A program made the translations under genes and the position numbers. The notes beneath the pieces are model-generated. The model was not told where the DNA came from. It made no database searches and was given only the letters and a program-made list of their open reading frames with translations. From contig NW_027192193.1 in the NCBI RefSeq assembly GCF_041956535.1, positions 574,235 through 638,234 of the forward strand: a DNA stretch of 64,000 bases, read 5' to 3'. Source of the DNA: Calcarisporiella thermophila CBS 279.70. Lineage: Eukaryota; Fungi; Calcarisporiellomycota. Shown here in pieces: positions 1 to 64,000 of the stretch. The stretch's first letter is position 1; every line of letters starts with the position of its first letter.

Positions 1-1
1 G

Positions 2-211
2 GACAGCTCTGCCTGTATAGCGACCCACTGTATTGCCGGGCTTGGGCGCGCCCCCGTGCTAGTTGCTCTGGCCCTCATCGAGAGAGGCATGGCCCCTCTG
101 GATGCGGTCGCGTATCTCCGACGTGTACGCCCTGGATGCATTAACAAGTGGCAGCTGGAGTACATTGAAAACTACAAGAGGAGGAGCAAGTCCAAGTGTG
201 TTATATGTTGA
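2..211 (+). CDS. Protein tyrosine phosphatase type IVA (PRL family), 3' end only
   Basis: Frame 2 reads [30 protein letters not shown]...[11 protein letters not shown]: PRL active-site signature HCxAGLGRAP, polybasic tail and C-terminal CaaX box. Not in the ORF track; the start lies upstream of the window. Confidence 0.9.
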
Positions 212-1038
212 CTTTAATTTTTTTTAGAGTAGCCCCTATTTTAATGGTAATTCCGAAAAAAAAAAGTTTCACCCTATCTTACACGTTATCAGGCTTTATT
301 TCTGGTATTTAATCTTTGGAATCATGGGGAATCATTTGTTTTCTCAGCATTTTTTCTTTTTTCAATCCTCTCTCCTTCCACTTTTCGGCTTTCTCGCTTT
401 ATTTCCTATCTATACACACACACGCAAGTATATATATATATATATTTTTCCTTCTTCTTCTGCTTTTCTCTTTTAAATGCTTTTCGTTGTTCTATTTTAC
501 AAAATGATAATACTATAGACTTGTTTCTTTTGTTGCAATAACGTGTTCCATTAGCAACCCCATGACTTTCTGCTACTGAAGCTTCTCTCCGCGTTGCACC
601 CGGAAGTTTGGCCCCCAGGCTGGTCGGCTGGCCGGTTCCCGCGCCATGCAGAGAGGGGTGGACGGCTGCAGCGGCGATCGGGGTTGGTATGGGCAGCGCC
701 CACGGAGGGCCCAAGATTAGGTTGGAAACTCTATCCCCGCCCCTATTGTGCCATGTGGCATCGGTCGCCAGATATGCACTGCAAAAACACACCCCACCAA
801 CCAGGGCCGGCCTCCTTAATTAAAATTGGTATATGCCACAAATTCGAAACATCGATTTTTCTCCCAACCATCCCATCTAAAAACTCATTAGCACCATTCA
901 TCCCGCCGCCCCTCCCGTTTTCCTCCCCTCAATGCTCTTCCCTCCGCTCGTTTTCTCACTCTAATCCATTCGCATTCTTTCTTTTCCCCCCCAATCATCC
1001 CGGGTCGGATTCTGTCTTTTTCTGGATTGCATGGGACA

Positions 1039-2496
1039 ATGACCCACCTCTCGCCACATCGATCCCCATCATCCGCATCATTAACCGATTGGGCCCCTCG
1101 ACATCCTCGGCGCCGCACATTTTTCACGATCCTCGGTGCATTCATAGTTATCACGGTGTTTTGGCTCCTCTATTCCGTTCAAGACGGGCGGGGACTGATG
1201 CACCTGTGCCAAGAATGTCAGATGCTGAGTGAAGAACAGACGCTGGCGTCGGCCACGCCGGATTACCTCCTGGAGCTCGAGCAGCTGAACGAGAGGCCCG
1301 TACCCCGCAAGAAAGGGGAGAAATACCTAGCCTATCTGTGTAAGTGCACCAGAGATTTGAACTCTGCCGCGGCCTTTGCTCTGCTGATGCTGACGCTCTT
1401 TCCGAATCCATTAGCCTGCTCGGGATTCCACAATCAGCGGGTTGAGCTGGCCAACGCCATGATGCTGGCCCATCTCCTCAATCGCACGCTCTTGGTTCCG
1501 CCCATCACCCTGGGCAAGGTGGTTGGATGGCGGCCGTACGACAAGCTCCTCAGGACCATTTTGCGGCGTGATCGCCTCAAACTCCGCACCTGCACGCCCT
1601 CCTCGCCCAAGCGGCATACGGACGAGTGCGGGCTCGCCAATCGGTACACCTACTTGCACTGGGACTACCTAATGTCGTTCAGAGATCTGAGGGGGATGCT
1701 GAAGATGAAGAAGCGCCACGACCACACCCCCGAGTGGCTGGAGAGGGAGCTGGGGGTTCGGGGTGAGGACGTGTTCTACATCAAGGACAACTCCATGTAT
1801 GAGTACCGCATCCTGGAATCAAACCAAACCCTTGAAAAGTATAGCTACGGCGTGTCCGTCGACGCGCTGCGAAAGGTCCCCCACAGGCTGCTCCACTTCG
1901 GCAGCATGTTTGGCGGGCAGCGGCTTGCGCTGAGCAAGGAGAACGAGGCGCTGTACCAGCGCATCCTCGAGAGCTTCATGGTGACCCACCCCGCCATCGA
2001 GGCCACGGTGGGGGACATCGTGGCCAGGCTGGGAGGGGCCTGGGGGTTTTCGTCGGCCCACGTGCGGGTCGGGGACGGAGCCTTCCGCGAGAACGCCAAG
2101 GACTCCGTCAACCTGATCCTCAGCGAGCTCAAGGAGCACTTCCCCCCGCCCACCCTCCGGCCCCACTCCGCCGCCGATTGTCGGCGCGACGTCCCGTTCC
2201 TGTTCCTCGCCACGGATGCGCGCCACCCGAAAACCAGCGAGGTGCTGCGGGGGTTCTACGAGCAGTATCCCTGCATCGCCACCCTCTCCGACATGTTCGA
2301 CTTGACGCAGTCGCCGCTGTGGGGCCTGCGAAACGAGCTCGACAACATCCCGCTGGGAAAGCTGCTCATCCCCTTTGTCGATGCGCTGGTCGCCGCGAGG
2401 GGCGAGTACTTTGTGCAGACCCATAATTCGACCTTTTCGAGATACGTCATGCTGATCAGGCAAAGATTACGACGGGCTGCTGGGCTGCTTGTCTAA
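1039..2496 (+). CDS. Type II membrane O-fucosyltransferase-like glycosyltransferase (POFUT2/GT68-like)
   Basis: N-terminal TM anchor (FFTILGAFIVITVFWLLY); motifs SGFHNQR, AHVRVGDG, LFLATD, DALVAARGEYFVQTHNSTFS. Probable in-frame 75-nt intron 1340-1414 (GTAAGT...GCTGAC...TTAG). First ATG at 1039. Confidence 0.75.
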   Translation: MTHLSPHRSPSSASLTDWAPRHPRRRTFFTILGAFIVITVFWLLYSVQDGRGLMHLCQECQMLSEEQTLASATPDYLLELEQLNERPVPRKKGEKYLAYLCKCTRDLNSAAAFALLMLTLFPNPLACSGFHNQRVELANAMMLAHLLNRTLLVPPITLGKVVGWRPYDKLLRTILRRDRLKLRTCTPSSPKRHTDECGLANRYTYLHWDYLMSFRDLRGMLKMKKRHDHTPEWLERELGVRGEDVFYIKDNSMYEYRILESNQTLEKYSYGVSVDALRKVPHRLLHFGSMFGGQRLALSKENEALYQRILESFMVTHPAIEATVGDIVARLGGAWGFSSAHVRVGDGAFRENAKDSVNLILSELKEHFPPPTLRPHSAADCRRDVPFLFLATDARHPKTSEVLRGFYEQYPCIATLSDMFDLTQSPLWGLRNELDNIPLGKLLIPFVDALVAARGEYFVQTHNSTFSRYVMLIRQRLRRAAGLLV

Positions 2497-3376
2497 CTCC
2501 TTGACCCCCCCCCCCCCTTCCTCCTTTCTCTCTCTCTTTCTCTCTAATACACACACACTCGCACTCCCCTGCCAACTGAATATTTCTCTGTCACTCATGG
2601 TTAATTTTTCTATTTTCGTAATATAATCGAGCTCCATCCTGGGCCCCGCCCCTTCTCGCGAGGGGAACCGGCCTCCCAAGTAGTTCTATATCACGAAATT
2701 TAGCAAGATTATATTTGTCAACTCCTCCCTAACGTGATGACCTCTCTCCGGCCGTGTAAAATTTCCAAATACTTTCGTTGTCCCAGCCCTCCCCTTCTCA
2801 TATGAATAAAAGGATGTTTTTTCTGAAGGGCCGACGTGGAAAAAAAAGTTTGCTTGGGACGCTAGTGATATTATGATTATTTTTCTTTTTCACTCCCCGA
2901 CACTCCTTTGGAAACATGGAGCAAAATAGGAAGGAAAATAAAAAAAAAAGAGCCCACAAGTCGCAGTCGCGATTACCGGGCTCTCCACCATTTAACCTAA
3001 GGAGGCCTACGCTGGGTCAACAATGCATGGGTCCAAAGCGAAAGAAAAGGGAAAAAAAAGGAAACCGACCGAAGCTATTATGGCTAATATATTCTCGATC
3101 TCCTCTAGGTGGTCCCTTTGGATTTTCTATTCGCGCGATCTGGTCAATAAGCTTTCGCACAAATAGAGAAATGTGGGTTAGGTTGATGGGTCCAAGGGGG
3201 ACCACTTGGCCATAAGACCGAAATAGGGTCAGATATAAAAGGATAGAGGAGTGTCGAGGCTCTTTTGCTTGCTACTTCCTCACCACTTCCATTCATCGAG
3301 TCCTATTTTCTGTGTTCGCTGGTCGAAGCCTAACAGACGCCAATCTTTACCACACTCTCCCCACCCCCTAGACACC

Positions 3377-4299
3377 ATGCTCTTCAAATCGTCGCTTGTG
3401 ACTGCTCTCCTGCTTTCCGCTATCCCCTCGTTTGTCGCGGCTCACGGTCGGATGGTACCCTTTGTTTTTTTTTGGGACCCACCGTTCCACTACCCGGTCC
3501 GTTCCTGGCTAACTTTCGCATGAATAGGTCTCTCCTCCGATTCGCTTGAAGCCTGGCGACCAGAACAACGGCTTCGACTTTGCCAAGGGGCCTAATACGC
3601 GTCAGCCTTGTGGCGGTTTGGTTCGTATCCTTGCCTTCGCGTCCTGCTTGGCCTCTGGGCTCAGTTGGACCCCTCCCCCTCCCCAAAAGAGATCCCACTA
3701 ATCCTCGGCAACTTTTTCCCTCGTAGCCTGCAGGTAACGTCCAGGCCAACTTCCAGCCCGGCGCGCAAATCCCCATTAAGTGGCAGATCACCGCCGCTCA
3801 CAAGGGTCCGTGCTTCATCGAGCTCTCGACGGACGGCCGGGATGGCAACTTCAAGACCCTGAAGACGCTGCCCAACTGTGCCGAGACCAACGGAGACTTC
3901 TCGGACTCTGTCTCGCCAGGCAACGTCCAGTGCGACAAGTGCACGCTTCGATTCCGCTGGCAAGCCAAGCTGACGGGCGAAACCTACATCAACTGCGCCG
4001 ACATCTCGATCGGCGGAAAAGGCGGGGCAGCGCAGCAAGCAGGCTCGTCGGGAGCTAACAATGCAGGCCAAGGGCAAGCTCAGGATCAAGCTCAAGGTCA
4101 AGGCCAAGCCGGCCGGGGACGTCAGCCAGGTCAGGGCCAAAGACAACCTGGACAAAGGCAGCCAGGACAGAGGCAACAGGGACAAAGACTGCCAGGACAG
4201 GGTCAGCGGCAGCAGGGTAATCGTCGGGTGCAAGGCGGCAATCGCCGATTTGGGGCCAACCGCCGGGTGGGTGGCAACCGCCGTGCTGGGCGGAACTAA
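3377..4299 (+). CDS. Secreted His-brace lytic polysaccharide monooxygenase-like protein (AA11-like) with Q/G/R-rich tail
   Basis: Exons 3377-3454, 3528-3620, 3727-4299 join in frame (247 aa). Signal peptide ends ...FVAA with His as residue 23; second His in TAAHKGPC; GETYINCADI motif; TATAAA near 3234. Confidence 0.8.
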
Positions 4300-4666
4300 A
4301 CCCCTCCTCCCCACTCCTCGCCACATGGGAATGCTGGCTTCGTTCCTATCTCCATCTCGCTTTCATTTCCTCTGCACCCCAGCCCCATTTCTCGCTTGAA
4401 GAGTTTATTGTTTGTACTCGGGTTTGAGATAATATATATCAAATTTATTTATAGAAGAAAAGACAATAGAGTGAAAGAGCGTTTTGCGCTCACTGGAATC
4501 AGAAGCGTGGTGTAAAATGGAATAATTTATCTAGTTGACATGGATGAAGTAGAGTATATGTCAAGCGGGCTCGGTTGGGGGGGGGGGAGGAAAAGGAAAA
4601 GAAATGGAAAAGGAAAAAAAAATCAATATATGAAATGAAATCAAATCGATCTATATATCCTAAAGA

Positions 4667-5767
4667 TTACAGCGCCAGCGACCACAGCGCAAGGAGGGTC
4701 AGCGACGTCCAGAGGGCGGCAAATGAGTTGGGCAAGCCTGCAGCCGCGCTCTTTTTGCCCTGCATCGGGCTGCCGAGCGCTCTGGCGACATAGGGCACCC
4801 CGTTCAGCTGCGACACGAGTTTGAGCACCTGGCCGTCGTTGGCCGTGTACCAGTCGACGGCGATGAAGTTGGCGTTTCGCCCAAAGGTTTGCGAGCACGA
4901 GTTCACGTGATCCACCAGCACCTGGCCGTTCGTCACGTTCTGCTGGCCTTGCTGGGGCAGCTCCACCTGCTGGCCGCCGATAGTGAGCGCGCTGTAGATG
5001 AAGTGGTTGATCAAATACATCTTGCCGTTGGGCGACGTTCCGGCGGGGCGGTCGACGGTGCAAGTGAAGGCGTCGTTGCTTGGGACTTGGAAGGGCGTCT
5101 CGAACACGTACTCGAATTCCGGGATCAACCTGGAGCGGGATGGGGGGAGGAGAAATATGCAAGATTCAGTATGCAGGTCCGATCACTCGAGCCACCGCCG
5201 AGCTCACTCTACTTACCAGGGCTGCGAGTCGTCCGTGCTATCGCCGATGAAGTTCACGATTCGCTTTCCCTGCTTCACCAGGTCGCCCAGCGTCGGCCAC
5301 GGGGCCCCGGGGGTGTGGGAGTACACCATGTCCATCACCCCTGCGCTCTGGTACACCTGGGCAAATGTGCTGGCGGGGAACTTGTCGAAGTTCTCCCAGA
5401 AGATGGTGACCACCTCCTGCGGGTTGGCCTGCAGGAAGGTCTTGATGTTTTTCAGCGTGTTGCCCGCACTGCCTGCGTCGAGCAGGTCGCAGCTTGTATG
5501 GCACAGCTGGATCACGTTGGCCTCTTTGCCCGCGGGCGGCTTGTGGGCATCGAGCATGAGCCCGCGAATTCCATCCTTGAGCTGGGTGGGGATGTCGAAT
5601 TGCTGGTTGGCGGCGGTGTTGAAGCCGGATGCAAAGGAATTGTGCGTGGTCGCGTAGGCGAGCTGGTTGTAGGGCTTGGAGCAGAGATCCGGCGACCCGT
5701 TGCAGGCCAAGGACGGCGTGGCCAGGAGGAGGGCGAATGCAAGGGCGAGGGTGCGGGAATGCATCAT
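4667..5767 (-). CDS. Secreted, probably GPI-anchored PLC-like phosphodiesterase (PI-PLC X-domain fold)
   Basis: Signal peptide; CNGSPDLCSKPYNQL..TTHNS, QLKDGIRGLMLDAH, LCHTSC, NPQEVVTIFWEN, YLINHF, NFIAVDW; hydrophobic C-terminus. One intron at 5130-5216. Confidence 0.85.
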
Positions 5768-6152
5768 GGCGAGCTCTGGAATGCTAGCAATGGAGGAGGG
5801 CGGGAGTGGGAGGAGGGGGCGCGGGAGCAAGAGAGGGCGGCGATGGAAGGCTAAGAATTCTGAGGAGAGGCTCCCGCTGTTCCATACAATTGAGGAAATG
5901 GATCGAATTGTGGCCTGGGCTCCGATTTAAATTTCCCAACACTGCTTCTGACTGGAAGCCGTCCGTAAAGGGTGGAACAGCTTCTTGACCCTGTTTCAGA
6001 AGCCTTAGGCTCGCCCGTCTTGGCTGCCCGGCTCCGGTCCACGGCCTGGGGAAGAGCCTAGGGGCTGCAGCAACACAAAACCGAGCGCTTGGGGTGGGGG
6101 AGCAGGGGGACCATGACGCTGCATCAAGGTTGAAACCGCCGCGATCGATGAC

Positions 6153-6168
6153 GGGCTAAATTTAGCCC
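6153..6168. promoter_or_regulatory. Perfect 16-bp palindrome containing a MEF2/Rlm1-type CTA(W)4TAG site
   Basis: GGGCTAAATTTAGCCC lies in the divergent intergenic region between the PLC-like gene and the C2H2 gene. Confidence 0.4.
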
Positions 6169-6714
6169 AGCTTATCAAGGCGTCCCGCACATCCTCGATC
6201 GAAGCGTGCCAGCCTCGCTGTGCCGCAGTGCGCCTCCTCAGCCGCCCGCCACGGTGGTGGTCTCGGGCGCAGGGGGCGTGCTCGACCCGCCCGTGCCTGC
6301 GCCGCTCTCGTGCGCGCCCCCGCCGGCCAGCGCTCCCGCCCCCGCGCGGTACTCGAAAAGGACCGGTTTAGGGTTGACTTGCTTGCTAGCAAGCCGATGC
6401 CATTACATCATGCGCCCCCCGAGATCCTTGGACCCGCCAGCGTTACACGGCCGGAGGTGATGGGTCACTGTTTGAAATTCCCTAAGAAGCATCTAAGCTT
6501 TTCCGCTCGAAAGCAGAGCTGATCACCCCTGGCCGGTTTCGCTTCCCCACCAGGCGGTGAGCATTGCCAAAAGCTTGGCCAAATTTTCGTCGGCATTTCA
6601 AATCGCGACGGTTGTGGGAGAGCGGTGCATGGCAGATCTGTCGTCGATGGAGTGGGTCTATTTTTAACTTTTATCCATCCCGCTGCTGCCCCTCTTTGCT
6701 TTTTCCCTCTCCCG

Positions 6715-6752
6715 CTCTCCTCTCCTCTCCTCTCCTCTCCTCTCCTCTCCTC
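6715..6752. repeat. (CTCTC)n pentanucleotide microsatellite
   Basis: About 7 perfect copies upstream of the C2H2 gene. Confidence 0.85.
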
Positions 6753-6998
6753 GCCCGCCTCTCCCCTCCTCGCCCGCCCTCGCCCGGGGGATATAGACCA
6801 GCCAATCGCCACGCCTAATGCGCATGCCTCATCCCTAATCTGCCCTGCCTGTATATTCTTATTTATCTCAACCCGAATCCCACCCTCCAGTTTATTTATC
6901 CTCGCTAGTATTGCTCCTCCTCCTACTGTTTAGCGTATCTTCTCCTCCCCCTCCCCCTCCCCCTCCCCGGCAATTCGACCTCCAGCTATCACTCCCCG

Positions 6999-8249
6999 AT
7001 GCAACAGACCCACGTCGCCCTCCCATCCATTCGCACCCTGCTCGCCGAGCCTGTTCCTGGTAAATGGGGTTGCATGCCCACGCCCCCTCCCTTTCCCTAA
7101 TCGTATACTTTTGTAGGGCCTCGGGCCTCGGGCCTTCATCAACGGCACGTCTCATCCCCGTTTTCATCATTTCCCGATCGTGATCCCCATGCGCCTCGCC
7201 GCGGACACATGAGATCAGGCAGCGATGGCTTTGCCCCCTCCTTTACCTTTCCTCCCCGAGAGCCATCACAGGTCCCATCCCCTTCTGCCGCGCCCGCCTC
7301 TCAGCAGTCGCCCATGTTCAGCCCGCACATCGGAAAGCTCACCCATGCCCTGGCTCACACGAAGCTTGGGGATCCCCCCGAAAATCCGCTTGGCACCATG
7401 GAACCAGACCTGGCCAAAATGAGGGGCGTAGAGGTGTTCAACAGAGACCTGACCCTCCCAGCGCTCCCTCAGACCGGCCCGGCCCGCGGCTGGCCTCCCG
7501 CCCAGAATAATGGGTTCCCCCACGCCAATTCCCCCTCGCGACTAGCGGACCCCAAACATTCCACCTCCTCATACCACCTGAGCCCCCCGAACGCATTCCC
7601 CCCGTCCTCTCCCCTTGAAAAAGCTCGGCTGCGGCCCCACTCCCACCATCGATCCGTCTCGGACCTCACGCACCCATATTCCCCCCACCGCGAGCTCGCC
7701 CCCCTGCATGCCCTCAATCCTGCCCCACCCGCCTCCTCGGCCTCTTCCGCAAGCGACGGCCCCCTCCCTCCGCGCTTACACCACCCCCACCAACATAGAC
7801 GTGCCGCTTCGCACACGAGCATCGACAGCCTGATCAACCGCGAGTCGGGCGCAGAGCGGATCCTTCCCCCGCTGCCCGTCCCTCCCGCGCTGCAGGAGAC
7901 GAGCGGGAGCCCGGGGCCCAAGCCAAGCTCCCAGGCCCCCTCGGCCTCGCCGGCACACTCTCCTCCCCGTGCGCCTTCCTCCACCTCGCCGCTGGCAACC
8001 TCGCCCGCCCTGACCCCCGCAGCCAACCCTCCACCGCCGCCCAGCCATGGGTCGCAGAACCGCTACCAGTGCCCCTACTGTCCAAAGCGCTTCTCCCGGC
8101 CGAGCTCATTAAAAATTCACACCTACTCGCACACCGGCGAGCGCCCTTTTGTCTGCTCGGTGGAGGGCTGTGGCCGCTCCTTCTCCGTCCAAAGCAATCT
8201 GAGACGTCACATGCGAGTGCACCGGACTGGGCGGTTGAAAAAGGAGTAA
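6999..8249 (+). CDS. C2H2 zinc-finger transcription factor (two C-terminal fingers, Nrg1-like)
   Basis: [53 protein letters not shown]. Upstream exon 6999-7059 ([15 protein letters not shown]) splices via intron 7060-7116 in frame with the 7209 ORF. Confidence 0.9.
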
Positions 8250-8611
8250 ATATCTGTCATGTTCTTCTCTTCCCCTCAGTGTAAATTATAGTTCCCGTCC
8301 AAAGCTAATATACAACTTTCTCCCCTTCCCCCTCCCACAATTTTCCATGTCCATCTCTTTCTACCCTCTCGCTTCGAACGAGCTCTCACTGAAAAGTCGC
8401 CAGCACTTTTATTTTTTTTTTTTTTTTACCACAAACTAATTCGTAAAAGACTCGTATACACAAATTGGATGGGGCTGCGTGAAAGAAGGATGCAGCCATC
8501 CTCGATCTCCAAAAGATCCATGTCTATTACAATGGAAGTTCGGTCGGGTCAATAACCCTTTTATCGTGCAAGGAAAAGGGGCCTTTTACTCTGGACAAGA
8601 ATTGATCCTCG

Positions 8612-9970
8612 TTAGTGGAAGGGGAGTGTGGGAAGAGCCTCCTCTGCTCTGGCCTGCATTTCGGGGGTGAAGTCCTGCTTCCAATCGCCGACATTGCCCT
8701 TTCTGAAAAACATGGCATTGTCGATGTTAGGGTTGAGAAGCGAGCTCCGCTTGGACGACCCCGAGTTAGCCATGGACTCGAAGCTGCATCTCTGAATAAT
8801 GTCGTCGATCTCCTTGTCCGTGAAATCAGGCCGGCCCAGGAATGCCGCGAGCCCCCTCACGGTCCTCGCCGTGTCATTCTTTAGGCTCTCAAAGGTGAGG
8901 AAGTGTATATTGGCGGAATCTCTCGCGCCCCAGTAGCTTTGCACATGGTCCTTGAAGGGGCCGGCAAAAAAGGCGCCGTTGCAATAATCGTCGAACATCC
9001 CCTCCATCGAGAAGTCGGGTTTGCTCCACGCGAGATTCTCGTTTTCCGAAGCTCTCTTGACAAAGTGAAAGTAGGAGATGAATGTGTCCCGCGGATCGCG
9101 TGAGACGTAGACGAATTTGCACCCGGACGCTTTGATGGAGTCGGGCAGGATGTGATACGGCAGGTGCGTTTGTAAGAAGCGAGGCGAGGGGAGCTCCTCT
9201 TCGCTCGGGATCTGGCCCTGCGCGGAGGGAGCGCGTGGAAACTCGATGGGTGGGGCCAACTCGTGCGGATTATACTGGTCGAATATGTTGGCCTTCTGCC
9301 GCCCATAGTTGAGAATGGTGTAGATGATCGCTTTGGTCCAGGTGGTTCCACTCTTGGCGATCGAGGCCAGGAGAATATCATCTGGCCGAGCTCGATAGTG
9401 CTTCCGAAGCTCTTTGATGCGTAGGAGAAAGAGCTCTGGGAACCATGTGTTCATGTACTTGACCAGGATGCCCCCATTGTGGGTTTGGTACTCTTCTATC
9501 CTATCGACGTACAGAGCAACCCCAAGCATGTAGGCGGCAGGATCTCTACCTCTGCCCCCCTTTAGCGCGCTGGAGAGCTCCTCCTGGAAATCCTTGTCCT
9601 TTGACAGGATGCCGACGGTCTCCAACACGTCCTTCTTTCCCGCGCACATTAGAGGAGAGGGGGGCTTCTGGAAGTTGGGGAATCGAGCTTGGAGCGCCTT
9701 GATGATGCCGCGTAGATGGCGGCTCACCGTCTCCTTGGCTTGTGGGCCTATGGGCCTCTGCTTGGGGAATTCGTCCGGCTTCCGGAGCGAGTAGGCGGTG
9801 CAGAGCGTGTGAATATCCTCGATCACCTCGTCCACATTCATACTCAGCAGTTCCAGAATCAGCTGAAGCCGCCGAACGGAATCCTCCTTCACGTCCGCCG
9901 GGGTTTTGTTTGTCTTGGTCAGCTGTAGCGCCTTATCAAGCGTGGACAGAGCCGAGTCTTTAGCGTCCAT
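8612..9970 (-). CDS. PAPS-dependent cytosolic-type sulfotransferase (SULT/SOT family) with N-terminal extension
   Basis: Intronless 452 aa; 5'-PSB loop RPDDILLASIAKSGTTW, catalytic His in PRFLQTHLP, 3'-PB motif YVSRDPRDTFISYFHF, C-terminal FFRKGNVGDWK. Confidence 0.93.
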   Translation of the reverse strand: MDAKDSALSTLDKALQLTKTNKTPADVKEDSVRRLQLILELLSMNVDEVIEDIHTLCTAYSLRKPDEFPKQRPIGPQAKETVSRHLRGIIKALQARFPNFQKPPSPLMCAGKKDVLETVGILSKDKDFQEELSSALKGGRGRDPAAYMLGVALYVDRIEEYQTHNGGILVKYMNTWFPELFLLRIKELRKHYRARPDDILLASIAKSGTTWTKAIIYTILNYGRQKANIFDQYNPHELAPPIEFPRAPSAQGQIPSEEELPSPRFLQTHLPYHILPDSIKASGCKFVYVSRDPRDTFISYFHFVKRASENENLAWSKPDFSMEGMFDDYCNGAFFAGPFKDHVQSYWGARDSANIHFLTFESLKNDTARTVRGLAAFLGRPDFTDKEIDDIIQRCSFESMANSGSSKRSSLLNPNIDNAMFFRKGNVGDWKQDFTPEMQARAEEALPTLPFH

Positions 9971-10407
9971 GGTGCAATCCTCGATACGAATTTCTCGGAT
10001 TGGCCGTGAAGGGTCTACTTATCTCACATGAACTGTGGCAAATTTTCTTTCGCGAGCTTTATGGAACTCGGAAGTATAGACGAGAAACATGCCTGGCTTT
10101 GTGATATGAATCGATTGGGTAGAAATACGATACGAATGCCATTTTCTACCGATTGGGTAGAAAATATCTTTGTAGAGTGCATTGGTTTTTATCCGGGGCC
10201 ACCAAGATACACCGTCCGTAGATCCTTAATGCTTCCTTGAAACGTAAACATGTTTAAATTGCTAAGGGATGAAAATTTACATTTTTGGAAATGATTGCCC
10301 ATTTGGGATGATGGCCTTGGTTGGATATAAATATACAGGCCATGGTGCCTTGGAAGTATCTCTTCACAACCTCCTTTTATCCCCACTCACTTTCCAACCA
10401 CGCGCCT
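9971..10407. promoter_or_regulatory. Bidirectional promoter of the sulfotransferase and P450
   Basis: Head-to-head genes; 14-bp direct repeat CGATTGGGTAGAAA (10112, 10150); 10-bp inverted repeat 10141-10165; several ATTGG (reverse CCAAT); TATAAATA at 10326. Confidence 0.6.
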
Positions 10408-11886
10408 ATGCTGTTCTATGCCCTGAGTCTCTATGTGGGGGCTGCCGTAGTTTATGGGCTCAGCCGATGGGGCTTTCGGAAGCATTCTCCACGGCACCGG
10501 GAAGTTCCTCTTGTGAGGGGGTCATGGCCGATCGTAGGCCACGGCTACGAGTTCTCCAGAGACCCGTTGGGATTCATCCGCAAAGCATGTCGCAAGTATG
10601 GCAGGGTCTTCAAGATCCGCCTGTTTAGAAGGGAGATGGTGGTCGTCTGCGATAAAAGCTTGATCCACCCCTACTTCAGAATGAAGGAGGAGGACATGTC
10701 GCTTTACGACATCCTCGTGCAATTGGGCTTTGGCGATGCGTTCTCCGATGATGCCAGCATGTTTTACACTTTTATCCGAATCATGCAAGGCACCGTGGGA
10801 GTCAAGCCGGATGAGTTTGCTCCCAAGATCCTGGACGGGGCGCAGCGGATGGTGAGGAGGATGCGCGAGAGAGTAGGGGCGGGAGGCGCGGATGTCATCG
10901 AAGAGATGGTGCGGTTTATCTCCTCCACGAGTGCGATGTGCTTTCTTGCGGCGGAGCTCGACGAGCAGACGCTCGCATTACATCGAAAGTTTTCGGGACT
11001 GCTGAACAAGATCATCAGCCTAAGCTACTTTCTCCCCTCCAGGGCACTTCGTCCCATCTTCGTCCCTAGACTCTCCACCTATCGAAAGCTGATCACGAAG
11101 CGCTTCCTCCCCGAGATCCAAAAGTACCGTGCCGACCCCCAAAAGAGCGACTCCCTTCTGCTCAGGAAGGCGGTGGACTACGGCTCCGATGGAAAGGTTC
11201 TCACCGACCAGGATATCGGGGACCTGATCGTCTGTCTGCTCTACGTCAGCACCGAAAACACGGCATACGGGCTCTCGGAATCTCTCCTCGACCTTGCTCG
11301 CCACCCTGAGGTTTGGCATAGAGTTCGGGAAGAAAGCAAGGTTTTCACCAGGATATACCAGGACATTAGCGATGCGGAGCACATCTTTGATTCCAAGCTG
11401 ATCAAATCCTGCATTATGGAGTCTGCCCGCATGAACGCCCATCTCTTCTCCATCCATCGAAGGCCGGCGAAGCCACTCACCCTGGGGAGCTACTACGTCG
11501 GCCAAGTCGACTCCGTCGCCCTATGCACGTCGATGTTAATGGTGCACAACCAGGCCTCCGATTGCATTTTCCAACAGGCGCTTCAATACGATCCTTTTCG
11601 CTATCACGAACCGAGTCGTGACAAATATTCCTCGACCAATGTTATGACCTGGGGTGCGGGCGTGCACCTCTGCCCCGGGAAACAGTTCGCCCTTTACGAA
11701 ATCACCGCAGGAATAGCAATGATAGCAGCGAACTTTGAGGAACTAAGGGTCCAGCATGTCGGATCCCCTAACTACTTTTCCTCGTCCGCGTTTGCCTGGC
11801 GCCCGAGTCGTCTCGCCATGATCCCGACCAAAATCCACACTCCGACGGATCTCACATCACCAGCAGCGGAGAAGACTCAAGTATAG
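10408..11886 (+). CDS. Cytochrome P450, membrane-anchored, CYP51/CYP7-clan-like with atypical I-helix
   Basis: Intronless; N-terminal TM, PLVRGSWPIVGH, I-helix LLYVSTENT, ExxR (ESAR), DPFRY, heme motif WGAGVHLCPG. ATG at 10408 chosen because it begins the TM anchor downstream of the TATA box; an in-frame ATG at 10342 is an alternative. Confidence 0.93.
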   Translation: MLFYALSLYVGAAVVYGLSRWGFRKHSPRHREVPLVRGSWPIVGHGYEFSRDPLGFIRKACRKYGRVFKIRLFRREMVVVCDKSLIHPYFRMKEEDMSLYDILVQLGFGDAFSDDASMFYTFIRIMQGTVGVKPDEFAPKILDGAQRMVRRMRERVGAGGADVIEEMVRFISSTSAMCFLAAELDEQTLALHRKFSGLLNKIISLSYFLPSRALRPIFVPRLSTYRKLITKRFLPEIQKYRADPQKSDSLLLRKAVDYGSDGKVLTDQDIGDLIVCLLYVSTENTAYGLSESLLDLARHPEVWHRVREESKVFTRIYQDISDAEHIFDSKLIKSCIMESARMNAHLFSIHRRPAKPLTLGSYYVGQVDSVALCTSMLMVHNQASDCIFQQALQYDPFRYHEPSRDKYSSTNVMTWGAGVHLCPGKQFALYEITAGIAMIAANFEELRVQHVGSPNYFSSSAFAWRPSRLAMIPTKIHTPTDLTSPAAEKTQV

Positions 11887-12311
11887 AATATAATCACCCA
11901 ACTGGCTGCTTTTGTAAAATACGCTTTATTCACACCCTTTGGTTATAATATGCATGGGGATATGGGTGTGTGGCTAGATAATAAACAGTTTAAATCCGAG
12001 TAAAACATCGATCTAGGGGACAAAATAGAATAGAATCCAAAAAAAAAAATAGAATGAGCCATTTCACGAAATACCACACACGGAATTCGCGGTCAGCCAG
12101 GCCTCATCTAGCATAGTTTGGCGGTACATACAGGAGAGTGGGTGGTTAGAGGGTTTGGCGTTGACTGGGTAGTCACTTCTCGATAAAATAGGTGGTATAC
12201 CAGAAAGAACACAAAATAGAGGGGCATGTACAAGTTACAAATAGTTTTTGTGCGGTTGAGCGTGCATATATGCGTAGCAGTTAAATAATAATGGAGGAGG
12301 AAAGAGTACAG

Positions 12312-13202
12312 TTAAAATGCAACAATTGTCCAGAAAATGAATATCCCCAAGAGAGCGGCTATGGACGGACCTAACCAGTGGAAGCTGGGAAACACGTTAC
12401 ACGTTATAAACTTGCTGTCTCTCTATCCGAAAATAGGCACTCACTTTTCATGAATCCACCTTGACATTATTCCATTGCCCTCGGCATAGATGCGCTCGGA
12501 GCGTATCCAAGGCAAAATGACGGCTCTCCTCCTGCTCTCGCCCTGTCATTGAAAAAGGACGGTGTCAGGCACACAATTCCGGGGGAGGAGGGGGAGGGGG
12601 TGGAGCACAAATACACATACTCTTAGCTCGAGTTCCAGCTCCTCTTCCATCCGACACAGCTCCCTCAAGTCCTTTTCTTTGCGCGCTATCTGGTGCTGCA
12701 GCTCAGTGAGTTGTTTGTGCAATAGCGCAGTGGCTTCGTTAAGCTGATGCTGCTGTAGAAAATGAACAGGCATGGTCACTTTACATTCCTCTCTCATTAA
12801 TGTAATAGCCAAATTGTACCCTCTCGCGCAAGTCTCTTGAAATTTTAATTTTCTCCTCCAAGTCTCCTGCGCTTAGATTGGTTACCGCGTTTAAATCATC
12901 GACTGTTTGGGTCATTTCAACTCTAGGTGCAAAAATGAAAGCACATATTGTTCACATGGCATCCCATAATGACGAATGGAAACGTAAAGGGCTGAAATAT
13001 ACCTGTATTTTCCAACTTTTTCTAAGCACTGATTCAGGTGCCCTAGTTTATCCAAAAGCTAAAAGAGCGAGTTGCTTAGCATAACTCGAACGGTGCACAC
13101 AAGGCTGGTGGAAAGCTGCCATACCTCCTCAAGCCCATCTTCTGGATCGAGAGCATGTTCCATAAGCTTGGAATCCACGAGGGCATCCTTACGTTCTGAC
13201 AT
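12312..13202 (-). CDS. Hypothetical tail-anchored coiled-coil protein (~180 aa, 6 exons)
   Basis: Six GT-AG-bounded exons join without stops: MSERKDALVD...LTELQHQIARKEKDLREL...WLGPSIAALLGIFIFWTIVAF*. Start uncertain. Confidence 0.6.
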
Positions 13203-13470
13203 GGCCTGATGTATCTCTATTAGGACAAAAAAGTTTGACATGTTCCGTAATTGACGAGTGGCTTATGTAGAGAGAAAAATTTAGAATATTAAAATTTCTG
13301 CGATAACTTGTCATCCGAGGGGGAAGTGGAACCAATGTCGAAACAGAAAACGCATGCAACGGAGAATGGGACGGTCATATGTGAGTTCTGTGGTGCGAAA
13401 ATGTAAGGCTTTGAACTTTCATTGGAAGTGGTGAATTGTATATTAATGTTGATCCGTTTCATCTGCAGAG

Positions 13471-14696
13471 ATGGTAAACGGGTATGATACTCTTCCGCCT
13501 CCCTTTTGTTAGACCCTAGCTAACTGGCCCATCGCCTCTCCAGCATTCATCGAATAAAAAGCCAACCACAAAATGGAGGAAACTTTTGTATGTAAAGCAG
13601 GATTACCCGGACAATTATGTGGATGCAACGTTTCTTGAGGAGCTCCAAAAAAACGGTAAGTTTCGCGTTGATGCCGTTCTATCCGTGGCTGCTGACAAGG
13701 CGGTTCACGTGCGTAGTCAATGTTCGAAATTATGATTATTGGACGGTGGTGGTCGAGTCCAACGTCGTCTCACAGCAAATTAGCAGCATCATGGTATTTG
13801 TTGCCGTGTTCAAATATCTTTATACTGCCAAGCTCTCGGCGCAGAGTCTGATATGGATAGGGTCCGCGCTATCAGCAGTAGGCTATGTGTTTTGGGATCT
13901 CAACATTGGCCGAGCAGACCCCACCTATATTTACAGAAGTAAACCTCTCTTTATTTTCGATTCCCATCTGGAATATAACTCATCCGAGCTTTTGTACACC
14001 AGGGAAAAAGACCGCCAAAGGCGCTATACTTTTTTTTGTAACTCTTCTTGGCCTCTCCCCCATCCTGAAAACCCTTACTAGTGCCACAAGTGATGACACT
14101 ATTTGGGCATTGACTGTATGCCTTTTCCTCGCCAACCTGCTGTTTCACGACTATAGCTCCGGCAATATCACGAACATTGGGTTTCCGGGCTCGGTCAGCA
14201 CGAATGCGGCCATTTTTGCATCGGTTTTGCTTGCATCGCGACTGACCTCGGACCTGGCGGTGTTTGCATTCATGGCCTTTGCAATTGAGTGGTTTGCCCT
14301 CTTCTCCATTTTCCGCAGGCTGGTGAAGGTTTGCCTCATTCTCTTCCGTTGGGCCACTGTTTATACTTCTCCTGACGTGATTTCCTCTCCTTGGGGCGTA
14401 TAGAATCTTTCATTAGTCGGCAACGTTATCCTGACGTTATTACTCTTCATTACTGCAACCGTTCTCTTCGCGACCATCTCGAGTGTTGTAGTAGTGCTGT
14501 ACGTTGCTGCAATTCTCTTCATTACCTTTGGGTGTCCTTTTTGGTTAATTCAGATACAAAAGTACAAAAAGTAAGTCTTCATAAATGAATTTCCTGTTGT
14601 GGCAGGCTAATCCAACTCTTTTAATTTTCACCGCGCTCTCTTAGCAAGATACACGGGCCTTGGGATGAAGCGCGTCCGAAAATTCTGCACAAATAA
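13471..14696 (+). CDS. GPI2: GPI-GlcNAc transferase subunit PIG-C
   Basis: Spliced motifs WRKLLYVKQDYPDNYVD..FLEELQKN, LSPILKTLT..TSDDTIWA, STNAAIFASVLLASRL, KIHGPWDEARP; multi-exon. Confidence 0.92.
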
Positions 14697-15002
14697 TTTT
14701 TTAGACTTTTCCTTTCCTTCCCATTCCTCTTGGCTGTTGTTATTTATTGAAGTTTTGTTATATACATCTTTCTACTACTGCCTTCACTCTTCACTGTGGC
14801 ACTAATCACAATTTCTTCCATTCGCATTTTTTTTTTTCTCGCTTGTTTTAATTTGCTTCAGGCCTTTAGGAGAAAATGAAGTCCTATCCTATTTTTGTGG
14901 CTTATTTCTGTGACGGTACTAGGTTGTTTACATTATAATTCCCTTCTCGGAAGGAAAATAAAACAAGACGGCGCTCTTTTCTCTGCTGTTTATTCCCACA
15001 TA

Positions 15003-16272
15003 ATGAATAACGACGAAGTCATTTGGCAGATCATTAACCAGCAATTCTGCTCATACAAAGTCAAGTAGGCCATCGGATCTCTATCTGCTTTTTCATGAGG
15101 TTGGGCTTACATGTTTGCTTGTTGTGGATAGAACACAGACTCAGAACTTTTGTCGAAATGAATACAACGTTACCGGTCTCTGCAACCGGCAATCGTGCCC
15201 ATTAGCCAACAGTCGATACGCCACCGTACGTGAGGTAGAAGGTATGTCTAGGATGCTGGGATGGCTTATCGATGATTCGATGTGACAATACCGCCTAATA
15301 TTTATTCTCCATTTCCCCACCCTCCTCAGGTGTGGCGTACCTCTACATCAAAACTGCTGAGCGCGCTCACAGCCCACGCAATCTCTGGGAGCGCATCAAG
15401 CTTTCCAAGAACTACGCCCAGGCACTCGAGCAAATCGACAAGCATCTCGTGTACTGGCCCAACTTTATCGTTCACAAATGTAAGCAGCGTCTTACCAAGA
15501 TCACACAATATCTCATCCGCATGCGGAGGCTGAAGTTGAAGGAAAAGTGAGTATTTGTTGGATGAATACGCCACCAATCACCTCTAATTTCCACTTGATC
15601 CTTTGCATAGGGCAAAACTGATTCCCATCAAGAAGAAGACCGAAAGGCGGGAAGCCCGCCGTGAACAGAAGGCGGAGGCTGCTGCACGCCTTGAGAAGGC
15701 CATTGAAAAAGAGCTGCTCGATCGCCTTAAGAGCAAAGCTTATGGAGATCAGCCATTGAATGTGAATGAGGACGTATGGCGCCAAGTCTTGGAAAACGAG
15801 CAGCTCGAGGCTGAAAGCGACGTAACGGACGAGGATGAGGAGGAGGAGCTCGAAGAGGAGGAGATGGAGGGTGAAGAGGAGTGGGAAGATGGTGAGGAGG
15901 TGAGTGAGTTTGTGGAGGGTGACAGTGAGGATGAGGAGGACATTGAGGATATCTACGAGTACGAGGAGAATGGAGACTTATTCGAGGGGATGGACGAGGT
16001 CACAACTATGGATGATGGCGATCTGGAAAATGGCATGGCATCCGATTCAGAGGAGGAGCAAGAGACAGGGGCAAGCAAGCGGAAGAGGGTGGAGAAGAGC
16101 AAAAAGCCGGCCAACACAAAACGGAAAAAGCGTAAGTGTTCACTTCACCTTGCTTCCCTCTCTACAGCGGCTGTTGACACTTTGGTTTTGCTCTGCAGGT
16201 GGCCCAAGAGTCGAGGTGGAATACGAGATGGAGGAGGAAAGCCAGCCGAATCGACAGGAGGTGGCCTGGTGA
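15003..16272 (+). CDS. MAK16: 60S ribosome biogenesis protein Mak16
   Basis: [77 protein letters not shown], acidic region, VEVEYEME. Confidence 0.95.
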
Positions 16273-16736
16273 GCTTAGGATGCAAGTTGTTCACTTCGCC
16301 AATACTATTTCTTTCCTCTCTCGTTACCTCTGCGCTTTATATCTCCTTTATTTCCCACCATCCTCTCTCCTCCCCCTCCCCCTCCTCTTTCTGGACTGTA
16401 AACAAAAAGAAAAAATCAAACCTTTTTTATTTTGCAAATATAATATACAATAATGATAGATTTTATTGCGACGCCTCTAATGTAGCTAGAGGTCAAAAAC
16501 TTTGGCTGAAATCGTTCCCCTTTGGATATAGTTGAATATATTGCGGGTCTTGGAAATCATTAGAAACAAACACAATCTTTATTTAATCTGGGTTATAATA
16601 CATCTAGTATCAACAATAGGGGGGAAAGAAAACACAGGATATAAAATGTAAAGGATAGAATAAGGGAGTAACAATAGAGAACAAGATAAAAAAAAAGCTA
16701 TCAAATTTTCCTTAAGAAACTGCACAAGATCTGGAC

Positions 16737-19700
16737 TTAGACAAAAAATTTACGATTGATTAGGAAGAGTAACAGGTTGACATTAACCTTGGCCGCACCA
16801 TCAAACATCGTCACCGTCTGCACATTATTGAATTGGCACTGTAGCATGTCCTCGAGCCTCAATTCGACCACGCCACCCGTGATGCCCAGCCCAGCGAAGG
16901 CCGCCTCTACGCGGAACACCCCTATCTCATCCGAAGATATGGTGAGCATAATGCGCTCGAATTGCCGGGGAGAAACCCCTTCAATCTCGAGGAGGACGCC
17001 CCTTGCATGCAATTTTGCCGCCGAGTATTTGTACGAGCCAAAACGGGGCACGCGGCCTTGGCGCTGTAGTTCCCGGAGGTGGAAATATTGACGGGTGAAA
17101 GGCAGCACGAGTCGGCTGCGTCGTCTATACACAAATGAATGGATGAATGAAGCGGGCCAACCTAAATGCTCTTTCAGAAAAATAAAGTTACCCTCGGCTG
17201 TTTTTCATATTCTCCATGCAGGTGTCAATATAGCTGTAATAGCTCTGTTTTTGGTCATCCAGGTAGCGTCGCTTTTCCTCCAGATTGGCTAGGGTCTGTT
17301 TCAGCACCTGCAGTTCGCGCCGACGCTGCATGCATCGTCGATGCTTGTTACGGATGTCGATGGCGATAGAATTCAGCATCTCTTGGTAGTTGTTTTCACG
17401 GTGAACCCGCCCCTCAGCCTCAAGGCGAAGAACGTTTTCAATCGTCTGCCGCTTCAGCATGGCAAAGCTTTCCGGAAGAGGTGAGGCGGAATTGGCGCGA
17501 TGCTGGCCCCTCTCCTGACGTATCAGTTCTGCATACGCGGTTTCATCCTCAGGGGTCACCGGACTAATTAGAATCTCGAGTAAATTTCTCCCCTTCTGCA
17601 CGCGGATCACCATCAGAACTTGGCTCTTTGTTTCAACAAAGAGACGTTTCAGCTCGGTGTCTGGATCTAATGAAGAAAGCCAAGATTAGTCATATTCATG
17701 AAAAAAAATGCAATGTAAACAAATACCTTGCACTTCACTAGAAAAGCGATCAGTAAGCGTCAGGCTAATGTCGCTTTGCTGCTGCACGGTTTCATCAACA
17801 ACGGGAACTTTTCCTAATTCCTTAAGGATAATGTTCAACGGGTCGTCTGGAAGCGGAGCAATTTCTTGGAGGTTATCGACGAGCATCCCGTGCATTGAGA
17901 AGATCTCCGCAGGCGAAATATAGAGTATAGGCTTTTGGGTCGTAGCATGATCAATATATTGGTCAATATGGAAATAGGCCTCGGCCGTCTTGGCTTGGGT
18001 CACTATGGAAACAAGGTGGTCAGTGTTTAAGCTGGATATATATTTAGTTTGCTCGACGCACCTGCTTGGAACCATTTGCTGAATTTCCCCGAAGAAAAGA
18101 TTACATAGCTATTTAAAGGAGCAACAAACTTATCCTCGCCCTCGCCGTCAGCAAATATTTTGCCTCTGGCAATTTGGTGAAGCATTTTTGCAATCTGGCC
18201 GAGGTTTTTGCGTTGCTGAGGATCTATCCTCCTCTCCACAACGTCAAACATTTCCGGGGCACTAGGGGGCAAAGCGGGCAAGATGAGAATTTTCCTTCTA
18301 CAAATTATTTGATATGCAGCACTTACACAATTGCAGGATTAATGTATCGATAATAGACAAAGTTTCCGATCACTTTCATCACCTCGGATTCGGGCTCATT
18401 GGGGAAATTCTCTGTAAGGGCGTCCTTGAGTTCACGGGCTATGATACGAATGCCATAGGGCATTTTATCAAGAGAATTGAGAATCGCATTCAAGAAATCC
18501 TCGGTGACGGTGCGCAATTGTTGAAGATCTATCAATCATAAAACGTTAGATGGAGCCGCAACCTATTTAGGATCCTGAGATACTTACGCTGGATAAATAT
18601 GGTTTTCGTTTCGGCATCGTTCAGCAACGCCTCTTCAGAGGTTAGATTCAACGGCCTCGATGTCGGACGGCCTGTACGCGACTCCTCGTTATTGATGCAT
18701 GCTTTGTATATTTCCAGAGGGTTCGTCTGGAGGTCAAGCATTTCATCATCGAGCACGCGATTGATAAGGGGCGAGAACAGTTCGCGGAGATATTTACGCT
18801 CTTTTGGACCCCTACAAGGAGCAGATTAAGTAGTGAGTACATGAGAGTGGGCGCGTTTCCCGTGTGCACTACAAACCGATAGTAATGGAGGACGAGCTTC
18901 AGAAACATAAAGTTGCCTCGCATAAATTCCTGGATGTTTTCGATCGACTTCAGCTCCTCTCTGATGCACGACTGAAGTAGTTTCAATAAAAGATATTCCT
19001 CACGGGTGTTCTGTGCATATCCGAACAGCGTCAACATGGTGGTCTCGACCGTCTTTTTAACACGATCGGACTGATTGAGCACAAAGAGTAGCCGACTTAA
19101 ATACTGCGGCTGGGTCTGGAGCAGATAAAAGAGCTGTTGGTAGAGCTCGAGACGACGACGGGACTCCTTGTCCATTCCTTTGAACGAGAAGCTATCCTGC
19201 GCAGATTTAGAAATGGCAATGGCCTGTGACATGCGACGGCACTGCTTCTTGGAGAGCTTGTACACTTCATCGATTGTGGCACGGTTTTTCACGAGCATGC
19301 CGATTTTAAGGTCGAGCTCGTTTAGATGGGAGTCCAACGAACGATTTTCACGAATAAGCCGAACAACCTTTTCACGACACGTCTCAATGGCTTAATATGG
19401 GAAACAGATGGTTAAGTATATGAATTCGTATCACTGGCATCACAACATAATTTACCCAGCTCCTCTTCAAAGTCCAGATTATTATCATTCAGAAGGTGGA
19501 CAAAACTTTTAATCGTGCTCACGGGCGGATTACTTCCGGTTGCTATTACAAAGAAGGCGCGTGAGAAACCTCGGATGACGAGCATGCAAACAAACTCAAA
19601 TAGTCACGTACTCAGCTGTCGATACGCATTCTCTGCCAACTTGGCCCGGAAAAGACTCTGAATCTTCACGATTTTAGCAACGTTGGCCTCGAAGTAATCG

Positions 19701-21139
19701 CGTTGCTGCGCAAACTTCTTGCGTGCTATAAGCCCGCGGACTCGTGATTGCAGGTTGATAATAACGGGCTCTGATGCTAGTAGTCCACGCAGCTTCCTTT
19801 CAAAATCACGTCGTGCCAAAACACCTCTCGAATGCGCCTGAAGTGCAATGATGAATGGCTCTAGCTGCCGGTGTAGTGTACGACGATTTAAGAATGATTG
19901 CCGTTCAAGCCAACGTCGGACATGCGCTTGGCAATGGACCACCTGCCGCTCGTGCTTAGACCAGTATACAGCGAGCTCCTCTTCCTTCGAGAGCTCAGGT
20001 TCCGGCGTGTTCGGCTCTGGAGTCTCATACTCCTCGGAGTCGGTATCCTCGCATGCATCATAACCAATGGCAGGCATTATCTCAGCAGAGTATTCTCGCA
20101 ACTCACGGGATAAGGCGGAACCGATGTTATCAAATCTGGGCATGACAATACCTTGCACTAGAAGTCCCTGCTGAGTTGCATGAATTTCTTCCTCTACAAT
20201 AGTGGAGAGGAGATGTGAATTATTTTTTTCTGTCAAGGAACTATAGCATATCAGTGTATAAGTTTACCCGTGAATTCCAACTGTCCCACCAGATTGTTCA
20301 CGCATGGTGCGAGGCCTCGACGACTTAGCAGGTAACTTAGCGCATGGATACAATATATAACCCTCGGGATATTCTTTTTCTCATACAAGTCTGTGAGCTC
20401 GAACCAGAAATACTAAAAAAAAATATTTATACATCGTAAGGTTGCTCCGTGATGTATGGGTCAACCAATGTCAGGTAAATCGGAATACTTACTGAAGGTA
20501 GCTCAACCTTACGGATGGCTTCAAGAAATGCATTAATATTATCCGAGTGACGAAATTGGAGCTTGGACGACTGTGGGGGGTAATGGTTGAAGAAAGTGGG
20601 TAAGAGTAAACATTTAAGCTTAATGAACTTAGAGGATTTCACCTTGAAGATACGCCGAACACAGCCAGGTGCAAACCAGCGTGCCAATTTTGCAAGAATG
20701 ATACCATTACGCAGAGCCTCCTCCAACTCTACGATTGGCGCAATTTCCTCATTTAAACAGTCCTCTATCCACCTGGTATGGTGAAACAGTGAAGTAGCCC
20801 ATTAGAGGAGTATAAGAATTGGACACAGGGTCTAGTTTTCTCACTTACTCTTTTGCTTCCCCAATATGACATAGATACTCGTACGCCTGTAAATACTTGC
20901 GCTGCCTCTCCATCCAATTTCGCGAATTATCCTTTTGCAGCCGAATCCGGCCCCTTAGCCCTATTAATAGTAAACCAATGATATAAGAGAAAGCTCATGT
21001 TTAGTTCTTAATCAAGAGGAAACAAACCAGCAACATCCTCAGCGCCTTCAGTGATTGTCGGAATATTCAGGTCAGAAAGATCCTCCTTTGTCGATAGCGA
21101 GGAGAGGCGCTGGAGCGGTAGAGAAACTCTGCTAACCAT
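16737..21139 (-). CDS. IQG1: IQGAP-related cytokinesis scaffold (CH, IQ repeats, RasGAP-like, RasGAP_C)
   Basis: LQAYEYLCHIGEAKE, LRNGIILAKLA, FRHSDNIN, IQ motifs (LQAHSRGVLAR, LQSRVRGLIAR), YQQLFYLLQTQPQYL, YYRYINPAIV, VNVNLLLFLINRKF; more than 10 exons. Start approximate. Confidence 0.93.
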
Positions 21140-22026
21140 GACGGGAATTTTTCTATCCTCTTGCAAAAAAGCGAGCAATAGAATAAAAGTATCTCAAGAA
21201 ACAGAATATTTGCTAATACAAATAACAGTAGTTGCGAAATAGCTAGGATATGATTACGCGTTATAATAATGGGGTAACATATACAAAATTAAGAAGAGAT
21301 CACTGATTCGGAGCACCCTAATCCTGGAGAACAAACATAAAACAAATCAAGGGGAGCTCCGGGGATTTGCACAATAAATAAACAAAAGGGAAAAATAACG
21401 GTTAGCACTCGTCCTTTTTTTGATATCGACTAAAAATGTCGACAGAAAATAAAAAGACGCGACGCGTTGTCGGGGCTTTTCATTTGAATCAGTTTGCCTC
21501 ATTGGCTGGCACGATTACCAAATTTCAAATATTATGTGACTACTCTATGGAATATTCCCGGCGAAAAATTATGTGACTATCTTCCTCGATTACTGATAGT
21601 TGACTCTGCTCTTTTTGTGAAAGCATCAAACTTTCGCTGGTCGCAGATCAATATAGCAACAGGAGTCACGAGATTTAATAAAATGGTTGTTCACTTCTAT
21701 CACACACTCTTGACCGCAACTACAATATTCAAGTATGCTATCATATATATGTTTGCAACTACAGAAAAGGTCATTCCCCTACTCCTTTTTTTTAACTGTT
21801 GCTCAGCATATTTTGCTCCCGGTATATCTCACCACCACAATTGGGCATACCAAGTGATCCCTGGCATGCCCTCAAATTGAAAACTTAAATCCACACCAAC
21901 ATTTAGGATGCTCATCTTTCTCCAAACTGTGCTACAAAATATTGAATTCATTTATTACATACGAAAGAAATCCTGCCTCCATATCTGATGACAATGCAAT
22001 TAAAATAAAATCCTCAGCACTAATAA

Positions 22027-22946
22027 TTATAAATCACGACGCTTTTTTCGCGACCTCCTATCCGACCCTGACGATGAGCTAGAGCTTGAAGAAGAATATC
22101 CTGAGGAAGAATCGCTGTCAGAATCCGAACCACTGCTTGAATCCGAGGTGTCCGAGCTTGAGTCGCTGCTGCCTGATGAGGGGTGTGACCTTCTCCTCTT
22201 GCGCGACTTCTTCCTATCCACTGAGCTTCCGCCAGAGCTACTACTCTTGCTGCTATCACTGCTGCTTCCACTGCTTCTGCTGCTTCCACTGCTGCTGCTA
22301 CTGTCGCTATCACTCGAACTTGAATCCGAGTCCGAACCCGAACTCGAGCTGGACTCTGAATCACTGTCACTCTCCGACTCTGAGGAAGAACTAGAGGAGA
22401 GGTGGATTCGAATATAAGGCATGAGGTTCAATTATACTCTATTAGAGAGATTAAATTCATGCAATATTACCTATCTCTACGACGGCGCTTCTCCTTTTCT
22501 TTCTTTCGACTCTTTTCCTTCTCTTTTAAAATTTTATCAGCAAGCCCATTCCTAAAACAATGGCAATAGCAGCAAGCCCAATATTAGAAGAGAATAACGC
22601 AAAAAAGAGAGAGAGTAAATACAAACTTGCTTAAAAATTCAACAGGGATCTCTATATCGTGCAATTCAGGCGGTTTACCAAGCATCTGAGTTCGAGTTGG
22701 TCGACTCTTTGGGATCGCACGTTCGTTTTTGCACTCAAATGTATAATGACCATATTCTAAGCATTTCTGACACCTTGTTCCTGGGGTAGCCCGAGATGAA
22801 GTTTTGGGATATCTAGAAGAGTTAATCAACAGTGGGATTAGCGTTGGAGCTTTGGATGACCATTTGAGTTATCGAATCACAAAATTGTAAACATTAACAT
22901 CAGTATTCATAGAAACTCCATCGAACGTTTACCTTCTTTCGCTCAT
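22027..22946 (-). CDS. ZCCHC10-like zinc-knuckle protein with Ser/Asp-rich tail
   Basis: RCQKCLEYGHYTFECK...SRPTRTQML, basic KEKSRKKREKEKRRR segment, long (S/D)n low-complexity last exon; multi-exon. Confidence 0.8.
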
Positions 22947-23119
22947 TGAGGCAAACAATGGTGAAATCCCTCACTGCGTATAGAATCAGTTTCCACTCAA
23001 TCTTCCATTCACTGTGAAAATGGCTCAAAAGTGGGCAGAAAATTCTGTAAGCCACGAGTAGTCACAAACAAATATAAAGGGGAATATTTATAGGTATCCC
23101 CACTATTGACAGCCTATAA

Positions 23120-23803
23120 ATGTTCCATGAGACAAACATAACATCTCTCCCTTTCGAAGTATTGAGTTTCATTTTCATTCTCTCCGAGAATCCTCAGCTT
23201 CCGTACACATGTCGACTCTTGTACCAGGTTGCCTCCCATGAGCATGTTCGGCTGGAATGGCTCCTGCAACGCTATGGCCCATCTCCGATAAAAACCTTCT
23301 ACAAAGGGGTGCGGTGGCGCTTCTTCAACCTTAAGCTTCTCCACTACCTCGATACGCGCTACCAACAAGAGAACAAAACACAGGAGGTGATTCCGTTCAA
23401 GGATAGAGGAATTCCACGCCATTTCTTTAGTCGTATCGGCTCCGATACCGAGAGTAACAAGCGAGAAGCTGCCGAGGAAATGATACGCCTGCTACTTGAT
23501 CGCGGTGCTTCACCAGACAAACCTAGCGGCTATCCACTGATTAAATCTGCAAAGTTGGGTAGAGCCGACCTTGTTAAGCTGTTGCTGGATAAAGGGGCGC
23601 AAATTGACTTACGGGATAATATGGCCCTGCGGGTGTGCGCACTAGAGCCCAACTGGGAGCTTGTGCGGCTACTCATTGATCGGGGGGTAAAGCCGGATTC
23701 CCTTACATTGCAGGTGTGTGTCGAAAAGAATATGTGGGATATGGTTGACTTGCTTATAGATCACGGTGCTATTCCAAACATGGAGACCTTGCAACATATG
23801 TAA
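23120..23803 (+). CDS. F-box-like plus ankyrin-repeat protein
   Basis: Intronless 227 aa; N-terminal ITSLPFEVLSFIF; ankyrin-like LLLDRGA, PLIKSAKLGRADLVKLLLDKGA, LVRLLIDRGV, MVDLLIDHGA. Confidence 0.75.
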   Translation: MFHETNITSLPFEVLSFIFILSENPQLPYTCRLLYQVASHEHVRLEWLLQRYGPSPIKTFYKGVRWRFFNLKLLHYLDTRYQQENKTQEVIPFKDRGIPRHFFSRIGSDTESNKREAAEEMIRLLLDRGASPDKPSGYPLIKSAKLGRADLVKLLLDKGAQIDLRDNMALRVCALEPNWELVRLLIDRGVKPDSLTLQVCVEKNMWDMVDLLIDHGAIPNMETLQHM

Positions 23804-24260
23804 GAGAATAGTCGCGAATGACTTTCAATTCATCCAACGATGTGATTTTGCACGACAATTTTTCCTATCCCCTGTGTGCCTTGGATATATTTTTTATTTA
23901 TTTGCCGTTTTTTCTTTATTTTATTTTTGTTTATTATTTAATTTTTAATTGTATAGATTGTTCAATGCTACGGTGATTGATGGAGTAGGAGCAATGCCTA
24001 CACTGTGGAGCAGTGGTATTCCGGAGACATCACTGGCTTTCCATATATATATATTTTGAACCGGATGAAGAAAGGCAAGAAATAGAACAGGAATAATATT
24101 GACAATAAAAATTCAATTAAAATAAAAAAAAAAAATTATAAAGGAAATATAAAATGTGTCCAACCAATCAACCCCATTCCCACCCGTGTCTCTTTAGACT
24201 CACTAAGAGCTAGGAAAGTTGTATTGAGGATTTAGAGGCGAATGAGAATACATGCAACAG

Positions 24261-25550
24261 TTAGCAACTTACGGTGAGCCGCAGTATTACTTCCGGGTGA
24301 ATTTGATACCTCTCAGGTAATAGCCACGTTGGTATTTCTGGATCCGGTGCATTGCCATTGACTTCTTGCTGCTGTTGAGACGTTTGTGCGGTGGAAGGGT
24401 CCCTAGTCAGCCCCTGCAGATATGCAAAAAGTTGCTCCCCGGCCCTGACCACGATTTCGCACAAAGTGTCCACTCGTAATTGATACCCAGAGGATAGGAC
24501 CATTTCACAAAGCCCCTCTACCTCACCCTGCACCATAGCTTCCCGTACCGATTCCTGGTACGTCCCCTCCAGATGAGATTCAAGATAGAGTGATGTGACG
24601 CGGAACAAGTACCCATAAAAACGGGAGAAACGAAGCCGCTGTTCCCGCTTCGCACAAGCCTGGATCCAGGCGGGATCTCTCACTGATATAGACACGTCGC
24701 TCTCCTGTAGTCGCTTATGGATCAAATTCGGGAAGGAACGTGCCACTTCATCGCATTGGCTCTTCCACCGCGCCAAGAAAACACGCGGCAGGAAGGGCGC
24801 CTGCGGGAATTTCGTGCTGCGCCGACGGTATTTTGGATCATGTAGCATACGGAGTTGCGGGTTATGCAGATAGTATTCACGGGTTTTTAGACACATGTTT
24901 GCGTAAGTGAGAGGAAGTAGCCATTGGCGTACATTCTCGGCGATATCGGTGTCTGAGCGCGCGACCAGCACGCGTCTTAAGACCAAATCCTCCAACAAGC
25001 CAAGCAGTGTGCTGAATACTTCACGCCGACACAAAATATCGCCCTCGAGCTCCGTCACCTCTCGTATTGCGTCCATAAGGAGTACTGCGATACGCACACA
25101 GATTTCATGAACATGGATGTTGTGGAATTTGCCTTCTACTACCCGTTTCTCGACCATCACCGTAACTGCCCTGTCTTCAAGAGAGTAGCCGTCTTCGTCA
25201 GACTCATCATCATCCTTACTGATGTCATCAATGCCATTCATGAGATATTTCGTCTCCGGTCCATTTTCTGAATGGGCGCACAGAAGGGGAACAACCTCGC
25301 GTTCAAAATCTTGGAGGAGTCTAATGGCGCGCATGTGAAAAGGGAAATGCTTGTCGAGAAAATGAAGTCCAACCCCTCGAATAGAGCGTGAAACAGATAG
25401 CAAGCTCCACATATCATTGAAATCTAACTCTTCGAATATAAGGTACTGAATCTCAAGAGGGAGATCCTGAAACCCAGGCCTCGCCGTCGACGCCGCTACC
25501 GACAGATCAACATTACTCCGTGATTCCCTACCATCGAACTCATCCAACAT
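24261..25550 (-). CDS. F-box protein with uncharacterised C-terminal region
   Basis: Intronless 429 aa; FQDLPLEIQYLIFEELDFNDMWSLLSVSRSIR F-box. Confidence 0.75.
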   Translation of the reverse strand: MLDEFDGRESRSNVDLSVAASTARPGFQDLPLEIQYLIFEELDFNDMWSLLSVSRSIRGVGLHFLDKHFPFHMRAIRLLQDFEREVVPLLCAHSENGPETKYLMNGIDDISKDDDESDEDGYSLEDRAVTVMVEKRVVEGKFHNIHVHEICVRIAVLLMDAIREVTELEGDILCRREVFSTLLGLLEDLVLRRVLVARSDTDIAENVRQWLLPLTYANMCLKTREYYLHNPQLRMLHDPKYRRRSTKFPQAPFLPRVFLARWKSQCDEVARSFPNLIHKRLQESDVSISVRDPAWIQACAKREQRLRFSRFYGYLFRVTSLYLESHLEGTYQESVREAMVQGEVEGLCEMVLSSGYQLRVDTLCEIVVRAGEQLFAYLQGLTRDPSTAQTSQQQQEVNGNAPDPEIPTWLLPERYQIHPEVILRLTVSC

Positions 25551-26004
25551 CGCCTATACTTGTTTTTATCAGTTTCTTATTGTGACTTCAACCGCTGAAA
25601 CTTCATATAGCGCTTCGTTTGTGTGATGGATTAAGTTAGCTAGAGTACCAGACAACCTCCAATTATTAAAACTATCAATGTAATTCTTTCGTGGCTTGGC
25701 TCCCGTTTTAATAGTCGAATTCTCGACAAGATCCTCCACTCAATTGAGTGGCAAGGATTTTGCACACCTCGAAAGAAGGACTTCACATTTCTTTGTTTTT
25801 TTTTCTCCTTCTTAGTGTATTCACTATACATTGATATCGTCCATTAATATGAGTGTTTATTTATCTGTCCTTTATCGTGTAAAATCCCGAAATCAAAAAT
25901 ATAAATAAAAATATTTACAACTGGAAAAATGGAAATAAAATGAAAGACTTTACTCGTACACTGTTTAACATGAAAACTGATTAATGAAAAAAAAACTCTG
26001 TGAA

Positions 26005-29000
26005 CTATAGCGGCCACATCTTCTCGGTCTTGTAGATCACGCCATCATTTCTGACTAGCAATACCGGCACCTTCCATTTTAAATTCTCGACCTCCGGTGG
26101 GACCCAGCATGTCATGACATCGCTACACCTTTGTTCGGTTTGCACACTGGGCACTTCGCCGAACCACACGCTCAGTCCAGGGGTGAAATTCTTTCCGTAC
26201 ACGGTGATCCTTCGCCCTTCATGCTCCTCGGAGTTCGCGAGAGAGTGGCCGCTATTGTTAGCCGAGGGGTGTTGTTGGAATGCGGACAGTTGCTCGCTAG
26301 ACGTGGTCAATAGCTGCATCACGACGGGTATTGGCGTGACGGGTATAGCCAGGGGAGATAACAGTTGACTTAGTGGGGAAGTGTTGCCGGAGACATTGCT
26401 ATGTGGGGCGAAAAACTTGAAAAATGCTGAGTCGGTGCCGACAATGGTCCACACGGCGGCATCGGTGATGTCCTCTGTCCAGCCTTCCAGTGGAGCATCG
26501 CTCGTGGCCAGGGGTTGCTGGCTATTTTGGGACATTTCAATCATGGACTCTAAACGGTGTAAATTCGCCTCTACCCCACTAGTGCTATTTACACGTTGCC
26601 GATTTTTGGAAAGCAGCTTTCCAGACGCAGGCGAGGACGACAGTGAACCCGAGTGCTGCGGAGGGGCATTATTGGATGGCCGGCCAATCGGGATCGGAGC
26701 AGTACGTCGTCTACGTGAGGTCTTACTGTTTGCGTCGTCTCCATTCCTAGGTTCGGAGGCAGGGCGTCCCGCACCGGATCCCTCGGATGTAGGTGAGGGC
26801 TTGCGCGAGGGCGGCGACACTTGGAGAGTCTTACGGGAACCAGGCACCGCATGGATACAGCTCACGCCTTCAGGTAAACAGGCAAGATACTCGCCAGGTT
26901 GGTTGAAATCGCCGTGATTGAAACTCGGATCGCGAATCTCGAACGCCACCTTTTGTAGCTGGGAAACAGGGTCACCAATTGCTACCATCCAATGGCCATC
27001 CGTTAGCATTGAACTCAAAACTATTTTTCTCAGAGCAATCCATTTTACCTTCTTCGCCTCCCAGTCCTCCCAACTGGGTTATCCCGTCCCCCTCCATCTG
27101 CACGTCTTCGCTGTGAGCAGCCCCACCTCCGACCACCCAGTTCCCTTTGTCTACCTTGCGTATCACCATAATGGGACTCACCTTCCCGGTAGCCAAACAC
27201 TGCAAAACCACCGGTTGATTGTAGTGGATAGGTATTGGATTATGATTGCCTTTGGCTGGCCGATAGGCTAGAGGCGGGCGCGATATGTGGGCAGGAACAC
27301 TGGGATTGCTGTCACAAGTGCTAAGATTTTCGTGCAGTTGTGACATTTGGCCGTTGGAGAAGCAAGATTGGGCCTGATCGGGACTGTTTTTGCTCAAATC
27401 CACCAGCCAAATGATGTATGCATCCCAGCTATCCGACCGGCTAACAAAAGAGATCTGTTCGTCCTGTTGGTGCTTCTCACTTTCTCCAGAGCTCCAGGGC
27501 CAGTAAGTAGGCAACTTCTGCGAGTCACGGGAACTGCCGAGGTATTTGGTTGAGACGGTCTGAGAGCGAAGACGATTGAATAGCGATATCGTACTTCCGT
27601 GATGAATGCATACTAATGGAGGAGGGAGAGGCACGAACCAAACATAAAATCGGGGGGAAAAAATAAGTGGAATTCCAACTGGCGACAGAAAGCATATCAA
27701 CTTACGATCCATGTTCTTCAAGCTCTGCCTCTTCTTGCTCGGTTTCGAAATGACCTTAATTGGCTTGCTTGCGAAATCCCCTAAATGCGATTCCTCAGCG
27801 TCTGCCCTTACAACGACCTCCACCTTCCTTCGCTTTTCATCTGCATCATTAATATGCAGCTGTTTAGACACGCACTGGCCCAGAAGAGTGGGCTCACTCG
27901 AGCTCACACCCGGTTTTGCCTTTGTGCCTGCCTTGGTGAACCACTCCAGTGAGCCTTGCTGTTGGATGACTTCCCCCGTAATACTCACCGTTAGCCTCGG
28001 TTGCGAGGACTGACCGGCTTGCCCATCGTTCTCCAGCGACCGATTCCAGGAAGGTCCGAGGAGGAGCGTGGTGGGCGGGGGGGTCAAGAAGCGTTTCTCT
28101 GTCCCATAAGATTTTTGCGCAACTTTTGGAGTCGCAATAAGAATGCATTTCTCGCCGATTTCGCCTGGATTTGGGCTCGCAAGATAGTAGCGGACTATTT
28201 CCTTTAACAGGGGCATGCTCAGGGCTGCCCCGTCTCTTGCCGGCGAAAGACCCGCTAAAGAGGAAGCAAAGGGTTCTTCTCGTTTTGAATCGGCGGGGCT
28301 TAGCTCTTGCATCGATGAAGGAGTGTCATAGGCTGCATCGAGGGGCTGTGTTGTTAGGTGGGTTGAAGAATTATCAGAAAGGAACTGATCCGACGGTAAA
28401 CCATCGACTTTAAAATGCATATCAGAAAGCCTCTGTAAACACTCGGACACCGGCTTCAAATCCGCTGCATACTGCCTCATCGCAGCACCCATATCGCATT
28501 CTGCAGAATTACACCCGTCATTTCCCGCCGGCACGATTATATCTGATGTAGATGAAATATTCGGGAGAGACCCGAGTGTGTCAAGGAAAGAAGAGGACAA
28601 GTAAGCAGGGGAATCTGAAGTTGTCGTAGAGGGTAAATGCGATTGGCCGGCAAACTGATTCCTGTCCAGTCCAAACTGCTCGAAACCATCAAGCAAGTTC
28701 CTCTGTACCGATTCTGAGAGGCCCTCCTCGGTCCTCGTGTGAGAAGGGTTCTGGTGATGTGAATAGAGCAATTGCGACGTTTTCAGAGGAGATCCGTTAG
28801 GATATTCGGGAACAAGAATGTAGTTGCTCCCAACTTCCGTAAATGATGTTGGCTGTGAGCTGGGAAGATCTTGGAAGTTTTTGAGGGTATCCATAAATGA
28901 CTCATCGAACATGATAGAGTCCAAGTTGAGTTCGTTGGAGGTCGGTGGTAGATGGGTTTGTTCCCTCGACACGAATGCATCACCATTATCATCGTCCAGA

Positions 29001-29218
29001 AGATAAGCCATGGAAGTATCCCATGAATGTAGGTCGTCCGCATGTGATCCATTGCTTGTGTCATTTGAGGAGGATTTTACTGTAGATTCCTTCGGAGTAG
29101 AGGGCGTGGACAGCACGTACTCGGACCAGGCGTCATTGGACCAGAGGGATGTCTGCCCTTGGGAATACTCTGCTGTTGCACCCGACTTGCTGTCGTGTGG
29201 AAATATGGGCAGCTCCAT
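26005..29218 (-). CDS. CSL (CBF1/Su(H)/LAG-1) family transcription factor, fungal Cbf11/Cbf12-like
   Basis: KVAQKSYGTEKRFLTPPP, KQLHINDADEK, SKPIKVISKPSKKRQS, LFNRLRSQTVSTKYL, GDPVSQLQKVAF, WTIVGTD, IPT-like end (VYGKNF..VWFG, LLVRNDGVIY). Introns at 27613-27705 and ~26983-27048. Confidence 0.92.
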
Positions 29219-30414
29219 CGCTAGGATTGTCAATGTAGGGTGAAATAGACAAACACAATCGACGAGTTGAAGTAGAGACGGGAGGTGATATTATTTTTTT
29301 GGTGGGGAAAACGGAATCGTACAAATATTTGTTGACCTCAGTCAAAAACCTAAATATACTTAGGTTAGTAAAAGCAGTTCGCTATGCTCCATGCTTTGAT
29401 CCTCGACTATTAGTAATGGAAATGTGGTGTATTTCGTTCAACCTTGGGCTTTTCTCCCGATAAATTCAATGTCAGCTCAAGACACAGCTTGTCATTTCTT
29501 CTGGACATAAGTTACGTCTGAGATTGTCGCCTCCATTTCTGCCTTACCGCGTTAGCGAAGGACTCCATGGGACGCCTCAAGGTAATTTAATCGCCACTAA
29601 ATGAGCATGGCTGATAAAAGGCTAAATCTGCGAAATCAAAGAAATGCTCAAATTCCACCCACCCATGGTTCATGGGAATTGAAGTAGTGAAAAAGCAAGT
29701 GTAGTTCTATTATTCAGTTATTTATATGGTACAAAAAGATTATTTTAAGATATTTAAGGCAGGGGAATGCAATGAGAAAATGGAACATAGATTTAGCATT
29801 TATTATTCGAGTATATACAATCCTCACAAACCGAAACTCTTCAGGTGGTTGGATGTTGCGCATGGTCTCCATTGTAACAGATGAGATTATTTACCCGGAT
29901 CAGCAACCCTAATTTCTCCAGAACTCTCCAAAAGATGTTGAAACATTGCAATACCTTCGTCAGCTTACCTAAGAACCTCTATCCTGACAAAGATAGATAC
30001 TTCGGCTCAATGCATGCCCGAGAGGCGCCCTCCTATATTTGCCGAAGATCTAGAGGAAATTCGGCCTTAGCTGAGCTATTCACTGAGGGAGAGGAGCCTC
30101 CACACAAATAACTTGATCGATGGGTAGACTCTAATATTCCCCCAATGAGTAATTTTGGTTTTCCTAATGGGGGCCCTGCCTACACATCATTTTAGAAATT
30201 CCTATTTCATATCGTCCGAAAATGGGTTTGTTATATAATTCACTCATATTTCACCTCCCAAAGTCATCACACCTTTTCTGCTCCATTCCTTCTGCATCCT
30301 TCCATACTAACTAGAAACTAGCCTTGAAACAATCGCGCTCATTATCTTCCAACCAGTCGGTCATTATCTGCTCCTCTCGCTCTACCACTCCTCTCTTAAA
30401 TTGAAATTGCTGAT

Positions 30415-30684
30415 ATGACTCTCGACACCCTAATATACACTCGTTTCATTCATGAACCCTTCCCGCGCCCAACCACCGCCTATAAAAGTCAGAGTGATCG
30501 AATTCGAGACGACCATTCTTCCACTCCAACCAAACGCCGCCGCTCTTCTGTACAGGATTTGACAGAATGGAGCAGTGGAAATGGAATGGCGGAAATGGAG
30601 CTGGAGTGGTGCAAATGCTGGCGACGTCGTAAACTGAAGGAGATAGAACTAGAGCCTATTTTCGAAGATCCGTTTGAAGAATGA
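30415..30684 (+). CDS. Hypothetical 89-aa protein
   Basis: ATG-initiated ORF between a pyrimidine-rich leader and an AT-rich trailer; KRRRSS, RRRKLK and C-terminal LEPIFEDP. No family recognised. Confidence 0.5.
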   Translation: MTLDTLIYTRFIHEPFPRPTTAYKSQSDRIRDDHSSTPTKRRRSSVQDLTEWSSGNGMAEMELEWCKCWRRRKLKEIELEPIFEDPFEE

Positions 30685-31018
30685 AGATTTATTTTTGTAA
30701 TTAAATTACTCGATATTTTATAATGTATGTCCTACTTAATTAAATCTGCCTGAACAAAGTCTAATATATTCTTCACAATATAAGAATGGAAAACAAAAAT
30801 GTGCAAGTTCATGGAAAAACCAAGCATTTATTTAAACTAGTTAAGCCCCTAAAAAAAACGACCAAGAGAACTTTATACCAAAATGAAAGACAATAATGAA
30901 CAGATAATCAACAGAGGTGAGATTTGTTGTAGTTCACAAAACAAAAAAAAAAAATATAAAAGAAAGGATCAGACCTCTCTAATTGTTTTCGAAGTCCTCT
31001 TTTTATTACATACAATAC

Positions 31019-31838
31019 TTATTTGGACTCTTTTTCCTCGGCCAGAGCATCCTTGACAGTTTGCTGCAGTTTGCTAATATGGCTGTCAACCTCGCGTTCA
31101 TTCTCAATTAAAAAGCTGCGAAGGAAGCGAGAATACAAGACCTCCGCACCCTATTCATATATCCATGACGATTAGCTACTATGTCCCCTCGAAACGAAAA
31201 AACAGAGATGGAAACTTACGCGGAATTGAGGGAGGATCAACCACAGAAGGAAAGCAGTTTTGAAAAGGAACTAAGGGCGGGAATTAGAAAATATATAATT
31301 TCAGCCCAAATTAATACTTAAACCTACATAGAAAGGTATCCAGAATAGCAAGAGGTCCGTGAAGTGCTCAAGGAGAGAAAAGAAGCCATATACGGTCCAG
31401 TAGGTCAACCTAGAAAATAGAAATGAAAATGAGAGTATTTATCTACACTCAAAATCGGACATTTATTTACCATTGGGTGTCGTCGTTGGTTTCCCTTGTC
31501 TCCAGTGCTTTGAACGATTTGTATACTGAAAAAACACGCGAAATATAAACAAAACTAGAAACAATGACTAACATCTTGGCATTTTACTCACCCGGATAGA
31601 TCACGCCAATGAGATTAGTAATGAGCTGGCCGAAAATGTTGAAGAAGATGAGAATAAATGAGAGCAAGGCTGCTCCGCTCACCATGTGGACCTTGTCGAT
31701 ATTGGTTGTTTTCTCAAGATCGCAAAAGAAGGGGCTTTTCGAGAGCTCCTTGTCGAGCTGACGGTAGTAGTAATCATACTTGGTCTTGAGATTATTAACG
31801 ATTTGCTGCTGATGCTGTGGTTGTTGCTGGGTGGACAT
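31019..31838 (-). CDS. YOP1: ER membrane-shaping protein Yop1/REEP (TB2/DP1/HVA22)
   Basis: QLDKELSK..LEKTT, GQLITNLIGVIYP-YKSFKALD, DDTQWLTYWTVYGFFS, LLFWIPFY, FLLWLILPQFRGAEVLY; multi-exon. Confidence 0.92.
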
Positions 31839-32296
31839 TTTCTGGCTCGATTTTTACTTTAAAAGATGTTTTTTTTTAATGTTGTAAAGCACAAACAAGA
31901 AGCGGGTGAAAACAAGAACAAGTTTAGAATAGGGAAGCTTTTTTCAAGCGTGAAGAATCCTAAAGTGGCGTAGAGAAAATTCTTACTGGCTGATAGTTAT
32001 CGGAAAAACAAAATAGATAGCGACAAAGAGAAGGTAAATTCTATGTGTGGTGGCTCCATTCAAACTCAAGTCCTCATAGCCGTATACACATATAAACTAT
32101 ATACGTCTGAATAGCCTCTGGTTTCTAGTCGAGGGTACCGGAAATGATGGGGACTAATTTATCTTTTACTTTATATCTGTCATAAAAACAATATGCGTAT
32201 ACAATGAATCCATACAATTGTGAAATAAAGACTGCTGGTTTTGTTAAGGTTGGCAAGTTTAAATACAAAAGATCCGATCCTTCCGCCCTAAACCTC

Positions 32297-32962
32297 TTAA
32301 AACAGGGATACCAATGAAGCTATAATGGCGAGCACACTCATCTTCCCATACTCAAAGGCATGAGCGCTGCTCTTGGCATTTTCGGATGGTTTTGGATTCG
32401 ACGCAGTCGCGGACGCGGACCCACTCTTGGATAAGCTATCGGAGCCCGTGGGAGAAGCCGAGGGCACAGCACTAGTGGGGACGGTGGTACCCGTTTGTTT
32501 TGAAACGCTCGCGGATGAAGACGAGGGCTGAGCAGTGCTCGCCGAACTGACGATAGTCATGCTCCCCTCGCCGGGTGGCTGGGATCCGGGGCAGTATGCC
32601 ACCCCTCGGTTTGGACAGCATGGATCTGTATTGTGAAGGAGACACTTCGAGGGACATTCGGGCGGACAGGGCGGTGTGATTTGGATACACATCTTTTCAG
32701 CGCACGTCGGGGGAGGTTGCGAGGGACAATTGGGGCAATCTTTAGAAGAAGGGAGAGCTATAAGAAAAAGAACGCTTTATACGATCAAGCCGGGACATAC
32801 CAGTGGGGAAGCTCGAGACAGAGAACTGGCTCGCTAGCGGCAAGAATCAATCAGTGTTAAAGCCCAACTAATGAAGTGGAGGCGCTTACCTGACGTTGCC
32901 CCCAGGGCAAGAGTCGAGGTAGCAACAAGGGCCAAGGGAAGAAGAACGATCGCACCCTTCAT
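32297..32962 (-). CDS. Small secreted Cys/Pro-rich, Ser/Thr-tailed, probably GPI-anchored protein
   Basis: Signal peptide MKGAIVLLPLALVATSTLA; 3 exons; 10-Cys module DCPNCP...CAEKMC...CPPECPSKC...CCP...YCP; S/T stalk; hydrophobic C-terminus. Confidence 0.75.
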
Positions 32963-34301
32963 GGAAAAGTCGAGACAGCGCTGTACAATAGTAGAGCGGA
33001 AATGGGGAGCGTCAGGGAGGGCCTGTCGCTTATATAGTTGCCGGACCCAAGAACCCATTTGATTTCTTGGTTTACATAATATTGGCTACACCAATTCACA
33101 CCTCGTTGAACTCTAAACCAAAGCAATTTGTTCACTACGTCGGTTACGCACATAATGGAAGACAAACTTTCTGCATCCTTATTTGTTTAATTCGCAGTAG
33201 AGCCAAGGGCTGGCCGCTCTCGATCCAATTCGCTCCCCTTGCTCGCCGTCTTTCCCGGCCGTTATTCTCTCAACCTTACCCAGACCGGATCACATGATAC
33301 CTCTAAATAATCAAATAGCACCGCGGACTGGCCCTTTATCAACGAGAAATCACGGCGAACCAACCGTAAAAGCACTTGGAGGGTTAATTGTTCTTCTTCG
33401 GATCCCTGGTGAGATCAGGAGTTCTCGTGTTCTTTGAGAGCGGTGCTTAACCTCCTCCTGCAGCTAAGGTTTCCATGCCATATGTTTGGAGTTTCTTCTT
33501 TCAAAGAATCTTGTAATCTTTCATAAAGCATGCCAATAAATAAGATATAAGTTAAGCTGGTCCTCCAGTGGCTCAACCGCTCCAGACCTTGATTTTTTTT
33601 TTGCCGAGAGAAATTTCCTAGTTGCGATGCAGTAGGCATTCTACACGTTTCTGAACGAAGGATGTCCCGAATTACAATGCAATTAATGTTTACGTCAACT
33701 TTGCATAATCGTGACCTTGCGCGGATTAAATTCTCCCTGGGCGGGTCACTGGGTCTGGGTATTTTAGCCTATAGTCTATTATCAGGTAACATCATGACGA
33801 AATCACCACTGGCCAATTTATACTTAAATGAGGCGTGTGCTTGGCTTCATGGGTGCTATTAAGCATATCTCATGCTGACTGGACGAAGGTTATCAATAGT
33901 TGTCATCCAGATATTCTCATTTAATGACGCTAACGGCGAAGGTCGGTACCGACAGTTTGGCTACAATACTGCTCATAGATTCTACATCGATAAGAATATA
34001 CCTTTAGTATATCTGGTATACATTATCGAATATATTAACCAAATACCCAATTTGCGGTCAGCAGCAATATCTTGGCGACAATATTGTTACTATATAGTTA
34101 AAATATCCTAGCTACAGATTTCCATCTTTTCTTAACATTAATACTTCTAATCCCCTACTTGCAGATTTGACAGTAAATGAATTTGTGACTGGTGTTCCAC
34201 CCTTGTCGAAATTTGGCTTCGAGCCGATTTCACACGTTCGAATGATTAGCAGTTTTCGCGCCTTTTCTTCCCAATTCCTACTCTCTTCAAAACGAAAAAT
34301 C

Positions 34302-35826
34302 ATGTCCAAGACCAGCCTTAGCAACAAACTTTCCATCACCGATCTTGACTTGAAGGAAAAACGCGTGCTTATCCGGTAGGCTATCCATTTTACTCCCCAG
34401 CAAGGATACCTTTCTCTAATAAACCATCCATAGTGTTGACTTCAATGTCCCATTCCAAAATGGCAAAATTACGAATAACCAGCGCATTGTCGCAGCTCTT
34501 CCCACCATTCAACATGCTCTTGATAATGGCGCAAAAGCCGTTATCCTCATGAGCCATCTCGGAAGACCCAACGGAGAACGCGTTGAGAAATACTCCCTTA
34601 AGCCTGTAGCGGAAGAACTCTCCCATCTGATCAAAAAGGATGTACAATTCCTTGACGATTGCGTTGGTCCCGAGGTAGAAAAGATCTGCCAAAGTGCCTC
34701 AGGAGGTAATTCACATGATGTTTAGAGAATTGATGCGAGACTCTGAGCTAACCGCACTCTCTTGAATTCGTAGGCAAAGTTATTCTTCTGGAGAACCTTC
34801 GCTTCCACATTGAAGAGGAGGGATCGAGCAAAGACAAAGAAGGCAAAAAAACCAAAGCCTCCAAGGAGAATGTCGACAAATTCCGCCAGTCGCTCACAAA
34901 GCTGGGTGATGTCTATGTCAATGATGCCTTTGGCACTGCCCACCGTGCTCACAGGTAAATGCTATATGCTTGACAAGTTTGGAACGTCTTTAATCATATA
35001 TTTTTTTTGTTTTGTCTATAGCTCGATGGTTGGAGTGAATCTGCCTCAGAGGGCTGCTGGCTTTCTCATGAAAAAAGAGCTTGACTTCTTCTCTCGCGCG
35101 CTGGAGAACCCCGAGCGACCATTCCTTGCTATTCTAGGCGGTGCTAAAGTCTCCGACAAAATCCAGCTGATTGAGAACCTTCTTGACAAGGTCAATTCTA
35201 TGATTATTGGCGGAGGTATGGCCTTCACTTTTAAGAAGGTTCTCGAAAACGTGATGGTAAGGAAACTCTTGATTAAGGAAATTACGAGCCTCTGATAAAC
35301 AACTCTACTATTCATTTAGATCGGCAACTCTCTTTTCGATGAGGAGGGCGCCAAAACCGTTCCTACATTGATGGAAAAAGCGAAACAACGTAATGTCCAG
35401 ATCTATCTCCCGGTCGATTACGTAACAGCTAACAAATTCGCCGCTGATGCGGAGGCTGGATCCGCCACCGATGCTACTGGCATCCCCGATGGCTGGCTCG
35501 GGCTAGACGTCGGGCCGAAATCAGTGGAGTCTTTCCGCAAAGCCATTGCAGAGGCCAAGACCATCCTGTGGAACGGTCCCCCTGGAGTGTTTGAATTCGA
35601 AAAGTTCGCCGCGGCTACCAATGCTCTTGTGGATGCTTGCGCTGAGGCAACGAAGAGAGGAAATACCACCATTGTGGGCGGTGGAGATACTGCCACGGCG
35701 GTTGCAAAGGCCGGCAAGGAGGAGGAGTTCTCGCATGTGAGCACTGGAGGAGGTGCATCTCTGGAGTTGTTGGAAGGAAAGGAGTTACCAGGCGTGGTTG
35801 CCCTTTCGGAAAAATCCAAGGCGTGA
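34302..35826 (+). CDS. PGK1: Phosphoglycerate kinase
   Basis: [90 protein letters not shown]. Confidence 0.98.
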
Positions 35827-35963
35827 GGGGAATGAATCTTCATGTTAAATTGCATTGTTAAATAAAAACTCATCTATTGTGTTTACAACTATGTGTACAT
35901 TCAACATCCTCTGAATATCATCTTGGGGGTATTAGATATAGAAATGGTTTATTATGCAAACAA

Positions 35964-37490
35964 TCAAAGTTTTCTCCTCTTCTTACTCTTCACCTCCTCT
36001 TTCGTTTTTTTCTTCTTGGCACTCTCCGTTGTCTCTTGCGTCTCGTCCTTATCCTTCCTTGACCGCTTCTTTTCTGTTTTCTCCCCTCTAATTTCGCGCT
36101 CTTCTGCTTCGCTTTGGCTCTTTGTCTTCCCATTACTTGCCTCCATCTCCCCCTCCTTTCCTTTTTTACCATCTTTCTTTTTCTTACTCTTCTCACAACT
36201 CTCTACCGATGGTTGTTTCTTATGGTTCTTTTCCTTCTGCTCCTTCTTCTCCTTCTTTTCCTTCTTTTCCTTCTTTTCCTTCTTTTCCTTTTTTGTTTTC
36301 TTTCTATCTCTATCCTCGCCTGAATTAGGTTTCTCATTAACCTCGCTCTCGCCCTCACTATGCTCTTCAAGTTTACGTTTCTTTCCTGCCTGCTCTGATG
36401 AATCGGTATTGTCCTCTACTTTAGTATTTCCCGAAAATCCGAGTCCCATAGTCGGCATGCTCTCATTCTCATAATCCTCGCTATATGATAATGATCTCGA
36501 AGCTAGAGGTAATATACGTAAGTCTAAGTCGAATCAAATTAATATTTCAAGATGGGAATACATACAAAATCCGCTCCCAGCAATCCCTGTTACATTGAGT
36601 GATTTCATCTTCATTGCAAAATAATCCTGTACGCTGATGTTGTTAGTCTTCGTTTGAACTGTAGTTGTGGACGTGGGTTGTGGGGTTTCGGGGCCAGCGG
36701 AGGAAGATCGAGACGATGCTTCGCTTTCAGTTGCAGTGGCAGTCTGCTTAACGCCAAGAATTTGGTTGAGATCATGAGAGGAATAGTTTGAAACACGTTT
36801 GTTACGAAGGAATTTTGCGCGATGGCTAATGTTAAAAAAAAAAGCGATTAGAAAACTTCCTGCAAAATGAATTCAAATGATGATTGGAATTTACGCTAAA
36901 CGAATGGAACGAACGCTCCCATTATCACTACTGACTGCTACCTCCTCTGACTTTTGGGATATTACCTCCTCTTCACTCTCTTTCTCCTTCTCCTTTTCCT
37001 TCTCTTTCTCTTTCTTGCTCTTCTTTTCTTTTTTCTTTTTCTCCTTTTTACCTTTCGATCTAATTTTGTCGCTTTCTTCTTCACTATCGATCTTACCATT
37101 CTCTTCCTTTCCCTCTCCCTCCTCCTCTCTTTTTGGAGTCTCTTCTGCAGCACTCTCGTTTAACCCGGCTAAAATCTTTGAGAACTCATCTGTTCCAGTT
37201 AACCAGTTGTCAGCTGAATTCTTCGCTGCACCGATTCCAAGCAAATCTAGCTTCCGTGATACTTTGACATGTTCTGCAACGCCATCTTCGTTCATCCCTA
37301 ATCCTTTTCCAGGTGTCCAGCCCATCTTGGTGAGCATTTTGAATCCGAATTTAGAGGTATCTAAAGAGTTTGTTAATTAGATGAGTTGGAGACATAAGTT
37401 AATAGGCAAAGATCGGGTACCATTCGCCCAAGCAGTGTTGCGGGGGTCTTCACTTATACGTTGTTTATTCTTGGGGCCAGCGAGTCCCAT
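35964..37490 (-). CDS. PXR1: G-patch ribosome biogenesis factor Pxr1/PinX1
   Basis: MGLAGPKNKQRISEDPRNTAWAN, G-patch KFGFKMLTKMGWTPGKGLG...LGIGA, KKE-rich C-terminus; multi-exon. Confidence 0.88.
36240..36290. repeat. 9-bp coding tandem repeat encoding (KKE)n in PXR1
   Basis: TTCCTTCTT-type units on the + strand; KKEKKEKKEKKE in the translation. Confidence 0.75.
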
Positions 37491-37633
37491 ATTTTAATAA
37501 GGATAATGAATGAAGAGTTCAGTAGTTTGGAAGTTTAGCGAGAAGTCGTGGGCAAAGGATAAGAAAATTTGTGACTACTATTTACTATTTCATTCTCTAT
37601 ATCTCAGATATATATCAGAAGTTTAAGACGGTT

Positions 37634-38280
37634 TCATTTGAACTTCTCGCCCTGCAAGGTCACGACAATTTTACGAGTTCCCTATATTAAAAACCATCCC
37701 AAAGTAAATATCAGCACGTACCAATAAAGTAGAAAATAGACAATGCTGATAAGTGCAAATTCCATAAAACTTACTCCATGGTCGCGGTGCTCACAGAGCC
37801 AGATCCCTTGCCATGTCCCAAGATTCAGCTTTCCGTTTGAAATTGGAACGTTAAGTGAAACGCCAACTAAGGAACTCTTGACATGTCCCGGCATATCGTC
37901 TGGACCTTCCATGGTGTGGATATACGGGAACTACAGATAAAGAAAAATAAGGCCATTGACACCTTGAGTCTACCAGTCCGAACCGGATTCTCTTACATCT
38001 TCTCTGGCGATTTTATTAAGAGCCATCTCCATATCTTTTCTCACGTCGGGGCTATATAACCAGAGATGATTAGTTCTTTCCCGAAACACATATAGCAAAA
38101 GCAGAATGCTCACTCTGCATTTTCATTCAGACTTAGGCTGGCCGATGTATGCTGCAAAAACAAATTGGCCATGCCTATTTTATAATTCCGAAGCTCTGGA
38201 ATTTGATTCACAATTGAAGACGTGATGAGGTGACACCCCCTTGGACGAGATATGGTTACAGTCGTTTGATGCCAGGACAT
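37634..38280 (-). CDS. UPF0047/YjbQ family protein
   Basis: Spliced: [76 protein letters not shown]. Confidence 0.92.
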
Positions 38281-38872
38281 GATTTAAATATAGTGGAGAG
38301 TAATAAAAGCAAAAGAGCATATACGATTAAGGAAATCAACGAAAAATTGCCGTGTGCTGTGACGTAGATGGTACGTGATCTAGGTGGAATTGTATTTATT
38401 CTCTGACTCACAACCCTCTTCCTCCTTTCATTTTGCAAGTCCTCATCCTAATATTTCATTTCTCTTCCTGAGATTGAGCCCCCCACTTTCTGACTCAAGT
38501 GAATTTATATACTAATTATATTTCCTTTTGAAAGCCTGATTCCCTTGTTTCTACTATTATTTAATTTCACTGTTTTTATTATTCTGATTCTGACAACTCC
38601 ATTGCTCTACTTCTAGAACCACAAAACGCCAGAGCTCATTGGCACATTTAGTTGCTTCAATGCATAATTGGTCCCGCATCACCAAGTACGAAAGGAATCC
38701 TACCGTCCGCACGCTCGCTCTTTATCACATCGAATCTCCGACCCTTCTCTCTTTAATCTAAAGAATCACTTAAGAAATTACAATCGAATAGGTAATTGCC
38801 CCCACCAAAGTTTAATATATAGCCTCTTTTATTTTACATGGATGCTTATTTCATTTGAATCGTTTCCAGTTT

Positions 38873-39811
38873 ATGCCGAACATGTACCCCTCGCCCACTC
38901 TCTCTGACCCTTCTGCTCCAGAAACACCCGTCAAGAAGCCTGTTGCCAAAACCACTTGCTCCCACTGTGGAACCACCTCAACCCCGCTTTGGCGCCGCTC
39001 TCCTGAAGGCCAAACGATCTGCAATGCCTGTGGCCTTTACTACAAGGCACGTAATAAAAAGCGCCCCCACTGGCTTAAACACTTGAGTTCTCGACGCCTT
39101 GGTCACGACGATACCCCAGCCGATATGGACTGCGACAATAAAGAAATATCAGACTTGAACCCTGGCCATGAGCAGGAAGAATCGGAGCAAGAAGGCGCTG
39201 CTGCAGCCACGGATATGGAGCGGGATCGAACTATGATTTGCTCCAACTGTGGGACTACGCAAACACCCCTTTGGCGCCGAAACGAGCAAGGCTGCACGAT
39301 TTGCAATGCCTGTGGACTCTATTACAAGCTACATCGCAAGCACCGCCCCGTCAGTATGAAGCGCACTGAGATCAAGCGGCGCAAGCGTTCCGTAGCTAAT
39401 TCCATCAATTCTGTTTCTGGTGCTCTTTCCACCTCCACTCCCCGAGCCATTACTGCTCGCGTGATCATGCCTCTGCTTCCGAGCCGAGCAGAGAAGACTG
39501 TGGCTTTTAGCAGAAAAATCAGTGACGATTGGAGTGGAGAGGAGAGCGGCGATGGGGTTGGAATCTCGGTGGCCGCTGGAGTGCTGAAAATGAGTGAAAG
39601 GGCCGGAAGCATTCCATCCCTTCTTAATCCAGCCACTCCCCCCCTCTCACCTGTCCAGTGCCCGCTTTCAATTCCATTTGAACGTTTGGGCTCAACTAAG
39701 CCTCAGTGGGACCACGGGATGCGCCTTCCCCCCTTGTTGACCACGGGCACTGGAGGTGCTAGGAGCATCGCACTTCCTCCTTTGAAGGCATTCGTGTGTA
39801 GACAGGTTTAA
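38873..39811 (+). CDS. GATA transcription factor with two zinc fingers (SreA/Fep1/Urbs1-like)
   Basis: Two CX2CX17CX2C fingers (CSHCGTTSTPLWRR..ICNACGLYYKAR; CSNCGTTQTPLWRR..ICNACGLYYKLH..RPVSMKRTEIKRRKR). Confidence 0.9.
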   Translation: MPNMYPSPTLSDPSAPETPVKKPVAKTTCSHCGTTSTPLWRRSPEGQTICNACGLYYKARNKKRPHWLKHLSSRRLGHDDTPADMDCDNKEISDLNPGHEQEESEQEGAAAATDMERDRTMICSNCGTTQTPLWRRNEQGCTICNACGLYYKLHRKHRPVSMKRTEIKRRKRSVANSINSVSGALSTSTPRAITARVIMPLLPSRAEKTVAFSRKISDDWSGEESGDGVGISVAAGVLKMSERAGSIPSLLNPATPPLSPVQCPLSIPFERLGSTKPQWDHGMRLPPLLTTGTGGARSIALPPLKAFVCRQV

Positions 39812-40238
39812 TGCAGCTGTGCGGATTTCAGGATCCTTATCCAACCTTATCTGTTGATTCAACTTCCTTTTTGCAGAGCGGCGTAACGGAATTATCCAAT
39901 TAATGCCACCATTAATATCATGCCTTTTTTTTCCCTTCCTCAGATGGTTATTCTCTCAATCTTAGCCTTCTTAGTTTGATACTCATACATTATGTGTTCT
40001 GTTTTTATGAAGAAATGCTGGATTCCTTCGTAGCTTCCTTTCAAAGCCCATTTATAGTATATTAAATTATTCACCCTTAGTGGAAACTCATTTTGTATTA
40101 TCTCAAAATCTTGAAGTCCTACAGGTTAGCGGATACATGTGGGGGGGGGGGGGAGGGAGCCAGGAAATGTTCATACAAAACATTACAAAACAGAAAAATA
40201 ATGAGGATTAAGATTCAAAGTTCTAAGAGATAATGAGA

Positions 40239-41812
<1,574 letters not shown>

Positions 41813-41960
41813 TTACTGATTTATTGATATTTCAAGACATTTATAAAAATATAAAATAATTAAGAGGAACAAAAAGCGAAGCATCAAAGCACGAGGTTCT
41901 TCAACAGGGTTAGATATGAATGAGCGGATTGGATATGGCAAAATAGGGATGTAATGCGAT

Positions 41961-42759
41961 CTATAGAAGGAACGAGATCCCTACAGCAATAAAGATCGCA
42001 AGAGGGCTAACCCCCATAGTAGCTGCAGAGCTGTACATGTTGTAGCTTGCGGTCATCTGCGGGAGACTTCCGGTGACCGTTTGCATTACTACCACAGGGT
42101 TTGTATCTTCAGCAGGTGGAAGAGATGCCGTCGCAGTTGCAAACACTACTGAAGGAGCTCTCGTGGTCGACAGAGACGAGGATGGCACTTGGGAAGATGA
42201 AAATAGAGAACCTGATACTAGACTACTGGAACTAACCAGGTTGGAAGAAGACGACGCCGCTGTAAGAACGCTCGTTTTTCCTTGGTCCGAGTTAGCAGCG
42301 ACCCCTTCCACAGCGTTGGGAACTACTGTTCCAAGCAAGCCGCCTAACAAACCGCTCCCAGTTTCCCCGGAGTCGCTCGCAACATTTCCACTCTGATTGT
42401 CGGGAGCGGTTTGAGTATTAACTGACTTGTCAGCATTGTCTGGCTGAGCTTTGGTACCAACAACGTTGGCATTCTTGATCTTTTTCTTGTTCCCAGCTTT
42501 CTTCTTTTTGCCTTTAGGAGCGGTGGGCAGCTTTTGAGGGGGAGGAGATCCAATGATGCCATCAAGCAATCCTCGCCTATCGACATCAATACCTTGAACT
42601 GTACCAAGAATAAATCCTGTGTTCCAATATTTTTAGAATATACAATGAGCTACCTTGAGGAATGAGGGCGTCCACATCGATATAGGATCTCTGTCCTTCC
42701 ACAGCCACTGCCAGCATGACCGCACTGCAAAGAGTGAGCGAGAGGAGGGTTGGCTTCAT
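41961..42759 (-). CDS. Secreted Ser/Thr-rich, probably GPI-anchored cell-surface protein
   Basis: Signal peptide MKPTLLSLTLCSAVMLAVAVEG, one intron, lysine cluster, S/T-rich body, C-terminal SSAATMGVSPLAIFIAVGISFLL. Confidence 0.7.
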
Positions 42760-43529
42760 CAGGATAAGGACAGAGGAGGGAAGGGTAAGGATTGGAGTTG
42801 GGTAAGAAATAAAGAAGGGAGAGGAGAGTCGTGTATCGCAGTCTCCGTGCAAAAGATTACTGAAGTGAAGGGAGTGATGAGGCTACAAGGCGAGAGAAGA
42901 AAAAAACAAGAGAAACCAGCCAAACACAATAAGTGGAAAGCTAAAAATAAAAAGCAAGTAGCGAGGAAAACAATCATCATGTTTAATGACAAAATGTCGC
43001 ACCGTCTCGATTTAATTAAAACTGTCGTTGAATTTGATCCGAGTTGCCTCGGGCTTGAGAAGGGTGGAATTGATGCTCCATTTGATCGAACACAAAATTC
43101 TCAAACAACCCCTCTGCACCACTCAAGGGAGCCACAAATTCAAGTTATTGCTTACACGGTGGTGTGTGCTTGTTTGAGGTTTTAGTGTTCGAAAATCTCA
43201 ATTTCCGTGAGCATTTCAGACGGTTTAAGAGCCCCCCTCTGCCCTCCCCTCTGTCCAATCATTTCTCAATGGAAATGATGACGTTGACAGATCTTTGAGA
43301 GAGCAAAGTCTGACTCTCCCATCAAGAGCGATGAGCCCCCTCTTCGTCTCGTCTCAGTAAAATTTACCTTGCAGCCCTGGCCACCGACAGATTTTCTCTG
43401 TTTTAAAATTTCATCCCATTTTCAAAAGACGACTGCATGCTAGATCGTTAATGTCACGATCTTGACCTGATTATTTTACTCAATCCCCAAAAAAGAAATT
43501 AGCTTTGAATTGAAAAGCGACACACTGGA

Positions 43530-46326
43530 ATGGCAGAAGACGTGTCTGCCCCGTCGATCACAGATCATCGCAAGGATCCACCTCTCCAAGACGATGATGA
43601 GGACGATGCCGCTACAATAATCGCTGATTGGGAGCCGCAAAACATTGATTCACTCCCCCCGCTGGCCCCAATCACTACCACTTCTACCTCAAACACTAGC
43701 ATGATCACGGCAAACAAGATGATCCCCGCAACTGAAAGTTCGACTACACAATCGTTAGCATTGGATGCTCGATCTACGACGGGATCTTCGCTCTCCTCCA
43801 TGCCGAAGGAATCTACTAAGCGTAAACGTCGTCCTAAGGATAAACGTCCCGGTCGTAGACCTACAGTCATCTTGGATCGGTCGGTTATCATGGCGATAAT
43901 GGATCATGTGTTGTCATCACCCATTTTTGAGGCAAGAGGCTATTTGGGCGGTGCAGTGATTGATGGCACTTCCATAGGATCCGAGTACTCAGGGAGAGTG
44001 CTGCGTATTTCCCATTTCTATCCGTCTGAAAGGTAATGCTTGAATCAATTCACTCATGATTTCATTGTGAAGAATCCAACTAGTATTTTTTTTTTTAGAT
44101 TAATACCTTCGCTTCTGACAGACGATCTCGAAGAGGCGCCCGGTAATCTTGAAAAAGCCGAGCAAATGTTCAATCAAAATGGGCTAATCTGTGTTGGATG
44201 GTATAGAAGGTATTTTTTTAACATTTGATGTAATTGATGATCAGAATATATGGATTGAGGGTCATATTTGTTTATTTGACAGTGATCGAGGATCTGGGGT
44301 ACTTTCGCCCACCACAAAGGATCTTAAACAGCAAGTAGAACTTCAGTCCAAGGTTTGATTGATATATTAAGCTTTAAGCTCAATATTTGGATAATTGAGA
44401 ATCTTCTCCTTTAGATCCCTTTGGCAGTTGGCATGCTGTTACGCGCCTTTAACACTACACAAATTTCGCCTGCAACGAGCGATATGGATATAGGGGTACA
44501 TTCGCACTATGATTTAAGTTTGTTCGAAGCAACTCTGGGCGAAGTTAAGGAGCCGCATGCTGAGATGAAAGACCTCGGGAATGCAAAAGAGCAGGATCTC
44601 ACCCACACCCCACGCATCTCTAAAGGAACCGCTCACATTCTAGATTATCATATCCATCGACAGGCCTATTCAGATCCTTCTATTTTACAGCAATCAGCAC
44701 AAACTTTACTTGTAAATTAGTTTTTTTTTTCTATTGACTTTTTCCATTTCGCATTTACATCTAAATCACTCACAAAGGTCACGATGCGCGAAATGAACCA
44801 GGCCTATGCTGCTCAAGTCTTAGACTGCGAAAATCGTACGGGGCAACGCTTATTCGTAGACACACATTATGAAGGCTACTTGGTTCAGTTTTGGAGAGAC
44901 AGCGTCATTCGGGTAAGAATGATTGCTTTTATCACGGACTGCTCTATTCAGCTCATCGAATTCTTATTCTAGTTGAGAAAATCGATTGATCAAGACTTCA
45001 CATCCCTGGCTCTTAGCAAAATTCAATTAAAGCGCACTATCGCAGATCGGATAGAGAACATACTACATCTCTATCAGCAACCCCAACGGCAAGCTGGTGA
45101 AAGGAGAAATAGCAACATCAAGTCTAGCAGCTCCAATTTGTCAGCCGAAGAATTAAGGACTAAATTGTTGACCACCATAAACAAGGTTGGTCGTTTATTT
45201 TTCTCTTGATTCTGTTTTGGTAGATCATGGTGCTTACTAAATATTTTCTTCTTCCAATCAGATGGTGAACGAAAAATTACAATCAGCCTCTAATAAATCG
45301 TCTGGAGCCCGCCAAAAGCGCCGTCATATTTATGTGAACGGAGCGTCCTCACGCAGCATCGACGATGAAAATGACCGGAAAGAGCCTGGAGAGGAGGCTG
45401 AACGGCAGAGAAATTTAAGCTCGGAGCGGACATCTATCAAACGGATTCACCGAAGAAGTCAATCCTCAAACGAATTTCAGATTTCCCCTGAAGCTAAAAA
45501 GACCAAATATGAATTTCCCGTACCGAATGGCCGTGCCCCATCGCCTCCACCTCCTGGCTCAAAATTCTCACCACATTCAGCTGTGAAGATGCCTGTTCCA
45601 CTACCCCAACTCCCTCATATTCCTGCATCGAACTTGGGGTCCTCCTCCTCATACTTCTACTCACAGCACCAATACTCGCAATATCCTTCGCATGGCCGAT
45701 ATGCAACCAGCCCTACGGAATCATGGAACTCCTCCCCACAATACACATATGGTCAAAATGCACCCGAACCGCCAATGATTCCACGTCGAGCCACCATCCC
45801 TGGAGGACCCCTTGTGGAATCAACCCTCTCTCCCACTTCCCCTAGGCTCTCCACCTCCACTCCTACACAAGCCCCTTCTACATCACCCAACACTACCGCA
45901 ACATCAACCCCTATGAGCTTAACACAGCCTTCTTCACATTCTCCAGGGGCTAACTCACAGCCAATGAAGAGAACGAATAGCGCAGGAGGTGGGGACGTGC
46001 ATTTGCCTGGTATTCGTTCACTGCTTTTAGAGCCATCTGCTTTTTCTCCAGTAGGCCTCCCCTCCTACTCTCCCACAACACCTTCTTCCTCATACCAATA
46101 CCCAGTGCCACCACCACCCCCTCCACCTTCCTCTGCCCAGCCACAGACCCCTCTTCCCCCACAAACTCCGCAGGGGCACTCTTCCCATTCTCTTGGAAAA
46201 AATTCCCCTTCACATTCCCCATCATCCCAACCTCCACCATCCTCCTCATCGGCCCCCTACAATCCACTTGGGTCGCCGGTGACTAGTGGCTCAACCCTGC
46301 TCCCTTCGACAAATTCACCCCCTTGA
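43530..46326 (+). CDS. MPN (JAB1/Mov34) domain protein with degenerate JAMM motif and Pro/Ser-rich C-terminus
   Basis: Spliced N-terminal domain VILDRSVIMAIMDH...EARGYLGG...LRISHFYP...NGLICVGWYRSDRGSGVLSPTTKDLKQQ; about 7 exons; disordered tail. Confidence 0.7.
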
Positions 46327-46871
46327 GTATTCTTACCTTTGTAATGGTGGTTTAGTTTTGTGTTTCTTTCCTCAAATGTCTTTATCTTACAAATGGGAGG
46401 CAAGGAAGTTTTGTTTTTTATTTGCAAAAATGGCAGATTTCCGTGAAGTTTGCATTTCTATCTCTTCTCCGACTCTTTGTTAGTTCAACCATCTCCTCCC
46501 TCCCTTTTTCCCTTTTGTTTTACATATTTGTTACATTTATTGCTCTTTTCTTCTCCTACTCTTGTTGATAATACTCATTTGATTAAAAAGGCTTTTTTTC
46601 GAGAATTTTCTATTATTATTAGAGTAACCACTGCGGTAGAATCGGTGTATAACTACTTTAAATGTATCAACCTACATTCAAGCAAAAATATATATAAACA
46701 GTCACTAGAGGAAGATATAAGGAAGGTGGTGATTCGCTGGTATTCTATAAAGCACAAAAAATAACCATATACTAAGGGATAAACGAAAGGGGTAATTGCA
46801 AATTTCACACAAAAAAAAAGGACAGATATCACAAAATACCAAGATAACTTCGAAAGAATGGACGAGTTTCC

Positions 46872-48918
46872 TCACAATTGATAGCTCTCCACCTTTAGGG
46901 CTTCCAATTGCATGATCGAATCATACAACCAATTTTCTGATACAACTCCTTCACCTACTCTCCCTAGCACTACATCAGCGTCTTCCCGTTGATCTACCAC
47001 ACGGGCTCCGACCAATTCTAGGAGCTTACTAATCTGTTCCGGGGAGGCCTTCACACCACCAGGTATGATGTGGACCGACCACCCTGTCAGGAATTCTACG
47101 CGTGGAGTTTGATTTTGTCGTCGCTTGTTCTGGCAAATCTCGCGTGCTCGAGGAGCAGCGGGAAACCAGGAAGAGCGTTCATAGGGCCCTTCAGGGATAT
47201 AGCAGTCTCGTTCTAAAGATGCAAAGATCCTATGGGGTACCCGGCAGTTAATTCGTCATTGAAATCAGCCAACAAGCTTAAATTTCTTCTTACCAGTCGG
47301 GCGATAAAATCCATGCTCCACAAATTAGCCCCACCATCAGTGAGTAGGTCCGTCGATTCGCACCCACAATCACATGGCTTGTGCGTTCATCTGCCACGGA
47401 AGCAATTGCATAATTTCCACCTAGTTGCCGCACTAGCGTTGTACAGACATCGCGTGCAGCATTCTCTAGACTAGTTGTGACGATGGTGGAGGTGATGGCA
47501 AGTGGCGCCATAGAACGTCGCCGTGATAGGCTTCGAGTTAAGCGTGGAGAGGAGATAACACGCTGTTCATCTAAAATGCCAACAGGAAGTGAATTGCCTG
47601 GAGCCGGACCTGAAACGTTTGCGTTGTCTTCACGCTTCCGCTTAAGCGGCCTTGCAACAAGCTCTTCACCATTCACGGAGATGGAAGGCTGAGATACATT
47701 AACGGAGGAAGTGGGGCTGGGTGTGATTATATTATAACTTGCTAGTTTAACATTATGATCCTTAGATGATACATCCTTTGGGATCAACTTGGCATCAAAT
47801 GATAATTTCACAGGTGATTTTTTCTCGATGTCTGGTGTACACGATGGTTGCTTCACGGGCGATATCGAATTCTGTCGTGATGATATTTTTAATGGTGACA
47901 GACCAACGGATAACTTTCCGCCGATTGAATCAGAGGAATTATTTCTGGGTATATTGGAAGAGCGGTGAGCTGCGAACGTTTTGCGTCGTTCCTCCTCGGC
48001 TCTCTTGTTTGTGCCGAGACCGAATGATTCGTCATCAGTAGGATCCCAGAAAGAAGCGGCGCTTGTGAAGTTAAACGGAACAAACATAGATCTGCGCCTA
48101 GAGGATTCTTCTGTATTTGTATCTATAGAGGTGTTCTCTAAAGAGATTGAAGCAAGCAACACTATTAATATGATTATTGGGGCCGATACAAATATACACA
48201 TAATAAATACTTGCCTGATTTTTTTATCGTTGATATACGACGCTTCTCGCCCCATTCTAACTGTCTCAATTTTGAAGGCTCCATGGATTTACGGCGTTTG
48301 ATGGCTCGGGGGAGATCACCGAACTGAACAAGATAATCTGATTCCTCTACATGACGATTCTCCTCTTGACAGCTATTTAGATATGAAATATAAGCCAAAA
48401 TCATATACTCTTGAAACAAATACCGTTATACCTTAGCAACCAAAGCAAATTTACAATGTATATTTTTTGAGGCGCATGAAGTGCTTTTTGAAAGATGCTC
48501 TTGGATCCATTTTTAAATATGAGATGAGTCACGGATTCTAATATCAATTGAAGATGGATGTGAAAAAACAAGGCCAATTCCAATGAAATTTCAAACACAC
48601 ACCAGTAAGACTCTTTCTGATCTATCACGATAACATAAAAGGAGAAAATTAGACTAACAAAAGGATATAATTGTAAACATTGGATCTCACCTTTCCTCCC
48701 ATTCCTTTTACAATTGGCTCAAAGGTATCAGAGGCATCTGCACCATCCTCTGTATACACTTCAAGGCACGCAATTACGCCATCCAGCACTCCAGTCTTCC
48801 TAGGTGTAGAGGAGGAAGAAGAGCTCCGTGAACTTTTATTCTCACCCTCAGTGGACTTCTTAGAAGTAATATCTCTCTTTTGCACCCGCCGGACTGGTCT
48901 ACGAGGAGAGCGAAACAT
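46872..48918 (-). CDS. MCPH1: Microcephalin-like protein (N-terminal BRCT plus C-terminal tandem BRCT)
   Basis: VLDGVIACLEVYTEDG..MGGKV..VTHLIFKNG..IVNLLW; TIVTTSL..TSHVIVGANRRTYSLMVGLICGAWILSPDW..FPAAP; VSENWLYDSI. Colinear with animal MCPH1 BRCT1-3 as recalled. Confidence 0.78.
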
Positions 48919-49149
48919 ATTACTCAATATGGAATATGTCACAATCTCCCGCTAAGACAATAGTCGATGTGAAGGAGTGATTTCTGCTGGTTTCCGCGTA
49001 ATTACAGGTGCGCAATTAGTTTCGAACAGCAAAAGGGGAAAGGACACGAAATGGAAAATATATCAAAACGCGTCTCTTGATTGTTCATTTAATACTGCGC
49101 CACATAATCGAGTTAAATGGAACACCGATAATAGAGAATTCAATACTCG

Positions 49150-50885
49150 ATGGAAAGGGATCGAGGAACAGGACATGCAGGTGGGGGCGGTAGAGGATCA
49201 GAAGGAAGACGTAGAGAAGATAAATATAGAGATGATCGCAGGCGTGAAAAGGTATTATTTTTTTACAAAATTTTCTCAAATTATCCTATATTAAACAATT
49301 TCCTCCCAGGGTAAACGGTCTTTAACGTCTTCAAAACCAACACCTTCTTTTACCCAACCGCCGGTCATACTCGAACGCCGACCTGTATCCGTAAAACCTG
49401 CTGCCCATGCTGTTTCTACTGCTACTTCTGTGGACGAGGCACCTCTACAAACGCCCGCATCACAACCACCCGCATCACAAGCCCAAACATCCGAAACTCA
49501 AAAGCAATCCTCTAGCAGTACTCCTCTTGCAACTAAAAAACCGATGAGATTGATGAGCGACATAGGGAAGGTCAACTACGAGACTTTAGTCAAGGTTATT
49601 ATAATAAATTCTTGGATTTTACGCGCCACTTGACTTTGCATTCGCTCTCGCATTTAGTCATTAGTTGATCAGCCAGGATATTATGCAGTTGGTGTGTTAG
49701 GAAAACAAGGAGTAGGAAAGTCGTCTATATTGTCGGCTTTCTGTCCAAGTCCCTCAAAGGTACTATCCCATTCGGCAAAATATTTTAAGACTAATTTAAT
49801 TTTATATTCGGCATAGGCCTTTGCTATTCAGCCTCCTGAGTTTCAGCTCTCCGGATTACATAAAACACAGGGAATAGATATTTATATCACGCCAGAGCGT
49901 ATTATTCTTTTGGATACGCAGGTTATTATGAAATGTTTATTTTAGAGATGTGCTCAAAATCTAATTCCGAGTGAACAGCCTATTTTGAGCTTGTCCGTTC
50001 TAGAACGCGCCTTAAAGCACGAAGCCATGGTAGAAAACTTGGGACCAGAAGTTTGGTTAGAGTTACACGTATGCATATACTAGGGTTCACATAATAGCTA
50101 TTGTCTTTTAATCAATTTCGTTTGCAATAGTCTTTACAGCTTGCAATCCTTCTATTTTCCATATGCAATGTTGTCCTCGTAGTGACTGATAAAGAGCCGG
50201 ATGAAATGATGTTAGAGTTCTTACGGCGTGTGGATATGCTACGGCCATGGACGCAGGAAAATCCACTTGCAATGGCAGGAGGGCATCATTTTGCAGAGCT
50301 TGGTAAAGTAGTTCAATGAATATTACGCCGCATAGATCAAGAATCTTTGGCTCACATTGAAAATTTTAGTATTTGTATGTAATCGGTGCCATGAAGGTGA
50401 TATGACACAAAGTGCGTATCGGCGTATATGCGAGAATGTCATTTCAAAACTCTCATTCACAGAATTTGGCATGTCAGGTAAACGACAACAATTATATAGC
50501 ATTGCCTATGCACACTATATATGTTTTCGTCTGCATTAGGCGCAATATCTATGCCCAGAGCGATGGCAATGTACTCTCAGGTACGAGATCCAGGCACTGG
50601 AATTATACCAAATATATTTTTATTGCCACAAAAGAGCGACGAGATGGTCCCTGAAACCTATGAAGTGTTAGTGCGGGCATTAAGAAATTTGGTTTTTGGG
50701 TTTCCACGACGTCCCGTCAAGCTTTCAGAGAAGGATTGGTAAACTATGGATTTGATAAGTCGCGTTGTTATCTTTCTCATGTTTGCATTAGGTTTAAGGG
50801 ATTGGTAAAGCTGTGGGATGTAATTCAACGCTCAGATTTGATAAGGACTTATGTGAAGACGTTACGAAGGATTCGCGAAGGATAA
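49150..50885 (+). CDS. SMG9: Nonsense-mediated decay factor SMG9
   Basis: About 9 exons: YAVGVLGKQGVGKS (P-loop), HKTQGIDIYITPERIILLDTQPILS, SLQLAILLFSICNVVLVV, VFVCNR, NIFLLP, LSEKDWF...WDVIQRS. Confidence 0.87.
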
Positions 50886-52447
50886 GAGTATGAGTGCATA
50901 ATTCCGCTTTTTTATTTATTTGGAAAGCATGAGTTCAATATTCACGTTAATAAGTTTTCAATGCATTTTTACAGTAAACTGTAAAAACAAATCCACAAAA
51001 TTTGTCAAAGTTGTACTGGTTCTCTTTTTCCTGTCCATTATTTTTTTTTTTCCTTTTCTACCAATCTTTTAATACTATATTAACGTGTTGATGCGCTTAT
51101 ATTCTCCCCGGAAAGCATAGACTATAATGGTTATATATCAAGATGGACAGTACAAAAATATTAAGGAGACAGAGTAGAGTTCTGTCTGACGACTAAAACA
51201 TTACATTTCCTGGGTTTAGTAAAAACTCCTTTCTGGTCATCACATAATAATATGTGATTCTAATACGACAAATGTAGCTTTCGCAATGTTTTGGTGCAAA
51301 AGAAATTAAGGTCCACAACAAGCCATCGAATAAATGATTTTGTTTTCCTGCACTCTCTCTAAATGCACAATTACATAGTGTACTCGACCTTCCTCTATAC
51401 CTTTGACACAATAGACGATAACGAACAGCCATTTTTTCAATTATCGCCAGTGCGGAAATTCTACCAATGAGAATATTGTACCTTCAAAGTTCACAAACTA
51501 CCACCCGGATCCCAATAGAGCACAAACTGAAAATTTAAGCAAAAAGAACTTGGGTCGCAACAAACAAAGACCACAGCAGTCAGGGATTAAACAGGAATAA
51601 TTTGACGAATAAAAAACCGCCATAATATTCAGCAAAAGCGGGGGGGGTTGCCAAAGCATGAAGCTAGCAATATCTGTTAAAATGGAAACAGAAAAATTTA
51701 TTATCACGGGTTGGGGAAAGCTTCCGATCTCTCACCTCATATATATATGGATTGGTTCAAATGTATCATCTGCAGATATTCATGAGCATTCTTAGAAATA
51801 TGGCGTTAGCCTGGATCGTGCTTGAGCATTTCTGAAAGCAAATATCAGAATCTAATTTTATTATTCGATGCCTATTCGTCAATTTTATTATTGATGGTAC
51901 ACCGCTAATTTGTTCCCCTATTTTTTTCCTCTTCATAGTTTTATCTTTAGCAGAGCGTTAATTCTCATCTAAAAATAAGGACCTTTTTTTCCTCCCTGTG
52001 TTTTATACTAATTTATTTATTTTACATCACTCTTTTTTTTTTCTCTACCCTCTCTTTTCTCATCCCAGCTCATTCCCTTTCAATCAGCTCTCATCTACTG
52101 GCTAGATTATAGAGAACAAACAGTACATTCAAAGGGGATAAGAGGTAAAATAACTTTGCTGTAATGGATTACGGCAAACAGTTGAACATTGTGTTATTCT
52201 CTTCAACTTTTGCATTAGATCTGTGATCGCTGTTTCTATTATGAGAATTGCTTAACGCTGACGCCATCATCTCAAGCTCCTATACCCTTCGCTTTTACGA
52301 AAACTAATTACGCCCTCTCTATCCTCTATTACTTTGCCCTTAAACTATACTCCTAGAGTCTTTTCCGCTGCATTTTGCCCATCCCTTTTTATTTATCTCT
52401 ATACATCGCTTTCTTACCCTCATACTACTTAAACCAGCAGAATCAAT

Positions 52448-54277
52448 ATGCGCCTGCATACAGTAAATAGATTTGGCCTCCTGCTTAGCACCACTCTTGT
52501 CACATTTCTACTCGACGCTCCACTTCTTCTGGCCCAACAAGAAGTGCAACAGCTTGGACCAGCACCAGACGTAGGGGCACCTCCCGCTGCCGCTTCCTCA
52601 GTAACGGATCCAGGTCCAAGGCGTGGCCACTGTCTAGTAAACTATGACAAAAACATCTATTTGTTCGGTGGACAAATGGACGGGGCTCGTCCACTTTTTG
52701 TCTCTGCATCAATCCCTATTTCCAACAACTCAAACATCGCGTGGCAGAGTGTACCCTCGAATGGAGCAAACAACGTTGTCGATGGTGCATGCGTGGTAAC
52801 ACCAGACGGCTATCTGGTTATTACCGGTTCCAACGGAAATCCTAAAGGCACAGGAGTCCAATACTACAATTTCAAAACAAAAAAATGGAACTCAATTACG
52901 CACTATGACCTTCCAAAAGATAAGAACGAAAACAGTGTGTTCGCCAATCGTCGTCAGCATGTTGCCGCATACTTTGGAGATAAAACGATTCTCTTTTTCG
53001 GGGGAGTGGTAGACGGGAAGCCGACACAAGACACCTATTTACTTACCCAAACCCCAAGCGAGAATGGATGGTGGTATAAGGTGGTTGAAAAGACTGAGTT
53101 TACTCCTCCTCCTCTCACCAATGCCAGCATGGTCGGGCTAGATGATGTTGCACTACTTTTCGGATCACAACTGCAACCAGCTGGGCAGTGGAAAAACATC
53201 GCCTACCAATTCAGTGTAAAAGACCAAAAGTGGCTAGATAAGGTGATCCCTTTACCGACAGGATTCGATGGGCTACGAGCATTGAAAGCAAGCAACAAAG
53301 AGATATGGCTTGTGCGTGAGGCAAAAGGTGACGGCCCGTCGGTATACTCGCTCAATGTCGATAAACTTGTCGCCATCCCCACAAACACAACCTCAGTGAT
53401 AATCCCGCCAGGAACCGGTGCTACAATTGTCGGAAACAATCAGCTGGTGACCTATGGCGACACATCTCGTGCTGGGCAAAGTCCGCTGAAGGCTTTTAGT
53501 CTAAATGACGGGAAACTGCTACAGAACGTGGATCCGACTCGCCCGATTCCTGCGCCTGAGTTGAACGTTGCGTCAATTCCCTCCCCTTCAAACCTCGCAA
53601 TACCAACTAATGCCGCATCAGCCCCTACCTCTCCACCGCAAAATGGGGTGCCTGCAAATTCGGGCACCAATTCTGTTAAGGACAATGCAAATAATCTACC
53701 TCTTTCTCCAACGGCGACCTCAGCAGGTGGAGGCGGATGGAAAGACATGATTCCTATTATCGCAGGCGGAGCGGTCGGAGGGATTGCACTGGCAGGATTA
53801 GTGATCCTTCTTGCCGTGTATGTCGTACGGAAACACAACCAAAACTCACGACCCCCTAAATCTGGGACTGGACGAGGTTCTGCAGCAGCACCACCTCACA
53901 TTGCCAACACCAATGGCGACTATACTGTAGCGGCTCAGCAGCTTGCAGCTCAAAGTCAAATGGATGAAGCCACTTGGTATGCTATCCTCAGCCGCCTTTT
54001 CCGCCCCCAATCGTTCCGGCGCTCTACATCGCAAGCCAAGTCTATTGGAGGGCTAAAAGGTGTGAGTGAAATGAACTCTGTGTCCAGAGCCTATGATGAC
54101 GAGGAGAGGTCTGGCATTGTGGCCGTAGCCACCTCTGAGGCTCTAGAAGATAACGAGGACGACATGATCGAGTCACGACGCACGCGTGCAAGCTCAGGGA
54201 TTATGGCTTCCGGTGATAGGCAAATGACCAGTGCCAACGGACGTTTCCAAGAAGTATTCCAAGGTCCTTCACACTAG
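52448..54277 (+). CDS. Kelch/galactose-oxidase-like beta-propeller single-pass membrane protein
   Basis: Intronless 609 aa; signal peptide, kelch repeats (PRRGHCLV..IYLFGG, RRQHVAA..ILFFGG), P/S/T stalk, TM IIAGGAVGGIALAGLVILLAVYVV, cytoplasmic tail. Confidence 0.8.
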   Translation: MRLHTVNRFGLLLSTTLVTFLLDAPLLLAQQEVQQLGPAPDVGAPPAAASSVTDPGPRRGHCLVNYDKNIYLFGGQMDGARPLFVSASIPISNNSNIAWQSVPSNGANNVVDGACVVTPDGYLVITGSNGNPKGTGVQYYNFKTKKWNSITHYDLPKDKNENSVFANRRQHVAAYFGDKTILFFGGVVDGKPTQDTYLLTQTPSENGWWYKVVEKTEFTPPPLTNASMVGLDDVALLFGSQLQPAGQWKNIAYQFSVKDQKWLDKVIPLPTGFDGLRALKASNKEIWLVREAKGDGPSVYSLNVDKLVAIPTNTTSVIIPPGTGATIVGNNQLVTYGDTSRAGQSPLKAFSLNDGKLLQNVDPTRPIPAPELNVASIPSPSNLAIPTNAASAPTSPPQNGVPANSGTNSVKDNANNLPLSPTATSAGGGGWKDMIPIIAGGAVGGIALAGLVILLAVYVVRKHNQNSRPPKSGTGRGSAAAPPHIANTNGDYTVAAQQLAAQSQMDEATWYAILSRLFRPQSFRRSTSQAKSIGGLKGVSEMNSVSRAYDDEERSGIVAVATSEALEDNEDDMIESRRTRASSGIMASGDRQMTSANGRFQEVFQGPSH

Positions 54278-55248
54278 AGCGTGAATCACCAAGTAATACG
54301 CAACCTGTTTTTTAATAATCTGCGATTTGTCGATAGGCTTACCCTCTCGGCTTAAATTAAGTGTTAGTTAGCACCTTTCCTTTAAGATATTACGAAAATT
54401 AATGATTTATTATATCCTATTTGAATGTTATTTTTTCGGATCTTTTTTTTTCTCCCTCTCCGACCTCTACCCTACCACAGCCAATTTCTTTAGTTTTCTT
54501 TGCATTTTTTTTCTGATTTGTTTTTTTTTTCCTACTTTTGATATTTTATATTGGAGCATATTCCTCCGCTACTTAGTGTATCCCTTCATTATTATTTTGT
54601 ATCTTTTGTTTTTTTTTTTTTGGTTTCAATAATAATGACTGTGGATATTTCCATTAATTATCGGATTTTATCGCGTAAAGGATATATGTAGTGTACCTTT
54701 TGAATTGGAGAGAGTTGCTAGATCCGCTCGTTGCACTAATATATACACTGATCAAGTCATTATGTGTGAAAAATGTCTGCTACAGTTATCTGGAGAGCGC
54801 TGCAACATGGCAAGGTCGGACCCTATCGTTGTAATCTACACATGTCTTTAGATGGATTTTCGACAGCTAATACTCCGATTTTTCGCTATAACTCTCTCAG
54901 ACAACTATGTTAACATTATATTTGTGCATAAGTTTTCCTGGGTTTATTTCTTCCATATATTGGGGGCCAGGCCTGGGCTTTAGAATGATTCAATGTAGGC
55001 CATATCAACTCAAATTATTGATCAGTCTCTAGCACGACTCATTCTGAGGACAGGCTCGACTCTCCACTATATTACACTAACAAACATCGTCGTAAAACTG
55101 AAGTATTTGTACTTCCACTTAGGGATTAAGCAATGAACCCTCGACTCGCCAAGTGAGCACAATCGTAAAGCACATATTTCTGGAAAAAATGATGGTTGAT
55201 CTTTTAATATGCATTTTAATTAAAGTCATACGAAAATTCTTTATTGAC

Positions 55249-55901
55249 TCAATAGTAATATACACCATAGACAACTGCCACGCACCATAATGAATCCTAG
55301 ATTAAAGAAGAAAAAACTGGTTACTTCATCTCGTACAAGTATATAAACCATGGCTTTTTTACGTTTGTGAAAATCTCTTGAGCTATATTATCGGTATCGG
55401 CATCCCAAAAACAGCGACAATCGATTCTATAGAATGATATGAGGTAGCTTCAGGGACATCAAGGCCAAACAAGAAAAGTAGTATTTACCTTGCTCCCTCT
55501 CCCCTATTCTCTCCAATAACAACATTCACAACATATTTATACCGATTTAAATCGAGAGCTAAACAATATAATTTAGACGCGAAAATGAAGCTGGTATGAA
55601 CTTTGGGTGCTCACCTAAAAGTCGTTTTTTTATCGCCTCTGCAATCTCATTACACCACGATGAACAGTGAGCAGCGTCATATTTTTTGCCAGCGAGATGA
55701 TCTTGTAATACTTGGTTGATGAGTTTATTTACAACAGCTGGGCGAAATCTATTCATGGAATTTAAAAAGAGATTAATTCTGATCTCAATCATGGTGCAAT
55801 CTGCCAATGTGGTGTTCTCACTTGTAGCTAGGGCGAACAGAAGAGGAGCCTGATAAACTTGTGCGATTGAAGCGTAGAGGGGAGGCAAGACTGGGCTCCA
55901 T
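55249..55901 (-). CDS. Tctex-1 family dynein light chain, TCTEX1D2 (DYNLT2B)-like
   Basis: 5 exons: RFRPAVVNKLINQVL..., RYKYVVNVVIGENRGEGA, CRCFWDADTDN, NDSLWCVAVVYGVYYY*. Confidence 0.85.
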
Positions 55902-56331
55902 ACTTGATATTTTAATGAATATGAGGAGAAGCGAAATAGCTTTCAAATTTTAGCTTTTCATTTCGCTTTATAATTATCGGATATCCTTATTGAGATATAG
56001 ACATTCTATGTAATTGTTGGGGTGAAGTTTTTACTCGACATGAATCGCTCTCTCAACCAAAAACTCGGGTATAAGGTTCTTTAAAGCCCTTGAATGATTT
56101 AACATTTTATAGCTTTTGGTATGTTTTTATTTTTGACTAAAAGGGGCTGTCTATATAATATCGTTTTATTTAGATCAAAATAACAGGGGAAGAAATGCCT
56201 ATAAAATAGAATAACAGAATTCCTTTCCCATTTTTCGACACAATCTACAAAAAGAAAAAAAAGGAAGGGAAAAAAAAAAAAGAAAAAACCCTAAAAAGAA
56301 TAAAAACCAAAAAAAAATAACATATAACATA

Positions 56332-58995
56332 TCATATTGCTTCATTGATAATTGCAAATGCACGCCGGTAAACATCAAGCATTGCTTCACATTTAGCTCG
56401 TTCTTGAGCGAGAGCCTCGTCTTCCTGTAATAATTCCTCAAAAAGATCTTCCTTGTAGAGTGCAGAAACGAGTCTGTTCTGCACAGTCTCGCGACAATGG
56501 TTTACAAGCAGATGCATTACAGCTTTTGGAACTAGGTCTTGCACTGTCTTGCGGACAATGTTGAAATAGGATATGATAAGGGTGCCTAGCAAATTATATT
56601 TAGGAGTCAAAACAGGACCAGGGTTTCAGTACTAGAAGAGGGAAACCACTCACGAATCAATTGGGTCTCGAATTCATCGCGCTTCGTTAGTTGATTGGTC
56701 TTGCCCTCTATTGCAGACTGCATGGGAATAAATCTATTAGCAAAGAACTGAAGCTATTCTGTGTAAATATGGGAGCAACTCACAGGTATATCCGGCTTTC
56801 GCTTCTGCTCCAGCGAGTACATCAGTTTTGACTGTGTACTATGCGGGCTTGGCACCATATCGGGGGGGCCGAGAGCGGCTCTATCCGATTTATTGGCACC
56901 GCCAAAGAAGTACATGAAGAACGAGTCCTGGGAGTCCTCAACATTGGTTGGCTCTGTGGGTGCAGCCAGCTGCCCATTAGTGGGGGTAGTAAGGTGGCGC
57001 TGTCCACTTGGAGACGATGCCGCGGAGGATGATGTTGCGGAGGGTGCAGAGTGGGGACCTGTTTCCGTCGGCCCGTTCTGGGTTTCTGCGGCCTCTTCTT
57101 TGTGTGCTCCAGGACCAGTGCTAGCCGAGCTTGGCTGATGTAAAATCAAAAGTAATCAGTGAAGTCGCCTGGAGCAATTCAACGTTCAAGAGAAAGAAAT
57201 ACATACTCTACGATGTTGATGCAAATGCTGGTGTTGCCGTTTGGCCTTGGAACTCTCTAGAGAACTCATTGCAGCAGCACCACCTATAAAATCGGGGTGA
57301 TTTGTGTTGATATAAGAGCGCTGAATGCTGATGAGACTTTCTACATAAGTTGATGTTGGGCCAAGTCGCTCTCTCAAGAGATCAGATACGACCTCGATGA
57401 GTTTAGCGTGGAACCGCGGGAACCTCTGAAGCTCCTTGTTTCCGCAGCTATGGCAGACTTTCATGAGCTCTTCATACACAAGCTCCACGCACCGGAGACT
57501 CGGGGGCTCGAGTAGTTGGATCTGGGGCTTTACAAGAAGTTCAAAGGTAATCTCGGGCACAAAAAGAGTAGCGCGTGGGCCGGTCGAGTTGCGGATTGCG
57601 GTGCGAATATCCTGAGCAGATAGATTTGCGCAAGGGTGTATTGCTTCGAGCGCTTGGCCAAACACGTTGTTAAAAATGAAGTATATCCGTGCACCACCAC
57701 ACAACTCCTTCGTCGATATTTCAGGGGAAGTCCCGTCAATCGAAGAGACGAAGTCATTTGCAAACTTGGTTAGTAGATTGAGGATGAGAGTGCCGCGATG
57801 TGCTGTGCCGCTAAATGTGGCATCTCCATAAGAAGCAAGCTCTTGCTGCGTCTGACCGATCATGGTGTTTAATTTGGCTTTTAGTTCAGGAAGCCTCTCC
57901 CGGATATGGTTCATTAAAATCTATATATATGAAAGAGAGAAAATTAAGCCCCTATCACACAAAATACAAAGATTTATGCTTGAGGTGGGGGCATACATTG
58001 TTAAGTGTTTTGGCCAAATGAGGAGTACCACAGCGATGTGCGATGGTTCGATAAGCTGGATGCTGTATGAAAAACTCCTTCTCTGCTTTAAGAGCCTCTG
58101 ACATTGGTTTACGCGTGATGATATCTTGTTGGCTCCGGTTGACAATGCCAATAAAGCCAAATTTAAGAGGATAAGCGCGTCCACTGAGAATATCGAGGGC
58201 GTTTGTTCCAGCATCCATCAAGTCCAACTTGGTAAGTACACCGATAGTTCTTTTGCCTGAAGAAACACAAGAAAGGAGGTGAACCAAAAAGTGAGGGTAA
58301 AGAAGCAAGATAGATCAAATACCTTCTGGATCGACCTGTCGTGCAAGTTTTAAGCTGTCAGAATTTACAAGGTCCACGTTGGCAGCACTAACAGCTAGAA
58401 TCAAGCTGAAAAAAAAAACGTATAAACAAATGGAATATAATGTATTCTATATCCATTGAAATCTTTGGTTCGCAACTAACCTGTTTGGCTTGGAGATATA
58501 GTCTAGTACAAGCGCTCTAGTCTGCTTTTCTATATCCATCGGCTGGTCTCCGATGGGAATTTTGGTCAATCCAGGCGTGTCTACTAGAGTAATGTTGAGG
58601 ACTTTTGGAGAAAACACACGTAGATGGATAGGGACACGCGATATCCCTTTGTTAGTTCCCGCGATACGAGCAGTGTCAGCCTCGATTTCCGCACGAATTT
58701 CGTCAAAATCATAGAAGCGGCGGTTCTGGATGTGTAAGAATTCACCATACTCTTTACCACTGCCATCATCCGCATCCGGTATATTCACTAGCTGGAGAAC
58801 AAGTGGGCGTCGCGTCACAATACCACTACCACGTGGGAGAAAGTCGCGTTGTACGATATTTTCTAGCACAGAGGATTTACCAGAAGATTGTGATCCAACA
58901 ACCACAATCTGCGGAAGGTCAAGTTCGGCGGTCCCTGTGCCTACTGTTGTGAATACCTCTTGAAGTTTGTTAACGAGCGCGATTAGATCGTTCAT
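56332..58995 (-). CDS. DNM1: Dynamin-related mitochondrial/peroxisomal fission GTPase
   Basis: [105 protein letters not shown]. Confidence 0.93.
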
Positions 58996-60516
58996 TGGCA
59001 AGGCAATAGAGGTATGTAAATTTGGAGAAGAGAAGCGAAAGGGAAAAAAAAAAGGTAGCACCCCTTCCTAACTAAACGCAGTGAATAAACAAAACTAGTA
59101 ACGAAAAGGGCTACAGAATGGAAGATAATAAACGACACTTAATACAATACGCAGCGTCTTGGCGTCTATATATGATATAAGATACAAAGAATAGAATGCA
59201 GCTCAGAAGACTATTGCTTGCCGTTAGTCTATAAAGAAAAAAATAATCTGGAATTAGGAGAGAGGTGTTTATCGACACTCTCAAACCCTTTGGTGAAATA
59301 CTACGTCACTCGATTTCAGGCTAATGCCTCCTTCTCGGCATTGCCAAGGTACCCTCTCTCATTCTCCGCAAAAACTAGAGAAAGACATAAATATACTACT
59401 AGTTTATCCGTTGCAGATTCATGATAACAACAAAAACCTTTGGTCGGTCTTGGGTAAAATCAAGTACTTGGCTTTACCATTAGAATGCACGTATATAGAG
59501 TTTAAAGAGACAACTCAAGGTCATTGTAGAGAAAATTATCGATTACGATTTGACAAGAACAATATTACCCTTTGGGGAGGAGATACGAAATAAAGATTAC
59601 GGGTTGTGTACGGGTATGCGTTTTGTTAATTCGAACGCAATCTATTTTTTTTTTTTCCTTAAGAGCATCCTTTCGACTTTCATCCCTATAAAATTGTCTG
59701 CAATTAAATCGATAAAGAATTAAATGTATTCAATTATACAAAGTGAGCATCATAAGGAGAATCAATAAAAAAACCCTATTTGAAATAAGAGTGTGCGAAA
59801 CCATTCCATTGACTATTTTCGCCTATGTGAAAAACACCCTACCAAATATTCCGCATGCCCCTAGTTCCTTTAATCTAGGTAGCCCTACTCTTCGAATTCC
59901 AAGCCATCAGTTGACTGTGGCATTTGTATTCTGTCAGATATCGAGGAGAAAACAAATGCTACAGGCTGGCCAAGTGAACTGAGTGAGGAAGACATTAAAG
60001 GGATACTTGGCAAAGGCAATTTTCAATTTGGGAAACTGTGATCAGCGTAAAATATACGCAGTTCTCCTACTCATGCTTATTGAAATATTACCTTCAGCAA
60101 ATAGAGATTTTTGCCTAAATGTCCATATTTTGAAATGGCCACTCAGCCCACTTTCGTTAGACACTCATAGTAAGCTACATTCTGTGGCTGTAAGCCTACG
60201 ACCATTTGGTATATGAACAAGCATTAGGCACTGTCTTCATATGCTTTTTGTAGATAGAATATATTCATTATTCGGACAGATGGTTAGCCTATCCGCCAAC
60301 TGGTGCAACGAACCATGGGAAAGTCGATTCTGAAACTATGGGTTGGGTCTATCCAGGGAAACTCGTTTTAAATAGATTTGCTTGTGATATGGGCAAATAT
60401 TTGTACTTGTCTTTGAATTTGATTTTTGAGTGGAATCCCCGAATTGCGCTCCGATCTCTTATATATATCTCTTATATATGATTGTATGGCAAAAAAAAAA
60501 ATCGAAATCGCAGCAT

Positions 60517-60627
60517 TTTCGCGTTTTGTATGAGGACTATGATTTGCTAGTGAAATTCGCTGTCACGAAAAAAAAAGAGGCGAGTAAATTTCGCGTTTTT
60601 TTTTATTTTTCCTAAGTCTCATATAAA
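60517..60627 (+). promoter_or_regulatory. Cluster of SCB-like (CRCGAAA) sites plus TATA box
   Basis: TTTCGCG at 60517 and 60589, CACGAAA at 60564, TATAAA at 60622, upstream of the ATG at 60729. Confidence 0.5.
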
Positions 60628-60728
60628 CCCACTTGCTATTGAGCTCCTTACTCTTCATTTCTCTCTCTCTTTTCTTCAGTCATCCACTTTCATCTCTACT
60701 TTACATAGTAACAGCTAGGCTCCCCACA

Positions 60729-61049
60729 ATGCCTCCCAAAGCAAAAGTTGCCAAAAAGTCGTCCAGTATGTTCCCATTCGAATAATCAGCTATGCAATTG
60801 GTTAACTGACTTACACTATTTCCCATAACAGCTGAGGGCAAAAAACTCTCACCCTACAATAAGTTTATGAAGGCCGAGGTTGCCAAGGTTAAAGCCGAAA
60901 ATCCTGACCTTAATCATAAGGTATTAAGTGAAATGAGTGAGGGTGCAATATTAGTTTACTAGACCGATGTTATCTCCCCATAGGAAGCTTTTAAGAAAGC
61001 GGCTTCGCGGTGGAAGGATTCGCCGGAGAATCCCAAAAACAAAAAATAA
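60729..61049 (+). CDS. 63-aa basic YABBY-domain (HMG-box-like) protein
   Basis: Exons 60729-60765, 60832-60920, 60984-61049 give MPPKAKVAKKSSTEGKKLSPYNKFMKAEVAKVKAENPDLNHKEAFKKAASRWKDSPENPKNKK*. Confidence 0.85.
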
Positions 61050-62092
61050 GAGATAGCCAGCCAAAACTTCCCATGGCTTCGCTTGGCATTTTATGGTCTG
61101 CAAAACGCCCTTGTTATTTCACTTTTTTGGATGACGGTGTATGAGCCAATTTCTCCCCCCTATTATTACTATTATTTTCTTTTTGTACAGCTGTTTATTC
61201 ACTTTCTCCCAATTTTGCTTTTGTGTTTGTCCAATATCAATAAATTTTGTTTTCTTTGGAAAAACCCTAAACGCAAGGAATTGGTCGCCGCCTGCCCGCA
61301 ACAAGCCATCTGGGAGCCGGCCTTCCAGGGTCGGACCATAGGAGAACGAGCTTAATAAGAAGAAACTTGGGCGAAAAATAGTTTTGGGTTTGAGGAGCTG
61401 GGTGCACTGGCCATTTTCTGCAGTCGCACAGTGAGCGACCATGACGAAGCTTTTTTTTTCCTTATCTCTCGATCTGCGAGATATTTCAAAGGCAGAGTGG
61501 GGGAGAGAAGAGAAGAGAGGAGAGAAAAAAAGTTCTTTTGCGCATGATATAACCCTTCGCCGCGCAAGAGAAAGAAAACAAGAGGCCTGTAGAACCTTGC
61601 AGGCATTGAGGCAGATCAACAATGCTCTTGTAGAGTCACGTGCTATTAAAACAATTTTTGAAAAAGCGATCTCTTTAAAAGTATAAATGATGGCGCAGCG
61701 TATATTGGAATAAATAGAGGTTAAAAAAAGACTGTTGCAGGGATGCTCACTCTGGCGTGTCTTCTCCCCTCTTCTCTCTCCATTAGCCTTCCTCTCTATT
61801 ACACGCTACGGGAATCAAGTTCATTTACCATTTTTTTATCCGACTAAAACCTCTTATCAAGATCAATTGTTTCTCTTCTGCATTAAATGTGGCAATCATA
61901 AATGCTCAATTAAGAAAAAGTGACACCAAGAGCTTTCCCCACATTTTCCGTTATAATTTTTATTTTAACGTGAATGTTGGCTTCCTCTTTGAGCGCTTGC
62001 TCCTCTGTTGCGCCTCTCCTGTTGCCTTACTGGCCGCTCTGCTCTTTGTCCTATACTCCCTTTTCTTTGCTTGAATCCTGTGGGCGGCGGCC

Positions 62093-64000
62093 ATGATAGT
62101 ATTCCGCCCCCTTCGCCAAAAACTCGACTCCCTCACTCGCAGCGACGCAGTGAATGAATCCTCCTCCGATGTGGACTTAACATTCGCGCGTCGCCTATCT
62201 TCAGTGTCTCCACTCTCACCCCTCTACGCCACTTCGCCTCCATCTAGAGACGATATGGGTACAAAGCAAGCGGCTGGGCTCGCAAAATCTTATGATCCCC
62301 AATGCACGACTCGTATCGCTAGGCGCCGATCAGACACTCTTTCATGCTTGAAGGCTGGTGTATTAAGAATTCGACCCGCTATCTCACGCCGTACTTCACA
62401 GCCATTCGTTTCAAATCTCTTGACTAAGAAGGAGCTATGCGAAACCTCGCTCTGTCGCTCGCCAACTTCCACATTTTCCATCGCATCCTCTCCTAGTACT
62501 GCTTCGATTGCGTCCGTAGATTCATCTATTGATTGGCCTTCCTCTTCTTCGACTACATCATGCTCCTCCTACTCCTCTATTGGGCATACTTCGTCCTGGC
62601 TCTCGCACCCTACTGGAAAGTTGTTCAACAAACCCGAATTTGACATGTCTCCCTATACTGATGGAAATTGGCCTGTATCCCTTTCCGGGTCATTGATGCT
62701 CAAAGTGTCCGCCAAACGAATGCGATACCGGCTGCTTCGGTTGGATCCGGAGCAGGGTCGGATAATGTGGGATTCAAAGAAAGACGGGATAAGTGAGTGT
62801 ATCATCCTGCTGTGTGTTTTTGACAAGTCCATTTTTTCTCATCCCCCATCCGCCTCTCTAGTCAACATCGAGAATATAAAAGATCTGCGTATAGGTCCGG
62901 ATGCTCGGATATATCGTGAGCAATTCAAGATATCGTCTGACCAGGAAGAACGCTGGATGTCCATCTTCTATCACCAAAACGGCCGCCAAAAGACATTTCA
63001 CTGCATTGCTCCCACACGCAAAATCTTCAACGACTTTGTGACAGTGCTGCGACGGCTCATGTCCGATCAGAACCAGATCGGTCTGCTCAGATGGCGTAAT
63101 AGCTGCTGGCTGGTGCAACGCTGGAGGGAGGAAATAGCAGGAGATAAGGAGGACCGTGTGAATTTTGAGCAGATTGCCCAATTCTGCCGCCAACTTAATA
63201 TTCAGTATTCAAGAAGGGAGTTGAAAATACGTTTTGATGTGCGCATCTTGACGATGGGATTCCGTCTTCAGATCGAAGGCTAATGACTATTATTCCTTTG
63301 TAGAGCGTGGATGAGCACAACCAGGGAACACTGGGATTTGATGAGTTCACGAAATTCATTAGAGCGCTCAAGGATCGCAGAGAGGTCAACGCCATTTTCC
63401 ACCGATGGGCAAAACAACATGCAGACAAAATCACGCTAAGCGAGTTCAAGCAGTTCATGATGGAGGCGCAAAAGGTGCTGCTGTGAAGATCTCCTTGTTT
63501 TAGTGATCGTTTTACTAGATGAGGCTCCTTATTAGATGTCTGACACCGATGAACGCTTCTCCTCCCTTTACCACAAGTATGCGGATGGTACCGGGTTAAT
63601 GTCGATGGACTGCTTCACAAGCTTCCTCCTCTCATTCACCGACAATGGGCTTATCTCGCCCAACCGCGGCAGCTTGTACGAAGATATGACACTTCCACTT
63701 AACATGTACTTCATTGCAAGTTCCCACAACACGTAAGCAACTACTTTTGAGAGGACGAGGAATTCAACCTTAATTTTATCCGTGTTGTGTCCTAGGTATC
63801 TGCTGGGCCACCAACTAACGGGCCAATCGTCCGTTGAGGGTTACGTTCGCGCTCTTCGTGAGGGGTGCCGATGCGTAGAGTTGGATTGTTGGGATGGCCC
63901 CGATGGGCCGATCATCTACCACGGCCACACGCTGACTACCAAAATCCACTTCAAAGACGCACTGGAAGCAATTGCGCAGCACGCATTCGTTGCCTCTCCC
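62093..64000 (+). CDS. PLC1: Phosphoinositide phospholipase C (5' part, runs off the window)
   Basis: PH domain ([31 protein letters not shown]), EF-hand region, X domain [46 protein letters not shown]. Confidence 0.95.

What the first reader, a model, noticed from the sequence alone, without database searches (positions are those of the whole stretch)
8612..11886. Head-to-head sulfotransferase + atypical P450: candidate two-gene hydroxylate-and-sulfate cassette
Seen: two intronless enzymes, a complete SULT/SOT and a membrane-anchored P450, are transcribed divergently from a ~440 bp spacer in an otherwise intron-rich genome, at the edge of the GC-rich block. Established: P450 hydroxylation followed by PAPS-dependent sulfation is the phase I/II and steroid-sulfate logic of animals and plants, and cytosolic SULT-fold enzymes are sparsely distributed in fungi. 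Inference: a co-regulated mini-cluster that makes or detoxifies a sulfated sterol, lipid or phenolic, possibly assembled from horizontally acquired genes.
Basis: partly seen in the sequence, partly recalled or inferred. Interest (0 to 1): 0.82.

Follow-up and report, generated by a model that had tools for sequence, protein, structure and literature searches.

The report
Fungal giant-virus-type P450 beside plant-like sulfotransferase
In the thermophilic early-diverging fungus Calcarisporiella thermophila, an intact sulfotransferase most like plant enzymes and an intact P450 from a family otherwise seen almost only in giant viruses sit head-to-head; they may form a hydroxylate-then-sulfate pair, but no data here show that they work together.

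Summary
The sulfotransferase (SULT) is an uninterrupted ORF at 8612-9970(-), 452 aa. The P450 is at 10342-11886(+), 514 aa as annotated. They diverge from a 371-bp spacer (437 bp if the third ATG is the start).

A 99% Mak16 match identifies the genome as Calcarisporiella thermophila.

**SULT:** all PAPS-binding and catalytic motifs are present. It is 35-44% identical to its best hits; the named ones are all seed-plant SOTs. It branches beside them and lies outside the two published (Ascomycota-only) fungal SULT clusters. About 150 N-terminal residues have no detectable homolog.

**P450:** it belongs to the Mimivirus/Moumouvirus/Klosneuvirus-type family (39-48% identity, 100% clade support, CYP51-like fold, family-wide Asn at the I-helix Thr position). 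It lacks the family's usual C-terminal 2OG-oxygenase-like domain.

**Ancestry and linkage:** both genes are single copy with no fungal ortholog found. Their nearest kin are different groups. No SULT lies near any P450 relative (44 loci) and no such P450 near any viral SULT-like gene (6 loci). So the pair was probably assembled in this lineage.

**Limits:** GC3 is within the native range, other intronless P450s exist, and the P450 tree cannot tell virus-to-cell from cell-to-virus transfer. No RNA run was listed, so co-regulation and substrate remain inference.

First-stage readers of this scan had already noted both genes separately.

The parts
8612..9970 (-). Sulfotransferase gene, 452 codons plus stop, no intron, single copy in the genome
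   Evidence: ORF. It equals database protein P0001. It is the only full PF00685 match in the 28-Mb genome.
8639..9385 (-). Sulfotransfer_1 catalytic domain (aa 196-444). It holds the 5'-PSB loop K206/G208-W211, catalytic His269, the 3'-PB residues R291/D295/S299, and the RKGxxGDW motif R423/G425/G428.
   Evidence: Pfam E 2e-60. Best solved relatives are Arabidopsis SOT16, SOT12-type and SOT18, E 1e-47 to 1e-50. The invariant columns of alignment A2 are all kept.
9530..9970 (-). Orphan N-terminal extension of the SULT (about aa 1-147), predicted mostly helical
   Evidence: No Pfam family. None of the best 150 of 6770 HMMER hits begins before query residue 149. No usable Atlas feature hit, and structural matches have TM of 0.40 or less. 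Its codon-position GC (0.61/0.40/0.74) matches the catalytic domain (0.52/0.40/0.73), so it looks coding.
9971..10341 (.). Shared divergent spacer, 371 bp, 41% GC; candidate bidirectional promoter
   Evidence: Sequence and GC. Its extent depends on the P450 start codon (10342 as annotated, 10408 as an alternative).
10112..10165 (.). Exact 14-nt direct repeat (10112-10125 and 10150-10163) overlapping a 10-nt perfect palindrome (10141-10150 / 10156-10165); candidate cis element
   Evidence: The exact word occurs only at these two places in the genome. One-mismatch copies are no more frequent than the reversed control, 10 against 14.
10342..11886 (+). P450 gene (514 codons from the annotated ATG; the open frame starts at 10321), no intron, single copy. 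A stand-alone member of the giant-virus-type P450 family.
   Evidence: The model has pLDDT 84.7 and pTM 0.83, and its nearest solved folds are CYP51s (TM 0.65-0.82, 17-22% identity).
10402..10473 (+). N-terminal hydrophobic helix (ORF residues 28-51), the likely ER membrane anchor
   Evidence: Helix 28-51 in the AlphaFold model. The family members also have a hydrophobic N-terminus.
11254..11262 (+). I-helix Glu312-Asn313-Thr314: Asn sits where most P450s have the oxygen-activating Thr
   Evidence: E312, N313 and T314 are invariant in all 20 aligned family members. Asn aligns with the Thr of the E-T-T motif in PDB 9wat.
11650..11679 (+). Heme-binding loop W444-G453 with the Cys451 thiolate ligand. 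The ExxR motif (E367, R370) lies upstream at 11419-11430.
   Evidence: Invariant columns W444, G447, H449, C451, P452, G453, E367 and R370.

Best explanation
Shown: two intact, single-copy, intronless enzyme genes of non-fungal affinity lie head-to-head in Calcarisporiella thermophila. One is an ER-anchored P450 with a CYP51-like fold. It belongs to the family known from Mimivirus, Moumouvirus, Cotonvirus and klosneuvirus-type genomes, but lacks the C-terminal 2OG-Fe(II)-oxygenase-like domain that most members carry. The other is a PAPS-dependent sulfotransferase with every cofactor-binding and catalytic motif. It is closest to seed-plant SOTs and carries an orphan helical extension of about 150 residues.

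Inferred: the two genes entered or survived in this lineage separately, long enough ago to have native codon composition, and were brought together here. They now share a bidirectional promoter of about 370 bp. They would act as a two-step module. The P450, with electrons from the host's NADPH-P450 reductase, would hydroxylate a lipophilic small molecule; a sterol- or terpenoid-like substrate is the best guess from its CYP51/CYP7-clan kinship. The SULT would then O-sulfonate a hydroxyl group using PAPS from the fungal sulfate-assimilation pathway, giving a soluble sulfate ester.

The enzyme identities are near certain. The functional coupling and the substrate class are inference only.
For: Identity of the enzymes.

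Foreign or orphan ancestry:
- P450: the best hits at 39-48% identity are giant-virus and metagenome proteins, mostly around 700 aa with PF13532. The next tier drops to bacterial P450s at 25%. The family clade has 100% support with the window inside it.
- SULT: exhaustive HMMER finds nothing above about 44% identity, and all named top hits are plants. The window groups with seed-plant SOTs at 100% support against animals.
- Published fungal SULTs are all Ascomycota and only 14-28% identical to plant or human enzymes (PMC11677658).

Coupling:
- The genome's single SULT has one of about 45-50 P450 loci as its immediate, divergently transcribed neighbour. This is roughly a 1% chance event.
- The short AT-rich spacer holds a significant exact 14-nt repeat with a palindrome.
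- Both genes have the same GC3.

Integration in the fungal chromosome: the locus lies about 580 kb into a 1.38-Mb contig, between intron-bearing fungal genes.
Against: There is no expression data of any kind: no RNA run was listed.

The pairing is not conserved anywhere. No SULT was found in the 44 loci around P450 relatives, and no family P450 in the 6 viral loci with SULT-like genes.

No core biosynthetic enzyme was seen among the long ORFs of the surrounding 16 kb. Divergent neighbours are common in compact fungal genomes. The promoter repeat is not part of a wider regulon. Nothing ties the SULT to the P450's product; its plant relatives act on steroids, flavonoids, hydroxyjasmonate and desulfoglucosinolates. 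The finding was picked after the fact from many windows, which weakens the 1% figure.
Confidence: 0.42

Rival explanations
1. Incidental neighbours. Both genes are functional lineage-specific accessory enzymes that landed or survived in the same GC-rich accessory block, but they act in unrelated pathways. Examples would be the SULT in xenobiotic or phenolic conjugation and the P450 in lipid or sterol modification.
For: No conserved linkage was found in any relative. Their nearest kin are different groups, which argues for independent origins. The 1-12 kb block holds other genes without recognisable families and has a distinct composition. No cluster core enzyme lies nearby.
Against: A P450 next to the genome's only SULT is about a 1% event by chance. 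The pair is head-to-head over a short spacer with a non-random repeat. Oxidation followed by sulfation is an established biochemical logic.
Confidence: 0.4
2. Co-transfer. The two genes arrived together from one donor, such as a giant virus or an unsampled eukaryote that already carried the pair.
For: Both are intronless, adjacent and compositionally alike. Giant-virus MAGs do encode SULT-fold proteins. Family P450s also occur in other cellular assemblies named by their sources: Folsomia candida (10.8-Mb scaffold) and Dinothrombium tinctorium.
Against: Viral SULT-like genes are only 22-28% identical to this SULT, against 35-44% for plant SOTs, and none has the P450 nearby. No P450 relative has a SULT within about 10 kb. 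No NCLDV capsid gene and no trace of the family's C-terminal domain was found in the genome, although both negative searches lacked a positive control.
Confidence: 0.08
3. Vertical relics. Both genes descend from ancient eukaryotic lineages that were lost in all other sampled fungi. The giant viruses captured their P450 from a cellular lineage like this one.
For: Reduced-set trees put the window at or near the base of the P450 family: SH-aLRT 87 with LG+G4 and 75 with LG+C20. The SULT is sister to seed-plant SOTs rather than nested inside them. Codon composition is native-like. This fungal lineage is isolated and poorly sampled.
Against: It needs very many independent losses across fungi. The 78-row mixture-model tree instead places the window inside a 65-member subclade (SH-aLRT 89). 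The window's long branch together with a very long outgroup branch invites long-branch attraction towards the base, and the tree tool warned of this.
Confidence: 0.1

Closest known systems
Giant-virus P450s of the Mimivirus / Moumouvirus / Cotonvirus / klosneuvirus type. Sources annotate them 'putative lanosterol 14-alpha demethylase'. From my recollection of Lamb et al. 2019 PNAS they are the CYP5253 family; that paper was not readable here.
   Same: 39-48% identity over the whole P450 domain. All 58 family-invariant columns are kept, including the Glu-Asn-Thr I-helix, the heme loop and the C-terminal Y-F-S motif. The N-terminal membrane helix is shared. The window falls inside the 100%-supported family clade.
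   Different: It is encoded on a 1.38-Mb fungal chromosome contig, not in a virus. It lacks the fused C-terminal PF13532-like domain, and no remnant of that domain was found in the window or genome. It is GC3-rich (0.69), whereas many related contigs have 24-31% GC. It has a long terminal branch.
Plant cytosolic sulfotransferases (SOTs), e.g. Arabidopsis SOT16/17/18 (desulfoglucosinolate) and SOT12-type steroid/flavonoid SOTs; PDB 8k9y, 1q44, 5mek
   Same: Same fold family with the same PAPS-binding and catalytic residues. Highest identity of any group (35-44%). It groups with seed-plant SOTs at 100% support against animal SULTs.
   Different: It is fungal. It branches outside the sampled seed-plant SOTs (SH-aLRT 82). 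It has an orphan N-terminal extension of about 150 residues and a shorter C-terminus. Its substrate is unknown.
Published fungal aryl sulfotransferases: FgSULT1 of Fusarium graminearum, and HwSULT and AsSULT (the Hortaea and Aspergillus clusters)
   Same: They are PF00685, PAPS-dependent enzymes in fungi (PMC7690957, PMC11677658).
   Different: Those clusters are reported as Ascomycota-only and as 14-28% identical to plant and human enzymes. One cluster sits among bacterial enzymes and the other near algal ones. None appeared among the 120 named best hits of this SULT. The window's enzyme would therefore be a third, plant-like fungal lineage.
CYP51 sterol 14-alpha-demethylases
   Same: They are the best solved-structure matches by sequence (E 3e-26) and by fold (TM 0.65-0.82).
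   Different: Only 17-22% identity. In the CYP51 alignments the I-helix reads ...stent... where CYP51 has ...gqhts..., and the B'-region FG motif context differs. It is not a CYP51 ortholog.
Phase I / phase II (oxidise then sulfate) metabolism of animals and plants, and fungal tailoring-enzyme gene pairs
   Same: A P450 next to a PAPS-dependent sulfotransferase under a shared divergent promoter fits that logic.
   Different: No substrate, product, co-expression or conserved linkage is known. No core biosynthetic gene lies nearby.

Membership tests
Cytosolic sulfotransferase (Pfam PF00685, SULT/SOT) | Sulfotransfer_1 domain above the curated cut-off | tested here: met
   204.6 bits against a cut-off of 22, aa 196-444
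Cytosolic sulfotransferase (Pfam PF00685, SULT/SOT) | 5'-phosphosulfate-binding loop (K-x-G-T-T-W) | tested here: met
   K206 and G208-W211 fall in invariant columns of A2
Cytosolic sulfotransferase (Pfam PF00685, SULT/SOT) | Catalytic histidine | tested here: met
   His269 falls in the invariant column H114 of A2
Cytosolic sulfotransferase (Pfam PF00685, SULT/SOT) | 3'-phosphate-binding residues (R...D...S) and the C-terminal RKGxxGDW motif | tested here: met
   R291, D295, S299, R423, G425 and G428 are all invariant columns
Cytosolic sulfotransferase (Pfam PF00685, SULT/SOT) | PAPS-dependent sulfonation activity | not testable with these tools
   Needs an enzyme assay
Plant SOT clade | Nested within plant SOTs in a phylogeny | tested here: inconclusive
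   The window plus seed-plant SOTs have 100% support against animals, but the window is sister to all 31 sampled plant sequences (SH-aLRT 82). No algal, protist, bacterial or fungal SULTs were in the tree.
Cytochrome P450 (PF00067) | P450 domain above cut-off, Cys-ligand heme loop and ExxR motif | tested here: met
   114.6 bits against a cut-off of 22.8. C451 in the G-x-H-x-C-P-G loop, and E367/R370.
Cytochrome P450 (PF00067) | I-helix acid-alcohol pair (Asp/Glu-Thr) | tested here: not met
   Glu312-Asn313: Asn aligns with the conserved Thr. This holds in all 20 aligned family members. From memory, the CYP7/CYP8/CYP39 sterol hydroxylases also carry Asn here and are true monooxygenases; that is a lead, not checked here.
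Giant-virus-type P450 family (CYP5253-like) | Sequence membership: inside the family clade, about 40% identity or more to named viral members | tested here: met
   40-41% to the Mimivirus, Moumouvirus and Cotonvirus proteins, 39% to the Hyperionvirus and Harvfovirus ones, and up to 48% to metagenomic members. The family clade has 100% support.
Giant-virus-type P450 family (CYP5253-like) | C-terminal fused 2OG-Fe(II)-oxygenase-like domain (PF13532) | tested here: not met
   The ORF stops about 20 residues after the P450 domain. No remnant was found in the window by tblastn. One viral C-terminal domain used as query found nothing in the genome (no positive control). Seven of the 69 family rows in the tree are likewise stand-alone.
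Giant-virus-type P450 family (CYP5253-like) | [quoted passage not shown] | tested here: not met
   The flanking genes are fungal and intron-bearing. No NCLDV capsid match was found in the genome, but the control genomes were also silent.
CYP51 sterol 14-alpha-demethylase | CYP51 signature I-helix (His-Thr-Ser) and orthology-level identity | tested here: not met
   17-22% identity, with a different I-helix in the CYP51 alignments
Fungal metabolic gene cluster | Linkage conserved in other genomes | tested here: not met
   No SULT in the 44 loci around P450 relatives and no family P450 in the 6 viral SULT loci. No close relative of this fungus was available to test.
Fungal metabolic gene cluster | Core biosynthetic enzyme or transporter nearby | tested here: not met
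   The long ORFs at 1-16 kb give only O-FucT, a C2H2 factor, Mak16 and proteins with no family. Short-exon genes were not modelled.
Fungal metabolic gene cluster | Co-expression of the members | not testable with these tools
   No RNA run was listed for this stretch

The most novel reading that the evidence does not exclude
The Calcarisporiella P450, together with the stand-alone tandem copies on an unidentified, probably eukaryotic compost-metagenome contig, represents the cellular lineage from which Mimiviridae-type viruses took their P450 before fusing it to a 2OG-oxygenase-like domain. Equally new would be the reverse: the first trace of giant-virus gene flow into a non-zoosporic fungus. 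In this fungus the gene was recruited next to a plant-like sulfotransferase with a new N-terminal domain, to make a sulfated sterol-like metabolite that no other known fungus makes.
Probability: 0.15. Interest if true: 0.75.

Novelty: new variant of a known kind. Interest (0 to 1): 0.55.

Why it matters
The origin and function of giant-virus P450s are open questions. Lamb and colleagues state that they could not derive the giant-virus P450s from any known host (PMC11814380, citing their 2019 PNAS paper). An intact, chromosomally integrated, stand-alone member in a culturable thermophilic fungus offers a cellular system in which that family's substrate could be found.

Giant viruses have so far been tied only to zoosporic fungi (PMC13533422). 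A family member in a non-zoosporic lineage therefore bears on virus-fungus gene flow in either direction.

The SULT would be a third, plant-like lineage of fungal sulfotransferases and the first outside Ascomycota. Coming from a thermophile, it could be a useful biocatalyst for sulfation.

If the pair is a real module, it is a minimal case of a pathway assembled from genes of two different foreign affinities.

Tried and rejected
**Expression.** The look-up of sequencing runs listed no RNA run.

**Single-protein scans of viral contigs.** These found nothing. The alignment-based scan found one viral P450 locus and 32 metagenome loci.

**Remnant of the viral C-terminal domain.** None was found in the window. 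One query found none in the genome; there was no positive control, so this is weak.

**NCLDV capsid (PF04451) in the genome.** No match, but the controls were silent too, so it is uninformative.

**SULT N-terminal extension.**
- Pfam gave only a sub-threshold TAL-repeat hit.
- Exhaustive HMMER gave no coverage before residue 149 among the best 150 hits.
- The Atlas gave only generic helical-bundle matches at TM 0.40 or less.
- The single-sequence AlphaFold model of the SULT was unusable, with pLDDT 35.

**Foreign composition as evidence of transfer.** Rejected: GC3 of both genes lies within the range of native P450s.

**Intronlessness as evidence of transfer.** Rejected: at least three other P450 genes are also single long ORFs.

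**Promoter repeat as a regulon motif.** Rejected: it is not enriched elsewhere in the genome. The bacterial-type promoter and terminator scan is irrelevant to a fungus.

**Polarity of the P450 tree.** The AU test on the 78-row set did not finish in three runs. The reduced trees disagree with the large one on whether the window is basal or nested. The direction of transfer is left open.

**Is the compost organism with the closest P450s a relative of this fungus?** Two of its flanking proteins find nothing in this genome, so it is probably unrelated. Its identity is unknown.

**Literature.** The term 'CYP5253' is absent from the searchable library, and the 2019 PNAS paper is not held. That family name rests on my memory.


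Full report
**1. What is there**

The window holds two long uninterrupted ORFs in divergent orientation.
- The first is at 8612-9970(-), 452 aa. It carries a Sulfotransfer_1 domain at aa 196-444 (PF00685, E 2e-60).
- The second is at 10321-11886(+). It carries a P450 domain (PF00067, E 7e-33).

The database gene models are 452 aa and 514 aa. The 514-aa model starts at the ATG at 10342.

Both proteins align end to end with relatives without intron-like breaks. The Mak16 gene 3.5 kb downstream has five exons in 327 codons. The region 1-12 kb is GC-rich (52-66%) against about 42% beyond.

**2. Organism**

The Mak16 exon matches a Calcarisporiella thermophila protein at 99% identity. The next-best Mak16 hits (Piptocephalis, Basidiobolus, Coemansia and others) are only about 50-70% identical. 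The fungus therefore has no close sequenced relative in the databases.

The genome is 28.2 Mb in 116 contigs, and the window lies about 580 kb into contig C3. Other window genes are ordinary opisthokont or fungal ones: CSL/LAG1, GATA, C2H2, BRCT, Kelch and O-FucT. This is integrated chromosomal DNA, not contamination.

**3. The sulfotransferase**

All family-invariant residues are present:
- the 5'-PSB loop, K206 and G208-W211;
- the catalytic His269;
- the 3'-PB residues R291, D295 and S299;
- the RKGxxGDW motif, R423, G425 and G428.

Its best solved relatives are Arabidopsis SOT16, an SOT12-type steroid/flavonol SOT, and SOT18 (E 1e-47 to 1e-50).

The word-index search of 5.8 billion proteins found nothing closer than 34-39% identity. 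The exhaustive HMMER search of 1.84 billion representatives found nothing above about 44%. Every named top hit is a seed plant, conifers included.

In a 49-row tree the window groups with 31 plant SOTs at 100% support against 17 animal SULTs. It is sister to all the plant sequences rather than nested among them (SH-aLRT 82). That tree contains no algal, protist, bacterial or Ascomycota SULTs, so the true sister group is unknown.

The literature reports 174 fungal PF00685 proteins, all from Ascomycota. They form two clusters that are 14-28% identical to plant and human enzymes (PMC11677658). This gene belongs to neither cluster.

It is the only full PF00685 gene in the genome.

About the first 150 residues have no homolog:
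- no Pfam family;
- none of the best 150 of 6770 HMMER hits starts before query residue 149;
- no meaningful Atlas match.

The codon-position GC pattern of the extension is the same as in the catalytic domain, so it is probably translated. Only transcript ends could prove that.

**4. The P450**

Its nearest relatives, at 39-48% identity over the whole P450 domain, are proteins of Mimivirus, Moumouvirus, Cotonvirus, Hyperionvirus and Harvfovirus, together with many metagenome contigs. Most are about 700 aa with a C-terminal PF13532 (2OG-Fe(II)-oxygenase-like) domain. After this family the hits fall to bacterial P450s at 25% identity.

A contig carrying one of the closest fused members is 26% GC, gene-dense and full of ORFans and ankyrin proteins. 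That is giant-virus-like.

The window protein keeps all 58 invariant columns of a 20-member alignment. These include the heme loop with Cys451, ExxR (E367, R370), and an I-helix Glu312-Asn313-Thr314. In that I-helix the Asn aligns with the conserved oxygen-activating Thr of canonical P450s. This 'atypical' trait is therefore family-wide.

An alignment-based AlphaFold model is confident (pLDDT 84.7, pTM 0.83). It shows an N-terminal helix at residues 28-51. Its closest solved folds are CYP51s (TM 0.65-0.82) at only 17-22% identity.

Language-model features place it nearest the vertebrate CYP39/CYP7-type sterol hydroxylases. It is not a CYP51 ortholog.

It lacks the family's C-terminal domain. 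No remnant exists in the window, and one query found none in the genome.

It is single copy.

**5. Where the P450 sits in its family**

The 78-row mixture-model tree supports the family at 100%. It places the window inside a 65-member subclade (SH-aLRT 89) on an unresolved backbone, with a long terminal branch of 1.28 against a median of 0.6.

The two 31-row trees instead place it at or near the base: SH-aLRT 87 under LG+G4 and 75 under LG+C20. Next come two stand-alone tandem copies from compost metagenomes, and then the fused forms.

The outgroup branch is very long, and the tree tool warned of long-branch effects. The AU test on the full set never finished. I therefore cannot say whether the gene went from virus to fungus or whether cellular stand-alone forms are ancestral.

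The compost contigs have low coding density and carry fragments of WD40, RabGAP and TPR genes, so they are probably eukaryotic. Two of their flanking proteins find nothing in this genome. Fused copies also occur in assemblies of the soil arthropods Folsomia candida (10.8-Mb scaffold) and Dinothrombium tinctorium. The family has therefore entered cellular genomes before.

**6. Is the pair a unit?**

For:
- This is the genome's single SULT. Its immediate, head-to-head neighbour is one of about 45-50 P450 loci. That is roughly a 1% chance event if one assumes about 10,000 genes.
- The 41%-GC spacer holds an exact 14-nt direct repeat with an overlapping perfect palindrome. About 6e-4 such repeats are expected by chance in 550 bp (my estimate).
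- Both genes share GC3 of about 0.7.

Against:
- No SULT homolog occurs in the 44 loci around P450 relatives.
- Giant-virus MAGs do carry SULT-fold genes, but these are only 22-28% identical and none has the P450 nearby.
- The two genes' nearest kin are different groups, so co-transfer from a known kind of donor is unlikely.
- No core biosynthetic gene was seen nearby.
- The promoter repeat is unique to this site.
- No RNA run was listed.
- GC3 of 0.69-0.73 lies within the native P450 range of 0.43-0.77, and at least three other P450s are single long ORFs. Neither composition nor intronlessness marks the pair as recent arrivals.

**7. Verdict**

The most informative result is about ancestry. 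The locus holds a fungal, stand-alone member of the giant-virus-type P450 family next to a plant-SOT-like sulfotransferase with an orphan N-terminal domain. Both lack fungal orthologs, and they were evidently brought together in this lineage.

The hydroxylate-then-sulfate module is a reasonable working model, at about 0.4. It is about as likely as incidental adjacency, and it is entirely untested. The substrate guess (sterol- or terpenoid-like) rests only on the P450's clan kinship and on the steroid-accepting plant SOT relatives.

First-stage readers of this scan had already noted both genes separately. Their points were checked here and hold: the plant-like SULT with an unexplained N-terminus, the Asn in place of the I-helix Thr, the giant-virus P450 kinship, the promoter repeat and the compositional step.

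Noticed in passing
L008:3692-10020 (compost metagenome contig ERZ795104 NODE_783; the same arrangement occurs in L009-L012): The two closest P450 relatives (47% and 45% identity) are stand-alone tandem genes. An upstream antisense fragment is 54% identical to residues 417-494, so it looks like a pseudogene piece. The contig has 37% GC and sparse genes, and is probably eukaryotic. Two of its flanking proteins find nothing in the window's genome.
   Followed up: partly
L005 (G000:C43:20220-23753): The strongest PF00067 match in the genome lies directly beside an ORF that matches NADPH-cytochrome P450 reductase (E 5e-43). This is probably a self-sufficient P450-reductase fusion of the fatty-acid-hydroxylase type.
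   Followed up: partly
G000:C19:633660-652790: An array of at least four P450 genes, all with long uninterrupted frames (560-625 aa). Part of the fetched stretch (L063) reads as withheld N.
   Followed up: partly
G000:C20:149357-149512 (L047): A second, short PF00685 match (26.8 bits, profile positions 133-184) in a 258-aa open frame. It may be a divergent or partial sulfotransferase.
   Followed up: no
window 1-12000: In the GC-rich block, GC3 is 0.69-0.79 for four of its long ORFs (O-FucT-like, C2H2, SULT, P450) and 0.58 for the ORF at 4889-5851. Genes further along the window have 0.41-0.54. Several ORFs in the block have no Pfam family.
   Followed up: partly
window 8413-8431: A run of about 19 T lies in the 360-bp tail-to-tail gap between the C2H2 factor gene (ends 8249) and the SULT gene (ends 8612).
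   Followed up: no
window 26972-29233 and 38855-39811: A CSL/LAG1-type DNA-binding protein (PF09271, E 1e-43) and a double-GATA zinc-finger ORF. CSL factors are unevenly distributed in fungi.
   Followed up: no
P0132 and P0159: Full-length fused P450/2OG-oxygenase-like genes of the giant-virus type occur in assemblies of the springtail Folsomia candida (10.8-Mb scaffold) and the mite Dinothrombium tinctorium. These are likely independent entries of this family into soil-animal genomes, or contaminants.
   Followed up: no
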